Assembly (NCBI RefSeq): GCF_026571515.1
Contig: NW_026851604.1
Location: forward strand, 1 to 64,000
Direction of reading: 5' to 3'
Source: Ruditapes philippinarum
Taxonomy: Eukaryota
Length of the DNA stretch: 64,000 nt
In this document: piece after piece, positions 1 through 64,000 of the stretch
How positions within the stretch are numbered: the first letter of the stretch is position 1
Layout: each line of letters starts with the position of its first letter
Made by a program: the position numbers and the translations under genes
Notes under the pieces: generated by a model
Told to the model about the DNA's origin: nothing
The model's input: only the letters and a program-made list of their open reading frames with translations
Database searches by the model: none

Positions 1-879
1 ACAAGACCAACTGAATGGAACCAAGCACGTCACTGATTAACAGGAGTTGTTAAAATGGCGAATTTAGGAAATGCGCTTTTTACAAAAGGCTGCACGTTCT
101 AGTGAAAACCCCTCTGGATATCTATGATTAAGACGGTGATTGTGTCGGTTGAATTGATTCTTAAGCTATAAAACCAATGCAATGCAGTCAAAATCTCAGG
201 CTGTGGTTTCAACATTAATTGAGTTACGAGTTTTGGTCAGGAAAATATAATTATAAAATAATACGCTTTTGTTTTAAATTCCAATAAAAAGGTAGTAATA
301 AGTAATCAAAACAACTTGGATTACATAAGTCTCTGTATGACATCAATTATTGTATTTTTTGATTTTAGTATCGATAGGTCTTAATGGTCCAAGCCACAGG
401 GACCGATTTACATTTTGCCCATTAGTGGGAGAATAATCACACAAAAAAGCAATGATTATGCAGTAGTGGTTTATCATTTCTAATTGTCCAAGACAAAATG
501 CCTCCTGTGATATGGTATACCAAGTAGTGCCTTGCTGTTAAAGGAAACAATGTTCTGAATTTGACCACCCATTATCATGACAACTTTTAAGTTTAACGTG
601 TGCAGACAGTATTTCGTACAAACCAGATGTTTTTTTTGTATTTTTCATGTTGTATTTTTTTCATTACAAATAAAATAAAAATATATACAATTTATTAAGT
701 TATTATGGGTCTTTTTAACTTTTTTTAAACTACATTTGATTTGAATTTGTGACTTGAGCATTATTGATGTTTTAATTTATTTTTTCTTTTAAATATTGTA
801 TCATTTATTTGGTTATATTGTACAGTACTTTTGAACGTGTCAATGTGCATGAAAAAAGTGCTTAAGAAGTTTGGTATAT

Positions 880-883
880 AATA

Positions 884-914
<31 letters not shown>

Positions 915-915
915 T
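880..915. repeat. (AAT)n microsatellite
   Basis: Near-perfect AAT run of about 12 units. Confidence 0.9.
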
Positions 916-1777
916 CATGGGACTAGAACCATTAAAAACCACAAAAACCGTTAAATATATTAAAAAACGTTAAAATATTATTACTGAAGAAAAGGAGAAA
1001 AATAATTTAAGTCTTTGATTAGAGTATACATATTCTCATGTGTTGTTAACCATCTCCAACTGTAAAATCCCTTTCTTTTTTATTTTTGTTTGCAAACTAT
1101 TGCTAGCAAGCTTTGGACATTTTTATGAACGGACTTGATTGTATTCACTATTAACTGTCCTAAAAACTTGGTAAAATTAAAGAATCAGTGGAATTGGCTT
1201 CTCAGATCAACTCTAGTATTATCAATTTAACCATTATTCAGTGTTAAACACTTCAATCACTGGCCTCGAGTTTATAAAACTTTTTCTTAGTTCTATCTCA
1301 AATATCAGGATTTTCATTGGTCAATATATATTCTGTGCATAATTCAGGTCATACTGAATTTATACTCGGGGGAAAAGTATTATAACATTGACTCTGGACT
1401 CAAATTTATGTAGACATATAAGACAGGTGAATAGCATATTCTCACAGTTATATCTTTCCAACGTCTTGACATCAATATCGGATTATTTACGGTATCAAAA
1501 CAGCTTTTATCCAATTACGAATATGATTGATATCAAAACAGTCGCATTTTGCGTTACTATCTATGAGCAATCTCTTCTCTACAGGATTACTTTCTGGATA
1601 TCGGGAGTGAGTTAAATGGTCATTAAAAAGAAAATAAATACTTTTGAGTTGAGAAAGAAAATACACATCATATTGTTATGAAAATGAAACAATTTCTAAA
1701 ATGGTATATGTCAATTTGTGCCAGTTGGTTTTCACCTTCATTCAATTGTCTTCTGTTTGTTTGTGTACTATGCTAAA

Positions 1778-1947
1778 GCATCCGTGCAGTCTGATCAGGA
1801 TCCGTGCTGTTCGCTTACAAACCCTATAACAAGTAGAGAAACTGATAGCGAATAGCATGGATCCTGATCAGACTGCGCGGATGCGCAGGCTGGTCTGTGT
1901 CCATGCTGGTCGCAAACACACTATGTTGGTTTTGTCATGACGCGGCT
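1778..1947. mobile_element. 5'-truncated copy of palindromic MITE (family of 9051-9252 and 22967-23200)
   Basis: Shares GCAGTCTGATCAGGATCC...GGATCCTGATCAGACTGCGC core and the right TIR TTTTGTCATGACGCGGCT with the other two copies. Confidence 0.85.
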
Positions 1948-4900
1948 AAAATCTTCATTGTGTATTCATATATTCAAGACATCTTTGTAGATTGAGTATT
2001 GAAATATTTAAATAGGTTCTGTAATTAGAGCTTATGCGATTTATACTTAGATATATCTATGGCTTTATAAACACAATTTCTATTACTGACGTAGCTTGGA
2101 AACACTGCGGCATATTAGTATGCTATTGACGTGTGTGCCATTGTGTCGTGTAATCGTTTTGTGAGCAGCAAATTTTATTATTGTACCTTGTTCAGTCTAT
2201 TGATATAAGGGCATTGTATTCGCATTGCCTATAAATTAATAATGAAATTCAAAATATGTTATCAATATTGTTTAAAACATTCAAGAAGTGCAAAATACAA
2301 GTTTCATTGAGTTTATTCAGTATGAAATGTACAATTTAAATAATGGTTAATCTTTACCGATGCTGATAGAATGTAAAGGAATTATTTTCTTTGAATTTTT
2401 TAAAAAAAAGAAAAGAAAAAAAAAACAACAAAAAACTGCGGCGTCTTTAATGCTTTGCTTAATACCGGTCTTGCAATGTCAAATCATATTTGTTAGGTGA
2501 TCAGTTTGTAAAGTGGTCTCAACAGTGGAATGTCCGTCCCACAGAATAAAAAACTATTCTGCATACACTACTTTGGTGATTGTCGATTTCAATTATAAAA
2601 AACCCATGTCCAATCATATATTGATTTCACTAAAGGGTTTAGTAATGATAAAATTCTAAAGTATCCCTTACTCTGCGATAACTTACGCTGCTCATTACGT
2701 ATGCAATTTGATGCACTGCCAATTACATACTTGCATATGACATTAAAGTAATGCCTTGCAATTAAGATGAATGGAGTTTGAATTATTAATGATGAAATAA
2801 TATTGTAATAATTATATCATATTATATTTAATCTTAATAAATTGCCGTCACGGACTATTAATGATTTGTGTCATTCAGAATATGTAATAGTAGTCTAGAC
2901 TCCTGTGTAATAACGTTGCAAACGGTACTAAATAATTACCTTAATCAACTCAGCGCGTGCTGTTAAATTCACAAGTTTATTTATAACTTACATATGTTTG
3001 ATCTGTCGCCGACTTTAAATGACATTTTAATCAATATTGTTGGCACGTATTCCGACAAGAGGAAATGAATTTTTCATTGCGTTTAACCAGATACGCTGCG
3101 ACATCAGACTGCATTTAAAAGTTAAATATTGTTAAGTGAACAAAAAAAATTATGTACACATTGCAAACGGCACTTTCAATCCATGTTAATTACCATATAA
3201 AGGTCAAAATATTCAATAATAGCCCTTTCTATGAAAGTAACACAGTAGAAATATGGCGATGAAATGCTGCAAAATGAACCATCAAATGCATATAACATGT
3301 ACAACTTTACTTGAGTTATGAATAATTTTACATTGTAAATCTAAAATTCTGAGAACTTCTTTCTTAAAATAGAATTGTTTGATTCTTTACCCTTTTTTGC
3401 TCATCTTGAAGCATGCACTTTAAGCAGTATACAGTCTTCAACAACACAATTGTATGAAATAAAAGATCCCTTAAAGAAAATCTTTGCATTGACTCACTTT
3501 ACATATTTACTAGCTATGGCAACTTTATCGGATAAATAGCCATTTTATTATCATGTATCACACACTTTAAGTGTTTGATAAACATTTTATAAAGATTTTG
3601 TTAGCTTTCCGAACCAATCCATCCTTATAATTCTTGTTTATATTGTCAGGCAAGCAATAACGATTTGCAAAGTTTCCTAGATATAAAATTGCAATACATT
3701 GTATCTATAAAAGTGATCGAAAATACCTGTATTGGAGAGAAAACGTAATAATGGTACTACGCGTGCATGTTGAGGCTTTTGTACACCTTATCAATAAATA
3801 GCAAGTAAGAGATTTTGAAAGAGCTGCGGAAAATATTAAAAGTATTGCCTTATCTTAAGAGCCATAACGAAATATTTTGGTTGGTCAGAAGTATATATAT
3901 ATGAATTATATGAAAGAGACAAAAGACAAGTCGTGAATACACTTAATATTAATATGCCAACGAGTAACAAAGAAATATTTTTTTTAAAAGACGGGAAACA
4001 AAAACCCAATAAATGGTACAAGTTAAAACGACAAAGATGAGAGTTTTTGCAGATGCCATACAAAAAATACCGCAGACACGGCACGAAATACTGCAGGTGC
4101 TGCACATAATATTAAAGATAAACGATAAAGACATCCGTAGGTAATATTAATTGTTTTATGTTGAATGTTTGCCTGAAAAAATGATATTATATCTTATATT
4201 TAAACGCATTAGTAATTATTTGAGATTTAACACACGTATTAGCACTATTCTTAAATGCGTTTTGACTATCCGTTAGCGTTGTTTGTACAATCTATTCGAC
4301 TCCGAGTTTTATTGAATATTTACCCTATCCTCATCGTATTTGTTCGATTTTTATTATGTTGCGTAGGCGACTTGTTATTTGCAATCTCTTGTTAATACTG
4401 ATACCGATATTGCTATGTTCCCTTAAGTTCAACGAACTATCATCGACGGTAGTCCTAAAGGTCGGAAATCCCGTGAGTGAAACAATGCATAATTTTTGTC
4501 TAATTTTATATCCCCTTTGATATCTGGAATTGGTTTTATATCAACTTACAAATCTATATGAAACAAATACCTTGTACTGGAATATTAAAACAAAATATAA
4601 TGAATGTTTGTTATGAACTGCTACTTCTCTTTTTTTTTTAAAATAATACTTCATTTATTTGGTATATGGGGGTTTAATGTTAATTTAAGCAGCCATTGGT
4701 ATTTTTTATTCTCTATAAAATATTAAGATTAAAGACCAAATAGTATGTCTGTTCATGTTTTGAATACATAAAGATAATTTAGTGAATATTTTCTATCATA
4801 AAACTAGCATTTTAAATATCACACCGAAAATAAACGTGTTACCCGTTTATGAGCGTTTCCTGTAGTAAAGCAATGAAGTATGTCAATGTTTTAGATTTGT

Positions 4901-6514
4901 TTATTCTATCCTGGCAGCAAATAACTATTTTCACACTTCCTCCAGAAATGATATTGTTATGCTTTATAAAAGTGCTTGAAAATAGTATGGATTATTAAAG
5001 AAGGTATTCTCAAAATTTGCGAACTCTTATCTAAATATGATTATCATTTGTTATTAATAAGCAATACAGGACAGACATGCATTAGTTTACTTAAGTTTAT
5101 CTCTGAGATTAAAATCTGCATTTCTATCCTTCTTTGTTTTGACAAAATAAGTCTACATGAATGACAGTCAAATGGAAACATGGTCTTACTTCACTGGCAG
5201 ATACAACAACCAAATTCGAACGAAAACTTGATAGAGGATATGACAAGAATCGGGGGAATAGAAAGTTTAGTGAAACATAAGTGAAAGTTGGTGGAAGTAA
5301 AAGATAGGTATTTGAATTTGTAATAACTCACTCAATATAATATGTATCTTATCTTGCGTTCTTGTCTCTAACATTCACTGCTGTGTATATGCCTACGCCT
5401 GACCTCCATTGCAACTGGGTAGTTTATTTTAATAAATAGCACTTAAAATATTGATGACGATCTATCATGAGCATTTACTGGAGCACAGTAATAGTAATAT
5501 TTTCAAATCCAGACGTGACTGGCTAAAACCATCCTCGCAAACGATAAAAAATGTACTTGAAAGGTGAAATAGGTAATACGAGCGATGTCTTACGGAAGAA
5601 AAAGAGGATTTGGGTGCATTATTCTTTGTCGTATTTTCGCAAGGGGTTAAAACAAAATTTCGACAACGCGATTACTTTGTTCTTATTTTCGTGATTCCGT
5701 CTTGCGCCCCGCGATGCCAAAATACAGTGAGAAGATCTAAAAGTGAGCAAAAATTCGCAAGCATTATTGCCCAAAGTAAAAATGTATATATATGACAAAA
5801 GTATTGCCGGTGGTATCGCTAATTGACTACTTCTCATAGTGAGTTTCAATCATTGAGTGCATATCTGCTCACTGCTCACTGAGTCGAACTCAAAGAGTAC
5901 AATTTTCTCACATAGCACCTTTTACTGCTGAGTTGTTTTTATTGTAAACTACGCTCAATAGGGATTTCATACTGTTAATGTTGCCTACGAAGTGGTACTT
6001 AAAACAAATTTTCTCCGACTGAGTACCGTTCACTAAGATCTTTGTTCAAAATACAAAGTTCTTACTGTGTTTTAAGTTTTTTTTTAATCAGCCTTCAAAG
6101 ACAAATCAATGTGTTCCCGGCGCACCAATAAGCTTAATGGGATATTGGAAGATCTATTTACAAAAGTAGAGAATTTCTTCAGCGTACTATGCAATTTCTT
6201 TAAGCATATTACGGCATCCGAGACTATTCGTACAATGTAGCGCACTAACTGTGTGGTTCAATTATTTAAATCACTGCGAGAAACATAATTATTTTATTAT
6301 ATTTGTAACATTTATTATTTATAATGATGCAAGCTATCGATCAAGCAATAGATAATGAATTTAGATATTACTGCATTTGTTCAAAATGATTTTACTTGTT
6401 TTTTATTACCCATCACTATTTTATAATATTAATTTCCCCTTAGGGCAATGGGAATTATTCATACTGTTAATTCAAATGTACCATGTGACTAAAATTATTT
6501 ACTGTTACATAGGT

Positions 6515-7461
6515 AACAATATATAAATAACACATGGGTTTGTGGGTAACAGTAAAAATATCATCCCGAGGAAAATACTGTTATAGTGTTATACTGTAAC
6601 AGTATTTATACGAGGGATGATATTTTTACTGTTACCCACAAACCCATGTGTTATTTATTTTATTACCCCGAACAAATACTGTGATGATCTGAATTTGTCA
6701 ACTAAATCTAACTGTAACAAAAATAAGCCAAGAGAAGCAATAACTAAACTGTTCTTACCTTGCAAGTTTTAAGTGCACTGTAGGCCTACTTGAGAACCTG
6801 TTTTTCTTTTATTCCTTTGGCAAGTGATGATATCTACCAGTCATAAACATAAAATAAGCTGTGTTTTATTCAGAAAACAAAACACTAACCCATTTATAAG
6901 GTTATGATCTGTGAAATCTGATCCTTCTGCATCCAGAATATTCTTCGCATGTTTTTTGACAAAGTGCATTTAGAAAATAACGATGATATCCTACAGATGT
7001 CTGGCCACCAACTCTATCTGTAACGTTTCACTGGTTAAAATTGTTAAATTATCCTTTCTTGCATGCTTTAATTGTCTGCATGTTACAGTTTGACAAAATT
7101 ATTTACATTACAGTTACTTCCGTTGAAAACGGATGTTTCCTGTTGACTATTCAACAAAAAGATATTTTATACGCTAAAGGGACTCTAGGGTGCAAAGAAC
7201 TAAATTTTATCAGAGTAATAGTTACTTCGGCGATGCCCTATCGTCGAAAATAAGAATGAATCGAGAAAAAAATGGCGGACATTTTATTTCATTTTATTTA
7301 GAAAATAGACCACGTGACCAGATTTTATACTGTTAAAAAATACTGTTACCTATGTAACAGTACAAAATTCGTAGTCACGTGGTACACTCCTATTACCAGT
7401 AAGAATAACTCCCAGAGGCCTATGGGAAATTAACATTACGAAAAAAGTGAGGGGTAATAAT
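6515..7461 (+). mobile_element. ~945-bp non-autonomous element, Crypton-like (copy 1 of tandem dimer)
   Basis: Highly similar to 7456-8378 and 17241-18186. Left-end long hairpin; ends AACAAT / GGGGTAATAAT; no conserved ORF. Confidence 0.8.
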
Positions 7462-8378
7462 ATATAAATAACACATGGGTTTGCGGGTACCAGTAAAAAT
7501 ATCATCCCGAGGAAAATACTGTTACCCGAGGCGTAGCCGTTTTACGAGGGATGATATTTTTACTGTTACTCACCAACCCATGTGTTATTTATTTTATTAC
7601 CCCGAACAAAAATACTGTGATGATCTGAAATTGTCAACTGAATCTAACTGTAACAAAAATAAACCAAGAGTAACAATAACTAAACTGTACTTACCTTTTA
7701 AGTTTTAAGTGTACTTTAGGCCTACTTGAGAAGTTTTCTTTTTCTTTTAAGCAAGTGATGATATCTACAAATCATAAACATATTATAAGCTAGGTTTTAT
7801 TTAGAAAACAAAACACTAACCCATTTAAGCGGCTATGATCTCATCATCTGTGAAATCTGATCCTTCTGTTTCCAGAATATTCTTAGCATTGTTTTTGACA
7901 AAATAACGATGATATCCTTTGTCTGTCCACCATATCTGTAACGTTTCACATATATAATCTTTTGTTGCATGCTTAAATCGTCTGCATGTTCCAGTTTGAC
8001 ACATAATTATTTACATTGCAATTACTTCCGTACTTCACTTTTTGACTATTCAACAAAAAGATATTTTATATGCGAAAAGCACACCAGGGTGCGAACAACT
8101 AAATTTTATGAGTGTCATAGTTACTCCAGAGAAGAAATTGATGTCCTATCTGGGTTTAACGTCGAAAATAAGAATGAATCGAGAAAAAAATGGCGGCTAT
8201 TTAATTTCATTTTATTTAGGAAATAGACCACGTGACCAGATTTATACTGTTAAAAAATACTGTTACCTATGTAATATTACAAAATTCTTAGTCACGTGGT
8301 ACACTTGCATTAACAGTAAAAATAACTCCCAGAGGCCTATGGGAAATTAGCATTACGAAAAAAATGAGGGGTAATAAT
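7456..8378 (+). mobile_element. ~920-bp non-autonomous element, Crypton-like (copy 2 of tandem dimer)
   Basis: Head-to-tail with copy 1, sharing one AATAAT at 7456-7461; ends with AATAAT at 8373-8378. Confidence 0.8.
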
Positions 8379-9050
8379 ACTTTTTCACAGTCACAAAAAT
8401 CTGAAAAATAAAAACATATAGAAACAGTGTCCCATTGAAGTATTTGTTCGTGGTAATAATATAAGTAACAAAATTTTAGTAACAGCAAACATACCATCCG
8501 TCGTAAACATACTATTTACCTCGGCTAACCCGTCGGGTAACAGTAATTTCCTTAGAATGATATTTTTTCTGTTACTCACCTATGTGTTTTGTGTGTGTGT
8601 GTGTTTTTTTATAAAATATTAATTTAGTGTTCCTCCGTGAAGCATGTTTGTTTTCACTGATCACTTGCCGAACCGTCCTAATTTGTGCAAACTTTTATAT
8701 GAATTCTTTAAGAAAAAGCTGTGGTACGGATGAGGAAAGTCTTACCTACAATCATTTGATTAGTTGTTAAACAGGGCTATCATAAAAAATAACCATCCCG
8801 CACTCACTATCTCCTAAACTAATTAATATTTACGTGATTTTATTTTCTCTAGTGCCTTTGTAAAAGCGTGAAAGTCATTTCACTGACTTGGCTATTAGTC
8901 AAAACACTGCAAGGTAAGATAAATAATAAATTACTAAGTGCATTACAAAAACACTAAAATGCATTGTTTTGCAATAAGGATTGTTTTGCTTTAAGCATCA
9001 TTTTGTTTTCCATTTTGTTTGCATGCAGACTTCCCTCATGAAAACATTAT

Positions 9051-9252
9051 ATGAGCCGTGTCACGACAAAACCAACATAGCATCCGCGCAGTCTGATCAG
9101 GATCCATGCTGTTCGCTTTCAGTTTCTCTACTTGTTATAAAGTTTGTAAGCGAACAGCATGGATCCTGATCAGACTGCGCAGATGCGCAGGCTGGTCTGG
9201 ATCCATGCTGGTCGCAAACCCATTATGTTGGTTTTGTCGTGACGCGGCTCAT
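9051..9252. mobile_element. Palindromic MITE
   Basis: TIRs ATGAGCCGTGTCACGACAAAACCAACATA / TATGTTGGTTTTGTCGTGACGCGGCTCAT, with an internal inverted repeat; AT-rich flanks. Confidence 0.9.
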
Positions 9253-12089
9253 ATTATGTAAACAGCAACTCTTTTAAGATTTTGAAAATGGATGTTATAT
9301 TTGATCATGTATCTCACAATCGCCATATCTATGTCCATATCCATATATAATTATTATGTGATTTCTTCTCTGATACTTAAAACTATAAACGTACTTATTT
9401 GTTGTATAACAAGCAATCCATTATAAACCAACTCATTGAAACACTTGACAGACTTCAAATGTGCATCATACTTTTATGGTTTTTTTTTGTTTCTTTTTAG
9501 ATGCATTTCAATGTCCTTGCCTTAGATGCTGCCCAGTAATTCTAGTTATTGATTTGATATCAGTTGCCGCAGGCCCCGCCTTTGTTCGAACGCTGTTAAT
9601 AAAGTTTCTATATTAAAGACACAATATACCTCAGACATATATTGTTTTTTCCTTCTGTGTGTTTAAACTCTAAAACTTAAGAATGTATAAGATGATTATC
9701 GCGCTAATTATGAAAACGTTTATAGTTTGTCATATAGGAAAAAACAAGACTGGTTCAAGTTTTAGGTTAATACGTACTTTTTGTCGCGTAAAATTGACAT
9801 AAGTTATATCAAGTAGATTACTATCCTCATTGTAAGGCGTTTACAAACTATTTGACAGTGTATCTACCTTAAAGCATAAAGTGACGTACAAATGTTGAAT
9901 TTTTTCGTTGTCAATTACAGGGGTATGAGATACATGTATAATTATGTTTCACGTAAAGATTGACTATTTTAATGTGATAACATTAAAAGTGCCTAAAATA
10001 TAAAAAATACTGTCTCACTCTTTTTATCAAGGCAGCGTTACCGATACATTCTGAAAGATATTTTATAGAAATTTCCGTATGACTTGTGCATTTCTAGTAT
10101 TGAATATTTTTAAAAAAGTAGAATATGAAATTGGAAACAAATATGGCAAAATATAATAAAAGGCTTTCAACAAATACACTTAAATGGGCATAATGCCACT
10201 TTAAATAGGTATGTAAATGTACAATGTTTAAAATAAATCTGAAGTGCGCTTCGCGAAAAGACCCAGTAAGGTACATTAACATAAAGATTTCATGGCGCCG
10301 TAATAGAAATAAGCAATTTAAATAAAGGAATTAAGACTTTAACAGAAATAATGGCCATGTTTGCATTAACGACGATGAAGCAAAAGGAGTTCAATCTTCA
10401 AATTCTTTATATCCAATTGTATTATGTATATTATGTATTTATGCTTTAGAAGGCATAAAAATTCAATACTCTTATGCATTTTGTTTTATGTATTTCACCA
10501 TTATGCTGTTATGTGTTAAATTAATGTACAGTTTCCATTCGACCTGTCATGTGTCCGTATACTATGGGATATCATGTAAGCGATACTTACGCTATTACAT
10601 TGTACTTTCTTTTACTTAGGCCACTATTCCATTGGTACGCGATTAAATATGTTATAATACGTCTTGGTTTGAATGAATTATTCTTTATTTGTCATGAGCG
10701 CTGCGATTTTATCAGTGTGACCCCGACCTTTGCTTAACAAGACTTATATTTGTAGGCATTTTATTTTCATTATTTCGCGGATCTCAATTTTCAACACGTA
10801 AAGTGCTGGAATCAATGATCTCGAAGGACCAGAAAAATATTATAACACTGAAGTGTAACCCCTATCCATTATTACACACACTTGCATTAGAGTGTATTTG
10901 GGCAAAATTATTTCAGTTGCTGAGAAATATTTACTCTCTACAACATATTTATATCTTGTCATCAATGTACGGTATTGCAAGTGGCAGTACATTATATTAT
11001 TTGTCATGTCTCGTAGAAATAACGCTCCGGCGAAACTCGCTTCCAACGCATACTGAATCGCAAAATTGTTTTCTAAAGTCGATACAAACATCCGCTCAAA
11101 ACGTTCAGCGACGAGGCATCATTTTTCCCCGGGATTATGTATTCAGTATACTAGCTCCAATGGGACGATGCCTAGCAGTGCTATTAGCAAAGACGGCAGA
11201 CATTTTTCCAATGGATTGATTTATCGGCCAAGTAGCGTGTAAACATTGCTCATCTTTCTGTTTTTGCAGAAAATCACGGATTATATGGCATATCTGTCCA
11301 AAAGGATTTTTATAGAAGATATCTGGATATAGGTGTCTATACAGTGAACTGTTTCATCTAAATTGATTAAGTGTTACACGGAAAAAAGCTACATATCTCT
11401 TGTGTGAAACATGTGCTCTCTGTTTTAAGTATTGGCTGGTTTAAGTGGTTTTGCGTTTAAAAGGAAATTGATATGTTTCCGATAGGTCACGTGACACAAG
11501 AGTTTTATCGTACTTAACTACAGATTGAATGTTCAGAGATAAGAAAAACACTATTCATTATTCATTATCGTGTTGAAAAAAATATGTGATATATTTTCTG
11601 ATTTTTTTTTAAATATCTGAATGAAATGTGATAAATGACGTATAACAAATACGGATAACAAATACCGTATTAGAACACAGCGGGTGCCTTTGTACAAGGT
11701 CGATATTATAGACCGACTGATTAATCGCAAAGAGAAAAGAACTTCGATTGAGGCTTTCATTAAACAATTTGCTCAAAAGATATGATGTTGACTGACTTGG
11801 ATGCGGTTTATCAAAGGAATTATTGATCACTAACGAGAAGAAAAGAAAGAGTCCAATATTGTATGACAAAGTTAAGTGATAAAGCAATGTTCTCTGTACT
11901 TCAAATCAATTCAATCGTTTGGTGATATAGTTTAAGTTAGGCATTTATCGTGTCGGGGGATTTTGGACGTACAACGAACATGGAATTAAGTTAACTTCAT
12001 TAATAAATAAATAATGAATAAGGAATCTTTGTGAGGTTACTTCTTTGACTTTTATTTGTTTTAAGGTCGAACTTTGCTTTTTTTACAAG

Positions 12090-12977
12090 ATGGAACGACG
12101 AGAGAGTAAGTCACGTGCTGACAGACGAGAAATACGTTCCGTTTGCATGCCGGTGCCGACAATAGTTTTAAATAATTCCGACAAACCGGAACATATAGGA
12201 TTATCTCATTCACGGTCGGCAGGAGACTTAGATACTACTGTAGCAGACGTTGAATATGAAATGGCGGGAAAAGCTGAAGGAATGACACATTTTTCAAGTT
12301 CGGTGTCAGACGATTTGCACGACAAAACTCAAATAAATGTGAATGCAATTGGCTTGTATTGCTCACCTAGAATGACACGTCGTTCAGCTAAAAGTCCCGA
12401 GGAGCCTCCTATGAAACAATCTGGAATATGTTTAGATTCACTTAATGCATGTAACCTGAACTGCCTTGACCCAGGAAGCCGTGTTGGAAGCACGGTGTCT
12501 TTAAACAGTGAATATACCGCCCGAAGTGTAGGTCTTATTTCAAATGATTCGAATTCCGAATACTCCTGTCACAATTACCCTGTCATGGATGGATCCATGC
12601 AGAAGCATAGTGTTTTGAAACGATTTTATTCCACACCGGAAAAAGATGAAGACATCATGAATTACACGTCATCAGTTCGACGGAATTCAAAATCGTTAGG
12701 TAATATGCAACAGGAGGATTTGGAAAACTTTGTTTCTTTTGATTTTGGAAGTGATTCTACAACAGACGACAATTTTCAGCAAAATCTAGAACCTAGCTGT
12801 GATATAGATGAATCGTTAGCCAGGAGAACAGGATATAATGAAGACGGTGCTAATTCAGATGGTCAAACTGATCGAAATCTGGTAACGCTTGTAACCGGAA
12901 GTGCAACGCTTCGTGACGGCCGGATACGGAAGTGGCTTACAGAAATAACGGAGCCAGACGAAAATTCAAATTCGTAA
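12090..12977 (+). CDS. Uncharacterised ~295-aa Ser/Asp/Asn-rich, probably disordered protein (single coding exon)
   Basis: Long, GC-elevated ORF in AT-rich DNA. Acceptor TTTATTTGTTTTAAG ends at 12065, ATG at 12090 (AAGATGG), AATAAA at ~13013. No recognisable domain. Confidence 0.75.
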   Translation: MERRESKSRADRREIRSVCMPVPTIVLNNSDKPEHIGLSHSRSAGDLDTTVADVEYEMAGKAEGMTHFSSSVSDDLHDKTQINVNAIGLYCSPRMTRRSAKSPEEPPMKQSGICLDSLNACNLNCLDPGSRVGSTVSLNSEYTARSVGLISNDSNSEYSCHNYPVMDGSMQKHSVLKRFYSTPEKDEDIMNYTSSVRRNSKSLGNMQQEDLENFVSFDFGSDSTTDDNFQQNLEPSCDIDESLARRTGYNEDGANSDGQTDRNLVTLVTGSATLRDGRIRKWLTEITEPDENSNS

Positions 12978-15421
12978 TAATTGTGATTGTGGATTATTTT
13001 ATTTTTTAAAGCAATAAATTCTGCAGAAATATGCATTCCTTAAACAATAATTATGTTTTCAGAACATCGTGACTTGTAAATCAAATGTAAAACTCCTATT
13101 TTTAATTGAAACGACTTTAACCAAAAAATTTGATACGTTTAATAAAATGTTGAATTTCAAGGTTGGTATTTATGATTTATAACTTATAAATTGGTAAAAA
13201 AATATCCAAATACCAATATATTGGCCGTGAGACGTTATGAGGGTAAAATACACTTTTCCAGTGAAAAAAAATAAGATATCTGTCACTGCTTGTTTTTTTT
13301 ATCGTATAATATTGATTTATATAGAGGAAATTACATTTGATCATATCTATGTAAAATCAATAGGTTAATTCGTGTAATTTGATGTTTAGAAATTTTACCA
13401 AATGGTTTGATGAAGCAGCTGTTAATTTTACAACTACTAAGCGTCAATTCACTTAAATGTAAAAGTTCATTGAAAATTAGTTTTTTTAATATCTTTTAAT
13501 TTTATACCGACAAAAAATGATCTAACTAATGTCCCTGGTATCTGTACTTTTAACTCATTATCCACAAGTGGCTATCAACTTATTTATTTAGTTTTCTCAC
13601 AGTCCTACGTGGTAATCCCCATTTGCTCCACAAACCACTGCCACCACAAGTTAGTTTTTATTTTAAAAAATACGAAAAAAAAAATTAATTACAAAATTTG
13701 TGTTCTGAGTGCAATTTATGATCTTGGTTATGTAAATGAATGAATATTTTAAATGAAAGAAACAAAATGACAATGTAACGTAGATTATTTCGGTCCTGTT
13801 CATAACAGGTTTTCATTCTTAATAAAGTGAAAGTGGGATGCTTGCATTTTTTATTCAAAATTGTTTTGTCTGAAATTGTGTCCAGATTATAAACAAGATT
13901 GATTCCATCGTTCTCATTTAATAATTGCCAAAATAATGGTTGATTTTGTCACAAAAAGACATTTTTAATTGAAATACTTTTGTTTGGCGTTTAAGTAGCC
14001 TCCAATTTGGTGTCACGTGCCGTTTTTCGTGGTCACGTGACGATTGTTAAGGCAGTGATTTGAGCGGTGCTAATCAAATCCCTGTGAGGAGTTTGCAGTT
14101 GTTTGTGATAGGAATCTAATAAATTATTAATTTGAAATTTCTTAACACATTTAGATTCTGTCAACAGTAATATTTTGGCTGCGAACAAAATCGATTTTTT
14201 TGTAGAGAGTCTCTCCATGCATGATTTCACATACGAACGGGCACATGAGTAGAATGAAAACAACAACAACATTTTTTTGTCATTTTTATTCTAATCATAA
14301 ACAAAATTGTGTAATTATCAATGTACAATAAACTTAAATGCCTGTCAAATTTGTCAAATTCATGTCAACAAAAAAAAATTAAAAGGTTAATATATTCATT
14401 GGCTAAATAAATGTACTTTAGATATATAATACAATAAAAATGTGTTTATTTCGAATTCAACGAACTTTGATTTACTTTAATTTTAAGAAACAGTGTCCCC
14501 TTACGTCCTTTGATTACCTTTTATTACCTAGCTGGATAGCTTCCTAACATATGAGAGTTCAAAATACAAAATGTACAACACAGGATCCGAATCCATGGCA
14601 AGAGAGGCGTAAGTGCTTCGAGAAAGCGACCTTAGCCAATCCACTTTTCTTTTTAGGTATAATGGGTGAGACTGTTAACTATTTTCTAAGATTGAGGCGT
14701 GTTTCTTATTTTCTTTTATAAAATATATCAAGAGCTGAAGTGTTACAACTTTTGTAAAAAAAACCCAGTCAATTTGAAACTTTACAAAAAAGTCACATCA
14801 ATCGATTTGTATCTTTCTATCCTCTTCGTTATGGACGGAGCATAAGGTCAATACAAGGTCTCCGGTCGATATGCATGCATACCCCGAATTAAGAAATTGC
14901 TATGAAAAGTTTTGTTAATCTTTATTGATTACTTTTATGCTATATGTGTTTTGCTCCTTTTTCATTTATTGAAGGCAATCAAACGCCTAGTTTTCATAAT
15001 TGTTTTGATCTGTTATGCCTTTGTTATTGATTTTATCTTCATTCTCTATTGTTTTGTGTCTAGTTTGATTTTCATTTTCTTTTTATACATTTAATCCCGT
15101 TATTATTCGCCTAACACTATCAGTTTCCACTGTTTTGCAACTAGTGTTGTGTAATAACCAGTTTTTCTGCCAAAAGCCTATTTGTGTCATCATCATCTGA
15201 TAATAATTGCTGTTGTGCACCTAGTTTTATGTCAAGCTATTTTTGCCCTAGTTTTTTTTCAATTATCATTTTCCAACACCATAATATATTTGTGTTTACA
15301 TTATCTTATATTATTAATTTAGTCTTGTTTACGATCTTTTCGTTGATATGTGCCTTTTTTCATCGTCGTTTCCCAATATCATCATCTTGTTGTGTTTACA
15401 TTATCATATGTTATGAATTAA

Positions 15422-15766
15422 GGCTGCACGCCTCCAGATGAGCATAAATATTTCAAGAAAATAAAAATTGAGAAACTGTACTAATATTTTAAGAAAGGTA
15501 AAAACATTCAAGATTCGTGTTTTAGTTTACATGTTATTTCGATTTAAGACCGATTTTGCAGTATTTTATCAGCATATTTCTACTGCGTTACTAACGCAGT
15601 AAGGGCTGTTTTTGCATATTCTGGCCTTTTTTCGGTTACTTGCATAGATTGTAAGTGCCAAGTGAAATATGTAAAAACTTTTATTTGTTCACCTCACAAT
15701 ATTTTACTTTCAAATACATTTTCAAAATTTTCGTGAAAATTAACATGAATCTGGAGGCGTGCTGCT
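15422..15766. mobile_element. Kolobok-like MITE
   Basis: TTAA|GGCTGCACGCCTCCAGAT ... ATCTGGAGGCGTGCTGCT|TTAA: TTAA TSD with purine-purine termini. Confidence 0.8.
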
Positions 15767-16401
15767 TTAAGTTTGATGAATATTTGTTTCCTTTTTATTC
15801 GGCTAGTCTTGTTTTCGTTATTAATTTTCCATTGTTATGCACTGTTGTTATACGCTTTGTTTTGATTTCATGGTCATTACGAGTACATAGACAGTTGTGT
15901 GTCTAATCATATTTTTATCATCACTTGTTTTGCATTTTTTTCATTTTCCTCCATTGCTTTGTTTCTCCAAAATCATTGCCAGGTGATGATGATGATGGTG
16001 ATGATGATGACATGCGTCTTCTACTATTAATAAACTGTTGTTGCGTCGTTTTCTTTTATCTATTAATTGATTTATTGTAATGTTTGTATCTTTGTTTGTT
16101 TTAACGCTTTATGTTTGTCATGCATCAGCATTTGCTACCACGAACATTTCCTCTGTTAATCGGGATAAGGCCAGACGGTACAAACATGTTCGATAGAGAC
16201 GAAGATCTAAAAAACACTTTATTTACATTATATATATACACTTTCTAAATAGAACGAACATTCAATATTAAGGAAAAGAAATATTTTAACTAAATCAGAT
16301 TTACATATATAGATTGATGAGATTGGATTGCAATATTTAACACATCACCATAATGATTAGACAATAAGACCACAATTAAGCAAAAGTACGAGAGAACAAT
16401 C

Positions 16402-16655
16402 TATCCAGAATTTCCAGAATCCCTCCTTTCCAGAATTGCCAGAATTGGAATTTCCTGGATCTCCCCTTTTCGGAATTTCCAGAAACTCCCCTTTCAACAA
16501 TTTCCATAATCTCTCCTCTCAACAATTTTCAGAAACTTTCCGTTCACTTTTTTCTAGAATCTCCTCTTTTCGGAATTTCCAGACTCTCCCTTTTCCATAA
16601 TTTCCAGAATCTCCCTTCTCAACAATTTCCAGAATCTTCCATTTTAACAATTCCT
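16402..16655. repeat. Diverged ~28-30-bp minisatellite (AATTTCCAGAATCTCCCCTTT...)
   Basis: Recurring TTTCCAGAATCTC motif, about 8 units. Confidence 0.8.
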
Positions 16656-16722
16656 CACAACAATTGGCATAATTGACAAACCATTATTCATCAAATCAAG
16701 TTGGTTATAAATTTAAATATAA

Positions 16723-16881
16723 TTGGTTATAACTTGAAATATTATGTTGATTTTAACTTGGTTATAACTTGAAATATTATGTTGATTTTAACTTGGTTAT
16801 AACTTGAAATATTATGTTGATTTTAACTTGGTTATAACTTGAAATATTATGTTGATTTTAACTTGGTTATAACTTGAAATA
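16723..16881. repeat. 35-bp perfect tandem repeat
   Basis: TTGGTTATAACTTGAAATATTATGTTGATTTTAAC at 16723, 16758, 16793, 16828; partial at 16863, resuming at ~17084. Confidence 0.95.
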
Positions 16882-17083
16882 AGTAAGTAAGTAAGTAAAT
16901 AAATATTTTATTAATGTGTCATATGTAACCATACAAGCAATGAACAAACAAGACATGTATAAACAATAGTATACACCCGGCCCAATGGGCCTATAAGACA
17001 CAAATAACATGAAGACAATAAATCTGAAAACACGTGAACAACATAAAAGGTATGTTTAGATAAAAAAAGAAAAAGATGAAAAA
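16882..17083 (-). mobile_element. Truncated non-LTR retrotransposon 3' end inserted in the 35-bp repeat
   Basis: Minus strand ends AATAAAA...(TTAC)n; flanked by GAAATA on both sides; splits one repeat unit. Confidence 0.6.
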
Positions 17084-17240
17084 GAAATATTATGTTGGTT
17101 TTAACTTGCAATGTTTCGGAGAGAAGCTTTATAGCAAGAGAGAGACGTACGAGTGTAGAGAGACAGTGATAGGGAAAATGGAAACATTTGGATGTAAATC
17201 AAGCTTGATTTGATAGGATTACTAGTAGTTCAAATGAGAA

Positions 17241-18186
17241 AATAATATATAAATAACACATGGGTTTGTGGGTAACAGTAAAAATATCATCCCGAGGAAA
17301 ATACTGTTACCCAAGGCGTAGCCGAGGGTAACAGTATTTTTACGAGGGATGATATTTTTACTGTTACTCACAAACCCATGTGTTATTTATTTTATTACCC
17401 CGAACAAAAAAAAATACTGAGATGTTCTGAAATTGTCAACTAAATCTAACTGTAACAAAAATAAACCAAGAGTAACAATAACTAAACTGTCCTTACCTTT
17501 TAAGTTTTAAGTGTACTTTACTGTAGGCCTACTTGAGAAGTTTTCTTTTTCTTTTATTCTTTAAGCAAGTGATGATATCTACAAATCATAAACATACAAT
17601 AAGCTAGGTTTTTGTTTAGAAAACAAAACACTAACCCATTTACACGGTTATGATCTGTGAAATCTGATCCTTCTGTTTCCAGAATATTCTTAGCATGGTT
17701 TTTGACAAAATAACGATGATATCATATGTCTATCCACCATATCTGTAACGTTTCACTGATTAAATTTGTTAAATAATCCTTTTTTGCTACTTAAATTGTC
17801 TGCATGTTCCAGTTTGACACATAATTATTTACATTGCAATTACTTCCGTTGAAAACGGATGTTCACTTTTTGACTATTCAGCAAAAAGATATTTTATACG
17901 CGAAAAGCACACTAGGGTGCAAACAACTAAATTTTATGAGTGTCATAGGGACTCCAGAGGAGAAATTGATGTCCTATCGGGGTTTAAAGTTGAAAATAAG
18001 AATAAATCGAGAAAAAAATGGCGGCCATTTTATTTAGGAAATAGACCACGTGACATCTTAAAAAATACTGTTACCTATGTAACAGTACAAAATTCTTAGT
18101 CACGTGGTACACTTGCATTAACAGTAAAAATAACTCCCAGAGGCCTATGGGAAATTAGCATTACGAAAAAAGTGAGGGGTAATAAT
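17241..18186 (+). mobile_element. ~945-bp non-autonomous element, Crypton-like (solo copy 3)
   Basis: AATAAT direct repeat at both ends (17241-46, 18181-86); left hairpin centred on CCAAGGCGTAGCCGAGG. Confidence 0.85.
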
Positions 18187-18639
18187 GACAACTATTACAT
18201 CATTTATAGAAAGATATCAGCATCAGATTGATTGTTGGAGAGAGAAAATTCATTTCGTATGATGCATCACTATTTCATATTTAATTTAAGATTTTAAAGC
18301 GGTTTTATATGATATAAATGAATTTTGAAGAAATGCTGAGAAAAATATTTCATCATCTAAATACATACTGACATATTTTACTAACTGACAAGATGGCAAC
18401 TTATTTTCCAATGGTTACACATTTCTCTCTAAATGACAAGAAATGATGCAGCTAATGTTATTTACGCTAGAAAATTGTCTATCCTATAGCTTTTGGTCAG
18501 ATATGATCATAATGCTACAACTATACCCTATTTATACCATCATTTAATGGAATAGAATTCACTGCATTTACATTTAGAAATGTAAAAAACATTGTTTCAA
18601 GAAGTGAGTTAATGAGAACATTTGCGTTACTGAAGGAAG

Positions 18640-19030
18640 CTATGCTTATGATATTTGCCTTCTCTGAGAGTTATTATTGAGGACATTGGCCTTCTTTGTG
18701 GTAACTATTGTTAAGGACATTGGCTCTATATGAGAAGGCTTGTTTTAGGACGTTGGTTCTCTTGTTGCAGGCTATTGTTGAAGACATTGGCTTTAATGGA
18801 GGACTCTGATTTTATAACGTTGGATTTCTATGTGGAGGCTATTTGTCAGGATATTGGCTATATTGGGGGAATCTTGCTTTATGACGTTGGCTTTCTTTGA
18901 AGAAGCTATTATTGAGGACCTTGGTTATATTGGAGAAATATGGTGGTTTAATTACGTTGGGTTTTTTTGTGGAGGCTACTGTTGAAGACATGATCTTTAT
19001 TTGAGGAGGCTTTTGTTGAGGAAGTTTGTC
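18640..19030. repeat. Diverged ~37-bp minisatellite (GAGGACATTGGC...GGCTATTGTT)
   Basis: About 10 degenerate units with GAC(A/G)TTGG and GGCTA recurring. Confidence 0.7.
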
Positions 19031-19468
19031 TTCTTAGTTATGCTATTTTGTTGCCTTACGTTTATTATATCATATTATACCCACTCGCAACTATATATTT
19101 ATCAATTAATTTACATGTCTACAAGTTTATATTGCCATAAAACCTTACTGGCCTACTCACTTATATCTCATTATGTTATGCAATTACGGCATAAAGAGTC
19201 TTCTTTACTTTAATTGATTATATTACGTGCTATAATATATAGTTGAGACTTCTACATTTTAGATAAGACCTATTGATTGCCCAAGGAGCCGATACTCAGT
19301 CCAATGTCCAATGAAGTACATTAGATGTCCTACTTATACCAAAGTAATATGTAAATGGAAATGGTTCTTCAGAATAAATAATGTTTCTGTGCTAAAAATC
19401 AACATTGTCCGTAGCGTAGACTAAGACATAGAACAACACATCTCAATAACTATTAATTTAGAACAAAA

Positions 19469-19557
19469 AATACTAAGAGCTCAGATTTCTATATAATATA
19501 TTCTATATATTTACATATATATATATGATTATATAGAAATTTGAGCTCTTAGTATTT
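19469..19557. repeat. ~29-bp inverted repeat around a TA-rich spacer (mini-MITE/hairpin)
   Basis: AATACTAAGAGCTCAGATTTCTATATAAT ... ATTATATAGAAATTTGAGCTCTTAGTATT. Confidence 0.8.
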
Positions 19558-20067
19558 ATATATAGTGACAGAAACGAGTGGTAGCAAAAACCACAGTGAT
19601 ATTGCTCAATGGAAAACCAAAGCAAATATAAATTAAAGTTGATTGCTTTATCGTTTATTAATTTCATACATGTATATTATAAAAATATGTTAAAAATCTT
19701 CATTTTTGATACTGAAAAATATACAATAATGTATTAAGAATTATATATTATATGTATTATCTAGTAAATTGTTTTAGAATGATAAAGATTTATGTGTGTT
19801 ACTTTTTCTATCTACTGTTCTATGTGAGAGACAAGGGCCCATTTAGGTTTCTGTTGCTATTTTTCTTTAAGTATCATTACATACGATATGACATATAAGA
19901 ATTCATTACTTTGACAAATGATATCATGGCGTGCTGAAACTTTTCACCTTCATAAAGGTAAACTCTTTAATTAATCTTAGACTAGTATCCCGATACTCCC
20001 GATATAGCGTTTAGTAATTAGAATCTAATATAGACCGCCCAACAAATGATGTAATTTTCAGCATTTC

Positions 20068-20438
20068 ATCAGCATGTCTTCAGATAAGACAACTATCTAA
20101 AGGGAAACAAACTTGAGAAAATTCTACGTATATTTTAAGAGAACAAATGATTCAAGTTTCAAGTAATATCTTACATGTTTTCTGATATTGATGGCTGACT
20201 TTGCAGTATTTATCACCATGATATTTCTAATGCATGATTAACGCAGTTACGGCTATTTTTGCATATTTTAGGTCTCTTTTTGGATATTTACTTGGATTGA
20301 AAATGCCGTTTGCAATGTGTGAATTACTTTCTATGTTAATTGCACAATACAATGTATTTTACTTTTAAACCCATTTTTAAAATAAAATGCTTTCATAATT
20401 CATAAAAATAGAACGAATCTGGAAGCATATTGCTTTAA
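20068..20438. mobile_element. Older diverged copy of the Kolobok-like MITE at 15422
   Basis: Shares TTGCAGTATTT...TAACGCAGT...TTTTGCATATT and the right end GAATCTGGA.GC.T..TGCTTTAA. Confidence 0.6.
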
Positions 20439-20821
20439 GAAACATTTTAATGTTTTGAATATGGACATAAAGATCAACAAAAAGCAGCTATTAAGATCAT
20501 AGCCTATAACAATATCAAAGCTTATACATCAGTCAACCATGTACCAAATACACATGTACACATATACAGATAGTTCATGCATAGTTAGTGCAAAAATAGA
20601 GAAAAACAGAATCCACAAAGAAAGCCATACACGGCAAAATTGTAAAATGTTGCAGGATCGGTTTGACTTAGCCTGTTCATAGATGGTCCTGGAAAGTGCA
20701 TATTACCTCCATGCCCCCTAGCACCGGCTTAAGCAGATTCAACATTTAAACATGAAATGGTAAAAATTTGAATTTAGAAACATCCGCAGATGTGTTCATA
20801 CGGCGGTTATCATAGATGCTT

Positions 20822-21766
20822 TGTAACACCGCAAAACGTCCGTACCGCAAAACGTACGCGTGTGGACGTTTTGCGGCGCATATCGTACACATGTGGACGT
20901 TTTGCGGTGCATATCGTACTTGGTACGTTTTGCAGCGATAGTGTGTCTTTGCATCGCATATTGTTCATATTTTCTGTATTAAAATATATTCATTATAAAC
21001 GTTACTTTTATTTGTAATGTCACTTTCATATTGTTTCAGGTCATTTTTAGGTCAATATTATAGTTGAACTATTCAAGATGTCCGTCCTGTCATAAATGTA
21101 TGAATGACATCTGATCATTGATAACAAAGAAATGGCAGATTTATCACAATTTAATAATTTGACTTTAAAATATGTCTTTATTTTTATTATTCATAGGCAA
21201 ATAACTCTTGACATATTCTGTCGTTTTAGCTCATAAATGAGCTTGATCGAGACCTTATTGATATACATATTCTGTATAAAAATTAAGATTGGACAAGAAA
21301 CGAAAGCACTAACAAGGTGAAATATAGTGCGTTTTTATGTTGTTGTTTTTTTTTTGTTTTTTGTTGTTATTTTTGGTTAGATTTAGCCTATAATCTAACT
21401 TTGTTGAGATTTTATGGTCATAGATATTCTGTTGAAAATTGTCAAGATTGAAGAAGAAATGAAAGCGTTGGAGTGGTAACAGTGTGAAATATAAGATATT
21501 GTAATTCAAGGGCATATAACTCTGGACATATTGCTTAGGGTAGGGGGATGCTAGAGTGGTAACAATATAATTTTGGACGGACAGACAGACAGACAGGCGC
21601 ATACTCAGGTGAGCTAAGATTAACACACAATAACACCTTATAATATTTGGTCAAAATTAAAAAAAAACTATATAAACTTTATAATATGGACGTTATGTGG
21701 CAGGACCAAAAAAAAAACCCGTCAATATACGTACGATTTGCGGTACGGACGGTTTGCGGTTTTACA
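20822..21766. mobile_element. Non-autonomous DNA transposon with ~37-bp TGT...ACA TIRs (Ginger-like)
   Basis: TGTAACACCGCAAAACGTCCGTACCGCAAAACGTACG vs CGTACGATTTGCGGTACGGACGGTTTGCGGTTTTACA, with subterminal GGACGTTTTGCGG repeats. No TSD recognised, so the superfamily is tentative. Confidence 0.7.
21500..21616 (-). mobile_element. Helentron-associated/pearl-like fragment nested in the TIR element
   Basis: CTCAGGTGAGCTAA end, (GACA)n microsatellite, AAGGGCA..TAACTCT core motif. Confidence 0.45.
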
Positions 21767-22966
21767 TCAACGTGACACTTCGTGCCATTCCATGAAAAGC
21801 GGCCTAAGGTCCCCAAATAATAGAAAGCGTGTGCTCTAAACGAAAAAACAATGGGCGGAACTAAATAAAGTCTGTAAATTCACGAGAGGTGGAGGGTTGA
21901 AATCCGAAAGCCATACACTAAATGTTGAACTTGAACGCACGAGACGATAAAGTTGATATTTAAAATAGTTTCTTCGTCTATGATGAAATGTTCAACATTA
22001 AACGAACCTTTTCATGAACGGCGGAGTATAGTGCAAAGGATTATAATATGTTTGTCCTAAACAAAAACATTTATTTTTACAGTCCACAGAGACAAACCCG
22101 GAAAGGACACACATTGACAATACCGAACGACTACGGTGTGAAATGTCCCCGCGCCGCCCATCGACATGTAAATGATCGCATCATATTTTTTTTAGAAATA
22201 TTGAGTTAACCAAAATGTTCCGGAAAAATTAATAATTACTGGTTAGTTATTTAAGAAAGTCTGTTGTGGAAGACCGACAACAGAGACTTCAAAATCGGCG
22301 GCGTGAAAACAAACAAACTCAAATTTCTTTTACGATCGTAATGTATTGTACGATACTAGATACAAACCCTACGAAGAAGTTTTATAAAACTGATGAAGGT
22401 TCCTAAAAATTAATCAATGTGAAAATAGCTTTTCAAGTCAATGAGAATTTTAGTTTCTACACAGACAATGAATTGAGTGAATTTTAAGATTGAATCACGA
22501 ACATATAACGCAAAATCAATATGGTTGTATCAGAATAGTTAAATTATATCAATAGTATCTTTATAACAGAAAATTCCCTTACGGTTCAAATTCAAAATGA
22601 ACGAAATATCTGTGTGGAAATCAATATATTTGTACTTCTTGAAATATTCACGAGTTTTTTTTTATTCAAATGACATTTTTATTCCTAAAAGTATTTTGAA
22701 ATAACTTGAATTTATACTTTTGAATACTAGAGATGCACTGATATTGGTTGTGATCGATTTTATTTAACGGAATTTTATAGCAAAATGTTCGAAGTAACTA
22801 ATGTAACATGTTAAGTCAGAATACAGGGAATGTGCAAAACCGCCTGGTACCTTACTATTTGCATACATTAAGCTAGCAATCCTTGACTTAATAGATCCCC
22901 CCCAATATACCAACTTTAAAAGTTGTTTAACTTTTAAGAACATGTGCATCTGCCCGACGTTACAAA

Positions 22967-23200
22967 TGAGCCGCGTCACGACAAAACCAATATAGTGGGT
23001 TTGCGACCAGCATGGATCCAGAACAGCCTGCGCATCCGCGCAGTCTGATCAGGACCCATGCTGTTCGCTATTAGTTTCTCTACTTGTAATAGGGTTTGTA
23101 AGCGAACAGCATGGATCCTGAACAGACTGCGTGGATGCGCAGGCTGGTCTGGATCCATTCTGGACGCAAACCCATTATGTTTTTGTCGTGACGCGGCTCA
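22967..23200. mobile_element. Palindromic MITE, most complete copy
   Basis: TGAGCCGCGTCACGACAAAA ... TTTTGTCGTGACGCGGCTCA; almost the whole element folds into one hairpin. Confidence 0.9.
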
Positions 23201-25508
23201 AATATGTTATTCGTTGAGATGAGGTGGTGATCTTTGATATTTTATTTTTATTTCTCGAAATTGTTTTATGTATTTTGTAGTTTCCAAACCATTATTAATT
23301 GATCAAGTAAGTACCTGTTACATCTTTTTTATGTTTTTTATTACATTTCGCTACTTTTATCAAACATTATTTCACATTAAGCGATACTATCTTCAGATAT
23401 TACAAGCATCGAACATGCTCTTAAACCAAAGACTTTGTTGCACTTTTTAAAACGACTTAAGGAAACTTCAGTATTGCTGTTTGCAAAGAGCCCTTAATTT
23501 CTGATGAAGGTTAATCGTATGTATTGGCCAAATGATATTCATTGTATATTTAGATGCCTAATAAAGTTGAGTGGAGTTTATTAACATGTTTTGTATAGGT
23601 AAATTTGTCAACGAAAAAGTAAAAAGTTTGGTAAGAAACAGAGCTTACATTAAAAAGCTTTTACTTATTCTTCTATTCTATGTCTTAATCTTAATAATGT
23701 GTGTGTTTCCAATGTTTTAAGAACAATAAGAATTTACAGGGAAATTTTGAGATATTTGAATTTTTAGTTAAATGACAATTATACCTCAGAAATGCTTTTA
23801 TTTTTATTTCAAAAAAGCTTTTCAATGTTGGACACTTTTATAATATCCAAAACTTTACTCATTAGCCAATTTTCTGAATCATCTTTTTCATCCGTTGCTT
23901 TTCTGTCAATAATTCCTTTGGATTAGTATTTTGTATACTACTTTGTTTACAATTTGCAATTTGCTAATGTTATGACAAATTATTTCACAATTATGGCCTT
24001 TTTTAGGTAACAAGTATAGAATATTCAGTAAAACCATTATTTAAAGATTATAAAATTCATGTTTTACCTCTCTAAAGAAATAAAAATATATTTGTTTCTG
24101 ATGCATAACGTACATTTAACGGCATCTAAAATATTAAACAATTACGCTAATGCCATATTTAGGTCAACATTAAGAACTATTTTTCTGTTACAGTACTATA
24201 TTTATTATTTGCTTACATTTTACAATGTAACTTTAAACAATATTCATTTGTCAAATATATGACAAAGAAAGCGTTAAAGTGGATTTGTTCATAATGAAAG
24301 GTCTTTTATGCCGTAAATAATTATGTCAATATATTTGATATCATACCTGCTACCAAACTTTGAACTAATTATATATGTTTTGGTAAGTGTGAGATACAAT
24401 ATCCGATGTAACATATCTTTATATAGCAGATAATAAAGTGTTCTAGATTCAACATATATTATTTATAATTATTATTTTTCATATATTATAAAAAAAAAAC
24501 TGTTACTGTATTTATTGTTTTATAAATGTCACGTGACGTTTTATCTTCAGATAGAAGCAAACTAATCATATGATCTAATTAAGATTAGATATATGTTAAC
24601 TAAAAGTAAAACAAAATCATATTTATGTCATATTATATTGATATTCTTTACTACACTGTCTTACAACAATGTCGAGTTATTGTCGACGAATGTAATTGAA
24701 TTCATGGGTTTTATTTTTACTTTAATATTTATTATATTTTACATTGCATTATAATGTTTTGTAAAACAATACATTGTAACCATAATAAGAATTACGCTAT
24801 CAAACAATTATGTGTCACCTTTATATAAATGAAATAATGTTATCAATGTGTGTAGTGTCACCAAACAAGTTATATAAATATGCTATAAAAACAACTAATT
24901 ATGATTGTTTGTAACATTGAATTTTTCAGACTGCTAAGTTTGGAGGAGAATTACACGGCTTATTATAAAAGCAATATACCTTATATTGAAAATGAAAATT
25001 AGCATGAAACTTATATTGCTAATTTGAATAAACTCTGGTTGTGTACATGGACTAAATTATAAAACAGCGACGGATTTATATTACTTGTGTTATATCTTTA
25101 AATATTTTTAATTTAGCATCTGTGGCAATTTTGGCAGAAACGAACACCTGTTGGGTATTTGCCCCGAGTATATTTCAGATTAAAATACATTTCAAGATAA
25201 AAATCAAGAGATATTTTCAAAATGACGACGATTATTTTTATTTTCTTTGCTATCAACATTTTTAAGGCTTTATTGCATAGATATTGTAACTATATATGTA
25301 AATATATCTTATCATATTAACGTTGCTAAGAACGTTTAAATGCGTTTTAAGCGTAGAAAAAGAACCTTTTGTTTAAAGAAAAGATTTGACACTAAACTGT
25401 AAAATAAATAAAGATATTAATTGCAAAGACATATTCCTTATAAATTTTTCATGGTTTTTTGTTTGTTTATATTGGCATACAAAGAACAAATTAAACGACA
25501 AAATCACC

Positions 25509-26921
25509 ATGGAGACCCAATGTTCTGATGACGAATACAACAAAAGTGTGATATTTGTTATATCATCTCTAACTATAGGAAGTTTAATGTACTTAGCAAC
25601 CATTCTATTTTGGATGTCACGAATTTGTAAATATAAAAGTTCTCGTTTAAGAGGTATGTATTTCTTGAATATTTCTTTATACTTCTTATTTCGGTAAAAT
25701 GTTGGTACAATATCGGTAAAATTTCCTATTTTCTATTCACTTTTGATGATTTGATGTTAAAATGAAGGTCTGTACTACAATGAATAATTACATTGATAGT
25801 GTTTAGTATTGGACATAACAACAAACCATGAAATAGTTATACATGCACTTAAGTTGTTGGTAAGTGTGACATACATGATCCTATATTACATATATGTATT
25901 TATATAGCAGATATATAATAAAATGTTCTCGAACAAACATATTTTTATTTTATGTCATCAGATAAATGGTCATTCTAAATCACCTTGAACAACATAAACA
26001 TTTTTTCCAACAGCATATTACACGAAATTTCAAGTGACACATTTCTATAGTTTCCATAGACTTCGATACTCGTTGATTCTTCATACAATAACTGTCTTAT
26101 TATTTAACCAATCTAAAACTTGTCATTTGGTGTCCAATTTCCTTTTGTCGCGCACACAAACCCTTAACAAGCGGACGGAAAACACATGAGTTGTTTGCCT
26201 GTTTCCAACATTTTTATATTCTTTCTAAAGCTTGTAAATACTTATTAAAATGCTCAGAATATTTCTTGTTCATTTGTCAGAAAGGATGTATGCTGACTTT
26301 AATCATTTAATTTACACATGATGTTTATTTAATGTAACTTTATTTTTGATTGGTCGGCTAGTATTCTATATCCCGTCACTTCCACTACACCAATAGCTTG
26401 AAATAGAATTAGGAAAGAATATACATTAATCAAAACCATAAAAACATATTTTTGTTCCCTTGTTATTTTGTCGATAGTATAGTTGATTTTTTAGATTTCA
26501 TGAAAAGTGATTGCACCAATAAGTGTCATAAGTTAATGATATGTTTCGAAAATCCGTAAAAGTGGTGCTCCCTCGGGAGCAATAAGAACACGAATATGAT
26601 ATGAAAATTGAGTTTATTCCATGATTCTTATATCAATTTCAATTACTAAACATTTTTGTTATATTATTATTAATAGCAAAGCCAAAAACAAGTGCCACAT
26701 CTGTCAACAATCAGTGGTGTTTAAAGGTTACCAGAATCAAAAGCCAAGGTCCTAGCATCCAGCAAAGGATTTGGAGAAAGCAATCATTTTTAAATGAAAC
26801 CTCCCAAGTCCAACCTGTTCATTTACCAAGACCTGTTGTTACAGGAAAAGACTTGAATAATCGTCACGGAATCACGTCACGTGATAATGAAACCAATGGT
26901 TTTGATTTTTCCTGTTACTAA
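25509..26921 (+). CDS. Candidate two-exon ~129-aa single-pass membrane protein (exons 25509-25653 and 26677-26921)
   Basis: ACCATGG start; hydrophobic VIFVISSLTIGSLMYLATILFWM followed by basic RICKYKSSRLR. Donor AG|GTATGT at 25654, acceptor TAATAG ending 26676; phases match and the frame is open to TAA at 26919. Further upstream exons are possible. Confidence 0.5.
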
Positions 26922-29384
26922 TTAAGATGAAAAACGAGAAAAAAAGAAAGAATGTGATTTATGAAATAACAAAAGCAGTGTTTCAACATACTCTGAACTA
27001 GAAAACAGATGTGCTGATATATACCACAGAGAATTTTATTTATCAAATTAGAATATCGGACGACAATTTAAATTTTGGAAATTTAAATCTCAAGGGCAAA
27101 CTAGAGGATGCGTTAAATGACGGTAGCACATCGTGACATATTTCAAGGATGCAACTTTTCAATTCAATATGATTATTAAATTTACTTACGTATTATTTTG
27201 AACAAAACTTATACCAAAATAATTCACAATAGGAATTGTTAAAATCAACTACTAGACATGATTAAAAAATGTCCTTTTACTACTAATAATATTAATGACA
27301 TGAAAATAAAAATTGTGTGTAAATATATCTGATCAGAATATTATGTACATGTCTGTGAGCCTGAATATACACATACCAATCAATTAGTCAAATCAATTAA
27401 TGACCCAATCAATAACGATTAATCTTATGTTATTGCAAAAACACTTAATGACTTTGTATTCACCACGTGACTTTTAAGCTGTACAGTTTCTGAATTGGAC
27501 TATTTAATCTTCCATTTACCGATAATTTTTTCAAATTATATAATAAAAGATAATGTTAGTTTACAAACAGTATGGATTAGCAGGCTGACCTGCCTCTTTA
27601 CTGGTGGCAAAGGATGATCACTTTTGCTTTCAACAGGGTAACGGTCCTAATAGCGCGGTGCTCCTGATGCCTGATGGTTATTAGTATGATTTCTACTATA
27701 CTTGTAAGGGCATTAATTAGGCATCCACCTAAATCATAATTTTTGATAAATAGGTAGAAGGTAAATTGCGGAGAAATTGATTATTATTTGAAAGTTATCG
27801 AGGAAAGCCGATTATTTCTAATAACTAGTGGCTTTTATAATTGGAACCGGATATTCCAATTTGAAATGTAACTTCAATTTTCCCTCTTACCAAGTATGAT
27901 TTATTTGATTATGTTTTGTTTATTTATTCTTATGGATCCGGTGTGATTTTGCATAATATATCAGTTCTTCATTTTTACACTCGTAAAATCATTATGAATT
28001 TGACGACAGAAAAAATGTTTAAATTACATGCTTGTTATGTACAAAACAACCTCTTATGTAATAAGTAAAAGAAAGAGTATCGAAACACGATGCTATCTGA
28101 TTTGTTCTTTCTCTTTTATATCATAGTTAAACATAAAAAACACGCTGCCTGCTGTCACAAACCCTTGCAAAAATAAGCCAATCAATGGGCATGCTCTGGA
28201 GTACAGGTTACTAATGGAAACCTGCACGCCAGGGAACGTACTACATGAATATGTATACAATTTGACTCGGACACATTTTTTAACAGAAAGGTCCCCAACC
28301 TATGATACAATAAAATATTATCTAAGAACTAACGATAACGTATACAATAAAATATTATCTAAGAACTAACGATAACGTATATATACCAATTGATAGTTAT
28401 TGCCCTTTTACCTAAAAGTGTTACATTTCTTAGTTTTCGTTGAATATTATTTATAAATGCATAAAACGCCACGGAAGTTTTACGAAAATAACAACAATTT
28501 TGAATTTATTGAGCTATATGTTGTAGAATATAAATCAATTCTGTTTAAAATATCACAATTTTTACAAATTTTATTTTCTCTAGCTCATAAGTATACAGCT
28601 AACTAAAGCATTCATACAATAATATACCTGTTACAGTCATATATACATGTATATATATCTTGCATATAAATATAAGCACTACTGTATTGTATCACACTAT
28701 ACACAAAATCTGAAATACCCATTTGTTCAGCACATAGGATACTTACACTTAACTACTTTATTTTTTTTCTTTTAACGTTATTTCTTTCGTGAAATATGTC
28801 TGTAAAGAAAGCTAATCGATGATGCTTGCAGCAATATAGAATATTGTTTACATAATACTACGCACTTGTAATCGTTTTATCTATATACACAGTTTTTTTA
28901 AATAAATGAATTTTGCTGTAGCTGTAAAATATACCCTAATCAAACCATTTGACAAGATATATGGTCATGTTTAAGATATTTAAAAAATAACATTACCTCA
29001 CATAGCAGTATTGGTTATAAAAGCTTTCATCCGTATTATATACAATACATTAAGCGAGGGAATAAAACTTTTCTAATATAAAATATAATAATTTTGTAGA
29101 GCTAACAATTTGCTCAAATATCATCGTTTGCCATAGATATTTGAGTTTAATTTGATGTTAACATAAAACCATTTATATTACAGTGCATTGAAATCAATGT
29201 AATATAAGTTTGATCAAGATATGGTTCATAATTTACAAGTTTAAATGTTACAGTAATAATGGAATAAATGTCTTATAGTCCTGTAAGTTCTTTTATAATT
29301 GTACCTTTTCTATAATAAAGAACAATTACCACATAATTTTATGCACTCTTCCGTTTTCAAATCAATGAAAAATGAATACAGTGT

Positions 29385-31105
29385 TCATTGTGTGTTAAAA
29401 ACTTTCAACTGGTCTCCAATGCAACCAACATAGATCTCAGCATAGCGTGAACTGTAGCATATTGATTGAAGACGGTCTTCATCTTCACCTTTATACATTA
29501 TCTTCCCTTGCTTCAAGTCTCCGTTGACTTTATGAATTGTTCCATTACTAAAACAGCAGACAAGTAATGACCCGTCATCTAACATCAACATTCCTTGTGG
29601 TTCTCTAAGATCTGTATGTGTATATGTAGCTATAACGTCCCCTTGTAATGATACACTCACTACACTGTTGTTACCACGGTCATTGATATACAGAAGTTTG
29701 GAATCCTTACCCACAGCAATATACGGGAAAAAGTAATTTGAAAGAACGTTCAGTGGGATGTCATTCAGGATATCACCTTGTGTATTCAGTACAATCACAC
29801 TAGGAGGATACAAACAAGCAACATAAAGACGATCTTGATTAAAGTCTATACCATAGCATGGCCTATCTACTTTAATACTGCGGACACATGATAGCTTGTC
29901 GTCTGTTGTCATGACAACTATTTCTTTGTTTACCGGCATTGTTACAGCAAACTGTTCCTGAGACATTACAGCAATATCACATGGCGCTGAGTCTAGAGCT
30001 TTCTCATCTTTCACAAGTCTGTTCTCTATAGATATCAATTTTACCTTATGGTTGGTGTAATCAGCTAGAACTAATTTATTTGTGTTGAGAACTGCACATC
30101 CTGCAATATCACATTTCTTTTTATCTGATGAAGTTTTAACATTGATATCTCCTTTTACAATTAGACGATCAACAGCTTTTGTCACTTATGTAGATTCATG
30201 ACGAGAATGATCGACAATCTCACCGAAGACCATTTTTTTACAGAACAATGTTTCGAGTTCAGCATTTCGTTGAAATGAGTAGTGCATATTGGTATGCAAT
30301 AATGTTTGTTCTGCATCAATTAATTCATCTGATTTCAGCGTAGATTCTGCCCGTTTCATGTCAATGTAGAGTTGACCGTCTTGATAAGTTGATTTGCTTG
30401 CATGCAGACTTGATTGCAAGCATTTTATTCCGGAAATCATATTTTCGCATTTATCAAGGACATGTTGAATAATTTTGTTGGTGTTGGACTTTATTTCCTC
30501 GGCATTATTTAAAGCATCTTTTTGCATCAGATCCAGGCGGTCGTTTATTTCTTTTCGGAATTCAGTGATGGCCTTGATGATTTCTTTATTGTAATCATTT
30601 ATGTTGCTTCTACTGCTTTTAGCCTTCTTCGAAATTTCTGATGCTTCTTTTAATTTTTCGTCGAGCTTCTTCATGACGTCATCGAACTCATTCCCATCTG
30701 CGACACCTACGCATTTTTCAGGTATGTAATCAACTTTACATGTTCTATGTCCTAAAGTTATGCAATCATTGCATCCGAGTGCATGGTGTGATGGACAATA
30801 AAATTTGATTATTTCTTTTTTGTGAACTTGACACATTTCAGTGCATTCATTGTTTGATTTCCGTGTAGTTTGGAACTTATCAAAATCATTACACTGCAAA
30901 ATTTGATGATTTAGTAAGACTTTTGTTTTCTGTGGACATCGTGGCAATTTTTACAAAGGTATTCTTGACATGTGACACAAAAGCCATGAGCTTCTATACG
31001 TTGACCCGTGGTAAGACATGGCTCACAACAGTGATCGAAGTCTTCCGTTGATCCTGCTGCTACTGATCCTAGCAGGTCTACTTGTTTACGTCCTGAAACG
31101 GCCAT
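29385..31105 (-). pseudogene. Disrupted RING-less B-box1/B-box2/coiled-coil/NHL TRIM-like gene
   Basis: Three track ORFs join into a paralog of 51801-53522. One T is missing in the run at 30926-30929 (4 vs 5), and there is an in-frame TAA at 30186-30188. Confidence 0.85.
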
Positions 31106-31910
31106 TCCTGGAATACAGAAAATAGAAGTTTTTATCACTATCTTCCTTTCTACTTTAAAGGTTATATTATTCAATTTGGCGCATATCGAAATTTTACTTA
31201 CATCTTAATTAACCACAAATGAAAAACAATTTATGTGTTTTGCTTAATCGATCGCTGTGTAGCATTTTAATTTTCCAATGAAAAAGAAATATCTCATTTG
31301 ACTTGTGACCTTAATTTTTGATATTTAAAAAAAACAATATCTGCTTTACACTGCAAACAAATAATTCTATTTCTTATGTATTAATATTGGTAACCAATCG
31401 ATAAAATTTAATTGGACAAAGTTGTTGTGTTAACCGATATTAATCGTATTCATTAAAGTATCAACAATCAATAAATCAATTAAACTCTTTAATGAACACC
31501 GATCATAATTAAATAATAAACGTACACATTAAAAAAATCATGATTCTAGTGACAATAGTATGACTGTGAATCACTAATATAGCCAAATAACAACAATACA
31601 ACATACGCTTTCTTAAGTAAAGGGACGCAATTTCACACTATTTGTACAGCTTTACAGTACAAGGTAGACTCCCTTTATCAAGAAAAAAACTACGTCAAAA
31701 AGTAAGTTATAAGTTTTACATATCGCATGTAACATTACAATAATGTGGGCGGGGCAACGCTCGACTTTTTACTTTTCTAATTCCAATTCAGATGCGTCTC
31801 ACAAATGTAAGCTAATAATATACAATAAAGAGAAAATGGTATGATTTATTTCCTTATTTTTTCTCCGATAGTTTATGTAAAAACGCGAGGACACAAAAAG
31901 ACTTTTTCTT

Positions 31911-32075
31911 ACCTTTTGCAGTTATTTATTGTATCTATATTATTATCCGACCTTTACACGATTAAAATGAATTACATGTAATTGGTTGTTCTTCTTGAAA
32001 CTGACCTACAAGTTTTCGGCATAGATTAATTAAACTTCCTTTCTCCGAAAAAGTTTATAGATAGCATGTTCTAGT
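31911..32075 (-). promoter_or_regulatory. Putative non-coding first exon/core promoter module A of the TRIM-like gene
   Basis: Minus-strand donor AAG|GTAAGA at 31912 could splice to acceptor TTCCAG 2 nt before the ATG. Conserved TTCTCCGAA and TTATAGATAG block; orthologous block at 54298-54450. Confidence 0.5.
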
Positions 32076-33597
32076 TTTTGCGCAAGGGTAGTTATGCATT
32101 TTATAATGTCGCTTATTAAATTTAAAAGTCATCTCCCTTTATAAATGATGTTAATAGTATAGAGAAGTTATGCAAACTGTACTTCATTTGGATGTTACGC
32201 AAATTCTCATCTGGAAATATGTTCAAGTATAAGTAATTATGTTTTTTAATGATATGAATTATGACAATTGATTGATATTATGACTATTTCTGATGAAATT
32301 ATAACACAGCTAAACATTGACAAAAAACATGCCAAACAATGTTTTGCTATGTCAAATTGTATTTATTTACCTTAAACATGCACTATGAGCGTCAAGAAAT
32401 CAGTATGGTTAACAAAGATATATTGACATTAGCATCAAGGGTAATATATTGCCAAATATGAATAAAGTCTTATACCATGACTGTATGATTTCTTGCAACG
32501 CAACTGCCTGACCCCTTGCAAGTTTAATAAATAAATGTGTATGACTTCTTGTTAGTTTCTAGGACTCTTACAATATATAGACTATATTGAGTACAGCATG
32601 AATTTGCTATGGAAACGCAATTTTCAACTTAATCGTTATTTGTTTCAATTAAGTTTAATTTCTATAATTTTATATGATGATTTATCTATCCTTTGTCCAT
32701 TTATCTATACTATATCCTTTGTCCATGATCAAATTTGAAATCAACAAAACCTGAATAATACAAAATGATTTCGCCGGAAGTGATACAACTTCATTTTAGT
32801 CACGTAGTGATCTCGAAAGATTTCATATATATTTATCTTAAAAGTAAGTTTCAGAGAAAATATCTTATGAATTTGCAAGAAAACATACAATATGGATATA
32901 ACACTTGTATCACATTTCGAGCATACATTGTATCTAAACGAATGTCGTGAACTCGCTTCAATTCAGAATAAATAATTAACTGAAAATAAAAATAAACTGC
33001 GTACATCTGCCATTCTTTAGGTGAATAAAAACAAAATTTGAAACCAGTCCGGTATACATTTCGTGTTAATATGTGCCGATGATGAAACTTGATTTTATGA
33101 AAACTGCGCTGGTTGGGATGCGAAACTTGCATAGATAATAAGGAGAATTCCCTTAAGAAAAAATAGCATACATCAACCACAGAAAATTATCATTTTTAAC
33201 GTTCAGCTTGCAACATCCAAATGATAATACAAAGCATTTATAAATCCGCTTACCTTCTGTGTATCTTGTAAATTTGTTCGCATTTTGCCATATTAAGACT
33301 TGTGCAAACAAAGGTTTAGCAAATCATCATAATGGTAGAACTAGTGATAAATTAAAGACAATTAAACAGTCAAACATCGTACGCTTTCCCGATCCTGTGA
33401 TGTATTAAAATGTAATATTGCAGGATATAAATGCTTCATTCATCAAACTGTTTCAATGACAGTCCTAAGCAAAGACCAGTTACATCCCCTTACAAAACAT
33501 TACGTGATTAATTTAATTTCCGCAGTATCTAGCATGTTTAAACACGTATAAATAATACATACAAAATTAAGTGTTTGTTTAAAATATAGATTATCTT

Positions 33598-33800
33598 ACC
33601 TGTTTTCAAGTATAACTATACAGCATGCCAGATAAAAACATTCCAAACTTTTCAAGATTTAAACTTTATTAATTGTGAAACTTTTTTAAATATAAAATCT
33701 ACCTTTTTTAACAATTTAATGAAAAATAGTGACCTTAATGCTGAATGCCGCAGATTAACTTCCTTTCGTGGAAAACGTCTATAAATAGCATGTCCTAAAT
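33598..33800 (-). promoter_or_regulatory. Putative alternative first exon/core promoter module B
   Basis: Donor CAG|GTAAGA at 33599; TTCGTGGAA at 33765; CTATAAATAG at 33779. Confidence 0.45.
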
Positions 33801-34529
33801 TTAATTTTATGTTATCACAGATTTATCTCCCATTATGCTGAGTGATCTTAAGTATAGAAAAGTTGTCATTAGATTAAATTGGTCACCTGTTTAAAGCACA
33901 GACATTTGCGGTGTTGAGCTCCCAACTCCTTAAAAAATCAAATAAAATGTATATTTGTTAATACCGGCGCATATAACTTTTTAAAACTGACATACAATTT
34001 TTGGCCTTTCATTTCTCGAAAACTTATATAAATCCTAGTTTTTTGGCAAGGTAATTTTTTAATTTTTGTCGCTCATTATATTTTAAAGTTATCTCCCTTG
34101 ATAAATAATGATAATTATTAAGTTTGTCAAATCGAGAAGTTATACATCAATTGGTGATCATCCAAGTGTTGCAACCTGAAAAAGGGAATAAGTAATTATA
34201 TTTTCTAATGATGTGAATAATTATTGATGTATTTTATGACTATTCCTGATGGAATTATAGCACAGCGAATAACTGATAGGAAACGTGCTGAGTAAGTATT
34301 GGCATTCATTGACACACAATATTCAAACCTTTAACATGCACTTTATTTAAAATCAAACCAGTATTGTTAACAAATATATATTTGCCAGCTGCTCCACGGG
34401 ACGTATTGTGACAAAAGCATTAAAATTTTGGGCAAAGTGTTGGACCATGACCGTATGATTTCTTGCAACGACACTGTATGACATCGTCCGAGTTAAAAAA
34501 ATAATGTGCATGAATTCTTGCGAGTTTGT

Positions 34530-34739
34530 TTGTTTGTTTCATTTTACGCCTTTTCCCAACAGTATTTCAGTTATATAGGCGGGTAGTTTCCTTACCATCG
34601 TTCCTAGAGAGTAACACCAGTACTAGACTAGCTTCCTCTGCGTTAAACTACCAAAGCGTCTCCCTGGGATCGAACCCACTCCAGAGAGGTAATTGGATTA
34701 GAAGTCATCGACTCTAACCTCTTGACCACGGCGGCGGTT
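34530..34739 (-). mobile_element. tRNA-derived SINE
   Basis: A box TGGTCAAGAGG, B box GGTTCGATCCC, (AAAC)n tail, 12-bp TSD TTGCGAGTTTGT. The paralogous site near 42655 is empty. Confidence 0.85.
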
Positions 34740-35969
34740 TTGCGAGTTTGTAGGACTCTGACAAAGAAATGACACTATAAAGAGTGCAATATGAATTTGA
34801 TATGGAAAGTTTGTACTTATCTTATCTTATCTTAATTCATATCATTTAATCAAATAATGATATATATATCAGAAAATCACATGGTGCATATACTAAAACT
34901 TCATTTGTTATATCATAAAATAAAAACATCGACAGTGCATCAAGGAATGCTAAGAAAATATAATTTCTGAACACTCTTGTTAACATGACTGCATGGCCTC
35001 GTGAGACTTCAGCGAATAAATTGCATTACATCTTGCGCTTGATAGCAACCATTAAGAAACCCCATCGTTGTTTGTTTAAATTAACTCAAATTCCTATATA
35101 TCTTAAAACCTGAAAGTTACCAAATGGCTTCGCTGGGAGTGATACAACTTGTTTTAGACACCACTTGAACTAGTAAGATATCATATATATAGCTAGCAAG
35201 AAAACAAATCAGATGATTTCTTATGAGTTTGCAAGAAAATATACAATATTGATCTTACACGTGTGGCACATTTCCAGAATTTATTCAAGAATATAAATGA
35301 TTTTCTTTTCGGAAAATATAATAGATAAAAAGGTTATATATTACAAAATGAATTGCGTACATCTAGCATGCTTTTCGTGAATAAATTCCAAATCAGAAAC
35401 CGGTCCGACACAAATTTCGTGTTTTGTGCCAATGGTAAAACTTAATTTCAAGAAAACTGCACTAGATTGGTTGTGAAACAGACATATTCAATAAAGAAAA
35501 GGTACAATCATACATCAATAACTAACAAATTTGTGATTGTTTGCAATATTCGAATGAGGACATTTCGTTAATCCGTTTATCCACAGTGTTTCTTGTAAAT
35601 TTATACATATGTTGTCATATTTTAAAATAGCCCAAATAAAGATTCAGCAAAGTATTTTAATGATAGGGCTTGTGATAAATAAAGGCCGATTAAACAGCCA
35701 TACCTCATATGCTCAAAGATTCTGTGAATATTTAATTGTTATATGGCAGGAAGTAAAATGTTTCATGAATCGAACGGTTCAGATTGAATCAAACTGTTCA
35801 GATAACAGTCCTAAAATATATTACCAGTTACATCCCCTGACGTTACGTTACTTGATTCATGAAATATTTTACTCCTTAACTGAGTGAATTGCTTATCGTT
35901 TTAGCATGTTTAAACCCTTTAACGATATACAAAGTAAAGTGTATATTAAAAGTATTGTTTACCTTTCCT

Positions 35970-36533
35970 GTTGTAGGAGATAAAAAAGCCTAATTAGGGG
36001 TTTGTTACTCCTACGTAGGACTTTTAAACTCCTAATAAGGATTTTTTTATCTCCTACGTAGGAGTTATAAAGTCCTACGTAGGAGTTAAAAAGTCCTACG
36101 TAGGAGTTTAAAAGTCCTACGTAGGAGTTATAAACTCCTAATTAGGCTTTTTTATCTCCTACGTAGGAGTTTAAAAGTCCTACGTAGGAGTTATAAAATC
36201 CTACGTAGGACTTATAAAGTCCTACGTTGGAGATATAAAGTCCTACGTAGGAGTTTAAAAGTCCTACGTAGGAGTTATAAATTCCTAATTAGGCTTTTTT
36301 TTATCTCCTACGTAGGAGTTATAAAGTCCTACGTAGGAGATACAAAGTCCTACGTAGGACTTATAAAGGTTTACATAGGAGTTATAAAGTCCTACGTAGG
36401 ACTTACAAAGTCCTACGTAGGAGTTTAAAAGTCCTACGAAGGAGTTACAAACTCCTAATTTGGTTTTTTATCTCCTATGTAGGAGTTTATTTTTATATAG
36501 AACATTATGAATTGGCACCAGGTCGCTTCCGTA
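35970..36533. repeat. Satellite-like array of ~21-bp units built on the palindrome TCCTACGTAGGA, probably the interior of a DNA transposon
   Basis: More than 20 units with a periodic CCTAATTAGGC variant; ends GGCACCAGGTCGCTTCCGTA. Confidence 0.85.
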
Positions 36534-36593
36534 AGTATGACTGTAAATCACTAATATAGCCAAATAACAACAATACAACATACGCTTTCTTAA

Positions 36594-37390
36594 GGTATGA
36601 GCCCCCTAATGGGCACTATAAAGAACTATAAAATTGACAGCTTAGGTCTGTTATATACCTTAAAGGACACCTGTATGCAAAATCTAAAGAAAGTTTACCA
36701 TATGGTTTTCAAGGTATGGTGATTTTTCTTACTGAAAACTTGGCTACTGAAACGGCTCTTTTTCAGAAATGAGAAACTTTCAATAATCTATCATATAATC
36801 AATATGGAAAAATATGTTCCATTTGACCATTGCTAAGAAACAAATAATAGCATTCAACAAGCAAATGACACAAGAAAACTTAGTGTTTCTATTCAAGATA
36901 TTTGAAATATGTATACAAATGGTACCCTACCCCACCAATTTTAAACCCTTGATTAACAATTTTCCTACTTGGAGCGCCTTATTAAAAAAAGCCTTAAAAT
37001 TTACCAAAATGAGGGACTGTTTTCAAAGTTTGCCTTAATTGTTTTATAGTATACTGGTTACTGGTTAATCTTGTCAAATATAAAATACTTTTACCGTCTA
37101 GTTTTTATTTTATTAGACTTTGAAAATATCAGGTATCATATCTGATGATAAATTTGGCATAATTTAGCCATTAAATACCAATAATAATTTTATACTTAAA
37201 ATGAAACACTTTTTTCTTACCAAGAGTGATCCAAGAGACACAAAAAATGTTGAAAGAAAAAATAGAAAGAAAAAAAGTTGCCTCTTCTGGGGCTTGAACC
37301 CGCGCCCCTCAGCTTCAATGCAGTTGACAGTAGTTCTAGCCTATTTGAATACTCTTCAAAGTGGAGGTAATGCATTAGGTGGGTCATACC
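36594..37390. mobile_element. Kolobok-like non-autonomous DNA transposon (~800 bp)
   Basis: TTAA|GGTATGAGCCCCCTAATG ... CATTAGGTGGGTCATACC|TTAA. The empty TTAA site is visible in the paralog at ~31613. Confidence 0.9.
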
Positions 37391-38411
37391 TTAAGTAAAG
37401 GGACGCAATTTCACATTTGTAAAGCTTTCCAGTACAAGGCAGACATTCTTTATCAAGAAAAAAACTACGTCAAAAAGTAAGTTATAAGTTTAACATATCG
37501 CATAGTAACATTACAATAATGCTGTATTTCAAAAACAAGAGCAACTGCCGGGCGGGAGCAACGCTCGACTTTTTACTTTTCTAATTCCAATTCAGTTATG
37601 CGTCACACAAATGTAAGCTAGTAATATACAATAAAGAGAAAATGGTTTGATTTTTTTCCTTATCTTTTCACCGATAGTTTATGTAAAAACGCGAGGAAAC
37701 AAATATTAAGAAAGAGAAAGACTTTTTCTTACCTTTTGCAGTTATTTATTGTATCTATATTATTATCCGACCTTCACACGATTAAATGAATGAATTGAAT
37801 GTTCTTTTTGAAACTGACCTACAAGTTTTCGGCATAGATAAATTAAACTTCCTTTCTCCGGAAACGTTTATAAATAGCATGTTCTAGTTTTTGCGCAAGG
37901 GTAGTTATACATTTTATAATGTCGCTTATTAAATTTAAAAATCATCTCCCTTTATAAATGATGATAATACTATAGACAAGTTATGCAAACTGTATTTCAT
38001 TTTGACGTTACGCAAATTCTCATCTGGAAGTATGTTCAAGTGTAAGTATTTATGTTTTCTAATGATATGGATTATAACAATTGATTTATATTATGACTAT
38101 TTCTGATGAAATTATAACACAGCTAAACATTGACAGAAATCATACCAAACAATGTTTTGCTATGTCAAATTGTATTTATTTACCTTAAACATGCACTATG
38201 AGCGTCAAGAAATCAGTATGGTTAACAAAGATATATTGCCATTAGCATCAAGGGACACATATTGCCAAATCTGACTGCATGAATTTGTGTGACTCTAGCA
38301 ATTTAATATGCATTTCATCTTGCAAGCTTCTTCTGTGATTTCAACGCAATTTTCAACTCAATCGTTATTTGTTTCAATTAAGTTTAATTTCTATATAGTT
38401 TTATATGATGA

Positions 38412-38567
38412 TTTATCTATACGATATCCTTTGTCCATTTATCTATACTATATCCTTTGTCCATTTATCTATACTATATCCTTTGTCCATTTATCTATAC
38501 TATATCCTTTGTCCATTTATCTATACTACATCCTTTGTCCATTTATCTATACTATATCCTTTGTCCA
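38412..38567. repeat. 26-bp tandem repeat TCCATTTATCTATACTATATCCTTTG
   Basis: About 6 units here, about 2 at 32680-32727 and 1 at ~55265. Confidence 0.95.
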
Positions 38568-39559
38568 TGATCAACTTTGAAATTATCAAAACCTGAATAA
38601 TACAAAATGATTTCGCCGGCAGTGATATAACTTCGTTTTAGTCATTAAGTGATATCGAAAGATTCCATATATATTTATCCAAAAAGTTAGATTAAGATTA
38701 AAAAATAACTTATGAGTTTGCAAGAAAACATAAATATTGATATAACACTTGTATCGCATTTCGAGCATACTTTGTATCTAAACGAATGTCGTGAATCGCT
38801 TCAGTTCAGAAAATATAATTACATTTTGTACATGTAATTAACTGCAAGTATAACTGAATTGCATGCTATTTCATGAATAGAAACAAAATTTGAAATCAGT
38901 CCGATATACATGTCGTGTTATGTGCCGATAATAAAACTTGATTATAAAAAAACTGCACAGGTTTGGTTGTGAAACATGCATAGAGAATAAGAATTCTCTT
39001 AAGAAAAAGAACATACATCAACCACGAAAATTGGTCATTTTAAACGTTCAGCTTGCACCTTCTAAATGAGATACAAAGCATTTAAAAGTCCGTTAACCTT
39101 CTGTGTATCTAGTAAATTTGTTCACATGTTGCCATATCAAGAATAGTGCAAATAAAGATTTAGGAAATTATAATAATGAAAGGGCTAGTGATAGATACAG
39201 TTCAATTAAACAGCCAATCATCATAATACGCTCTCCAGATTCTATGAAATATTGTAATGAAATATTGCAGGATATAGTTCTTCAAACTGTTTCTATAACA
39301 GTCCCAAAATATGATGACGATACGTTACGTGTTTAATTAAATTTTCAACTCCTAAATTAGCTAAACTGCTTATCGATTAGGCATATTTAAACATGCTAAT
39401 AAAACATTTGTATATAAAATTAAGTGTATGTTTAAAGTATTGATTACCTTACCTGTGTTTTTACAGCTACATCTAACTATACAGCAATCCAGATTAAACC
39501 ATTTAACTTAAGTAAAGTAATTATAAAGTCTACCTTTCCAAAATTTTATGAAATATGAA

Positions 39560-40686
39560 AAACAAGATCAACAAGGAAAGGCGGCGTTCAATGAAAGCAA
39601 CCCCCATATGACCCAGCAACAAGAACCAATGGCAAGGAGCCCAGGCGGACCCCAAACATAAAAAGGACAGGGCAACGACACGTTAAACATTAAATGATAA
39701 ATAATTTGTAACTGATTAGGAATTCAAAGAAAAAAATAATAGGCCCACAAAGGGGAAGGGGACAGGAGACCGGGGGAAGGGGGGGGGGGTAATCAAAGAA
39801 ATAAAAACTAGAGGCAATGGGGAAGATACTTACCGTAGACGAGAAAACAACAAGGGACACAGGCAAAAGTGTCACCAAAACAGTATGAAACAACATAGAC
39901 ATACATCTGAGGAACACAGTGGGGCGCCGCCTTGGAACGGTCAGCAGCATAATAATGACTGCTGGGGAGTTTAAACCGGTTAATGGTGCACCAAACCTCG
40001 CTCTTAGCCCCACCATGTTCCTATAAACGAGACAGTGTAAATAAAATGAATCCCCGCCAAGTGAAATTCTAACAGTTGTCATGGTTACAAAAGGTTAAAT
40101 AAATAAAACACTAAAATGATCATGTAGAAACATATAAAAGTAAACCCAATGACCATAACAAAAGTACTCAATGTCCTAACGGAAGACAGAGCAACAAGAA
40201 AATCACCTACAAGGGCCCGACGAAGCAAGGCAGAAGACGAACATTAAGACAATTCAGACCCAAAGGGCTTTACGAACTATCCATCATAGAGTCTCCCACT
40301 TGGTCCGTCAGATGCAATCAAAAGAGGAAAGCGTAGTGTCCAACTGTAAAAGGGTTGAACACTAAACATGCAGTATGTCTTAAAATAGTAGGGTCATAAC
40401 CTCTTTTAATAAAACGTTTAATAATTTTAGTAAAAACAGCAGAAAAATTACCATGACCCAAAATCTTACGAAGTTTGTAAACCACATCGCCATAAAAACC
40501 AGGCTGGCTAATCCCTTGTCGCAGAAGAGTTTTTAAATCACTATTGAATTTAGAAATTAAATCAAAGTTACGATTGTAAAATTTAGTAAAATATTTCCGT
40601 AATTTATGATAGCGGTAGCCCTGTTTTAGAAGCTTGCTGGTAATAAAAATATTCCGCTCGTTGAAATCCTTTACGTTGTTACAAGC
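39560..40686 (-). mobile_element. 3' fragment of a Penelope-like retroelement, Naiad-type (RT thumb/C-terminus plus 3' UTR)
   Basis: Frame 40686->40270 reads ACNNVKDFNERNIFITSKLLKQGYRYHKLRKYFTKFYNR...FYGDVVYKLRKI...TACLVFNPFTVGHYAFLF(TGA)LHLTDQVGDSMMDSS*. No C-terminal GIY-YIG follows. Absent from the paralogous module near 33700. Confidence 0.8.
40233..40296 (-). promoter_or_regulatory. SECIS-like stem-loop (type 2), one core mismatch
   Basis: GGAGAC UCU AUGA U GGAUAGUUCG U AAA GCCC UUU GGGU C UGAAUUGUCU U AA U GUUC GUCUUC. Helix I, 10-bp helix II, apical AAA and ministem all form; the 3' core is UAAU instead of UGAU. Confidence 0.75.
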
Positions 40687-41146
40687 TGTCAGTTTCTGTC
40701 AGCTGTCGAGAAGTTTCTGTCGCCCTTTCACAAAATCTGATTTCAGTTTTACTTAAGAAAAAGAAAGAAAAAAAAAGTTTTACTTAAAATCTGATTTTAC
40801 TAGATACACAGAAACTTCTCGAACAGTGACCTTCAAGCTGAATACAGCAGATTAACTTCCTTTCGTTGAAAACGTCTATAAATAGCATATCCTAAATTAA
40901 AGTTAATTTTGTCGTCTGTATCATACTTGTCTCGATATGTACAATGAATAGCGAACTGGAGAATTTCGCAATGCAAACATTTTCAAATGAAATCACCTTT
41001 TCCGTCAATAAATCGCGCTCTTCGGGGGTTTTTATTTATCATTTTGTAGCACACAGTGGGTTATTATGGTATGTTATTCCGAAAGCTGTAAATAGAATGA
41101 TGAGTTGATGACCTAAATATTCCGAAAATCTATTTATAGAGGGATG

Positions 41147-41257
41147 TACTCCTATCGGTAATTCCCGGTCTCTCCTGGTCTATTTTGACCGGGATTTACT
41201 AGTGACCGGCGAATAGTACCACACGTTTATTGTCCGGTCTCTCCCGGTTTTGGAGTA
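41147..41257. mobile_element. Small MITE-like element with TACTCC...GGAGTA ends
   Basis: Short TIR with TA flanks and internal CCGGTCTCTCC repeats. Confidence 0.45.
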
Positions 41258-44200
41258 GATGTTTGAGATCGTTACAGAACAGAACAAATACTTTACAGAT
41301 AAATAAGCTTTTTTTCAAAATGAATGTTTGTCACTTAGTTTGGTTAAAATAATTAATAAACACAGATCAACTCTCAAATTTATTGATTATTATTATACAT
41401 AAACATACAATTCGAATAAAAACAAAAAAAAACCAACACAAATCGCATGTTTTATTTTATCTATATGAGATCAAAACAATAAATATGTACAATAATTGAG
41501 AAAAAATGTACATTTTTATGGCATTTATATGACACTATCAACTTTGAAACATTTTATTTAATTTGTTATTCGTGTTTAGTAAAGATGCCGAGGAATTATT
41601 CAAAGTTACAAATCAGATTTTATGAATTATTCAATTGATTGATAATTTAAAAAATGATAAAGAAAAATACAAATGTACATGTATATGGTTTAAGAATAAA
41701 CAATATTATATATTGAAAGATTAACCATAGTTTACTGACTTTTTCCAGTTAAGTTTTGACTTAATTATAATCGTCGGTCAATATGACAATTGAATTCTTA
41801 AAATAGTAGTAAACGTAAAAACTCAGTATTAAAATAGCGCATAAAACACAAAAAAGAAAAGAAAACAATGTTCATAAAATCTGTATTTTTTTTATTTAAA
41901 TAAATATTACAAATATTGTATAATAAATAATCATGCTCAACATGATCAACATGGAAATAATACAAGTGTCATATTGTTACTAAGTGTGAACAGATACCTT
42001 AAGAGGGAGTCTTCGCTAATAGCGATAACATAATAAGGGACAATTACACAAGTGTGGTGTTGATCATGCGTTACACATATGGATTATAAATGATTGTATA
42101 CATGTATATCCGTTGCTATTAATAACCACGATCATAAAGAAATAACAAGTAATATTCTAATTTCTAGCATGCCAATCAAAGTTATAAGTAATGAACAATG
42201 TCTTTCGTCCGTTCATTCATAAGTGATATACAATTCTGGTAAAAACCAATGAACCATTGAACAGTTTATAAGAATATCTTGTCATCAAATATCTACTAGT
42301 TCATCTGCACCTGCTGCATTTCTTGCTTGGACGCCCTTTGATGCTTTGCATCAATGCTTTTCTTGTGTATCAATTTGTTATAAACCGGATGTTGCGAGCT
42401 GACCGAGAGTAGGCTAAGCTATTATGTTTCCTAATGATATGAATAACAATTGATTTATATACTATTTCTGATGGAGTTTTAGCGCAAGGAAAAGCAACTC
42501 GGTATTCTTCACAGATATATTTGCCAGTAATGCCGACGGACGCATATTGACAAAATCATTAAAATTCTGAGCAAAGTGTAAAACTATGACTGTATGATTT
42601 CTTGTAACGACACTGTATGACCTCTTACGAGCTTAAAACTAAATGTGTATGATTTCTTGCGAGTTTCTAGGACTCTGAAAAAGAAAATGTGACTTTAAAG
42701 ATTACAATATGAATTTAATATGGAAAGTTTCGAGTTACAAAACTAATCTTAATTTGTATCATTGAATCAAATAATAAATTATATCAGAAAATCACATGGT
42801 GCATATACTAAAAATTCATTGGTTACATCTTACAATGTGTGAAATAAAAAAAATCGACAGTGCATCAAGGAAAGCTTAGAGAATCTGAAATTCTGAACAA
42901 TCTTAGTAAGATGACTGCATGGCCTCTTTCGACTACAGCAAATAAATTGCATTACATCTTGCGTTCGATAGCAACCATTAAGAAACACCATCGTTATTTG
43001 TTTAAATTAACTCAAATGTTTATTATGATATATCTAATTGTCCATTATTAAAACCTGAAAAATACCAAATGGTTTCGCCGGAAGTGATACAGCTTATTTT
43101 AGACACCACTTGGACTCGTAAGATATCATATATAGAGCTAGCAAGAAAGAATCAGATGATTTCTTATGAGTTTGCAAGAAAATATACAATATTGATTTTA
43201 CACATGTGGCACATTTCCAGAATTTATTCAAGAAAATAAATGATTTTCTTGTCGGAAAATATAATAGAAAAAAAGGTTATATATTATAAAATGAATTGAT
43301 GCTTTCGTGAATAAAAAACCAAATCTGAAACCAGCCCGACACATATTTCGTGTTTTGTGCCAATGATAAAACTTAATTTCAAGAAAACTGCACTAGATGG
43401 GTTGTGAAACAGACATATTCAATAAAGAAAAAGTACATACATCAATAACTAACAAATTTGTGATTGTTTGCAACATCCGAATGAGGACATCTCGTTAATC
43501 CGTTTATCTACTGTGTATATTGTAAATTCATTCATATGCTGTCATATTAAGAATAGCGCAAATAAAGATTCAGCAAAGTATTTTAATGATAGGGCCTGTG
43601 ATAATTAAAGGCCGATTAAACAGCCATACCTCATATGCTCAAAGAATATTCTGTGAATATTTAATTGTTATATGGCAGGATGTAAAATGTTTCATGAATC
43701 AAACTGTTCAGATTGAATCAAACTGTTCAGATAACAGTCCCAAAATACATTACCAGTTGCATCCCCTGACGTTACGTTACTTGATTTATGAAATGTTTTA
43801 CTCCTAAATTGAGTAAATGGGTTATCGTTTTAGCATGTTTAAACCCGTTAACGATACACAAAGTAAAGTGTATATTAAAAAAAAGCTGTTCAGTGTACAT
43901 TATGCTTTTGTCGATTTATAACAGTTTATCTATTGACTGATTTGTACAATTTGTACATTTCAAAAGCTGTATAAAATTGATATTAATTGAAGGCACATAA
44001 TACCTCAGAAACAAATGTGAGTTCAGTAATATTCAAATAATGGCTAAGACCATGTAACAAGCTTATCATCTGCAGAAAGAATGTGCTTTTTTGTTGTTGT
44101 TTTTTTGCCTTAAATGTAATTAAAGTAGTATAAAGATTTCCATACCTAAATTCTAAATCACTAAAGCTATATTAATTGCCAAACCGCAACAGAAGCACAA

Positions 44201-44764
44201 GGTGGCTCATATAAAAGAACAATGAGCAACTGTTTGAAATTATACACGGAAAACAAAAATAAAAATATTTTGGGAACTTAAAAAAGCATTTTGACATGAA
44301 GGTCCTTGAATGTAGTTGGTATATTGATATACAAAAAAAATCAAATATATCACAAAGATATGAAAGGTAATAATAAGAATATCATATTAAAAGGCCAGTT
44401 TAAAGATAAGTTAAAGATAAGTTATATTCAGTAATTAATGGCCATATAATAAATGTTTTTTGTTGTTCTTGGTTCTGCTTTTCTATTATATCAAAACAAA
44501 AAGTTCGATTCAGTCATAAACTTAATTACCGGCAACAGCACACTGCCATTTTCGTATACCGATTCTGAAACGAACAATTCACCGTGGCTGCGATGGGCCC
44601 ACCGCTTCTGTGCTAGCTATGATAATTTTGCAATTAAATTTAAACAATTTTATCAAATATATGACAAAGTACAATAAGTTAAACCCGTTCAAGTGAACTG
44701 ATCCATAATGAAATGTCTGTAATACCATAAATAATCATTTCGATAGTATCAAGTATTATAAGCC

Positions 44765-45000
44765 GTCTAGCTGGTTAGCTCAAAAGGGAGAGCGTTGGAC
44801 TGTGAATCGGGCGATCCTGGTTCGATGCCCGAGCGGTGCAGATCTTTTTTGTTGTGATTGATCATGAAGTCCTTTCTATGGTCATTCGTACTGTGTCTCC
44901 GCTCAAGTATGAACAGAAGTTGTCAGTTCCTTGTGCAAGTGAAGGCAACTAATACTTGTTGACAGCTTGCCAATGAACGATGCTGTGACTGACTATGCGC
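44765..45000 (+). mobile_element. tRNA(His)-like-headed SINE, Meta/MESC-core-like
   Basis: A box TAGCTCAAAAGG, loop CTGTGAA, B box GGTTCGATGCC, then TGATCATGAA..TTTCTATGGTCATTC...AGTTGTCAGTT body. Confidence 0.7.
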
Positions 45001-45537
45001 TGGTAAATTCAATTTTGCTTTCTGTTCTGATCTGGTATGAAAACTACCAACACCACTACCAATAATTTGTATCATACCTGCTACTAAACCAGAATATAAA
45101 TATACATGTATAATGATGTTCTAGTAAGTTTGAGATACATGGTCAGATATAGCATATCATTATATAACAGGTTATAAATTATTCTAAAACAAAATATCAT
45201 TATTCATCGTACAAATGTTCATGATTAATTACTTTCAATACTAAAACATTCTGTTTCAAAAAATGTGCTTGAAGATTATTCAAATGTTACATTTTTTAAA
45301 GCTTAATTTAATGTCAAAACTAAAACATAGATCAATTTTTGCAAACAATTTTCTTCAAATAAAGTGGATAACAGTTTAACAATTCCATCAAAATTTAATA
45401 CTTGGTGGTTAATAGTGAACAGTTTAAAACTTAATTGCGTATAAAACATCAAGCTAACTACTAGTTACGCGTAGAATAAAGCCCTATGAAAAAAATGATG
45501 ATTATTAAAACTTGAAACTCGATGAAAAATAGTGTAA

Positions 45538-45921
45538 AAATCTGGAGACAAAGTGATCCCTTGGAAACATTAATCACAACAAAATTAGAGAGAAACAAGA
45601 GAATTGCATACTTGGTTTGATTGAGTCTGTACATGAGGGATTATGAAACCGTGCAACATCCCTCGTGCCCCCTAGCACCGGCTTGAGCGGTACTCAATCC
45701 TCAACACTTAATAGTGCTGGTATCAATGATCCCGAAGGACCAGAAAAATATAACAGCAATGAAGTGAAGTACGGGGCAACTTTTTACAGCTGCCACACAG
45801 CACACACTTGACACCTGATGTGAAGTATAGAAATCTGGAAACAAAGTGCTCCCTCGGAAGCATTAATCACAACAAAATAACAAGAGAATTGCAGACCCGG
45901 TTAGATTGAGTCTGTACATGA
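45538..45921. repeat. Direct ~95-bp repeat pair within a dispersed repeat relic
   Basis: AATCTGGA.ACAAAGTG.TCCCT.GGAA.CATTAATCACAAC...GATTGAGTCTGTACATGA at 45538 and 45832. 45715-45775 also matches 10803-10860. Confidence 0.65.
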
Positions 45922-48543
45922 TACATAAGCCTTTGTTATGTAGTATAGTAATTAAATGAATAATAAACCACTTTGTACAAATCAAAATTAATAAATGTTC
46001 TGGAAACTAGAAAGAACGCCCCATGACATCGCTGCAAGTTTGTTTAAACAGTGCTCATTCAGGGAAAAGAGTGAGTGCAAGCTACAGTACACCGCCCCTA
46101 GCATCGGGCACTTGTTTGAGCATAATTTCAAACTTAAAATAAAAATTATAAAACTTGAATTAAAAAAAAACCTTGACTAATGTGTTAAATTGTGGTTATC
46201 ATTGATCCTTCTGGAACATTGATAAATATTATTTCAAAGCCTGATAATATGTTTTATTTTAAATGATGGTAATTTATTACGCACAATTATAAAATGTAAT
46301 TCATCTATTCAGTAAAAAAAAAAATCTAATCTCAATGAATAAGATTTAAAGGTTTGAGCAATGGTCGATTTTTATGTATTTATTATTTGCGCTTTTAAAC
46401 TAAATTCAGTAAATCAATTCAAAGTGATGCTCTGGAAATAAGACTGCTCAGCTTTTGATAATTAATTCTTTGTCACATATTATAGAAAATAGACGTCACG
46501 TGACATTTATAAAACACTACTTTTAACAACAAATAGAAAACTGTTACTGCATTTAATGATCAACATTATTTTTTTCCAATCACATTGTAGTATTTTTCAA
46601 ATTTCTGCTAACTTTAATTCTAATTTTAGTTAATGTGTACTAACTTAATAAAATTTACTTAATCTGTCGTCTAACCAGTCTAATTTCAATAATGCATTAT
46701 ATTAGGGAGAAGTTAGATTCGTGGTTTGCACTCTGAATTGTAAAATACTTAGGTTAGCAAAACAATGCCAAAGTAAAAAAATAGGGGAGGTCAGGTGTTT
46801 CTAAATGTGAGGATACAATCAATTAATTTATTAAATAGATAAAACATTTGGGGCACGTAGAGACAAATGATTACATAGTAACATTTTTATATCCTTTTAA
46901 CTCTAAGAAGAAAGTCTGTTATAAATTGCTGACTGTTTTAAACTTTATATTTTCTAGAGAAAAAGTTACCAAAACATTATTTTCTTTCACTTGATATGAA
47001 TTAATTGCATAAACAATCCTTGATATAAAGAATACAATTATTACTTTTTTTTTGGCTGGAAAAGTCATTGAAAATGGATCCCCTCCACCTGAAAACCTAA
47101 ATTTACACACAGAAAAATAAACAAAAAATTCACTGTTTTTCAAATGATCAAATGAGCGAATCAATAAGGATTTCAAATGTTAGTGAATAATTTGAAGCTA
47201 ATTTTTCTAACATTTCCATTTATTTTAAAAGGATGTACACATTTCATTCACTCTATTGTTTTTACCTCATCCAGGTATTTTATAGAAACATGATTTTCTT
47301 AGATAAAGGTATAAATTCTGTGACGTTTCAGTAAAATTGCCTGATTATATGTTGAAAGGGCCATTTTTAGCTAATCTATATGTGACATGTTAGAAACTTG
47401 ACAAGGTGTAGACATCTTGTAAAGCGAAAGGTCGGAGCGATCGGTGATTTAGAGAAATGCCTCGTTTTTTGTTGAAAAAAAACAAAAAACATTATGTTGA
47501 TCATTAAATAGGTTAATGTTTAATAATACACATTTACAAAAAAAATTGGTCGCCTGCCTGCGGTAAAATTGAAAGTCTGTACTACAATGAATAATTACAT
47601 TGATAGTGTTTAGTATTGGACATAATAACAAACCATGAAATACATGTACTTTAGTTGTTGGTAAGTTTGACATACATGATCCTATATTACATATATTTAT
47701 TTTTATAGCAGATATATAATAAAATGTTCTCGAACAAACATATTTTTATTTTATGTCATCAGATAAATGGTCATTCTAAATCACCTTGAAAAATATAAAC
47801 ATTTTTTCCAACAGCATATTATACGAAATTTCAAGTGGCACATTTCTATTGTTTTATCAAGAGTTGAAATACTAATGGAATATGTGCCCATTGCAGACCT
47901 TTCCACTGTGGTTATATCTCATAAGTCAGGTCCATAGACTTCGATACTCATTGATACTTCATACAATAACTGTCTTATTATTGAACCAAACTAAAATTTG
48001 TCATTTGGTAAATTATCCAAGTCCTTTTTTCGCGCACCCAAACCCTTAACAAGCGGACGGAAAACACATGAGTTGTTTGCCTGTTTCCAACATTATTATG
48101 TTCTTTCTAAAGCTTGTAAATACTAATTACAATGCTAAGAATATGCTTTTTTATTTGTCAGAAAAAAATGTATGTTGACTTTAATGATTTAATTTATTAT
48201 TTAATGTAACTTTATTTATGATTGGTCGGCTAGTATTCTATATCCCGTGACTTCCACTACATCAATAGTTTGGAATAGAATATGGAAAGAATATACATAA
48301 ATCAAAACATAAAACATATTTTTGATCCTTTGTTATTCTTTCGATAGTATAGTAGATTTTTGAGATTTCATGAAAAGTGATTGCAACAATAAGTGTAAGT
48401 TAATGATATGTTTCGGAAATCCGTAAAAGTTGTGCTCCCCCGGAAGCAATAAGAACAAGAATATCATATGAAAATTGAGTTTATTCAAAGATTCATATAT
48501 CAATTTCAATTACTAAACAATTTTCCTATATTATTATTAACAG

Positions 48544-48788
48544 CAAAGCCTAACACAAGTGCCATATCTGTCAACAATCAGTGGTGTTTACAGGATACCA
48601 GAAACAAAAGCCAAGACCGTAGAATCCAGCAAAGGATTTGGAGAAAGCAATCATTTTTAAATGAAACCTCCCAAGTCCAGCCTGTTCGTTTACCAAGACC
48701 TGTTGTTACAGGAAACGACTAGAATAATCGTCATGGAAACACGTCACGTCAACATGGAAACTATGGTTTTGATTTTTCCTGTTACTAA
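48544..48788 (+). pseudogene. Orphaned duplicate of exon 26677-26921
   Basis: Same acceptor and frame, but TTG>TAG at 48720-48722; the upstream TM exon lies outside the duplication. Confidence 0.45.
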
Positions 48789-50367
48789 TTAAGATGAAAA
48801 AAAGAGAAAAAAGAAAGAATGTGATTTATGAAATAACAAAAGCAGTGTTTTGACAGAGCTAGAAAACAGATGTGCTGATATATAGCACAGAGGATTTTAT
48901 ATATCAAATTAAAATACCTGACGACATTTTAAATCTTGGAAATTTAAATCTTTAGAGCAAATTTGTGGATGCGTTAAATGACGGTAGCACATCATGACAT
49001 ATTTCAAGGATGCACTTTTTGAATTCAATATGATCATTAACTTTACTTTCGTATTATTTGGAACGAAACTTATTCTTAAACAATTCACAATAGGAATTGT
49101 TAAAATCAACTACATATTGTACTAGACATGATTAGAAAATGTCCTATTTATTACTTATAATATTTATGACATGAAAATAAAAATTGTGTGTAAAATAATC
49201 TGATCAGAATATTATGTACATGTCTGTGAGCCTGAATATACACTTACCAATCAATTAGTCAAATCAATTAATGACCCAATCAATAACGATTAATCTTATG
49301 TTATGCAAAAAACACTGAATGACTTTGTATTTACCACGTGACTTTTAAACTGTTCAGTTTCTGAATTGGACTATTTTTTCTTCCATGTAGTGATAATTTT
49401 TTTTCAAATTCTATGATAAAAATATAATGTTAGTTTACAAACAGTATGGATTAGCAGGCTGGCCTGGCTCTTTACTGGTGTCAAAGGATGATCTCATTGG
49501 GTTTCAACAGGGTAACGGTCCTAATAGCGCGGTGCTCCTGATGCCTGATGGTTATTAGTATGATTTTTACAATACTTGTCAGGGCATTAATTAGACATCA
49601 AGATAGATAGTCGGTAAATTGCGGAGAAATTCATAATATATTCATAATTATTACTTGAAACTTATCCAGGAAAGCCGATTCTTTCAAATAACCAGCGGCT
49701 GTTATAATTGCAACCGGATATTATATATTTGAACATACATGTAAATTCAATTTTCCCTCTTACCATGTATGATTTATTTGATTATGTTTTGTTTATGTTA
49801 TTCTAATGGATCCAGTGTGATTTTGCATAATATATCAGTTCTTTTCCTTCATTTTTAAACACGTAAAAACATTTATAAATTGGAAAAATGAATATGTTTA
49901 CATGCTTGTTTTGTACAAAACAACCTCTTATGTAATAAGTAAAAGAAAGAGTATCGAAACACGATGCTATTTGATTTGTTCTTTCTCTTTTATATCATAG
50001 TTAAACGTAAAACACACGTTCCCTGCTGTCACAATATGAAACCCCAGAATAAAGTAACCAATGAACCAGCATCTAAATATGAAATTTTTTGTCGCTTTCT
50101 TCAAAATAAGTAAACCCTAGCAAAATGAGCCAATCAGTGGGCATGCTCTGGAGTCCGGGTTACTAATAGCTGCACTCCAATGAACGCAATGCATGAATAT
50201 GTATACGATTTGACTCGGACACATTTTCAACAGAAAGGTCCCCAAACTATGACACAAATAAAATATTATCTAAGAACTAACGATAACGTATATATACCAA
50301 TTGATAGATATTGCCCTTTTACCTAAAAGTGTTAGATTTCTTAGTTTTCGTTGAATATTCCTTTTAA

Positions 50368-50680
50368 CCCTTTCGCTGCCAAAGGGTTATTGTTTTATTG
50401 TTCACCTATTTGCCAGAGGATTTTCTAAGAAATTACTATATTATTAATTAATATAATTATTATTATTTGTTATTAGTATTATAATAATTATATATGTTTC
50501 CAAATCTGTTAGTATAATAATAATTATTGTCTATGGTATAATTTTCTTTATATTTATTATTATTATTATTAATTTATTATTGTTACTATTATTATTATAC
50601 AAACGGCTAAAGCCGTCCATATGGCAAATACGCCGAAAATAACAGGGACGGCTTAAGCCGTCTCTTTGGTAGTGAAAGAG
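50368..50680. mobile_element. piggyBac-like MITE
   Basis: TTAA|CCCTTTCGCTGCCAAAG ... CTTTGGTAGTGAAAGAG|TTAA; absent from the paralog near 28450. Confidence 0.8.
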
Positions 50681-51435
50681 TTAAATTCATAAAGTAACAC
50701 GGAAGTTTTACGGACTTAAGGAAATAACAACAATTTTGAATTTATTGAGCTATTAGTTTTGGAATATACAACAATCCCGTTTAAAAAAATCACAATTTTT
50801 ACATATTTTATTTTCTTCAGTTCATAAGTATATTAGGAAACAGCTAACAGCTAAGTGGTATTTTATTCAGACAATAATTTACCTGTTACAGTCATATTTA
50901 CATGTATACATATCTTGCATATAAATATAAGCACTACTATAATTTATTGTATCACACTATACAAACAAATCTTTAATACCCTGATCATTGGTTCAGCACA
51001 TAGGCTACTTACACCTTACTACTTTGATTTCGTTCTTTTTCGTGAAATATGTCTGTAAAGAAAGCTAATCGGTGATGCTTGCAGCAATATAAAATATTTT
51101 TTACATAGTACTACGCACTTGTAATCGTAACGTATATTTTATCTATATACATGACTACTGTTAATATGTAAACAATGTTCAGTTGTTTTATTTTAAATAA
51201 ATTAATTGTGCTGTAGCTGTAAAATATATTCCTTATCAGGCCATTTGACAAGATATATGGTCAAGTTTAAGATATTTAAAATATAACCTTACCTCACATA
51301 GCTGTCTTGGTTATAAAAGCCTTCATCCGTATTATATACAAAACATTTAACGAGGGAATATAACTTTTTAAATATAAAATATTATCATTTTGTAGAGCTA
51401 ACAATTTGCTCAAATATCATCGTTTGCCATAGATA

Positions 51436-51569
51436 NNNNNNNNNNNNNNNNNNNNNNNNNNNNNNNNNNNNNNNNNNNNNNNNNNNNNNNNNNNNNNNNN
51501 NNNNNNNNNNNNNNNNNNNNNNNNNNNNNNNNNNNNNNNNNNNNNNNNNNNNNNNNNNNNNNNNNNNNN
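51436..51569. other. Assembly gap (N run)
   Basis: Run of N. Confidence 1.
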
Positions 51570-51800
51570 TAAGGCACATGCTTACATAAATATGTTTAAC
51601 CTAAAATCATTGAAATCAATGTGAAATAAGTTTGTTCAAGATATGATTCATAATTTACAAGTTTAAATGTAATAATGGAATAAATGTCTTAAAGTCCTGT
51701 AAGTTCTTTTATAATTGTACCTTTTCTATAATAAAGAACAATTACCACATAATTGTATGCACTCTTCCGTTTACAAATCAATGAAAAATGAATACAGTGT

Positions 51801-53522
51801 TCATTGTGTGTTCAAAACTTTCAACTGGGCTCCAATGCTACCAACATAGATCTCAGCATAGCGTGAACTGTGGCATATTGATTGAAGAAGATCTCCATCT
51901 TCACCTTTATACATTATCTTGCCATGCTTCAAGTCTCCTTTGACTTTATGAATTGTTCCATCATTATAACAGCAGACAAGTAATGACCCATCATCTAACA
52001 TCAACATTCCTTTTGGTCTTGTAAGATATGTATGTTTATATGTAGCTGTAAGTTCCCCCTGTAATGATACACTCAAGACACTTTTTTTACCACGGTCACT
52101 GATGTACAGAAGTTTGGAATCCTTTCTCACAGCAATATACGGGATAAAGTAATTTGAAAGAAAGTTCAGAGGGATGTCATTCAGGATATCACCTTGTGTG
52201 TTCAGTACAATAACACTAGGAGGATACACACAAGCAACATAAAGACGGCCATGATTAAAGTCTATACCATAGCATTTCTTACCAACTTTAATACTGCGGA
52301 TACATGATAGCTTATCGTCTGTTTTCATGACAACTATTTCTTTCTTTACCGGCATTGTTATTGCAAACTGATCCTGAGACATTACAGCAATATCAAATGG
52401 GTTTGAGTCTAGAGTTTTCTCTTCTTGTACAAGCCTGTTCTCTATAGATATCAATTTTATCTTATTGTTAAGGTAATCAGCTAGAACTAGTTTATTTGTG
52501 TTGAGAACTGCGCATCCTGAAATATCACAATTTGCCTTTTCTGATGAAGTTTTAACATTAATATTTTCTTTCCAAATCAGATGATCAACAGTTTTTGTCA
52601 CCTTTGAAGGTTCATGACGAGAATTATCGACAACCTCACCAAATACCATTTTCGCACGCAACAATGTTTCCAGTTCAGAATTTCGTTGAAATGAGTAGTG
52701 AATATTGGTATGCAATAATGTTTGTTCTGCGTCAAATAATTCATCTGATTTCAGCGTAGATTCAGCCTTTTTCATGCCAATGTAGAGTTGACTGTCTTGA
52801 TGAGTTGATCTGCTTGCATGTAGACTTGATTGCAAGCATTTTATACCGGATATCATATTTTCACATGTATCAAGGACGTGTTGAATAATTTTGTTGGTGT
52901 TGGACTTTATTTCCTCGGCATTATTTAAAGCATCTTTTTGCATCAGATCTATGCGGTCGTTTATTTCTTTTCGGAATTCAGAGATGGCCTTGATGATTTC
53001 TTTATTGTTATCAATTATGTTGCTTCTACTGCGTGTAGCCTTCTTCGAAATTTCTGATGCTTCTTTTAATTTTTCGCCGAGCTTCTTCATGACGTCATCG
53101 AACTCCTTCCAATCTGCGACACCTTCGCATTTTTCAGGTATGTAATCAACTTTACATGTTCTATGGCCTAAAGTTATGCAATCATTGCATCCGAGTGCAT
53201 GGTGTGATGGGCAATAAAATTTGATTATTTCTTTTTTGTGAACTTGACACATTTCAGTGCATTCATTGTTTGATTTTCTTGTAGTTTGAATCTTATCAAA
53301 ATCATTACTCTGCAAAATTTGATGATTTCGTAAGACTTTTGTTTTTCTGTGGACATCGTGGCAAGTTTTACAAAGGTATTCTTGACAAGTGGCACAAAAC
53401 CCGTGAGCTTCTATACGTTGACCTGTGGTAAGACATGGCTCACAACAGTGATCGAAGTCTTCCGTTGATCCTGCTGCTACTGATCCTAGCAGGTCTATTT
53501 GTTTACATCCTGAAACGGCCAT
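51801..53522 (-). CDS. RING-less TRIM-like protein, 573 aa: B-box1, B-box2, coiled coil, NHL-like beta-propeller (single coding exon)
   Basis: CEPC..FCATCQEYLCKTCHDVH..H (B-box1), CQVH..FYCPSH..GCNDC...HRTC (B-box2), heptad region, and repeated blades (PFDIAV, CYGIDF, PYIAV, PKGMLM). Acceptor TTCCAG lies 2 nt before MAVSG. Confidence 0.93.
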   Translation of the reverse strand: MAVSGCKQIDLLGSVAAGSTEDFDHCCEPCLTTGQRIEAHGFCATCQEYLCKTCHDVHRKTKVLRNHQILQSNDFDKIQTTRKSNNECTEMCQVHKKEIIKFYCPSHHALGCNDCITLGHRTCKVDYIPEKCEGVADWKEFDDVMKKLGEKLKEASEISKKATRSRSNIIDNNKEIIKAISEFRKEINDRIDLMQKDALNNAEEIKSNTNKIIQHVLDTCENMISGIKCLQSSLHASRSTHQDSQLYIGMKKAESTLKSDELFDAEQTLLHTNIHYSFQRNSELETLLRAKMVFGEVVDNSRHEPSKVTKTVDHLIWKENINVKTSSEKANCDISGCAVLNTNKLVLADYLNNKIKLISIENRLVQEEKTLDSNPFDIAVMSQDQFAITMPVKKEIVVMKTDDKLSCIRSIKVGKKCYGIDFNHGRLYVACVYPPSVIVLNTQGDILNDIPLNFLSNYFIPYIAVRKDSKLLYISDRGKKSVLSVSLQGELTATYKHTYLTRPKGMLMLDDGSLLVCCYNDGTIHKVKGDLKHGKIMYKGEDGDLLQSICHSSRYAEIYVGSIGAQLKVLNTQ

Positions 53523-54297
53523 TCCTGGAATACTGAAAATAGAAGTTTTTATCACTATCTTCCTTTCTACTTAAAAGGTTATATTATTCAATTTGGCGCA
53601 TATCGAAATTTTATTTACATCTTAATAAACCACAAATGAAAAACAATTTATGTGTATTGCTTAATCGATCGCTGTGTAGCATTTTAATTTTCCAATGAAA
53701 AAGAAATATCTCATTTGACTTGTGACCTTAATTTTTGATATTAAAAAAACATTATCTGCTTTACGCTGCAAACAGATAATTCTATTTCTTATGCATATAT
53801 ATTAAAATTTAATTGGACAAATTTGTTGTGTTAACCGATATTAATCGTATTCATTAAAGTATCAACAATCAATAAATCAATTAAACTCTTTAATGAACAT
53901 CGATAATAATTCAGTAATAAACGTACACATTAAAAGAATCATGATTCTAGTGACAATAGTATGACTGTGAATACTAGTATCTAATATAGCCAAATAACAA
54001 CAATACAACATACGCTTTCTTAAAGGGACGCAGTTTCACACTATTTATAAAGCTTTCCAGTACAAGGTAGACTCCCTTTATCAAGAAAAAAAACTACGTC
54101 AAAAAGTAAGTTATAAGTTTTACATATCGCATAGTAACATTATAATTATTAATCCAATTCAGTTATGCGTCTCACAAATGTAAGCTAATAATATACAATA
54201 AAGAAAAAATGGTATGATTTATTTCCTTATTTTTTCACCGATAGTTTATGTAAAAACGCGAGGAAACAAATATTAAGAAAGAGAAAGACCTTTTCTT

Positions 54298-54455
54298 ACC
54301 TTTTGCAGTTATTTATTGTATCTATATTATTATCCGACCTTTACACGATTAAAATGAATTAATTGGATGTTCTTTTTGAAACTGACCTACAAGTTTTCGG
54401 CATAGATTAATTATACTTCCTTTCTCCGAAAACGTTTATAAATAGCATGTTCTAG
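54298..54455 (-). promoter_or_regulatory. Putative non-coding first exon/core promoter of the intact TRIM-like gene
   Basis: Donor AAG|GTAAGA at 54299; TTCTCCGAA at 54422; TTATAAATAG at 54436. Confidence 0.5.
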
Positions 54456-56113
54456 TTTTTGCACAAGGGTAGTTATACTTTTTATTATGTCGCTTATTAA
54501 TTTAAAAGTCATCTCCCTTTATAAATGATGATAATAGTATAGAGAGGTTATGCAAACTGTATTTCATTTGGATGTTACACAAATTCTCATCTGGAAATAT
54601 GCTCAAGTGTAAGTAAATTTGTTTTTTAATGATATGAATTATAACAATTGATTTATATTATGACTATTTCTGATGAAATTATAACACAGCGAATCACTGA
54701 TAGGAAACATGCTAAACAATGTTTTGATCTGTCAAATTGTATTTATTGACCTTAAACATGAACTTTGAGCGTCAAGAAATCAGTATGGTAAACAAAGATA
54801 TATTTTCATTAGCATCGAGGGTAACATATTGCCAAATCATTATAATTCAGAGTAAAGTCTTAGATCATGACTGTAAAATTTCTTGCAACGCCACTGCCTG
54901 GCGTCTTGCCGTCTTGCAATAATTTATAAATAAATGTGTATGACTTCTTGTTAGTTTCTAGAACTCTTACAATATAAAGACTATATTGAGTACAGCATGA
55001 ATTTGACAAATATGCTCAACAGATATTACTATATCCAAATAAAATATTGAAATCACATGGTGCAAATTCATTGGTAATATATTGTAATGTGTGAAAGAAA
55101 TCAGGGAAGCACAGAACAGCTAAACTTTTAACATGACTGCATGATTTCTTGCAAATTTAGCATATAAATGCGAATTCTATCTTGCAAGCTTCTTCCGCAA
55201 TTATTTCAAAACTCAATCGCTATTTGTTTCAATAAAGTTTAATTTCTTTATAGTTATATATGATAATTTATCTAGACGATATCGTTTGTTCATATTCACA
55301 TTTGAAATTATCAAAACCTCAATTATACAAATGATTTCATCGGAAGTGATACTGCTCCGTTTTAGTCACTAAGTGATCTCGAAAGATTTCATATATATTT
55401 ATCTAAAAAGTAAGATTCAGGGGAAATAGCTTGCAAGAAAACATACAATATTGATATTACACTTGTAGCACATTTACAGCATACATTGTATCTTAACGAA
55501 TGTCGTGAACTCAGTTCAGAAAATATAATTAACTGCAAGTAAAATGAATTACCTATTAAGTCAAAATTTAGAAAACAGCAACTCCTTGCCTATGAAAGTT
55601 TTGTTTTCCAAACGTGCATTATGCTATGAAAGTTTTGTGAATTCAAATGGTAAATTCTTGCGTTGATTTTATTATTCCTCAACGGGTTTCAGATAATTTT
55701 CTAATTTCTTTGTGTCCACTTAAAATTTATAAGATGTAGTTTTAAATAAAAACATTTTATTCATAGGTAAGTATTTTTAAATTGGAGCCGTGAATCAATT
55801 TAACAATTTCCTATGCTGATATGGTCCAAATTGAAAAGAAAAGCTTTTTTTAGATTGTAGTAAGATGTATTTATTTTTCAGTTTATAATTATAAATATAC
55901 TTGATGATTTATTTTAAAGACGATAATCTTATTCCTTTCGTGGAAAACGTCTATAAATATGCATGTCCTAAATTCAAGTTTATTTTGTCGCCTGTATCGT
56001 TCATTCAAGATTTATCTACCATTATTCTGTAAGTATAGGTAAGTTATAAGATAAAATTGTTCAAGAACAGCGCATCTGTTTAAAGCACAGACAATTGCTC
56101 CTTAAAATACAAA

Positions 56114-56229
56114 TTGTTTGTTTGTTTGTTTTGGGTTTTACGTCACATCGACACAGTATAGGTCATATCGCGACGTTCCAGCTTTACTGGTGAAGGAAAA
56201 CCTCAGGTGCCCTTCCGTGCATTATTTCA
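56114..56229 (-). mobile_element. SINE 3' fragment
   Basis: (AAAC)n tail preceded by GACCTATACTGTGTCGATGTGACGTAAAACC; absent from the paralog near 33935. Confidence 0.6.
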
Positions 56230-58699
56230 AATAATTATTAAATCCAAATAAACTGTGTATTTGTCAATACCGGCGCATATATCTATTCAAAACTGACCCA
56301 CATTTGTTCGGCCCAGATAACATTCACTCCATTCCTCGTAAACATTTATACATAGCATGTCCTAGTTTTTGGCAAGGGAAGTTATATATTTTATTTCAAT
56401 CATCATATTTCAAATTTATTGCCCTTTATAAATAATGATAATAATTAAGTATGTAAAATCGAGAAGTTTTGTATCAATTTTTTATCAACGAGCTGAACAA
56501 CGAGAGTAAGTAATGTTTCTAATGATGTAAATAACAATTTATTTATATATTATTAATGACGGAGTAATAGCGCAGGGTAAACCTGCTGAATAAATATAGG
56601 CTTTGTCATATTGTATTCATTGACAAACAAAACATTCAAACCTTAAACATGCACTTTCAGTGTCAAGCAAATCAGTATGTTAAACAAAACATATATTGCC
56701 AGTAACATCGAAGAACACATATTGACAAATAATTAACAAAATTTGACTTCAAATATGAAGTATGTTAAACAAACATATATTGCCAGTAACATCGAGGGAC
56801 ACATATTGGCAAATAATTATTGTGGGTAAAACGGCGGTGATACATAATGACTGTATGATTTTATGCAACGACATTGTATGTCCTGTTGCGAGTTTAATAT
56901 TAAAATGTGTGTGACTTTTTTCGAGTATCGAGGACTCTGACAATGAATATGAGACTATGAAAGTACAATAATAATAATAATAATAATATGAAATGGAAGG
57001 TTTATACTTCAAATATGAAACCTAAGCTCAAAATATAGCATGAAATTAAAGAAAGATTTATATTGAAGATCACATGGTGCAAATACTAAAAATCATGGTT
57101 ACATTTTATTATTGGTGAAATAAATAGAAATTCGATAGTGCAAGGGTAAAACAGAGCATCTAAGATATTTGATAACATTTATTTAGTAACATAATCGTTT
57201 TTTGTTTTAATAAACTTTAATGTCTATTATCAGTTATCTTTATGTCCATAATCACAATTAAATAATTAAAACCTGAATAATACCAAATGATTTCGCCGGA
57301 AGTGACACAGCTTCGTTTTAATCACTAAGTGATCTCGCAAGATATCATACAGGACTCACTAGAAAGATTCAGATGATGTCTTATGAGCATGCAAAATATG
57401 TACAGTCTTGATGTTACACGTTTGCCACATTTCGAGGATATATTTACAAAATTTAAATGATCTTGTTTCGGAAAATATAAGTAATATCAAGGTTATATAT
57501 TACAAAATGAAATTATTGCACCTACCATGCTTCTCGTGAAAAGAAACACAATTTGTCGTCTGTCCGACATACATTTCGTGTTATGTGCCTTTGATAAACT
57601 TGAGTTTAAGAAACCTGCGTTGGTGGGACGTTAAACAGACATTTTAAATAAGGGGAAATCCCATAAGAAAAAGAACATAAATCAAATACTAACAAATCGT
57701 CATTCGTAACATAAAATTGGCAACTTTTAGTTTGCAACATTCAAATGAGATACATCCGTTTACCTTCTGTGAATCTTGTTAAAACAATCACATGTTGCCA
57801 TATTAAGAATAGTGCAAATAAAGATAAGCAAAGGCTAGTTAAAGGCCAGTTTTACAGCTTTTTCTCATTCACTCCAAGATTCAGTGAAATATTTAAATAA
57901 AATATTGCAGGATATAAATGCTTCATAAATCAAATTGTTATTCGATGACAGTCCTAAGATATGATTAGTTACATCTCTTGTGACCTTCAAATGTAATGCC
58001 GTAGATTAGAGAACGTCTTTATAAAAAATATCCTAGATTTCAGTTAATTTTGTCGCTCGTATCATTTGAAATTTATCTCCCATTAATCTGAATTATTGAC
58101 AACTAAGTAAAAGTAAGTTGCCATTGACAAGAGCTGCCAAACGACTCAATATAATTGTTATGTTGTTGTACCTATTTTATTTACTGACCTATTTGTACAT
58201 TTCATTATCTGTTAATATTATATTTATAAATGGAATCTTTAATTTGATACATGAAACAAAATCAAATAACACAAATATATGAAATATTATTTTAAAGTTA
58301 TATTGAATGGACATTATTAAGATTGCGTTGTATGTGTATATTTATCGAGCTACAGTTATCTATGTCCACATACGGGTTATATAATTACATTTCTATTGCT
58401 GCTTTTTTCCGTCCTTGAAATCATTAAAGGATTATAATTATATTATAAAATTATAACACGACGAAATCTACAGAGTATGGTGTCTGATTTGTGCCATTCG
58501 TGTTTTCGCCACGGGGCCCCGCCAACCAAAAAGTCGAGAATTAACAAGTTAAAATGGCTGGGCGCATAGAGAAATGTAGCTGATTTATTCAACAAGTCCG
58601 TTGAAAAATAAGTTTTGAAAACTAATGCTGATGAGAAGTGAAAGATTTCAGTGACATTAAGTATAATGGTCATTTGAATTAACTTTAACCGCTGATTTA

Positions 58700-60800
58700 G
58701 AAAACCATGTGTGATAAATAGTTGTATATTTTCTGAGAAATTGGTAATTATTTGTTACTTAATACAATGTTAGCTGGAGCGGCCGCCGAGTTATGAACAG
58801 ACATGTATTATAATAATATTTCTTAAATATGTCTAAAGCCCGGTTCTAGCAATCCACAGTTTCAAATAGCGAAAAACGAAAACTTGTTGTAATTTCAGAT
58901 AATCAAAAATGTTTACTAGTGAAAAAATAGAATTTTTTTTTATTGATTTCATTGTTTATCGATCATGAATTATTCATTATTCATATAGTAATACAATACC
59001 TGGTTGTTTTATAAAACAAAAAGTAGTGTTGTCAATTTTTTAAGTTTAACATAAAGCCATTTTAGTTGCATTTGATAAAAAATGCCGTTTTTTCTTTATC
59101 GTTTCTATATATAAAATTGTTAATTTCTCTCATTTATTTATATCAAGTTTTAATATTTAAAATAACATACTTTGAAACATTTTTGCAATATAATATTATA
59201 CACGATTGAATATAAATTAAATGTCAACTAGCGGAGATAAAACTTTAATCCTTAATCAAACTTAACGTCAAATTCCTCCTAATATTAATCCAGAGCAATA
59301 CCCCACGTCGCTTTACAATTTTGATTAGTTTTGATAAGACAAAAATTGCATAATATTATGAATACATACATCTTGGATAATCACATTTTATATAACGTCA
59401 AATGTATCATTTTTGTCATACAATTTAAACAGCTGTTTGCATCGTATAAAACAATAAGCTTTCCACAAATAAACGAAAACAACGAGTTATTGCAAACTCT
59501 TGAAGCATCGCAATTTAATAATGTTATCAGTAACAATTTTATACTTAAGTCAAATCATCATAAATTTGACTACAGACACAAAGTTGGTAATCGCATCATT
59601 TTGAATTGCAAAAGTAGTTAAGCATTTACTGTATCATAAAATAATGATATATTGACGATTGCAAAGATTTATCTTGCAGTATATTGGAGACAGTGATATT
59701 TTGCCTTAAACTTAATTGACCTTTTATACACAATTTTAATAAACACATTACTGTATCTTTTTGAGATTGCCAATCGAGAAGTATGTGAACTTGAAGAAAG
59801 ATAATTCAAAAATTGAACAATCAAAATGCTTTAAGATCCTAATGGTAATACGTGGAAACAAATATACGAGTATGCAGATATTTTTGTCTGTGTTAATGCA
59901 CATGTATTAAATTATATAAGAAACAGAATAAAAAGTTTCCTGAGAAAATTTTCAACCTCTTTTTAAGTTAGATCAATCATAGAAGCTAGTCATTTAATAG
60001 TTTTTGCCTTACTCTGATAACTGACGAATATAACATTTGATAATTGTTTTTATCAAACGATATTCCTTCATTTTAAGCATATTACACTTTTTTTTAAATA
60101 ATGTGGTCACTTTGCGTTAAACCTTTAAAATACACCAACACAAATGTCTGTATAGAACATTTGACTAAACTTGATCAAGGTTGAATAAACGCCCAAACAA
60201 GGTATCTTGTTGTAATTTGTGCACATGTGATTTTTGATTTTTCAAAAACAAGTTTTATATATGAGTTAATAATAAACGTGGTAATAATAAATATTCTATT
60301 TGCATAGACTATCTTGTTGCATCAGATGAAAGAAATCCGTCATTTTCTAGGCAATCTGTGATTTTCTTGATGAATCCATATGGAATTTATTTATTTCATT
60401 CTACTTGTTTAAGCTTCATAGACATTTACCCTGCTTTCTTAAGTTGTTCGCAAAGTTTCTGCATGATATCATTAAATTTCATTCAATCTGTAATACCTGC
60501 GCATTTTTCAGTTTTATGGTCGATTTTGCAATTCCTATGATAAATCGCTTTGCAGTCATTGCATCCAAACTCCCTAACTGATAAACAATAAAATTGAACC
60601 AATTCTTTTTTTATAAACTCGACTTTTTTATATCATATATTCGTACGATGACTTTTATTTCATGAAGTCAACACAAATTGTAAGGCCTTTGGACGTACAC
60701 ATCAGTTTCGTTGTGTGTGTTTTTTTTTCATTGTTGTTTATTATTATTGGGAAATGATCTTTATCCTTTCAATCACGTATACACTTAACAAAAGTTCTAA
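58700..60800 (-). pseudogene. Highly decayed third B-box/coiled-coil/NHL paralog
   Basis: 60615->60480 translates KKELVQFYCLSVREFGCNDCKAIYHRNCKIDHKTEKCAGITD*, matching KKEIIKFYCPSHHALGCNDCITLGHRTCKVDYIPEKC. Followed by FNDIMQKL.EQLKKA with stops, and blade relics QEFAIT and WGIALD. Boundaries approximate. Confidence 0.75.
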
Positions 60801-60809
60801 CCGAACACT

Positions 60810-61992
60810 TTTTAAAAAATTTTTTTTCCCCCCTTTTTTTTTTTTAAATTTTTTTTTTAAATTTTTAAAAAAACCCCCTTTTAAATTTTTTTTTTTTTTT
60901 AAATCGTTTTTTAATTTTTCCCCCCCTTTTTTTTTTAAAGGGAAAACCTTTTTTTAAAATTTTTTAAAAAACTAAAATTTTTTTTTTTAAAAAAAAAATT
61001 TTTTTTTTAAAAAAAAAATTTTTTTAAAATTTTTTTTTAATTTTTTTTAAAAAAAAAAAAAAAAACCTTTTTTTTTTTAAAAATTGGGGTTAATTTAAAA
61101 ACTTTTTTTTTTAAAGGGGGGGGTTTTTTTTTTTTTAAAAAAAAAAAAAAAATTTTTTTTTAAAAAAAAAAGGGGGGTTTTAAAACCCCCCCGACCCCCC
61201 CTTTTTTTGGGGGGGGGGAAACCAAGGGGAAGGGGGGAAAAAAATTTTTTTTAAAAAATTTTTTAAAAAAAAAAAAATTTTTTTAAAAAAAAAAAAAAAA
61301 ATTTTAAAAAAAAGGGCAAAAAAACCGGGGGTAAAAAAAAAAATTTTTTTTAAAATTTTTTTTTGNNNNNNNNNNNNNNNNNNNNNNNNNNNNNNNNNNN
61401 NNNNNNNNNNNNNNNNNNNNNNNNNNNNNNNNNNNNNNNNNNNNNNNNNNNNNNNNNNNNNNNNNNNNNNNNNNNNNNNNNNNNNNNNNNNNNNNNNNNN
61501 NNNNNNNNNNNNNNNNNNNNNNNNNNNNNNNNNNNNNNNNNAAAAAGGGGGGGGGTTTTTTAAAAAAAAAATTAAAAAATAAAAAGGGTTTAAAAGGGGT
61601 TAAAAAAGGGGTTTTTTTTTCCCCCCAAAAAAAATTTTTTAAAAAAAAACCCCCAAAAAATTTAAATTTTTTTTTAAAAAAGGTTTTTTTTTAATTTTTA
61701 AAAAAATTTAAAAATTTTTTTTTTTTAAAACCCCCCAAAAAAGGTTTTTTTTGGGGGAAAAAAAAAAAAAAAAGGGCCCCCTTCCCCCTTTTTTTTAAAA
61801 GGGGGGGAAACCCTAAAAACCCCCCAAAAATTTAAAAAAAAAAAAAAAAAATTTCCCCCAAAAAAATTTTTGGAAATTTTTTTTTTTCCCCCCCCCAAAA
61901 AAAAAAAACCCAAAAAAAAAACCCAAAAAATCCCCCAAAAAGGGGGTTTTCCCCAAAAAAAAACCCCCAAAAAAAAAAAAAAAAAAAACGGG

Positions 61993-62025
<33 letters not shown>

Positions 62026-63235
62026 CCCTTTCCCAAAAAACCCCGGTTTTTTTTCCCAAAAATTTTTGGGTTTTTAAAAAAAAAAAAATTTTTTTTTTTA
62101 AAAAAAAAAAAATTTTTTTAAAAAAAAAATTTTTTTTTTAATTTTTTCCCCCCCCCCCCCCCAAAAATTTTTTCCCCTTAAAGGGCCCCCCCTTTTTTTA
62201 AAAAAAAAAAAAATTTTTAAACCCCCTTAAAAAAATACCCCAAAATTTTTTTTTCCCCCCAAAAAAAAAAAAAGGGGGGGGAAAAAATTTTAAAATTTTA
62301 AAAAAAAAATTCCGCCAAAATTTGGGGTTTTTTTTTCCCCCAAAATTTTTTTTTTTTAAAAAAAAAGGGGGAAAAAAGGGTTAAAAAAAACCCCCTTTTA
62401 AAAAATTTTTAAAAAAATTTTTTTTCCCTTTTCCCCCCTTTAAAAAAACCTTTTGTCCCCCCCCCCTTTTTTTTCCCCCAAAAAAAAATTTTTTTTAAAA
62501 AAAAAATTTTTTTAAAAAATTTTTTTTTTTTGGTTTTTTTTTTTTAAAAGGTTTTAAAAAATTTTAAAATTTTTTTAAAAAAAAGGGGTTTTTTTTTTTT
62601 TTTTTTTTTTTTTTTGGCCAAAAATTTTTTTACCTTTTTAAAAAACCCAAAAATTTTTTTTCCCCCCCAAAAATTTTAAAAAATTTTTTAAGTTTAAAAA
62701 AAATTTTTAAAAAAACCCCCCCTTTTTTAAAATTTTAAAAAAAAATTTTTTTCCCTTTTTTAAAAATTTTCCTTTTTTTTTTTTTTCTTTTAAAAATTTT
62801 TTTTGGGGGGGCCCCCCCCCCAAAAAAAAAATTTCCCCTTTTTAAAAAAAAGGGGAAAAAAAAAAAAGTTGGCCCAAAAAAAAAACCCCAAAAAAAAAAT
62901 TTTAAAAAAAATTTTTTTTCCCCCAATTTTTTTCCCCCCCGGGGGGGGCCCCCTTTTTAAAANNNNNNNNNNNNNNNNNNNNNNNNNNNNNNNNNNNNNN
63001 NNNNNNNNNNNNNNNNNNNNNNNNNNNNNNNNNNNNNNNNNNNNNNNNNNNNNNNNNNNNNNNNNNNNNNNNNNNNNNNNNNNNNNNNNNNNNNNNGGCC
63101 CCCCCCCCTTTTAAAAAAAAAAAAGGGGGAAAAAAATTTTCAATTTTTTTTCAAAAAATTTTTAAAATTTTTTTTTTTCCCCCAAAAATTTTTTTTTTAA
63201 AAAAAAAAATTTTTTGGAAAAATATTTTTGGGTTT
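60810..63235. other. Low-quality homopolymer-run sequence with N gaps (61366-61540, 62963-63096); probable artefact
   Basis: Consists almost entirely of A/T/C/G runs with no periodicity and flanks gaps. Confidence 0.85.
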
Positions 63236-64000
63236 AAATGTGGTTTCCCCAGTCTGTAAAATCATTTTTGGGGTTGATGTGCTTTTTATATAATATTGAT
63301 ATAAGTAACACACTGACTCTACGTAAATCTACAATAACCATGTTTTGACTTTACACAAAGTAGATATGTTATGTGTAAAATTCTACACACTATAGGTTGT
63401 CACAATATAAGTATAATGTGACATTAAAAAAACTGCCTGTTTTGTTGTTGTTGTTTTTTGTTGTTTCTTTTAAGAAAAGACCAAATTGAATTTCACTTGA
63501 CCGTAATAAGGAACGCAGCTTATTCCTTCCTTTATTCAAATTATAGATATTTGTTAAGAATTCATAGAGTTCAATAAATTTCTGTGATCAAAATATTTTA
63601 AGAAAGGATGAACAAAGTATATCCTTTCAAAATTCCATCTTGTTTATTTGTTTTTTCGTTTAGGGCATACTCTTTTTGCGACGGACGCGCCCTCAGGCGC
63701 GTTCAGAGCTAAGTCATCTACACATGGGATTTCGTCGGCTACAATCGCGCAAGGTGTCCTCAACCGATTAACAGCCCAAGAAATAGTACATGAATTTGAT
63801 CCTTTAAAACTCCCATACTTTGTCGGGATATCTTAATATCTTCCATATTTAGCCTTTTCAATTTCAAATTAAGTTATCCAAGTTAAAATATGAACGTATA
63901 TGATTGATAAAAACGTTGTAGTCCCGTAGTATTATTGCGCAATATGCAAATTACTGCCGAAACGATTTACCGCTGTCGAAAAAGTAGGACAGCAAATTAT

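What the first reader, a model, noticed from the sequence alone, without database searches (positions are those of the whole stretch)
31555..43880. Tandem array of duplicated promoter/non-coding first-exon modules upstream of one coding exon
Seen: the ~12 kb upstream of the TRIM-like gene is built from ~1.7-2.3-kb paralogous units in the order A-B-A'-B'. Each begins with a minus-strand donor (GT at 31912, 33599, 37732, 39452; weaker at 35962), with a conserved box upstream: ~140-180 nt in the uninterrupted units, displaced by the retroelement in B'. The coding exon has an acceptor 2 nt before its ATG and was not included in the second duplication. The same unit types recur at 54300-58100. Inference: several alternative promoters splice to a single CDS, diversifying regulation instead of protein, an untranslated analogue of variable-first-exon loci.
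Basis: partly seen in the sequence, partly recalled or inferred. Interest (0 to 1): 0.7.

Follow-up and report, generated by a model that had tools for sequence, protein, structure and literature searches.

The report
Clam genes with stacked start exons
A clam gene family keeps rows of duplicated non-coding starting exons in front of a single protein-coding exon; several exon types are spliced onto family coding exons and likely act as alternative promoters, but half of the row flagged here is likely the leftover front end of a deleted neighbouring gene, and the gene it faces is broken in this assembly.

Summary
The row of paralogous units is real: donors at 31912, 33599, 37732 and 39452, with a shared box 144-188 nt upstream, face one coding exon of a RING-less B-box/NHL gene. 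Units occur almost only at this gene family, not genome-wide. Transcript data join A-type, B-type and three further exon ends to family acceptors. In a paralog, a distal exon splices past a proximal module. Use of several donors by one copy is likely but not shown, start sites are unresolved, and A' and B' were not shown in use. A/B is an old family-wide layout. A'B' shares an intron-1 transposon with a paralog that gene 1 lacks, and the junction cuts both that transposon and a third module, so A'B' is likely an orphan left by deletion of a sister coding exon. Gene 1 has a frameshift and a stop here. This is a variant of known multi-promoter genes. The scan noted coding first-exon rows and similar TRIM-like arrays elsewhere in this genome, but nothing on this sequence.

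The parts
29385..31107 (-). Gene 1 single coding exon (B-box, predicted coiled coil, NHL propeller; no RING), acceptor 2 nt before ATG; 1-nt deletion at 30925 and in-frame TAA at 30188-30186 in this assembly
   Evidence: 91.6% identical to gene 2
31108..31912 (-). Intron 1 of gene 1; empty site for the transposon found at 35973-36533
31913..33598 (-). Module A: upstream boxes, shared box at 32063, non-coding exon ending at donor 31912
   Evidence: A-type joint 31106-31912 in X1 and X2
33600..35961 (-). Module B: shared box at 33787, exon ending at donor 33599, decayed A-like box near 34034, repeat insertion near 34524-34720
   Evidence: B-type joint 31106-33599 in X1
35962..35974 (-). Stub of module C: last ~12 nt of the exon and its donor; box deleted
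   Evidence: intact at G000:C91:110662, C91:81436, C9465:4450
35973..36533 (.). High-copy inverted-repeat element with an internal 21-nt tandem repeat, left end cut off; marks the inferred deletion junction
36534..37732 (-). 5' part of intron 1 of the inferred deleted paralog, with a further insertion at about 36594-37390
37733..39451 (-). Module A': shared box 37876, donor 37732, intact-looking; use not shown
39453..43880 (-). Module B': donor 39452, exon split by a high-copy retroelement-like insertion (about 39560-40821), box at 40884, second insertion (about 40914-42360); likely dead
43884..44700 (-). Upstream flank of a C module whose box, exon and donor are deleted
   Evidence: 93% to G000:C91:110978-111780
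51801..53524 (-). Gene 2 coding exon, intact 573 aa; only copy of 31 listed with a second AG 8 nt upstream of the acceptor
54299..57975 (-). Gene 2 upstream: whole A module (box 54444, donor 54299), box without exon at 55959, decayed box 56361

Best explanation
This is the front end of one copy in a clam family of single-coding-exon B-box/NHL genes whose members carry up to four paralogous non-coding exon modules; several module types are spliced to family acceptors and likely serve as alternative first exons with their own promoters, while the A'B' half is likely an orphan from a deleted sister gene. Shown: the modules, their donors, their confinement to the family, and splicing of five exon ends to family acceptors. 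Inferred: an old tandem duplication (about 30% divergence, older than the roughly 12% coding divergence of the subfamily) made a C-B-A row; whole-gene duplication copied it; deletions, insertions and recombination then removed different modules in different copies, so a distal module can stand in when a proximal one is lost. Inferred for this window: one deletion ran from inside a transposon in intron 1 of an upstream paralog to the C exon of gene 1. It removed that paralog's coding exon and left A', B' facing gene 1's acceptor with no family acceptor between. All variants would give the same protein, since the ATG is in the common exon. Untested: start sites, same-copy use of two donors, use of A', and any tissue or stimulus specificity.
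For: Joints (6 of 13 listed start at the acceptor): 31106-31912 CT..AC in X1 (depth 16, side 22) and X2 (depth 15, side 31); 31106-33599 CT..AC in X1 (depth 6, side 25); 31116-33610 in X2 (depth 2, side 53), whose exon end matches only G000:C91:92298; 31109-33713 in X4 (depth 3.75), whose end matches only C91:78813; 31115-31913 in X2; 31106-33756 in X4 (depth 96). The loose end of 10 X24 reads at the acceptor matches C9406:17352-17324 at 29 of 29, a distal exon that lies beyond a proximal module with a GT donor at C9406:12347. No joint into a module from upstream was listed. Three of the 4 genomic copies with the B exon end have a GT-bearing A donor between them and the coding exon. Identical proteins carry 2-3 RefSeq accessions at 5 of 10 loci with two or more donor-bearing modules and at 0 of 10 with one or none (Fisher p 0.03). 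All 62 box hits lie on the family coding strand. Orphan origin: C10733:88421-88576 matches 36440-36594 at 96% across the transposon-intron junction, genes 1 and 2 have the empty site, and the window's copy lacks about 54 nt of its left end and joins the C exon at a 2-nt overlap.
Against: No junction can be assigned to gene 1 or to any single copy; reads were laid at 82% likeness. The B joint rests on one contig with side 25, under the tool's 31-letter bar. X1, X2 and X4 are RNA only by guess. X24 raw reads show no A or B joint, and zero depth over most unit bodies. A' and B' were outside the second lay, and the first lay showed 15 of 308 joints, none from the acceptor. Contigs run through the TATA-like box (X2 to 32065; X4 for 202 letters beyond it, colinear with C9406), so the box may not be the core promoter. 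The box is not clearly more conserved than its flanks (0.83-0.90 against 0.69-0.97). The RefSeq tally was classed by eye after seeing the counts, falls to p 0.13 if one borderline locus moves, includes three loci with incomplete upstream DNA, and extra accessions may reflect other UTR differences. Gene 1 is broken here. Gene conversion of gene 1's intron could mimic the orphan signal.
Confidence: 0.68

Rival explanations
1. One live promoter per copy. The row is duplication debris: each coding copy uses one module, different copies use different ones, and the rest are decaying.
For: Many modules have lost donor, exon or box. The exon ends seen in RNA point to loci where the proximal module is damaged (C91:92298, C91:78813). 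No clear extra conservation of the box. 5 of 10 multi-module loci have one RefSeq accession.
Against: The C9406 distal exon is used past an intact-looking proximal donor. The B end is spliced although three of its four genomic copies sit above an intact A donor. P0003 has three accessions and three donor-bearing modules.
Confidence: 0.22
2. One reading: A-B was duplicated in place without the coding exon to add promoters to gene 1.
For: The B and B' upstream boxes are sisters (100/99), and A' groups with A, gene 2's A and the C10733 module.
Against: A' carries the intron-1 transposon shared with C10733:87257 and absent from gene 1. The middle segment is only 78% identical and not sister to gene 1's. 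The flank above B' is 93% like another paralog.
Confidence: 0.08
3. The unit is a dispersed transposon with chance donor-like sites.
For: One short A-type match (58 nt, C15726) and 6 short matches to an inner part of B lie on contigs without a listed family gene. The genome search skips very common words.
Against: 28 of 28 B-exon matches, 24 of 25 A matches and 41 of 47 B-body matches are on contigs with family coding exons. DNA-like runs show depth of about 1-4 per strand on unit bodies against hundreds to thousands on the insertions. Donors are spliced.
Confidence: 0.02

Closest known systems
Mouse guanylate-binding protein clusters, mGbp3 and mGbp4 (PMC2387175; passages read)
   Same: Tandem host-defence gene family, translation starts in exon 2, some members have several alternative non-coding 5' exons.
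   Different: The passages read do not describe the alternative exons as paralogous promoter units; mGBPs have many coding exons. Here the modules are 1.7-2.4 kb duplicates, turned over among copies, before one coding exon.
Multi-promoter genes with untranslated first exons: dog ASIP (PMC8484016; passages read), CYP19A1 and NR3C1 (search listings), BDNF (recalled)
   Same: Several non-coding first exons splice to a common acceptor and give one protein.
   Different: Those are single genes with mapped start sites and shown tissue- or time-specific use. Here neither is shown, and the promoters are recognisable duplicates within a multigene array.
Variable-first-exon clusters: protocadherins, UGT1A (Zhang, Haws and Wu 2004, seen only as a reference in PMC2387175, paper not held; content recalled)
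   Same: Tandem paralogous first exons, each with a donor, facing a shared downstream acceptor.
   Different: Their variable exons encode protein; here they do not, and the constant part is itself repeated 30 or more times.
Start-site turnover between duplicate genes (PMC2687787; passages read)
   Same: Sister copies come to use different starts; genes at 53524 and C91:90099 kept different modules.
   Different: That is a genome-wide human statistic; here turnover draws on a pre-existing row of duplicate modules.

Membership tests
Multi-promoter gene with alternative untranslated first exons | Two or more non-coding 5' exons with splice donors upstream of the coding exon | tested here: met
Multi-promoter gene with alternative untranslated first exons | Different exons spliced to the acceptor of the coding exon | tested here: met
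   at family level; B joint weak (one contig, side 25)
Multi-promoter gene with alternative untranslated first exons | The same gene copy uses more than one exon | tested here: inconclusive
   indirect only:
Multi-promoter gene with alternative untranslated first exons | Each exon has its own transcription start | tested here: inconclusive
   no joint into a module listed, but contigs cross the box and cannot show starts
Multi-promoter gene with alternative untranslated first exons | Differential use by tissue, stage or stimulus | not testable with these tools
   run names and tissues are coded; both lays used
Protocadherin/UGT1A-type variable-first-exon cluster | Tandem paralogous first exons | tested here: met
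Protocadherin/UGT1A-type variable-first-exon cluster | Variable exons encode protein | tested here: not met
   the conserved ATG lies in the common exon in 30 of 31 copies listed (one acceptor region is low-complexity junk); no module ORF of 120 aa; short upstream ATGs exist
Dispersed transposon | Copies spread through the genome away from one gene family | tested here: not met
TRIM-NHL proteins | RING finger | tested here: not met
   no RING hit in gene 2 at E 0.01
TRIM-NHL proteins | B-box and NHL repeats | tested here: met
   zf-B_box E 1.4e-4 (22.4 bits, under the 24.1 cut-off), NHL 20.2 bits at cut-off 20; relatives carry both

The most novel reading that the evidence does not exclude
A shared promoter bank: in the tandem array, any upstream non-coding exon can splice to any downstream single coding exon, so promoters and protein variants are paired combinatorially. 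Five copies share a deletion of all modules yet keep the acceptor; four have intact frames with dN/dS 0.42-0.62, like module-bearing copies (0.52-0.73). One X2 contig joins an exon end found only at C91:92298 to an acceptor variant found only in gene 2, 38.8 kb and two coding exons downstream. Allelic variation, recombination or an unrecognised promoter explain these more simply.
Probability: 0.15. Interest if true: 0.78.

Novelty: new variant of a known kind. Interest (0 to 1): 0.45.

Why it matters
It gives a clear invertebrate case of alternative first exons arising by tandem duplication of whole promoter units, then being lost, swapped and inherited by neighbours through deletion in a fast-evolving, probably immune-related gene family (immune role is inference). 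That makes promoter birth and death testable with long reads in a farmed clam. If promoters are shared across coding copies, the array would be a two-sided combinatorial locus, which I did not find described in searches.

Tried and rejected
Run search: no RNA holder listed on record; X1-X17 are RNA by guess. First lay was swamped by repeats. X21 and X22 are labelled RNA but cover introns like exons and have GATC loose ends, so I treated them as DNA (likely Hi-C) and took no expression evidence from them. X23 barely covers the gene and was left out of the second lay, which used 1 of 4 raw runs and 3 of 17 small-share contig sets. The metagenome scan gave one distant locus at 26%, unused. A fuzzy motif scan timed out. 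The donor scores use approximate generic frequencies from memory and picked wrong sites in some modules; donors were rechecked by homology. The conservation profile did not single out the box. Pfam found nothing in the 126-aa frame of the B' insertion; 'retroelement-like' is recalled resemblance. An AG just before the box suggested an acceptor, but no joint lands there and contigs cross it colinearly. Zhang, Haws and Wu 2004 was not held. No paper on this family or layout in clams turned up (listings only). No supplements were read.
Full report
Setting. The window is G000:C91:1-64000 of a 1.41-Gb animal assembly. It holds two minus-strand copies of a single-coding-exon gene. Gene 2 (51801-53524) encodes 573 aa with B-box and NHL hits and no RING. 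Its closest named relatives are Ruditapes philippinarum proteins on contigs of the same lengths as G000 contigs, then Mercenaria proteins. Gene 1 (29385-31107) is 91.6% identical but has a 1-nt deletion at 30925 and an in-frame stop at 30188-30186. The deletion lies in an A run and could be an assembly error. I fetched 59 stretches from 11 contigs and found 31 near-full coding copies, 22 of them in one subfamily.

Observation. Each module is upstream boxes, a shared box with a TATA-like and an ETS-like word (motif labels recalled), 100-190 nt of exon, and a GT donor. A profile of the box gave 62 hits in the fetched DNA, all on the family coding strand (the profile was built from these loci, so this is a map, not an independent test). 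Paralogs show rows such as four modules before C9465:11175 and three before C12955:25259 and C9842:79798. Module classes form well-supported clades across loci, so the A/B split (about 30% divergence) predates the subfamily's expansion (about 12%).

Not a transposon. Genome searches put 28 of 28 B-exon matches, 24 of 25 A matches and 41 of 47 B-body matches on contigs that carry family coding exons (counts are lower bounds and common words are skipped). In two DNA-like runs unit bodies have depth near 1-4 per strand, the insertions hundreds to thousands.

Splicing. Laying one raw RNA run and three probable-RNA contig sets on 30400-34500 at 82% likeness gave 13 joints, 6 from the acceptor. The A-type donor is joined in X1 and X2 with CT..AC ends. 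The B-type donor is joined in X1 (one contig, depth 6, 25 letters on the short side, under the 31-letter bar). An X2 contig (depth 2, side 53) uses a B-variant end found only at C91:92298, and an X4 contig uses an inner donor found only at C91:78813; at both loci the proximal A module is deleted or has a damaged donor. Ten X24 reads leave the acceptor into sequence matching C9406:17352-17324 at 29 of 29, a distal exon above a proximal module with a GT donor; X4's depth-96 joint likely belongs to the same module, since its loose end matches C9406:19084-19055 at 30 of 30. So five exon ends are used in the family, and at least one bypasses a nearer module. None of this can be pinned to gene 1. 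X24 shows no A or B joint. A' and B' were outside this lay, and the first lay showed none of their joints among 15 of 308 rows, with zero X24 depth over most of them.

Same-copy use. Indirect support comes from RefSeq: identical proteins have three accessions at C9842:79798 and two at four other loci, all with two or more donor-bearing modules (5 of 10), and one accession at all 10 loci with one or none. I dropped P0019 (contig not fetched) and P0031 (Mercenaria, four accessions shown) and added two cluster members. Fisher p is 0.03, or 0.13 if one borderline locus moves; classes were set by eye after seeing the counts, and I could not read the transcript models.

Start sites are unresolved. 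No joint enters a module from upstream, which fits first exons. But contigs run through the box (X2 to 32065; X4 202 letters beyond), and the box is not clearly more conserved than its flanks. It may be the core promoter with some upstream read-through, or part of the exon.

Origin of A'B'. The element at 35973-36533 is a high-copy inverted-repeat transposon (809 first-look candidates). Paralog C10733:87257 has it at the same intron-1 site, matching the window at 96% across the junction, while genes 1 and 2 have the empty site. In the window the element lacks about 54 nt of its left end and is fused at a 2-nt overlap to the last bases of gene 1's C exon. One deletion explains both cuts: it removed a sister gene's coding exon and gene 1's C box. 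A promoter-only duplication of gene 1's block would have left the element in gene 1's intron too. The block is also a mosaic: B and B' upstream boxes are sisters, the middle segment is 78% identical and not sister, and the flank above B' is 93% like another paralog. Gene conversion is not excluded. B' is split by two high-copy insertions and is likely dead; A' looks intact and would splice to 31107 if transcribed.

Mechanism, committed. A row of duplicated promoter and first-exon modules feeds one coding exon and gives one protein (splicing shown for the family; own promoters and same-copy use inferred). Copies lose different modules, and deletions can hand a neighbour's modules to a gene (inferred). 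Confidence 0.68; the main rival, one live module per copy, 0.22.

Comparison. It works like multi-promoter genes with untranslated first exons (ASIP, PMC8484016, passages; mGbp3 and mGbp4, PMC2387175, passages; CYP19A1 and NR3C1, listings; BDNF, recalled). Membership is met for exons and splicing, inconclusive for starts and same-copy use. It is not a protocadherin-type cluster, since the variable exons do not code. Start turnover between duplicates is documented in humans (PMC2687787, passages). Searches (listings) found no account of paralogous promoter rows in this family; the library lacks most subscription journals.

Bolder reading. Five copies share a deletion of all modules and keep the acceptor; four have intact frames under constraint like other copies. 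One contig joins the C91:92298 exon end to an acceptor 8 nt upstream that only gene 2 has among 31 listed copies. Both fit promoters shared across coding copies, but alleles, recombination or an unseen promoter are simpler. Probability 0.15.

Verdict. Real feature, partly right reading, new variant of a known kind, interest 0.45.

Noticed in passing
G000 C13631:5425, C10733:77143, C9465:22372, C12955:43336, C9406:34284: Five copies share a deletion of all promoter modules but keep the acceptor; four have intact frames with dN/dS 0.42-0.62. How they are transcribed is unexplained.
   Followed up: partly
window 53525-53540: Gene 2 has a second AG 8 nt upstream of its acceptor; X2 contigs use this site with both an A-type and a B-type exon.
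   Followed up: partly
window 53524-57975 and L003 (G000:C91:90099-93024): Sister copies lost different modules: gene 2 lacks the B exon, the 90099 copy lacks the A box, exon and donor.
   Followed up: partly
L045 (G000:C9406:17323-19038): The most strongly supported first exon is split by a 1.5-kb insertion in this assembly; a likely insertion polymorphism in an active exon.
   Followed up: partly
L008-L009 and L040 (C9465:21999-22371, C12955:43337-43710): The acceptor end of intron 1 is itself duplicated in tandem (about 370 nt), giving two acceptor-like sites before one coding exon.
   Followed up: no
window 60311-60611: A decayed 300-nt fragment of the coding exon (67% identity) upstream of gene 2.
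   Followed up: no
window 60800-64000: Low-complexity poly-A/T/G/C sequence that looks like poor-quality assembly.
   Followed up: no
window 12018-12977: A 319-aa open frame with no Pfam hit, probably an exon of an unrelated gene.
   Followed up: no
window 6512-8379 and 17241-18186: Three copies of a 0.95-kb element with terminal inverted repeats, two in tandem.
   Followed up: no
runs X21, X22: Labelled RNA-Seq but behave like Hi-C DNA (even intron cover, GATC junctions).
   Followed up: partly
protein P0031: A Mercenaria relative has at least seven RefSeq accessions over two near-identical proteins, hinting at many 5' variants there too.
   Followed up: no

What the first reader, a model, noticed from the sequence alone, without database searches (positions are those of the whole stretch)
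40233..40686. Penelope-like (Naiad-type) retroelement carrying a SECIS that overlaps its own ORF end, with an in-frame TGA
Seen: a minus-strand RT-thumb-like frame missed by the ORF track runs 40686->40270, interrupted only by a TGA at 40318-40320. Its last codons (GDSMMDSS*) are the 5' arm of a type-2 SECIS: helix I GGAGAC/GUCUUC, AUGA, 10-bp helix II, apical AAA, GCCC/GGGU ministem. The TAA stop supplies the apical adenosines. Known: Naiad PLEs have an N-terminal GIY-YIG and a C-terminal RT, and clam and spider Naiads were reported to encode selenoproteins. Inference: this is a relic of a selenocysteine-dependent retrotransposon. The 3' core reads UAAU rather than UGAU (position 40245), so this copy is either mutated or a variant. 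The TGA is only ~30 nt from the core, closer than mammalian recoding normally allows, so it may be the true stop or an indel artefact.
Basis: partly seen in the sequence, partly recalled or inferred. Interest (0 to 1): 0.85.

Follow-up and report, generated by a model that had tools for sequence, protein, structure and literature searches.

The report
Selenocysteine retrotransposon with odd SECIS core
The window holds a dead fragment of a very abundant Penelope-like (Naiad) retrotransposon that needs selenocysteine to make its protein. Its selenocysteine signal (SECIS) lacks a base thought to be indispensable, yet the family has spread to over a thousand copies while keeping its protein under selection.

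Summary
Window 40687-39551 (minus strand) is a 5'-truncated 1,137-bp insertion of a 4.25-kb Naiad-type Penelope-like element, with more than 1,000 copies at 98-99% identity.

Longer copies show an N-terminal GIY-YIG nuclease and a telomerase-like RT. They carry five internal in-frame TGA codons; four sit where relatives have Cys or TGA.

The hairpin at 40234-40295 is a genuine SECIS. The same structure sits at the same place in 31 related metagenome loci, with strong covariation.

The TGA at 40318-40320 is probably the real stop, because the closest relatives have TAG there.

The UAAU core is not a private mutation. The genome holds 1,041 copies of the AA form against 3 of the GA form, whereas all 28 distinct relatives have G.

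Variants shared between subfamilies are mostly synonymous (32 S : 12 N, against 81 : 156 for singletons). The protein was therefore still under selection after the G-to-A change. I infer that this non-canonical SECIS probably still works (about 55%).

Selenoprotein Naiads in clams are already published (Craig et al. 2021). The AA core, the Sec codon in the CxC motif and the wide spread are new. Other first-reader notes of this scan flagged the same kind of element elsewhere in this genome.

The parts
39551..40687 (-). 5'-truncated copy (1,137 bp) of a ~4,246-bp Naiad-type Penelope-like retroelement
   Evidence: 29 other copies align over 40687->~39551 at 98-99% identity and continue further 5' with variable truncation points. 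A paralogous empty site lies at 33687-33727.
40321..40686 (-). Last 122 codons of the element's ORF, the C-terminal thumb/CTE-like domain after the RT core
   Evidence: Translation. A phmmer search gave 14,183 hits, best at 73% identity. The AlphaFold model of the closest uninterrupted relative (76% identical) matches telomerase RTs best, E 1e-9.
40318..40320 (-). TGA, codon ~1058 of the full ORF; probably the working stop codon
   Evidence: Conserved in 14 of 14 copies. It aligns to TAG in the closest relatives L076/L077 and to Asn, Gly, Ala and others in more distant ones. It lies only 30 nt from the SECIS core.
40270..40317 (-). Former 16-codon ORF tail (15 codons plus TAA), now the 5' flank and 5' arm of the SECIS
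   Evidence: Homologues keep a tail of the same length ending ...SDSMMxPT. The DSMM codons spell the AUGA core.
40234..40295 (-). SECIS hairpin, type with apical ministem; extended helix I spans 40226-40302
   Evidence: Rfam RF00031 33.2 bits. The clade model R1 gives 61.5 bits, E 3.6e-12, although this hit was one of the 15 sequences used to build R1. Fold. Covariation.
40284..40287 (-). 5' core AUGA
   Evidence: UGA is invariant in the 15-sequence alignment.
40243..40246 (-). 3' core UAAU, with A at 40245 where all relatives have G
   Evidence: Exact 25-mer counts in the genome are 1,041 for AA and 3 for GA. 53 of 54 fetched copies read TAAT. All 28 distinct relatives have NGAN.
40258..40258 (-). 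Private A->U change of this copy in the ministem (GGGA -> GGGU)
   Evidence: All 29 other copies have A here.
39551..40233 (-). Rest of the element's 3' UTR, about 680 nt including a C-rich tract
   Evidence: Aligned end to end with the other copies. Rfam gave only weak chance-level snoRNA hits in this stretch (E 3.2 and 9.8) and no further hit in other copies at E<=1.
40688..40819 (.). About 132 bp of palindromic filler at the 5' junction of the insertion
   Evidence: Absent from the paralogous empty site and not part of the repeat.

Best explanation
SHOWN: the window carries a dead, 5'-truncated insertion of a young, very abundant Naiad-type Penelope-like retrotransposon. The unit is ~4,246 bp and copies often lie in head-to-tail partial tandems. 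Its single ORF of ~1,057 codons encodes an N-terminal GIY-YIG nuclease and a telomerase-like RT. It contains five internal in-frame TGA codons: before the GIY motif, at the first Cys of CCHH, at the first Cys of CxC, eight residues after DKA, and in RT6(D). Every copy that covers a given site has TGA there. The 3' end carries a SECIS that is conserved and covaries across the clade. It overlaps the ancestral end of the ORF, so the TAA sits in its apical loop. INFERRED: the mRNA is translated by SECIS-dependent, processive recoding of the five UGAs as selenocysteine. The sixth TGA (window 40318-40320), 30 nt from the core, acts as the stop (about 80%). INFERRED, about 55%: the family-wide G->A in the 3' core gives an A.A pair instead of A.G at k-turn position 2b.2n, and this does not abolish function. 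The AA-core lineage produced more than 1,000 insertions, and it diversified into subfamilies almost only by synonymous changes. The window copy itself does nothing: it lacks about 3.1 kb of the 5' end.
For: Copy number and truncation: 2,419 candidates for the 3' 500 bp against 575 for a 5' segment, with variable 5' ends. Unit and tandems. Architecture and TGA positions. The nuclease region, read with X at the TGAs, aligns to canonical PLE GIY-YIG domains of the same genome at E 2.7e-15, and both X align to Cys. TGA conservation: u1 5/5, u2 5/5, u3 23/23, u4 34/34; u4-u6 in all 26 copies that span the RT region. Sec/Cys alternation in relatives: DKA+8 is TGA in close relatives and TGT/TGC in distant ones; CxC is mixed. 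SECIS: Rfam hits at the homologous site in 17 related loci, two above the gathering score; the clade model finds 31 loci plus the window. Base pairing is 91% against 67-70% in shuffles and 38-53% with slid partners, and 14/17 and 16/17 pairs show double changes. SECIS is found with TGA in 17 of 23 loci, against 2 of 14 Cys-only loci. AA fixed. Selection: in the RT region shared variants are 26 S: 11 N against 59: 117 for singletons (p 7e-5); for variants in 4 or more copies, 14 S: 1 N; haplotypes are linked. The N-terminal region gives 6: 1 against 22: 39. The result holds in the subset chosen without regard to the 3' end, 20: 9 against 46: 88. Precedent: a k-turn with A at 2n is bound by L7Ae (PMC3985660), and SBP2 has an L7Ae-type domain (PMC1874613). 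The published clam Naiads have the same layout (PMC8557442).
Against: The G.A/A.G tandem is reported as needed for SBP2 binding and essential for Sec incorporation (PMC1874613). SECISearch3 discards candidates without GA-AG (PMC3753652). The selection test rests on 54 copies taken from the best-scoring matches. It assumes the G->A change happened once, before the subfamilies split. Pfam does not recognise the family's own protein pieces. The species is unknown.
Confidence: 0.55

Rival explanations
1. Same Sec-dependent Naiad family, but the G->A change killed the SECIS. The AA copies were then made by proteins supplied in trans by another Naiad or PLE family. The coding signal would be inherited from before the change.
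For: Textbook requirement for the G.A/A.G tandem. Every one of 28 distinct relatives keeps G. PLE-dependent non-autonomous elements exist (retrozyme preprint listed). Many other PLEs are present in this genome.
Against: All subfamilies carry AA, yet they differ almost only by synonymous changes. Pure trans-mobilisation would not produce that pattern. Only 3-7 GA-type copies exist, so there is no sizeable GA sibling lineage. The 130 best matches to a divergent homologue all belong to this one family.
Confidence: 0.27
2. The core is restored at the RNA level. A-to-I editing of the first A of UAAU gives UIAU, which mimics UGAU, in the mRNAs that are translated.
For: The target A has a 5' U and sits in a long imperfect hairpin. 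The 3 GA copies could descend from edited templates. This is speculative and no data were obtained here.
Against: If edited RNAs were also the templates for reverse transcription, many GA copies would be expected; the count is 3 in 1,044. Inosine lacks the N2 amino group used in a sheared G.A pair (own knowledge). No reads could be examined.
Confidence: 0.07
3. The hairpin is not a SECIS. It would be a 3'-end structure used for something else, such as RT recognition, and the TGAs would simply be inactivating mutations.
For: The Rfam score of this family is 33 bits, below the gathering score of 35. The 3' core is non-canonical.
Against: Relatives score up to 38.8 bits with a canonical core. AUGA, the apical AAA and NGAN are conserved while the helices covary. 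The internal stops conserved across the family's copies are all TGA, and four of the five sit at Cys/TGA-alternating positions. TAA or TAG turns up only in single copies (1 of 26). The hairpin tends to occur together with TGA codons.
Confidence: 0.03

Closest known systems
Naiad_Mmer, selenoprotein-encoding Naiad of the clam Mercenaria mercenaria (Craig et al. 2021, PMC8557442)
   Same: N-terminal GIY-YIG plus RT. UGA at the Cys before GIY, at the first Cys of CCHH and 8 aa after DKA. The SECIS overlaps the first non-UGA stop, and a UGA just upstream is thought to act as the stop.
   Different: This family has two more UGAs, in CxC and RT6(D). Its terminal UGA lies 22 nt before the Rfam hit rather than 7 bp before the SECIS. 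Its 3' core is AA, which SECISearch3 would discard, whereas the published one is grade A. The published consensus was not available for direct comparison, and the species here is unknown.
Naiad_Scon of the razor clam Sinonovacula constricta (same paper)
   Same: It has four UGAs, including the one at a weakly constrained RT6(D) position, which this family shares.
   Different: In Naiad_Scon the SECIS lies 1-21 bp after a UAA or UAG stop. No UGA in CxC is reported. Its core is canonical.
Canonical eukaryotic SECIS (Rfam RF00031; core UGAN/KGAW)
   Same: Helix I, internal loop, AUGA, a 10-bp helix II, apical AAA and a ministem, located in the 3' part of a UGA-containing mRNA.
   Different: The G of the 3' GA is replaced by A in all copies. 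The 5' arm is former coding sequence.
Kt-23 k-turn of Thelohania solenopsae (PMC3985660)
   Same: [quoted passage not shown]
   Different: It is a ribosomal k-turn, not a SECIS, and binding was shown with archaeal L7Ae, not SBP2. My mapping of the SECIS G onto position 2n is my own inference.
Selenoprotein P mRNAs (multi-UGA recoding; up to 132 UGAs in molluscs, cited in PMC8557442)
   Same: Processive decoding of several UGAs on one mRNA in bivalves.
   Different: Selenoprotein P is a host gene that generally has two SECIS elements (own knowledge). Here there is one hairpin on a mobile element.

Membership tests
Naiad clade of Penelope-like elements | GIY-YIG nuclease placed N-terminal to the RT in one ORF | tested here: met
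   Reading of a near full-length copy. The nuclease region aligns to PF01541-positive PLE nucleases at E 2.7e-15. The RT lies downstream in the same frame.
Naiad clade of Penelope-like elements | CX2-5CxxC motif upstream of GIY-YIG, and a CCHH motif inside it (these separate Naiad from Chlamys) | tested here: met
   CNSKRCGCC is present. The Cys before GIY and the first Cys of CCHH are TGA codons that align to Cys in canonical PLE nucleases.
Naiad clade of Penelope-like elements | KR-rich block, CxC motif, GxKF/Y motif, and DKA instead of DKG | tested here: met
   A KR-rich stretch, U-D-C (CxC with Sec first), GPKY and PADKA are read. The list of features is from PMC8557442.
Naiad clade of Penelope-like elements | PLE-type, telomerase-like RT, with a longer A-to-B spacing (IFD) | tested here: met
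   The model of the closest uninterrupted relative (pLDDT 86.5) matches TERT structures first, E 1.3e-9. About 70 residues separate YDFSTLY from GIPMG. Pfam RVT_1 is only sub-threshold, and only in distant relatives. No tree against reference PLE clades was made.
Naiad clade of Penelope-like elements | 5' truncation, partial tandems (pseudo-LTR), body of 3.4-4.4 kb, no canonical hammerhead | tested here: met
   Variable 5' ends. Head-to-tail tandems with a 4,246-bp period. No hammerhead or twister hit at E<=1 in two 10-kb loci.
Eukaryotic SECIS (RF00031) | Hairpin with helix I, internal loop, helix II and apical A-rich loop, supported by covariation | tested here: met
Eukaryotic SECIS (RF00031) | Core quartet with tandem G.A/A.G (5' UGA, 3' GA) | tested here: not met
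   The 5' AUGA is present, but the 3' side reads UAAU in this copy and in 1,041 copies. Relatives do meet this feature.
Eukaryotic SECIS (RF00031) | Score at or above Rfam's gathering threshold (35 bits) | tested here: not met
   33.2 bits here and 31.9-33.0 in other copies. Relatives L075 (38.8) and L081 (37.5) pass.
Eukaryotic SECIS (RF00031) | Directs Sec insertion at upstream UGA | not testable with these tools
   Only indirect evidence: purifying selection downstream of the UGAs.
Selenoprotein gene | In-frame UGA aligned to Cys (or UGA) in homologues, with conserved coding sequence downstream | tested here: met
   Four of the five internal TGAs align to Cys or TGA. The fifth, in RT6(D), aligns mostly to Ser. 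Homology continues past every TGA.

The most novel reading that the evidence does not exclude
A natural eukaryotic SECIS in which the supposedly invariant G of the 3' GA is an A (an A.A pair at k-turn position 2b.2n) still drives processive decoding of five UGA codons in a recently active retrotransposon. If so, the host's SECIS-binding protein tolerates this core. Standard SECIS finders, which discard anything without GA-AG, would then be blind to a class of working elements and to the selenoproteins they serve.
Probability: 0.5. Interest if true: 0.85.

Novelty: new variant of a known kind. Interest (0 to 1): 0.62.

Why it matters
Selenoprotein-encoding transposons are known from only four Naiad families, in two clams and two spiders. 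This case adds three things.

- A family with five Sec codons, one of them in the diagnostic CxC motif.
- Evidence from 31 metagenome loci that a covarying SECIS at the ORF end, together with Sec/Cys switching, is widespread in this clade.
- A natural experiment on the SECIS core. The G that textbooks treat as essential is A in over a thousand young copies whose protein still shows purifying selection.

If the AA hairpin works, the rules for SECIS recognition and for selenoprotein prediction need widening. Thousands of dispersed SECIS-bearing 3' fragments like the one in this window would also be raw material for new host selenoproteins. If it does not work, the family is a clear case of a coding element kept moving in trans. 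A simple reporter assay would settle which is true.

Tried and rejected
- **5' end misread, then corrected.** I first took L002 position 243 as the element's 5' end. That was the truncation point of L002 itself.
- **Apparent frameshift.** The frameshift in L002 is private to that copy.
- **PF01541 genome search.** It returned canonical C-terminal-nuclease PLEs, not this family.
- **Pfam on the family's own pieces.** No hit.
- **PDB sequence-profile search with the RT alignment.** No hit.
- **Viral contigs.** No relatives found.
- **Constraint on the SECIS among subfamilies.** The first test was biased by how the copies were chosen. In the unbiased subset the signal is weak: 4 shared variants against about 10 expected.
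- **Second SECIS or ribozyme.** Neither was found in the unit.
- **Consensus.** I built none. Real copies served as references throughout.

Full report
**1. Observation**

On the minus strand, window 40686->40270 translates as one frame of 139 codons. The only internal stop is TGA at 40318-40320, and the frame ends ...GDSMMDSS at TAA 40270-40272. The mechanical ORF list shows only a 55-aa piece there.

Rfam's eukaryotic SECIS model matches 40234-40295 (-) end to end at 33.2 bits (gathering score 35), E 4.7e-4 for the 3 kb searched. AUGA is at 40287-40284. The 3' core reads UAAU, with A at 40245. The TAA codon sits in the apical loop, and the TGA lies 30 nt before AUGA.

**2. What the stretch is**

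The region 40687->39551 is one copy of a repeat. The 3' 500 bp has 2,419 candidate matches in the 1.41-Gb assembly, and the best 40 are 99-100% identical. Twenty-nine fetched copies align over the whole 1,137 bp at 98-99% identity. They continue further 5' to different end points, the pattern of a retroelement truncated during reverse transcription. A 5' segment has only 575 candidates.

Tandem copies on two contigs give a unit of 4,246 bp, preceded directly by the 3' part of another copy. This is the pseudo-LTR arrangement.

Inside the window, a paralogous duplicated module at 33687-33727 shows the empty site. The insertion consists of the 1,137-bp fragment plus about 132 bp of palindromic filler at its 5' junction. 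The window copy is therefore a young, dead fragment.

**3. The protein**

A near full-length copy reads, in one frame:
- a CX4CxxC motif;
- a GIY-YIG nuclease with a CCHH motif;
- a KR-rich block;
- a CxC motif, then GPKY, then PADKA;
- RT motifs (YDFSTLY, GIPMGTNCAPL, RYLDD);
- the C-terminal domain seen in the window.

These are the diagnostic features of Naiads as published (PMC8557442).

Pfam does not recognise the family's own pieces, which are cut up by the TGAs. Three other tests do support the assignment. The nuclease region, read with X at the TGAs, aligns to canonical PLE GIY-YIG domains of the same genome at E 2.7e-15. Distant relatives hit RVT_1 below threshold. An AlphaFold model of the closest uninterrupted relative (76% identical, pLDDT 86.5) matches telomerase RTs first (E 1.3e-9), then group II intron RTs and retron RTs. 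That is what is expected of a PLE RT.

**4. In-frame TGAs**

The internal stops shared by the copies are all TGA; TAA or TAG appears only sporadically, in 1 of 26 copies spanning the RT region.

| Site | Codon | Position in the protein | Copies with TGA |
|---|---|---|---|
| u1 | ~138 | Cys before GIY | 5/5 |
| u2 | 149 | first Cys of CCHH | 5/5 |
| u3 | 438 | first Cys of CxC | 23/23 |
| u4 | 576 | 8 aa after DKA | 34/34 |
| u5 | 874 | RT6(D) | 14/14; 26/26 |
| u6 | 1058 | window 40318-40320 | 14/14; 26/26 |

In 80 related loci from marine metagenomes, the codons at these positions are as follows:
- DKA+8 is TGA in the closer relatives and TGT/TGC in the distant ones.
- CxC alternates between TGA and Cys.
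- u1 and u2 align to Cys in canonical PLE nucleases.
- u5 aligns mostly to Ser.

The positions u1, u2, u4 and u5 are exactly those reported for the clam families Naiad_Mmer and Naiad_Scon. u3 is additional.

**5. The last TGA**

At u6, most relatives have a sense codon (Asn, Gly, Ala and others). A tail of up to 16 codons follows, and its DSMM or YSMM codons spell the AUGA core. The two closest relatives have TAG at u6. Together with the 30-nt distance to the core, this makes u6 the probable working stop. The same argument was made for Naiad_Mmer. The SECIS 5' arm is thus former coding sequence.

**6. The hairpin is a real SECIS**

Rfam finds SECIS_1 at the homologous place, about 26 nt after the ...LF end, in 17 related loci. 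Two of them score above the gathering threshold. A clade-specific covariance model finds it in 31 loci plus the window. It finds none in the distant Cys-only relatives.

On the MAFFT alignment of 15 sequences, 91.3% of cells pair, against 69.9% in shuffles and 39-50% with slid partners. All ten helix II pairs show compensatory changes. The 29-sequence model alignment gives the same picture, although it is fitted to the model.

SECIS is found in 17 of 23 TGA-bearing loci and in 2 of 14 Cys-only loci. Of those two, L076 was scored Cys-only merely because its contig does not reach the u3 and u4 positions; it belongs to the same family as TGA-bearing L077. This count is not corrected for relatedness.

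**7. The core anomaly**

UGA of the 5' core, the apical AAA and the A of the 3' GA are invariant. The G of the 3' GA is present in all 28 distinct relatives and absent only in this family.

Within the genome, the exact 25-mer with AA occurs 1,041 times and the GA version 3 times. A shorter GA-type 17-mer occurs 7 times. Fifty-three of 54 fetched copies read TAAT, including members of every subfamily. The A is therefore the family's state. The handful of GA copies is about what random A->G change at 1% divergence would give.

**8. Does the AA family still code?**

I used a real copy as reference and built no consensus. Variants among 54 copies were split into singletons, which mostly arose after insertion, and variants shared by two or more copies, which were inherited from source lineages.

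| Region or subset | Singletons (S : N) | Shared (S : N) |
|---|---|---|
| RT region | 59 : 117 | 26 : 11 (Fisher p 7e-5) |
| RT region, variants in 4 or more copies | - | 14 : 1 |
| N-terminal region | 22 : 39 | 6 : 1 |
| Copies chosen by their 5' end only | 46 : 88 | 20 : 9 |

The shared variants form linked haplotypes. One subfamily is defined by eight synonymous changes and no replacement changes.

All these lineages share AA, so selection on the protein acted after the G->A change. It acted on sequence that lies downstream of four or five UGAs. The simplest reading is that recoding still works.

Published work says the G.A/A.G tandem is needed for SBP2 binding and Sec insertion (PMC1874613). 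SECISearch3 discards cores without it (PMC3753652). On the other side, a natural k-turn with A at position 2n is bound by an L7Ae-family protein (PMC3985660). The equivalence of the SECIS G with position 2n is my inference.

**9. Rivals**

- Dead SECIS with trans-mobilisation (about 27%). This is the main rival. It fits the textbook rule but not the synonymous bias, and it does not explain the lack of a GA sibling lineage.
- A-to-I editing that restores the core (about 7%). I could not test this.
- A non-SECIS hairpin (about 3%). This is nearly excluded.

**10. Comparison with what is known, and novelty**

Selenoprotein-encoding Naiads in clams and spiders were described in 2021, including a SECIS overlapping the first non-UGA stop.

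New here are the fixed AA core in an expanding family that is still under selection, the Sec codon in CxC (five Sec codons in all), and the breadth of the SECIS-bearing clade in marine metagenomes.

The species is unknown, so I cannot exclude that this genome belongs to one of the published species. The family differs from both published descriptions.

Other first-reader notes of this scan flagged the same kind of element on other pieces of this genome. Their twister-ribozyme leads were not seen in this family.

**11. Limits**

- There are no RNA, ribosome or protein data.
- There is no reference-clade phylogeny.

Noticed in passing
window 40688-40819: About 132 bp of palindromic or repeated filler sits between the truncated 5' end of the Naiad fragment and the resumed flank. 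It is absent from the paralogous empty site. It may be a template-switch product, or the 'tail' described for PLE insertions.
   Followed up: partly
window 31600-43900: Duplicated modules occur with start-to-start spacings of about 5.8 kb and 7.9 kb, at 80-96% identity. The Naiad fragment inserted into one module after the duplication. The empty site is at 33687-33727.
   Followed up: partly
window 35958-36533 and 38411-38568: There is a 21-bp tandem array (about 21 copies, internally palindromic) and a 26-bp tandem array (6 copies, 97% matches).
   Followed up: no
L149:1-2835, L139:1-2823, L153:1-2814 (metagenome contigs): Distant Naiad-like RTs with Cys instead of TGA continue in frame into a ubiquitin C-terminal hydrolase domain (PF00443, E 1.5e-26, scanned in L149). 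This could be a retroelement-protease fusion or a chimeric assembly.
   Followed up: no
L074:5411-6783 (G000 C7747): A 1.37-kb insertion interrupts a full-length copy. It contains two inverted ~103-bp segments that are 87% identical to the first 102 nt of the unit.
   Followed up: no
G000 C11137:14602-14853 and C13351:173158-173403: Two GIY-YIG (PF01541) matches carry one in-frame TGA each. The fetched 7-kb loci L041 and L042 around them showed no match to this family's RT pieces. Other PLE lineages in this genome may also use Sec.
   Followed up: partly
G000 C581:18430, 23089, 27778; C4632:1505, 5755; C4612:117010, 121264: There are runs of two or three copies of the family spaced 4.25-4.7 kb apart, that is, tandem arrays rather than single insertions.
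   Followed up: partly
table, for example G000 C14803:45209-45919 and C8512:18155-18865: Some copies show only one TGA, instead of two, across the stretch covering u5 and u6. I could not read them to see which codon changed, or to what.
   Followed up: no
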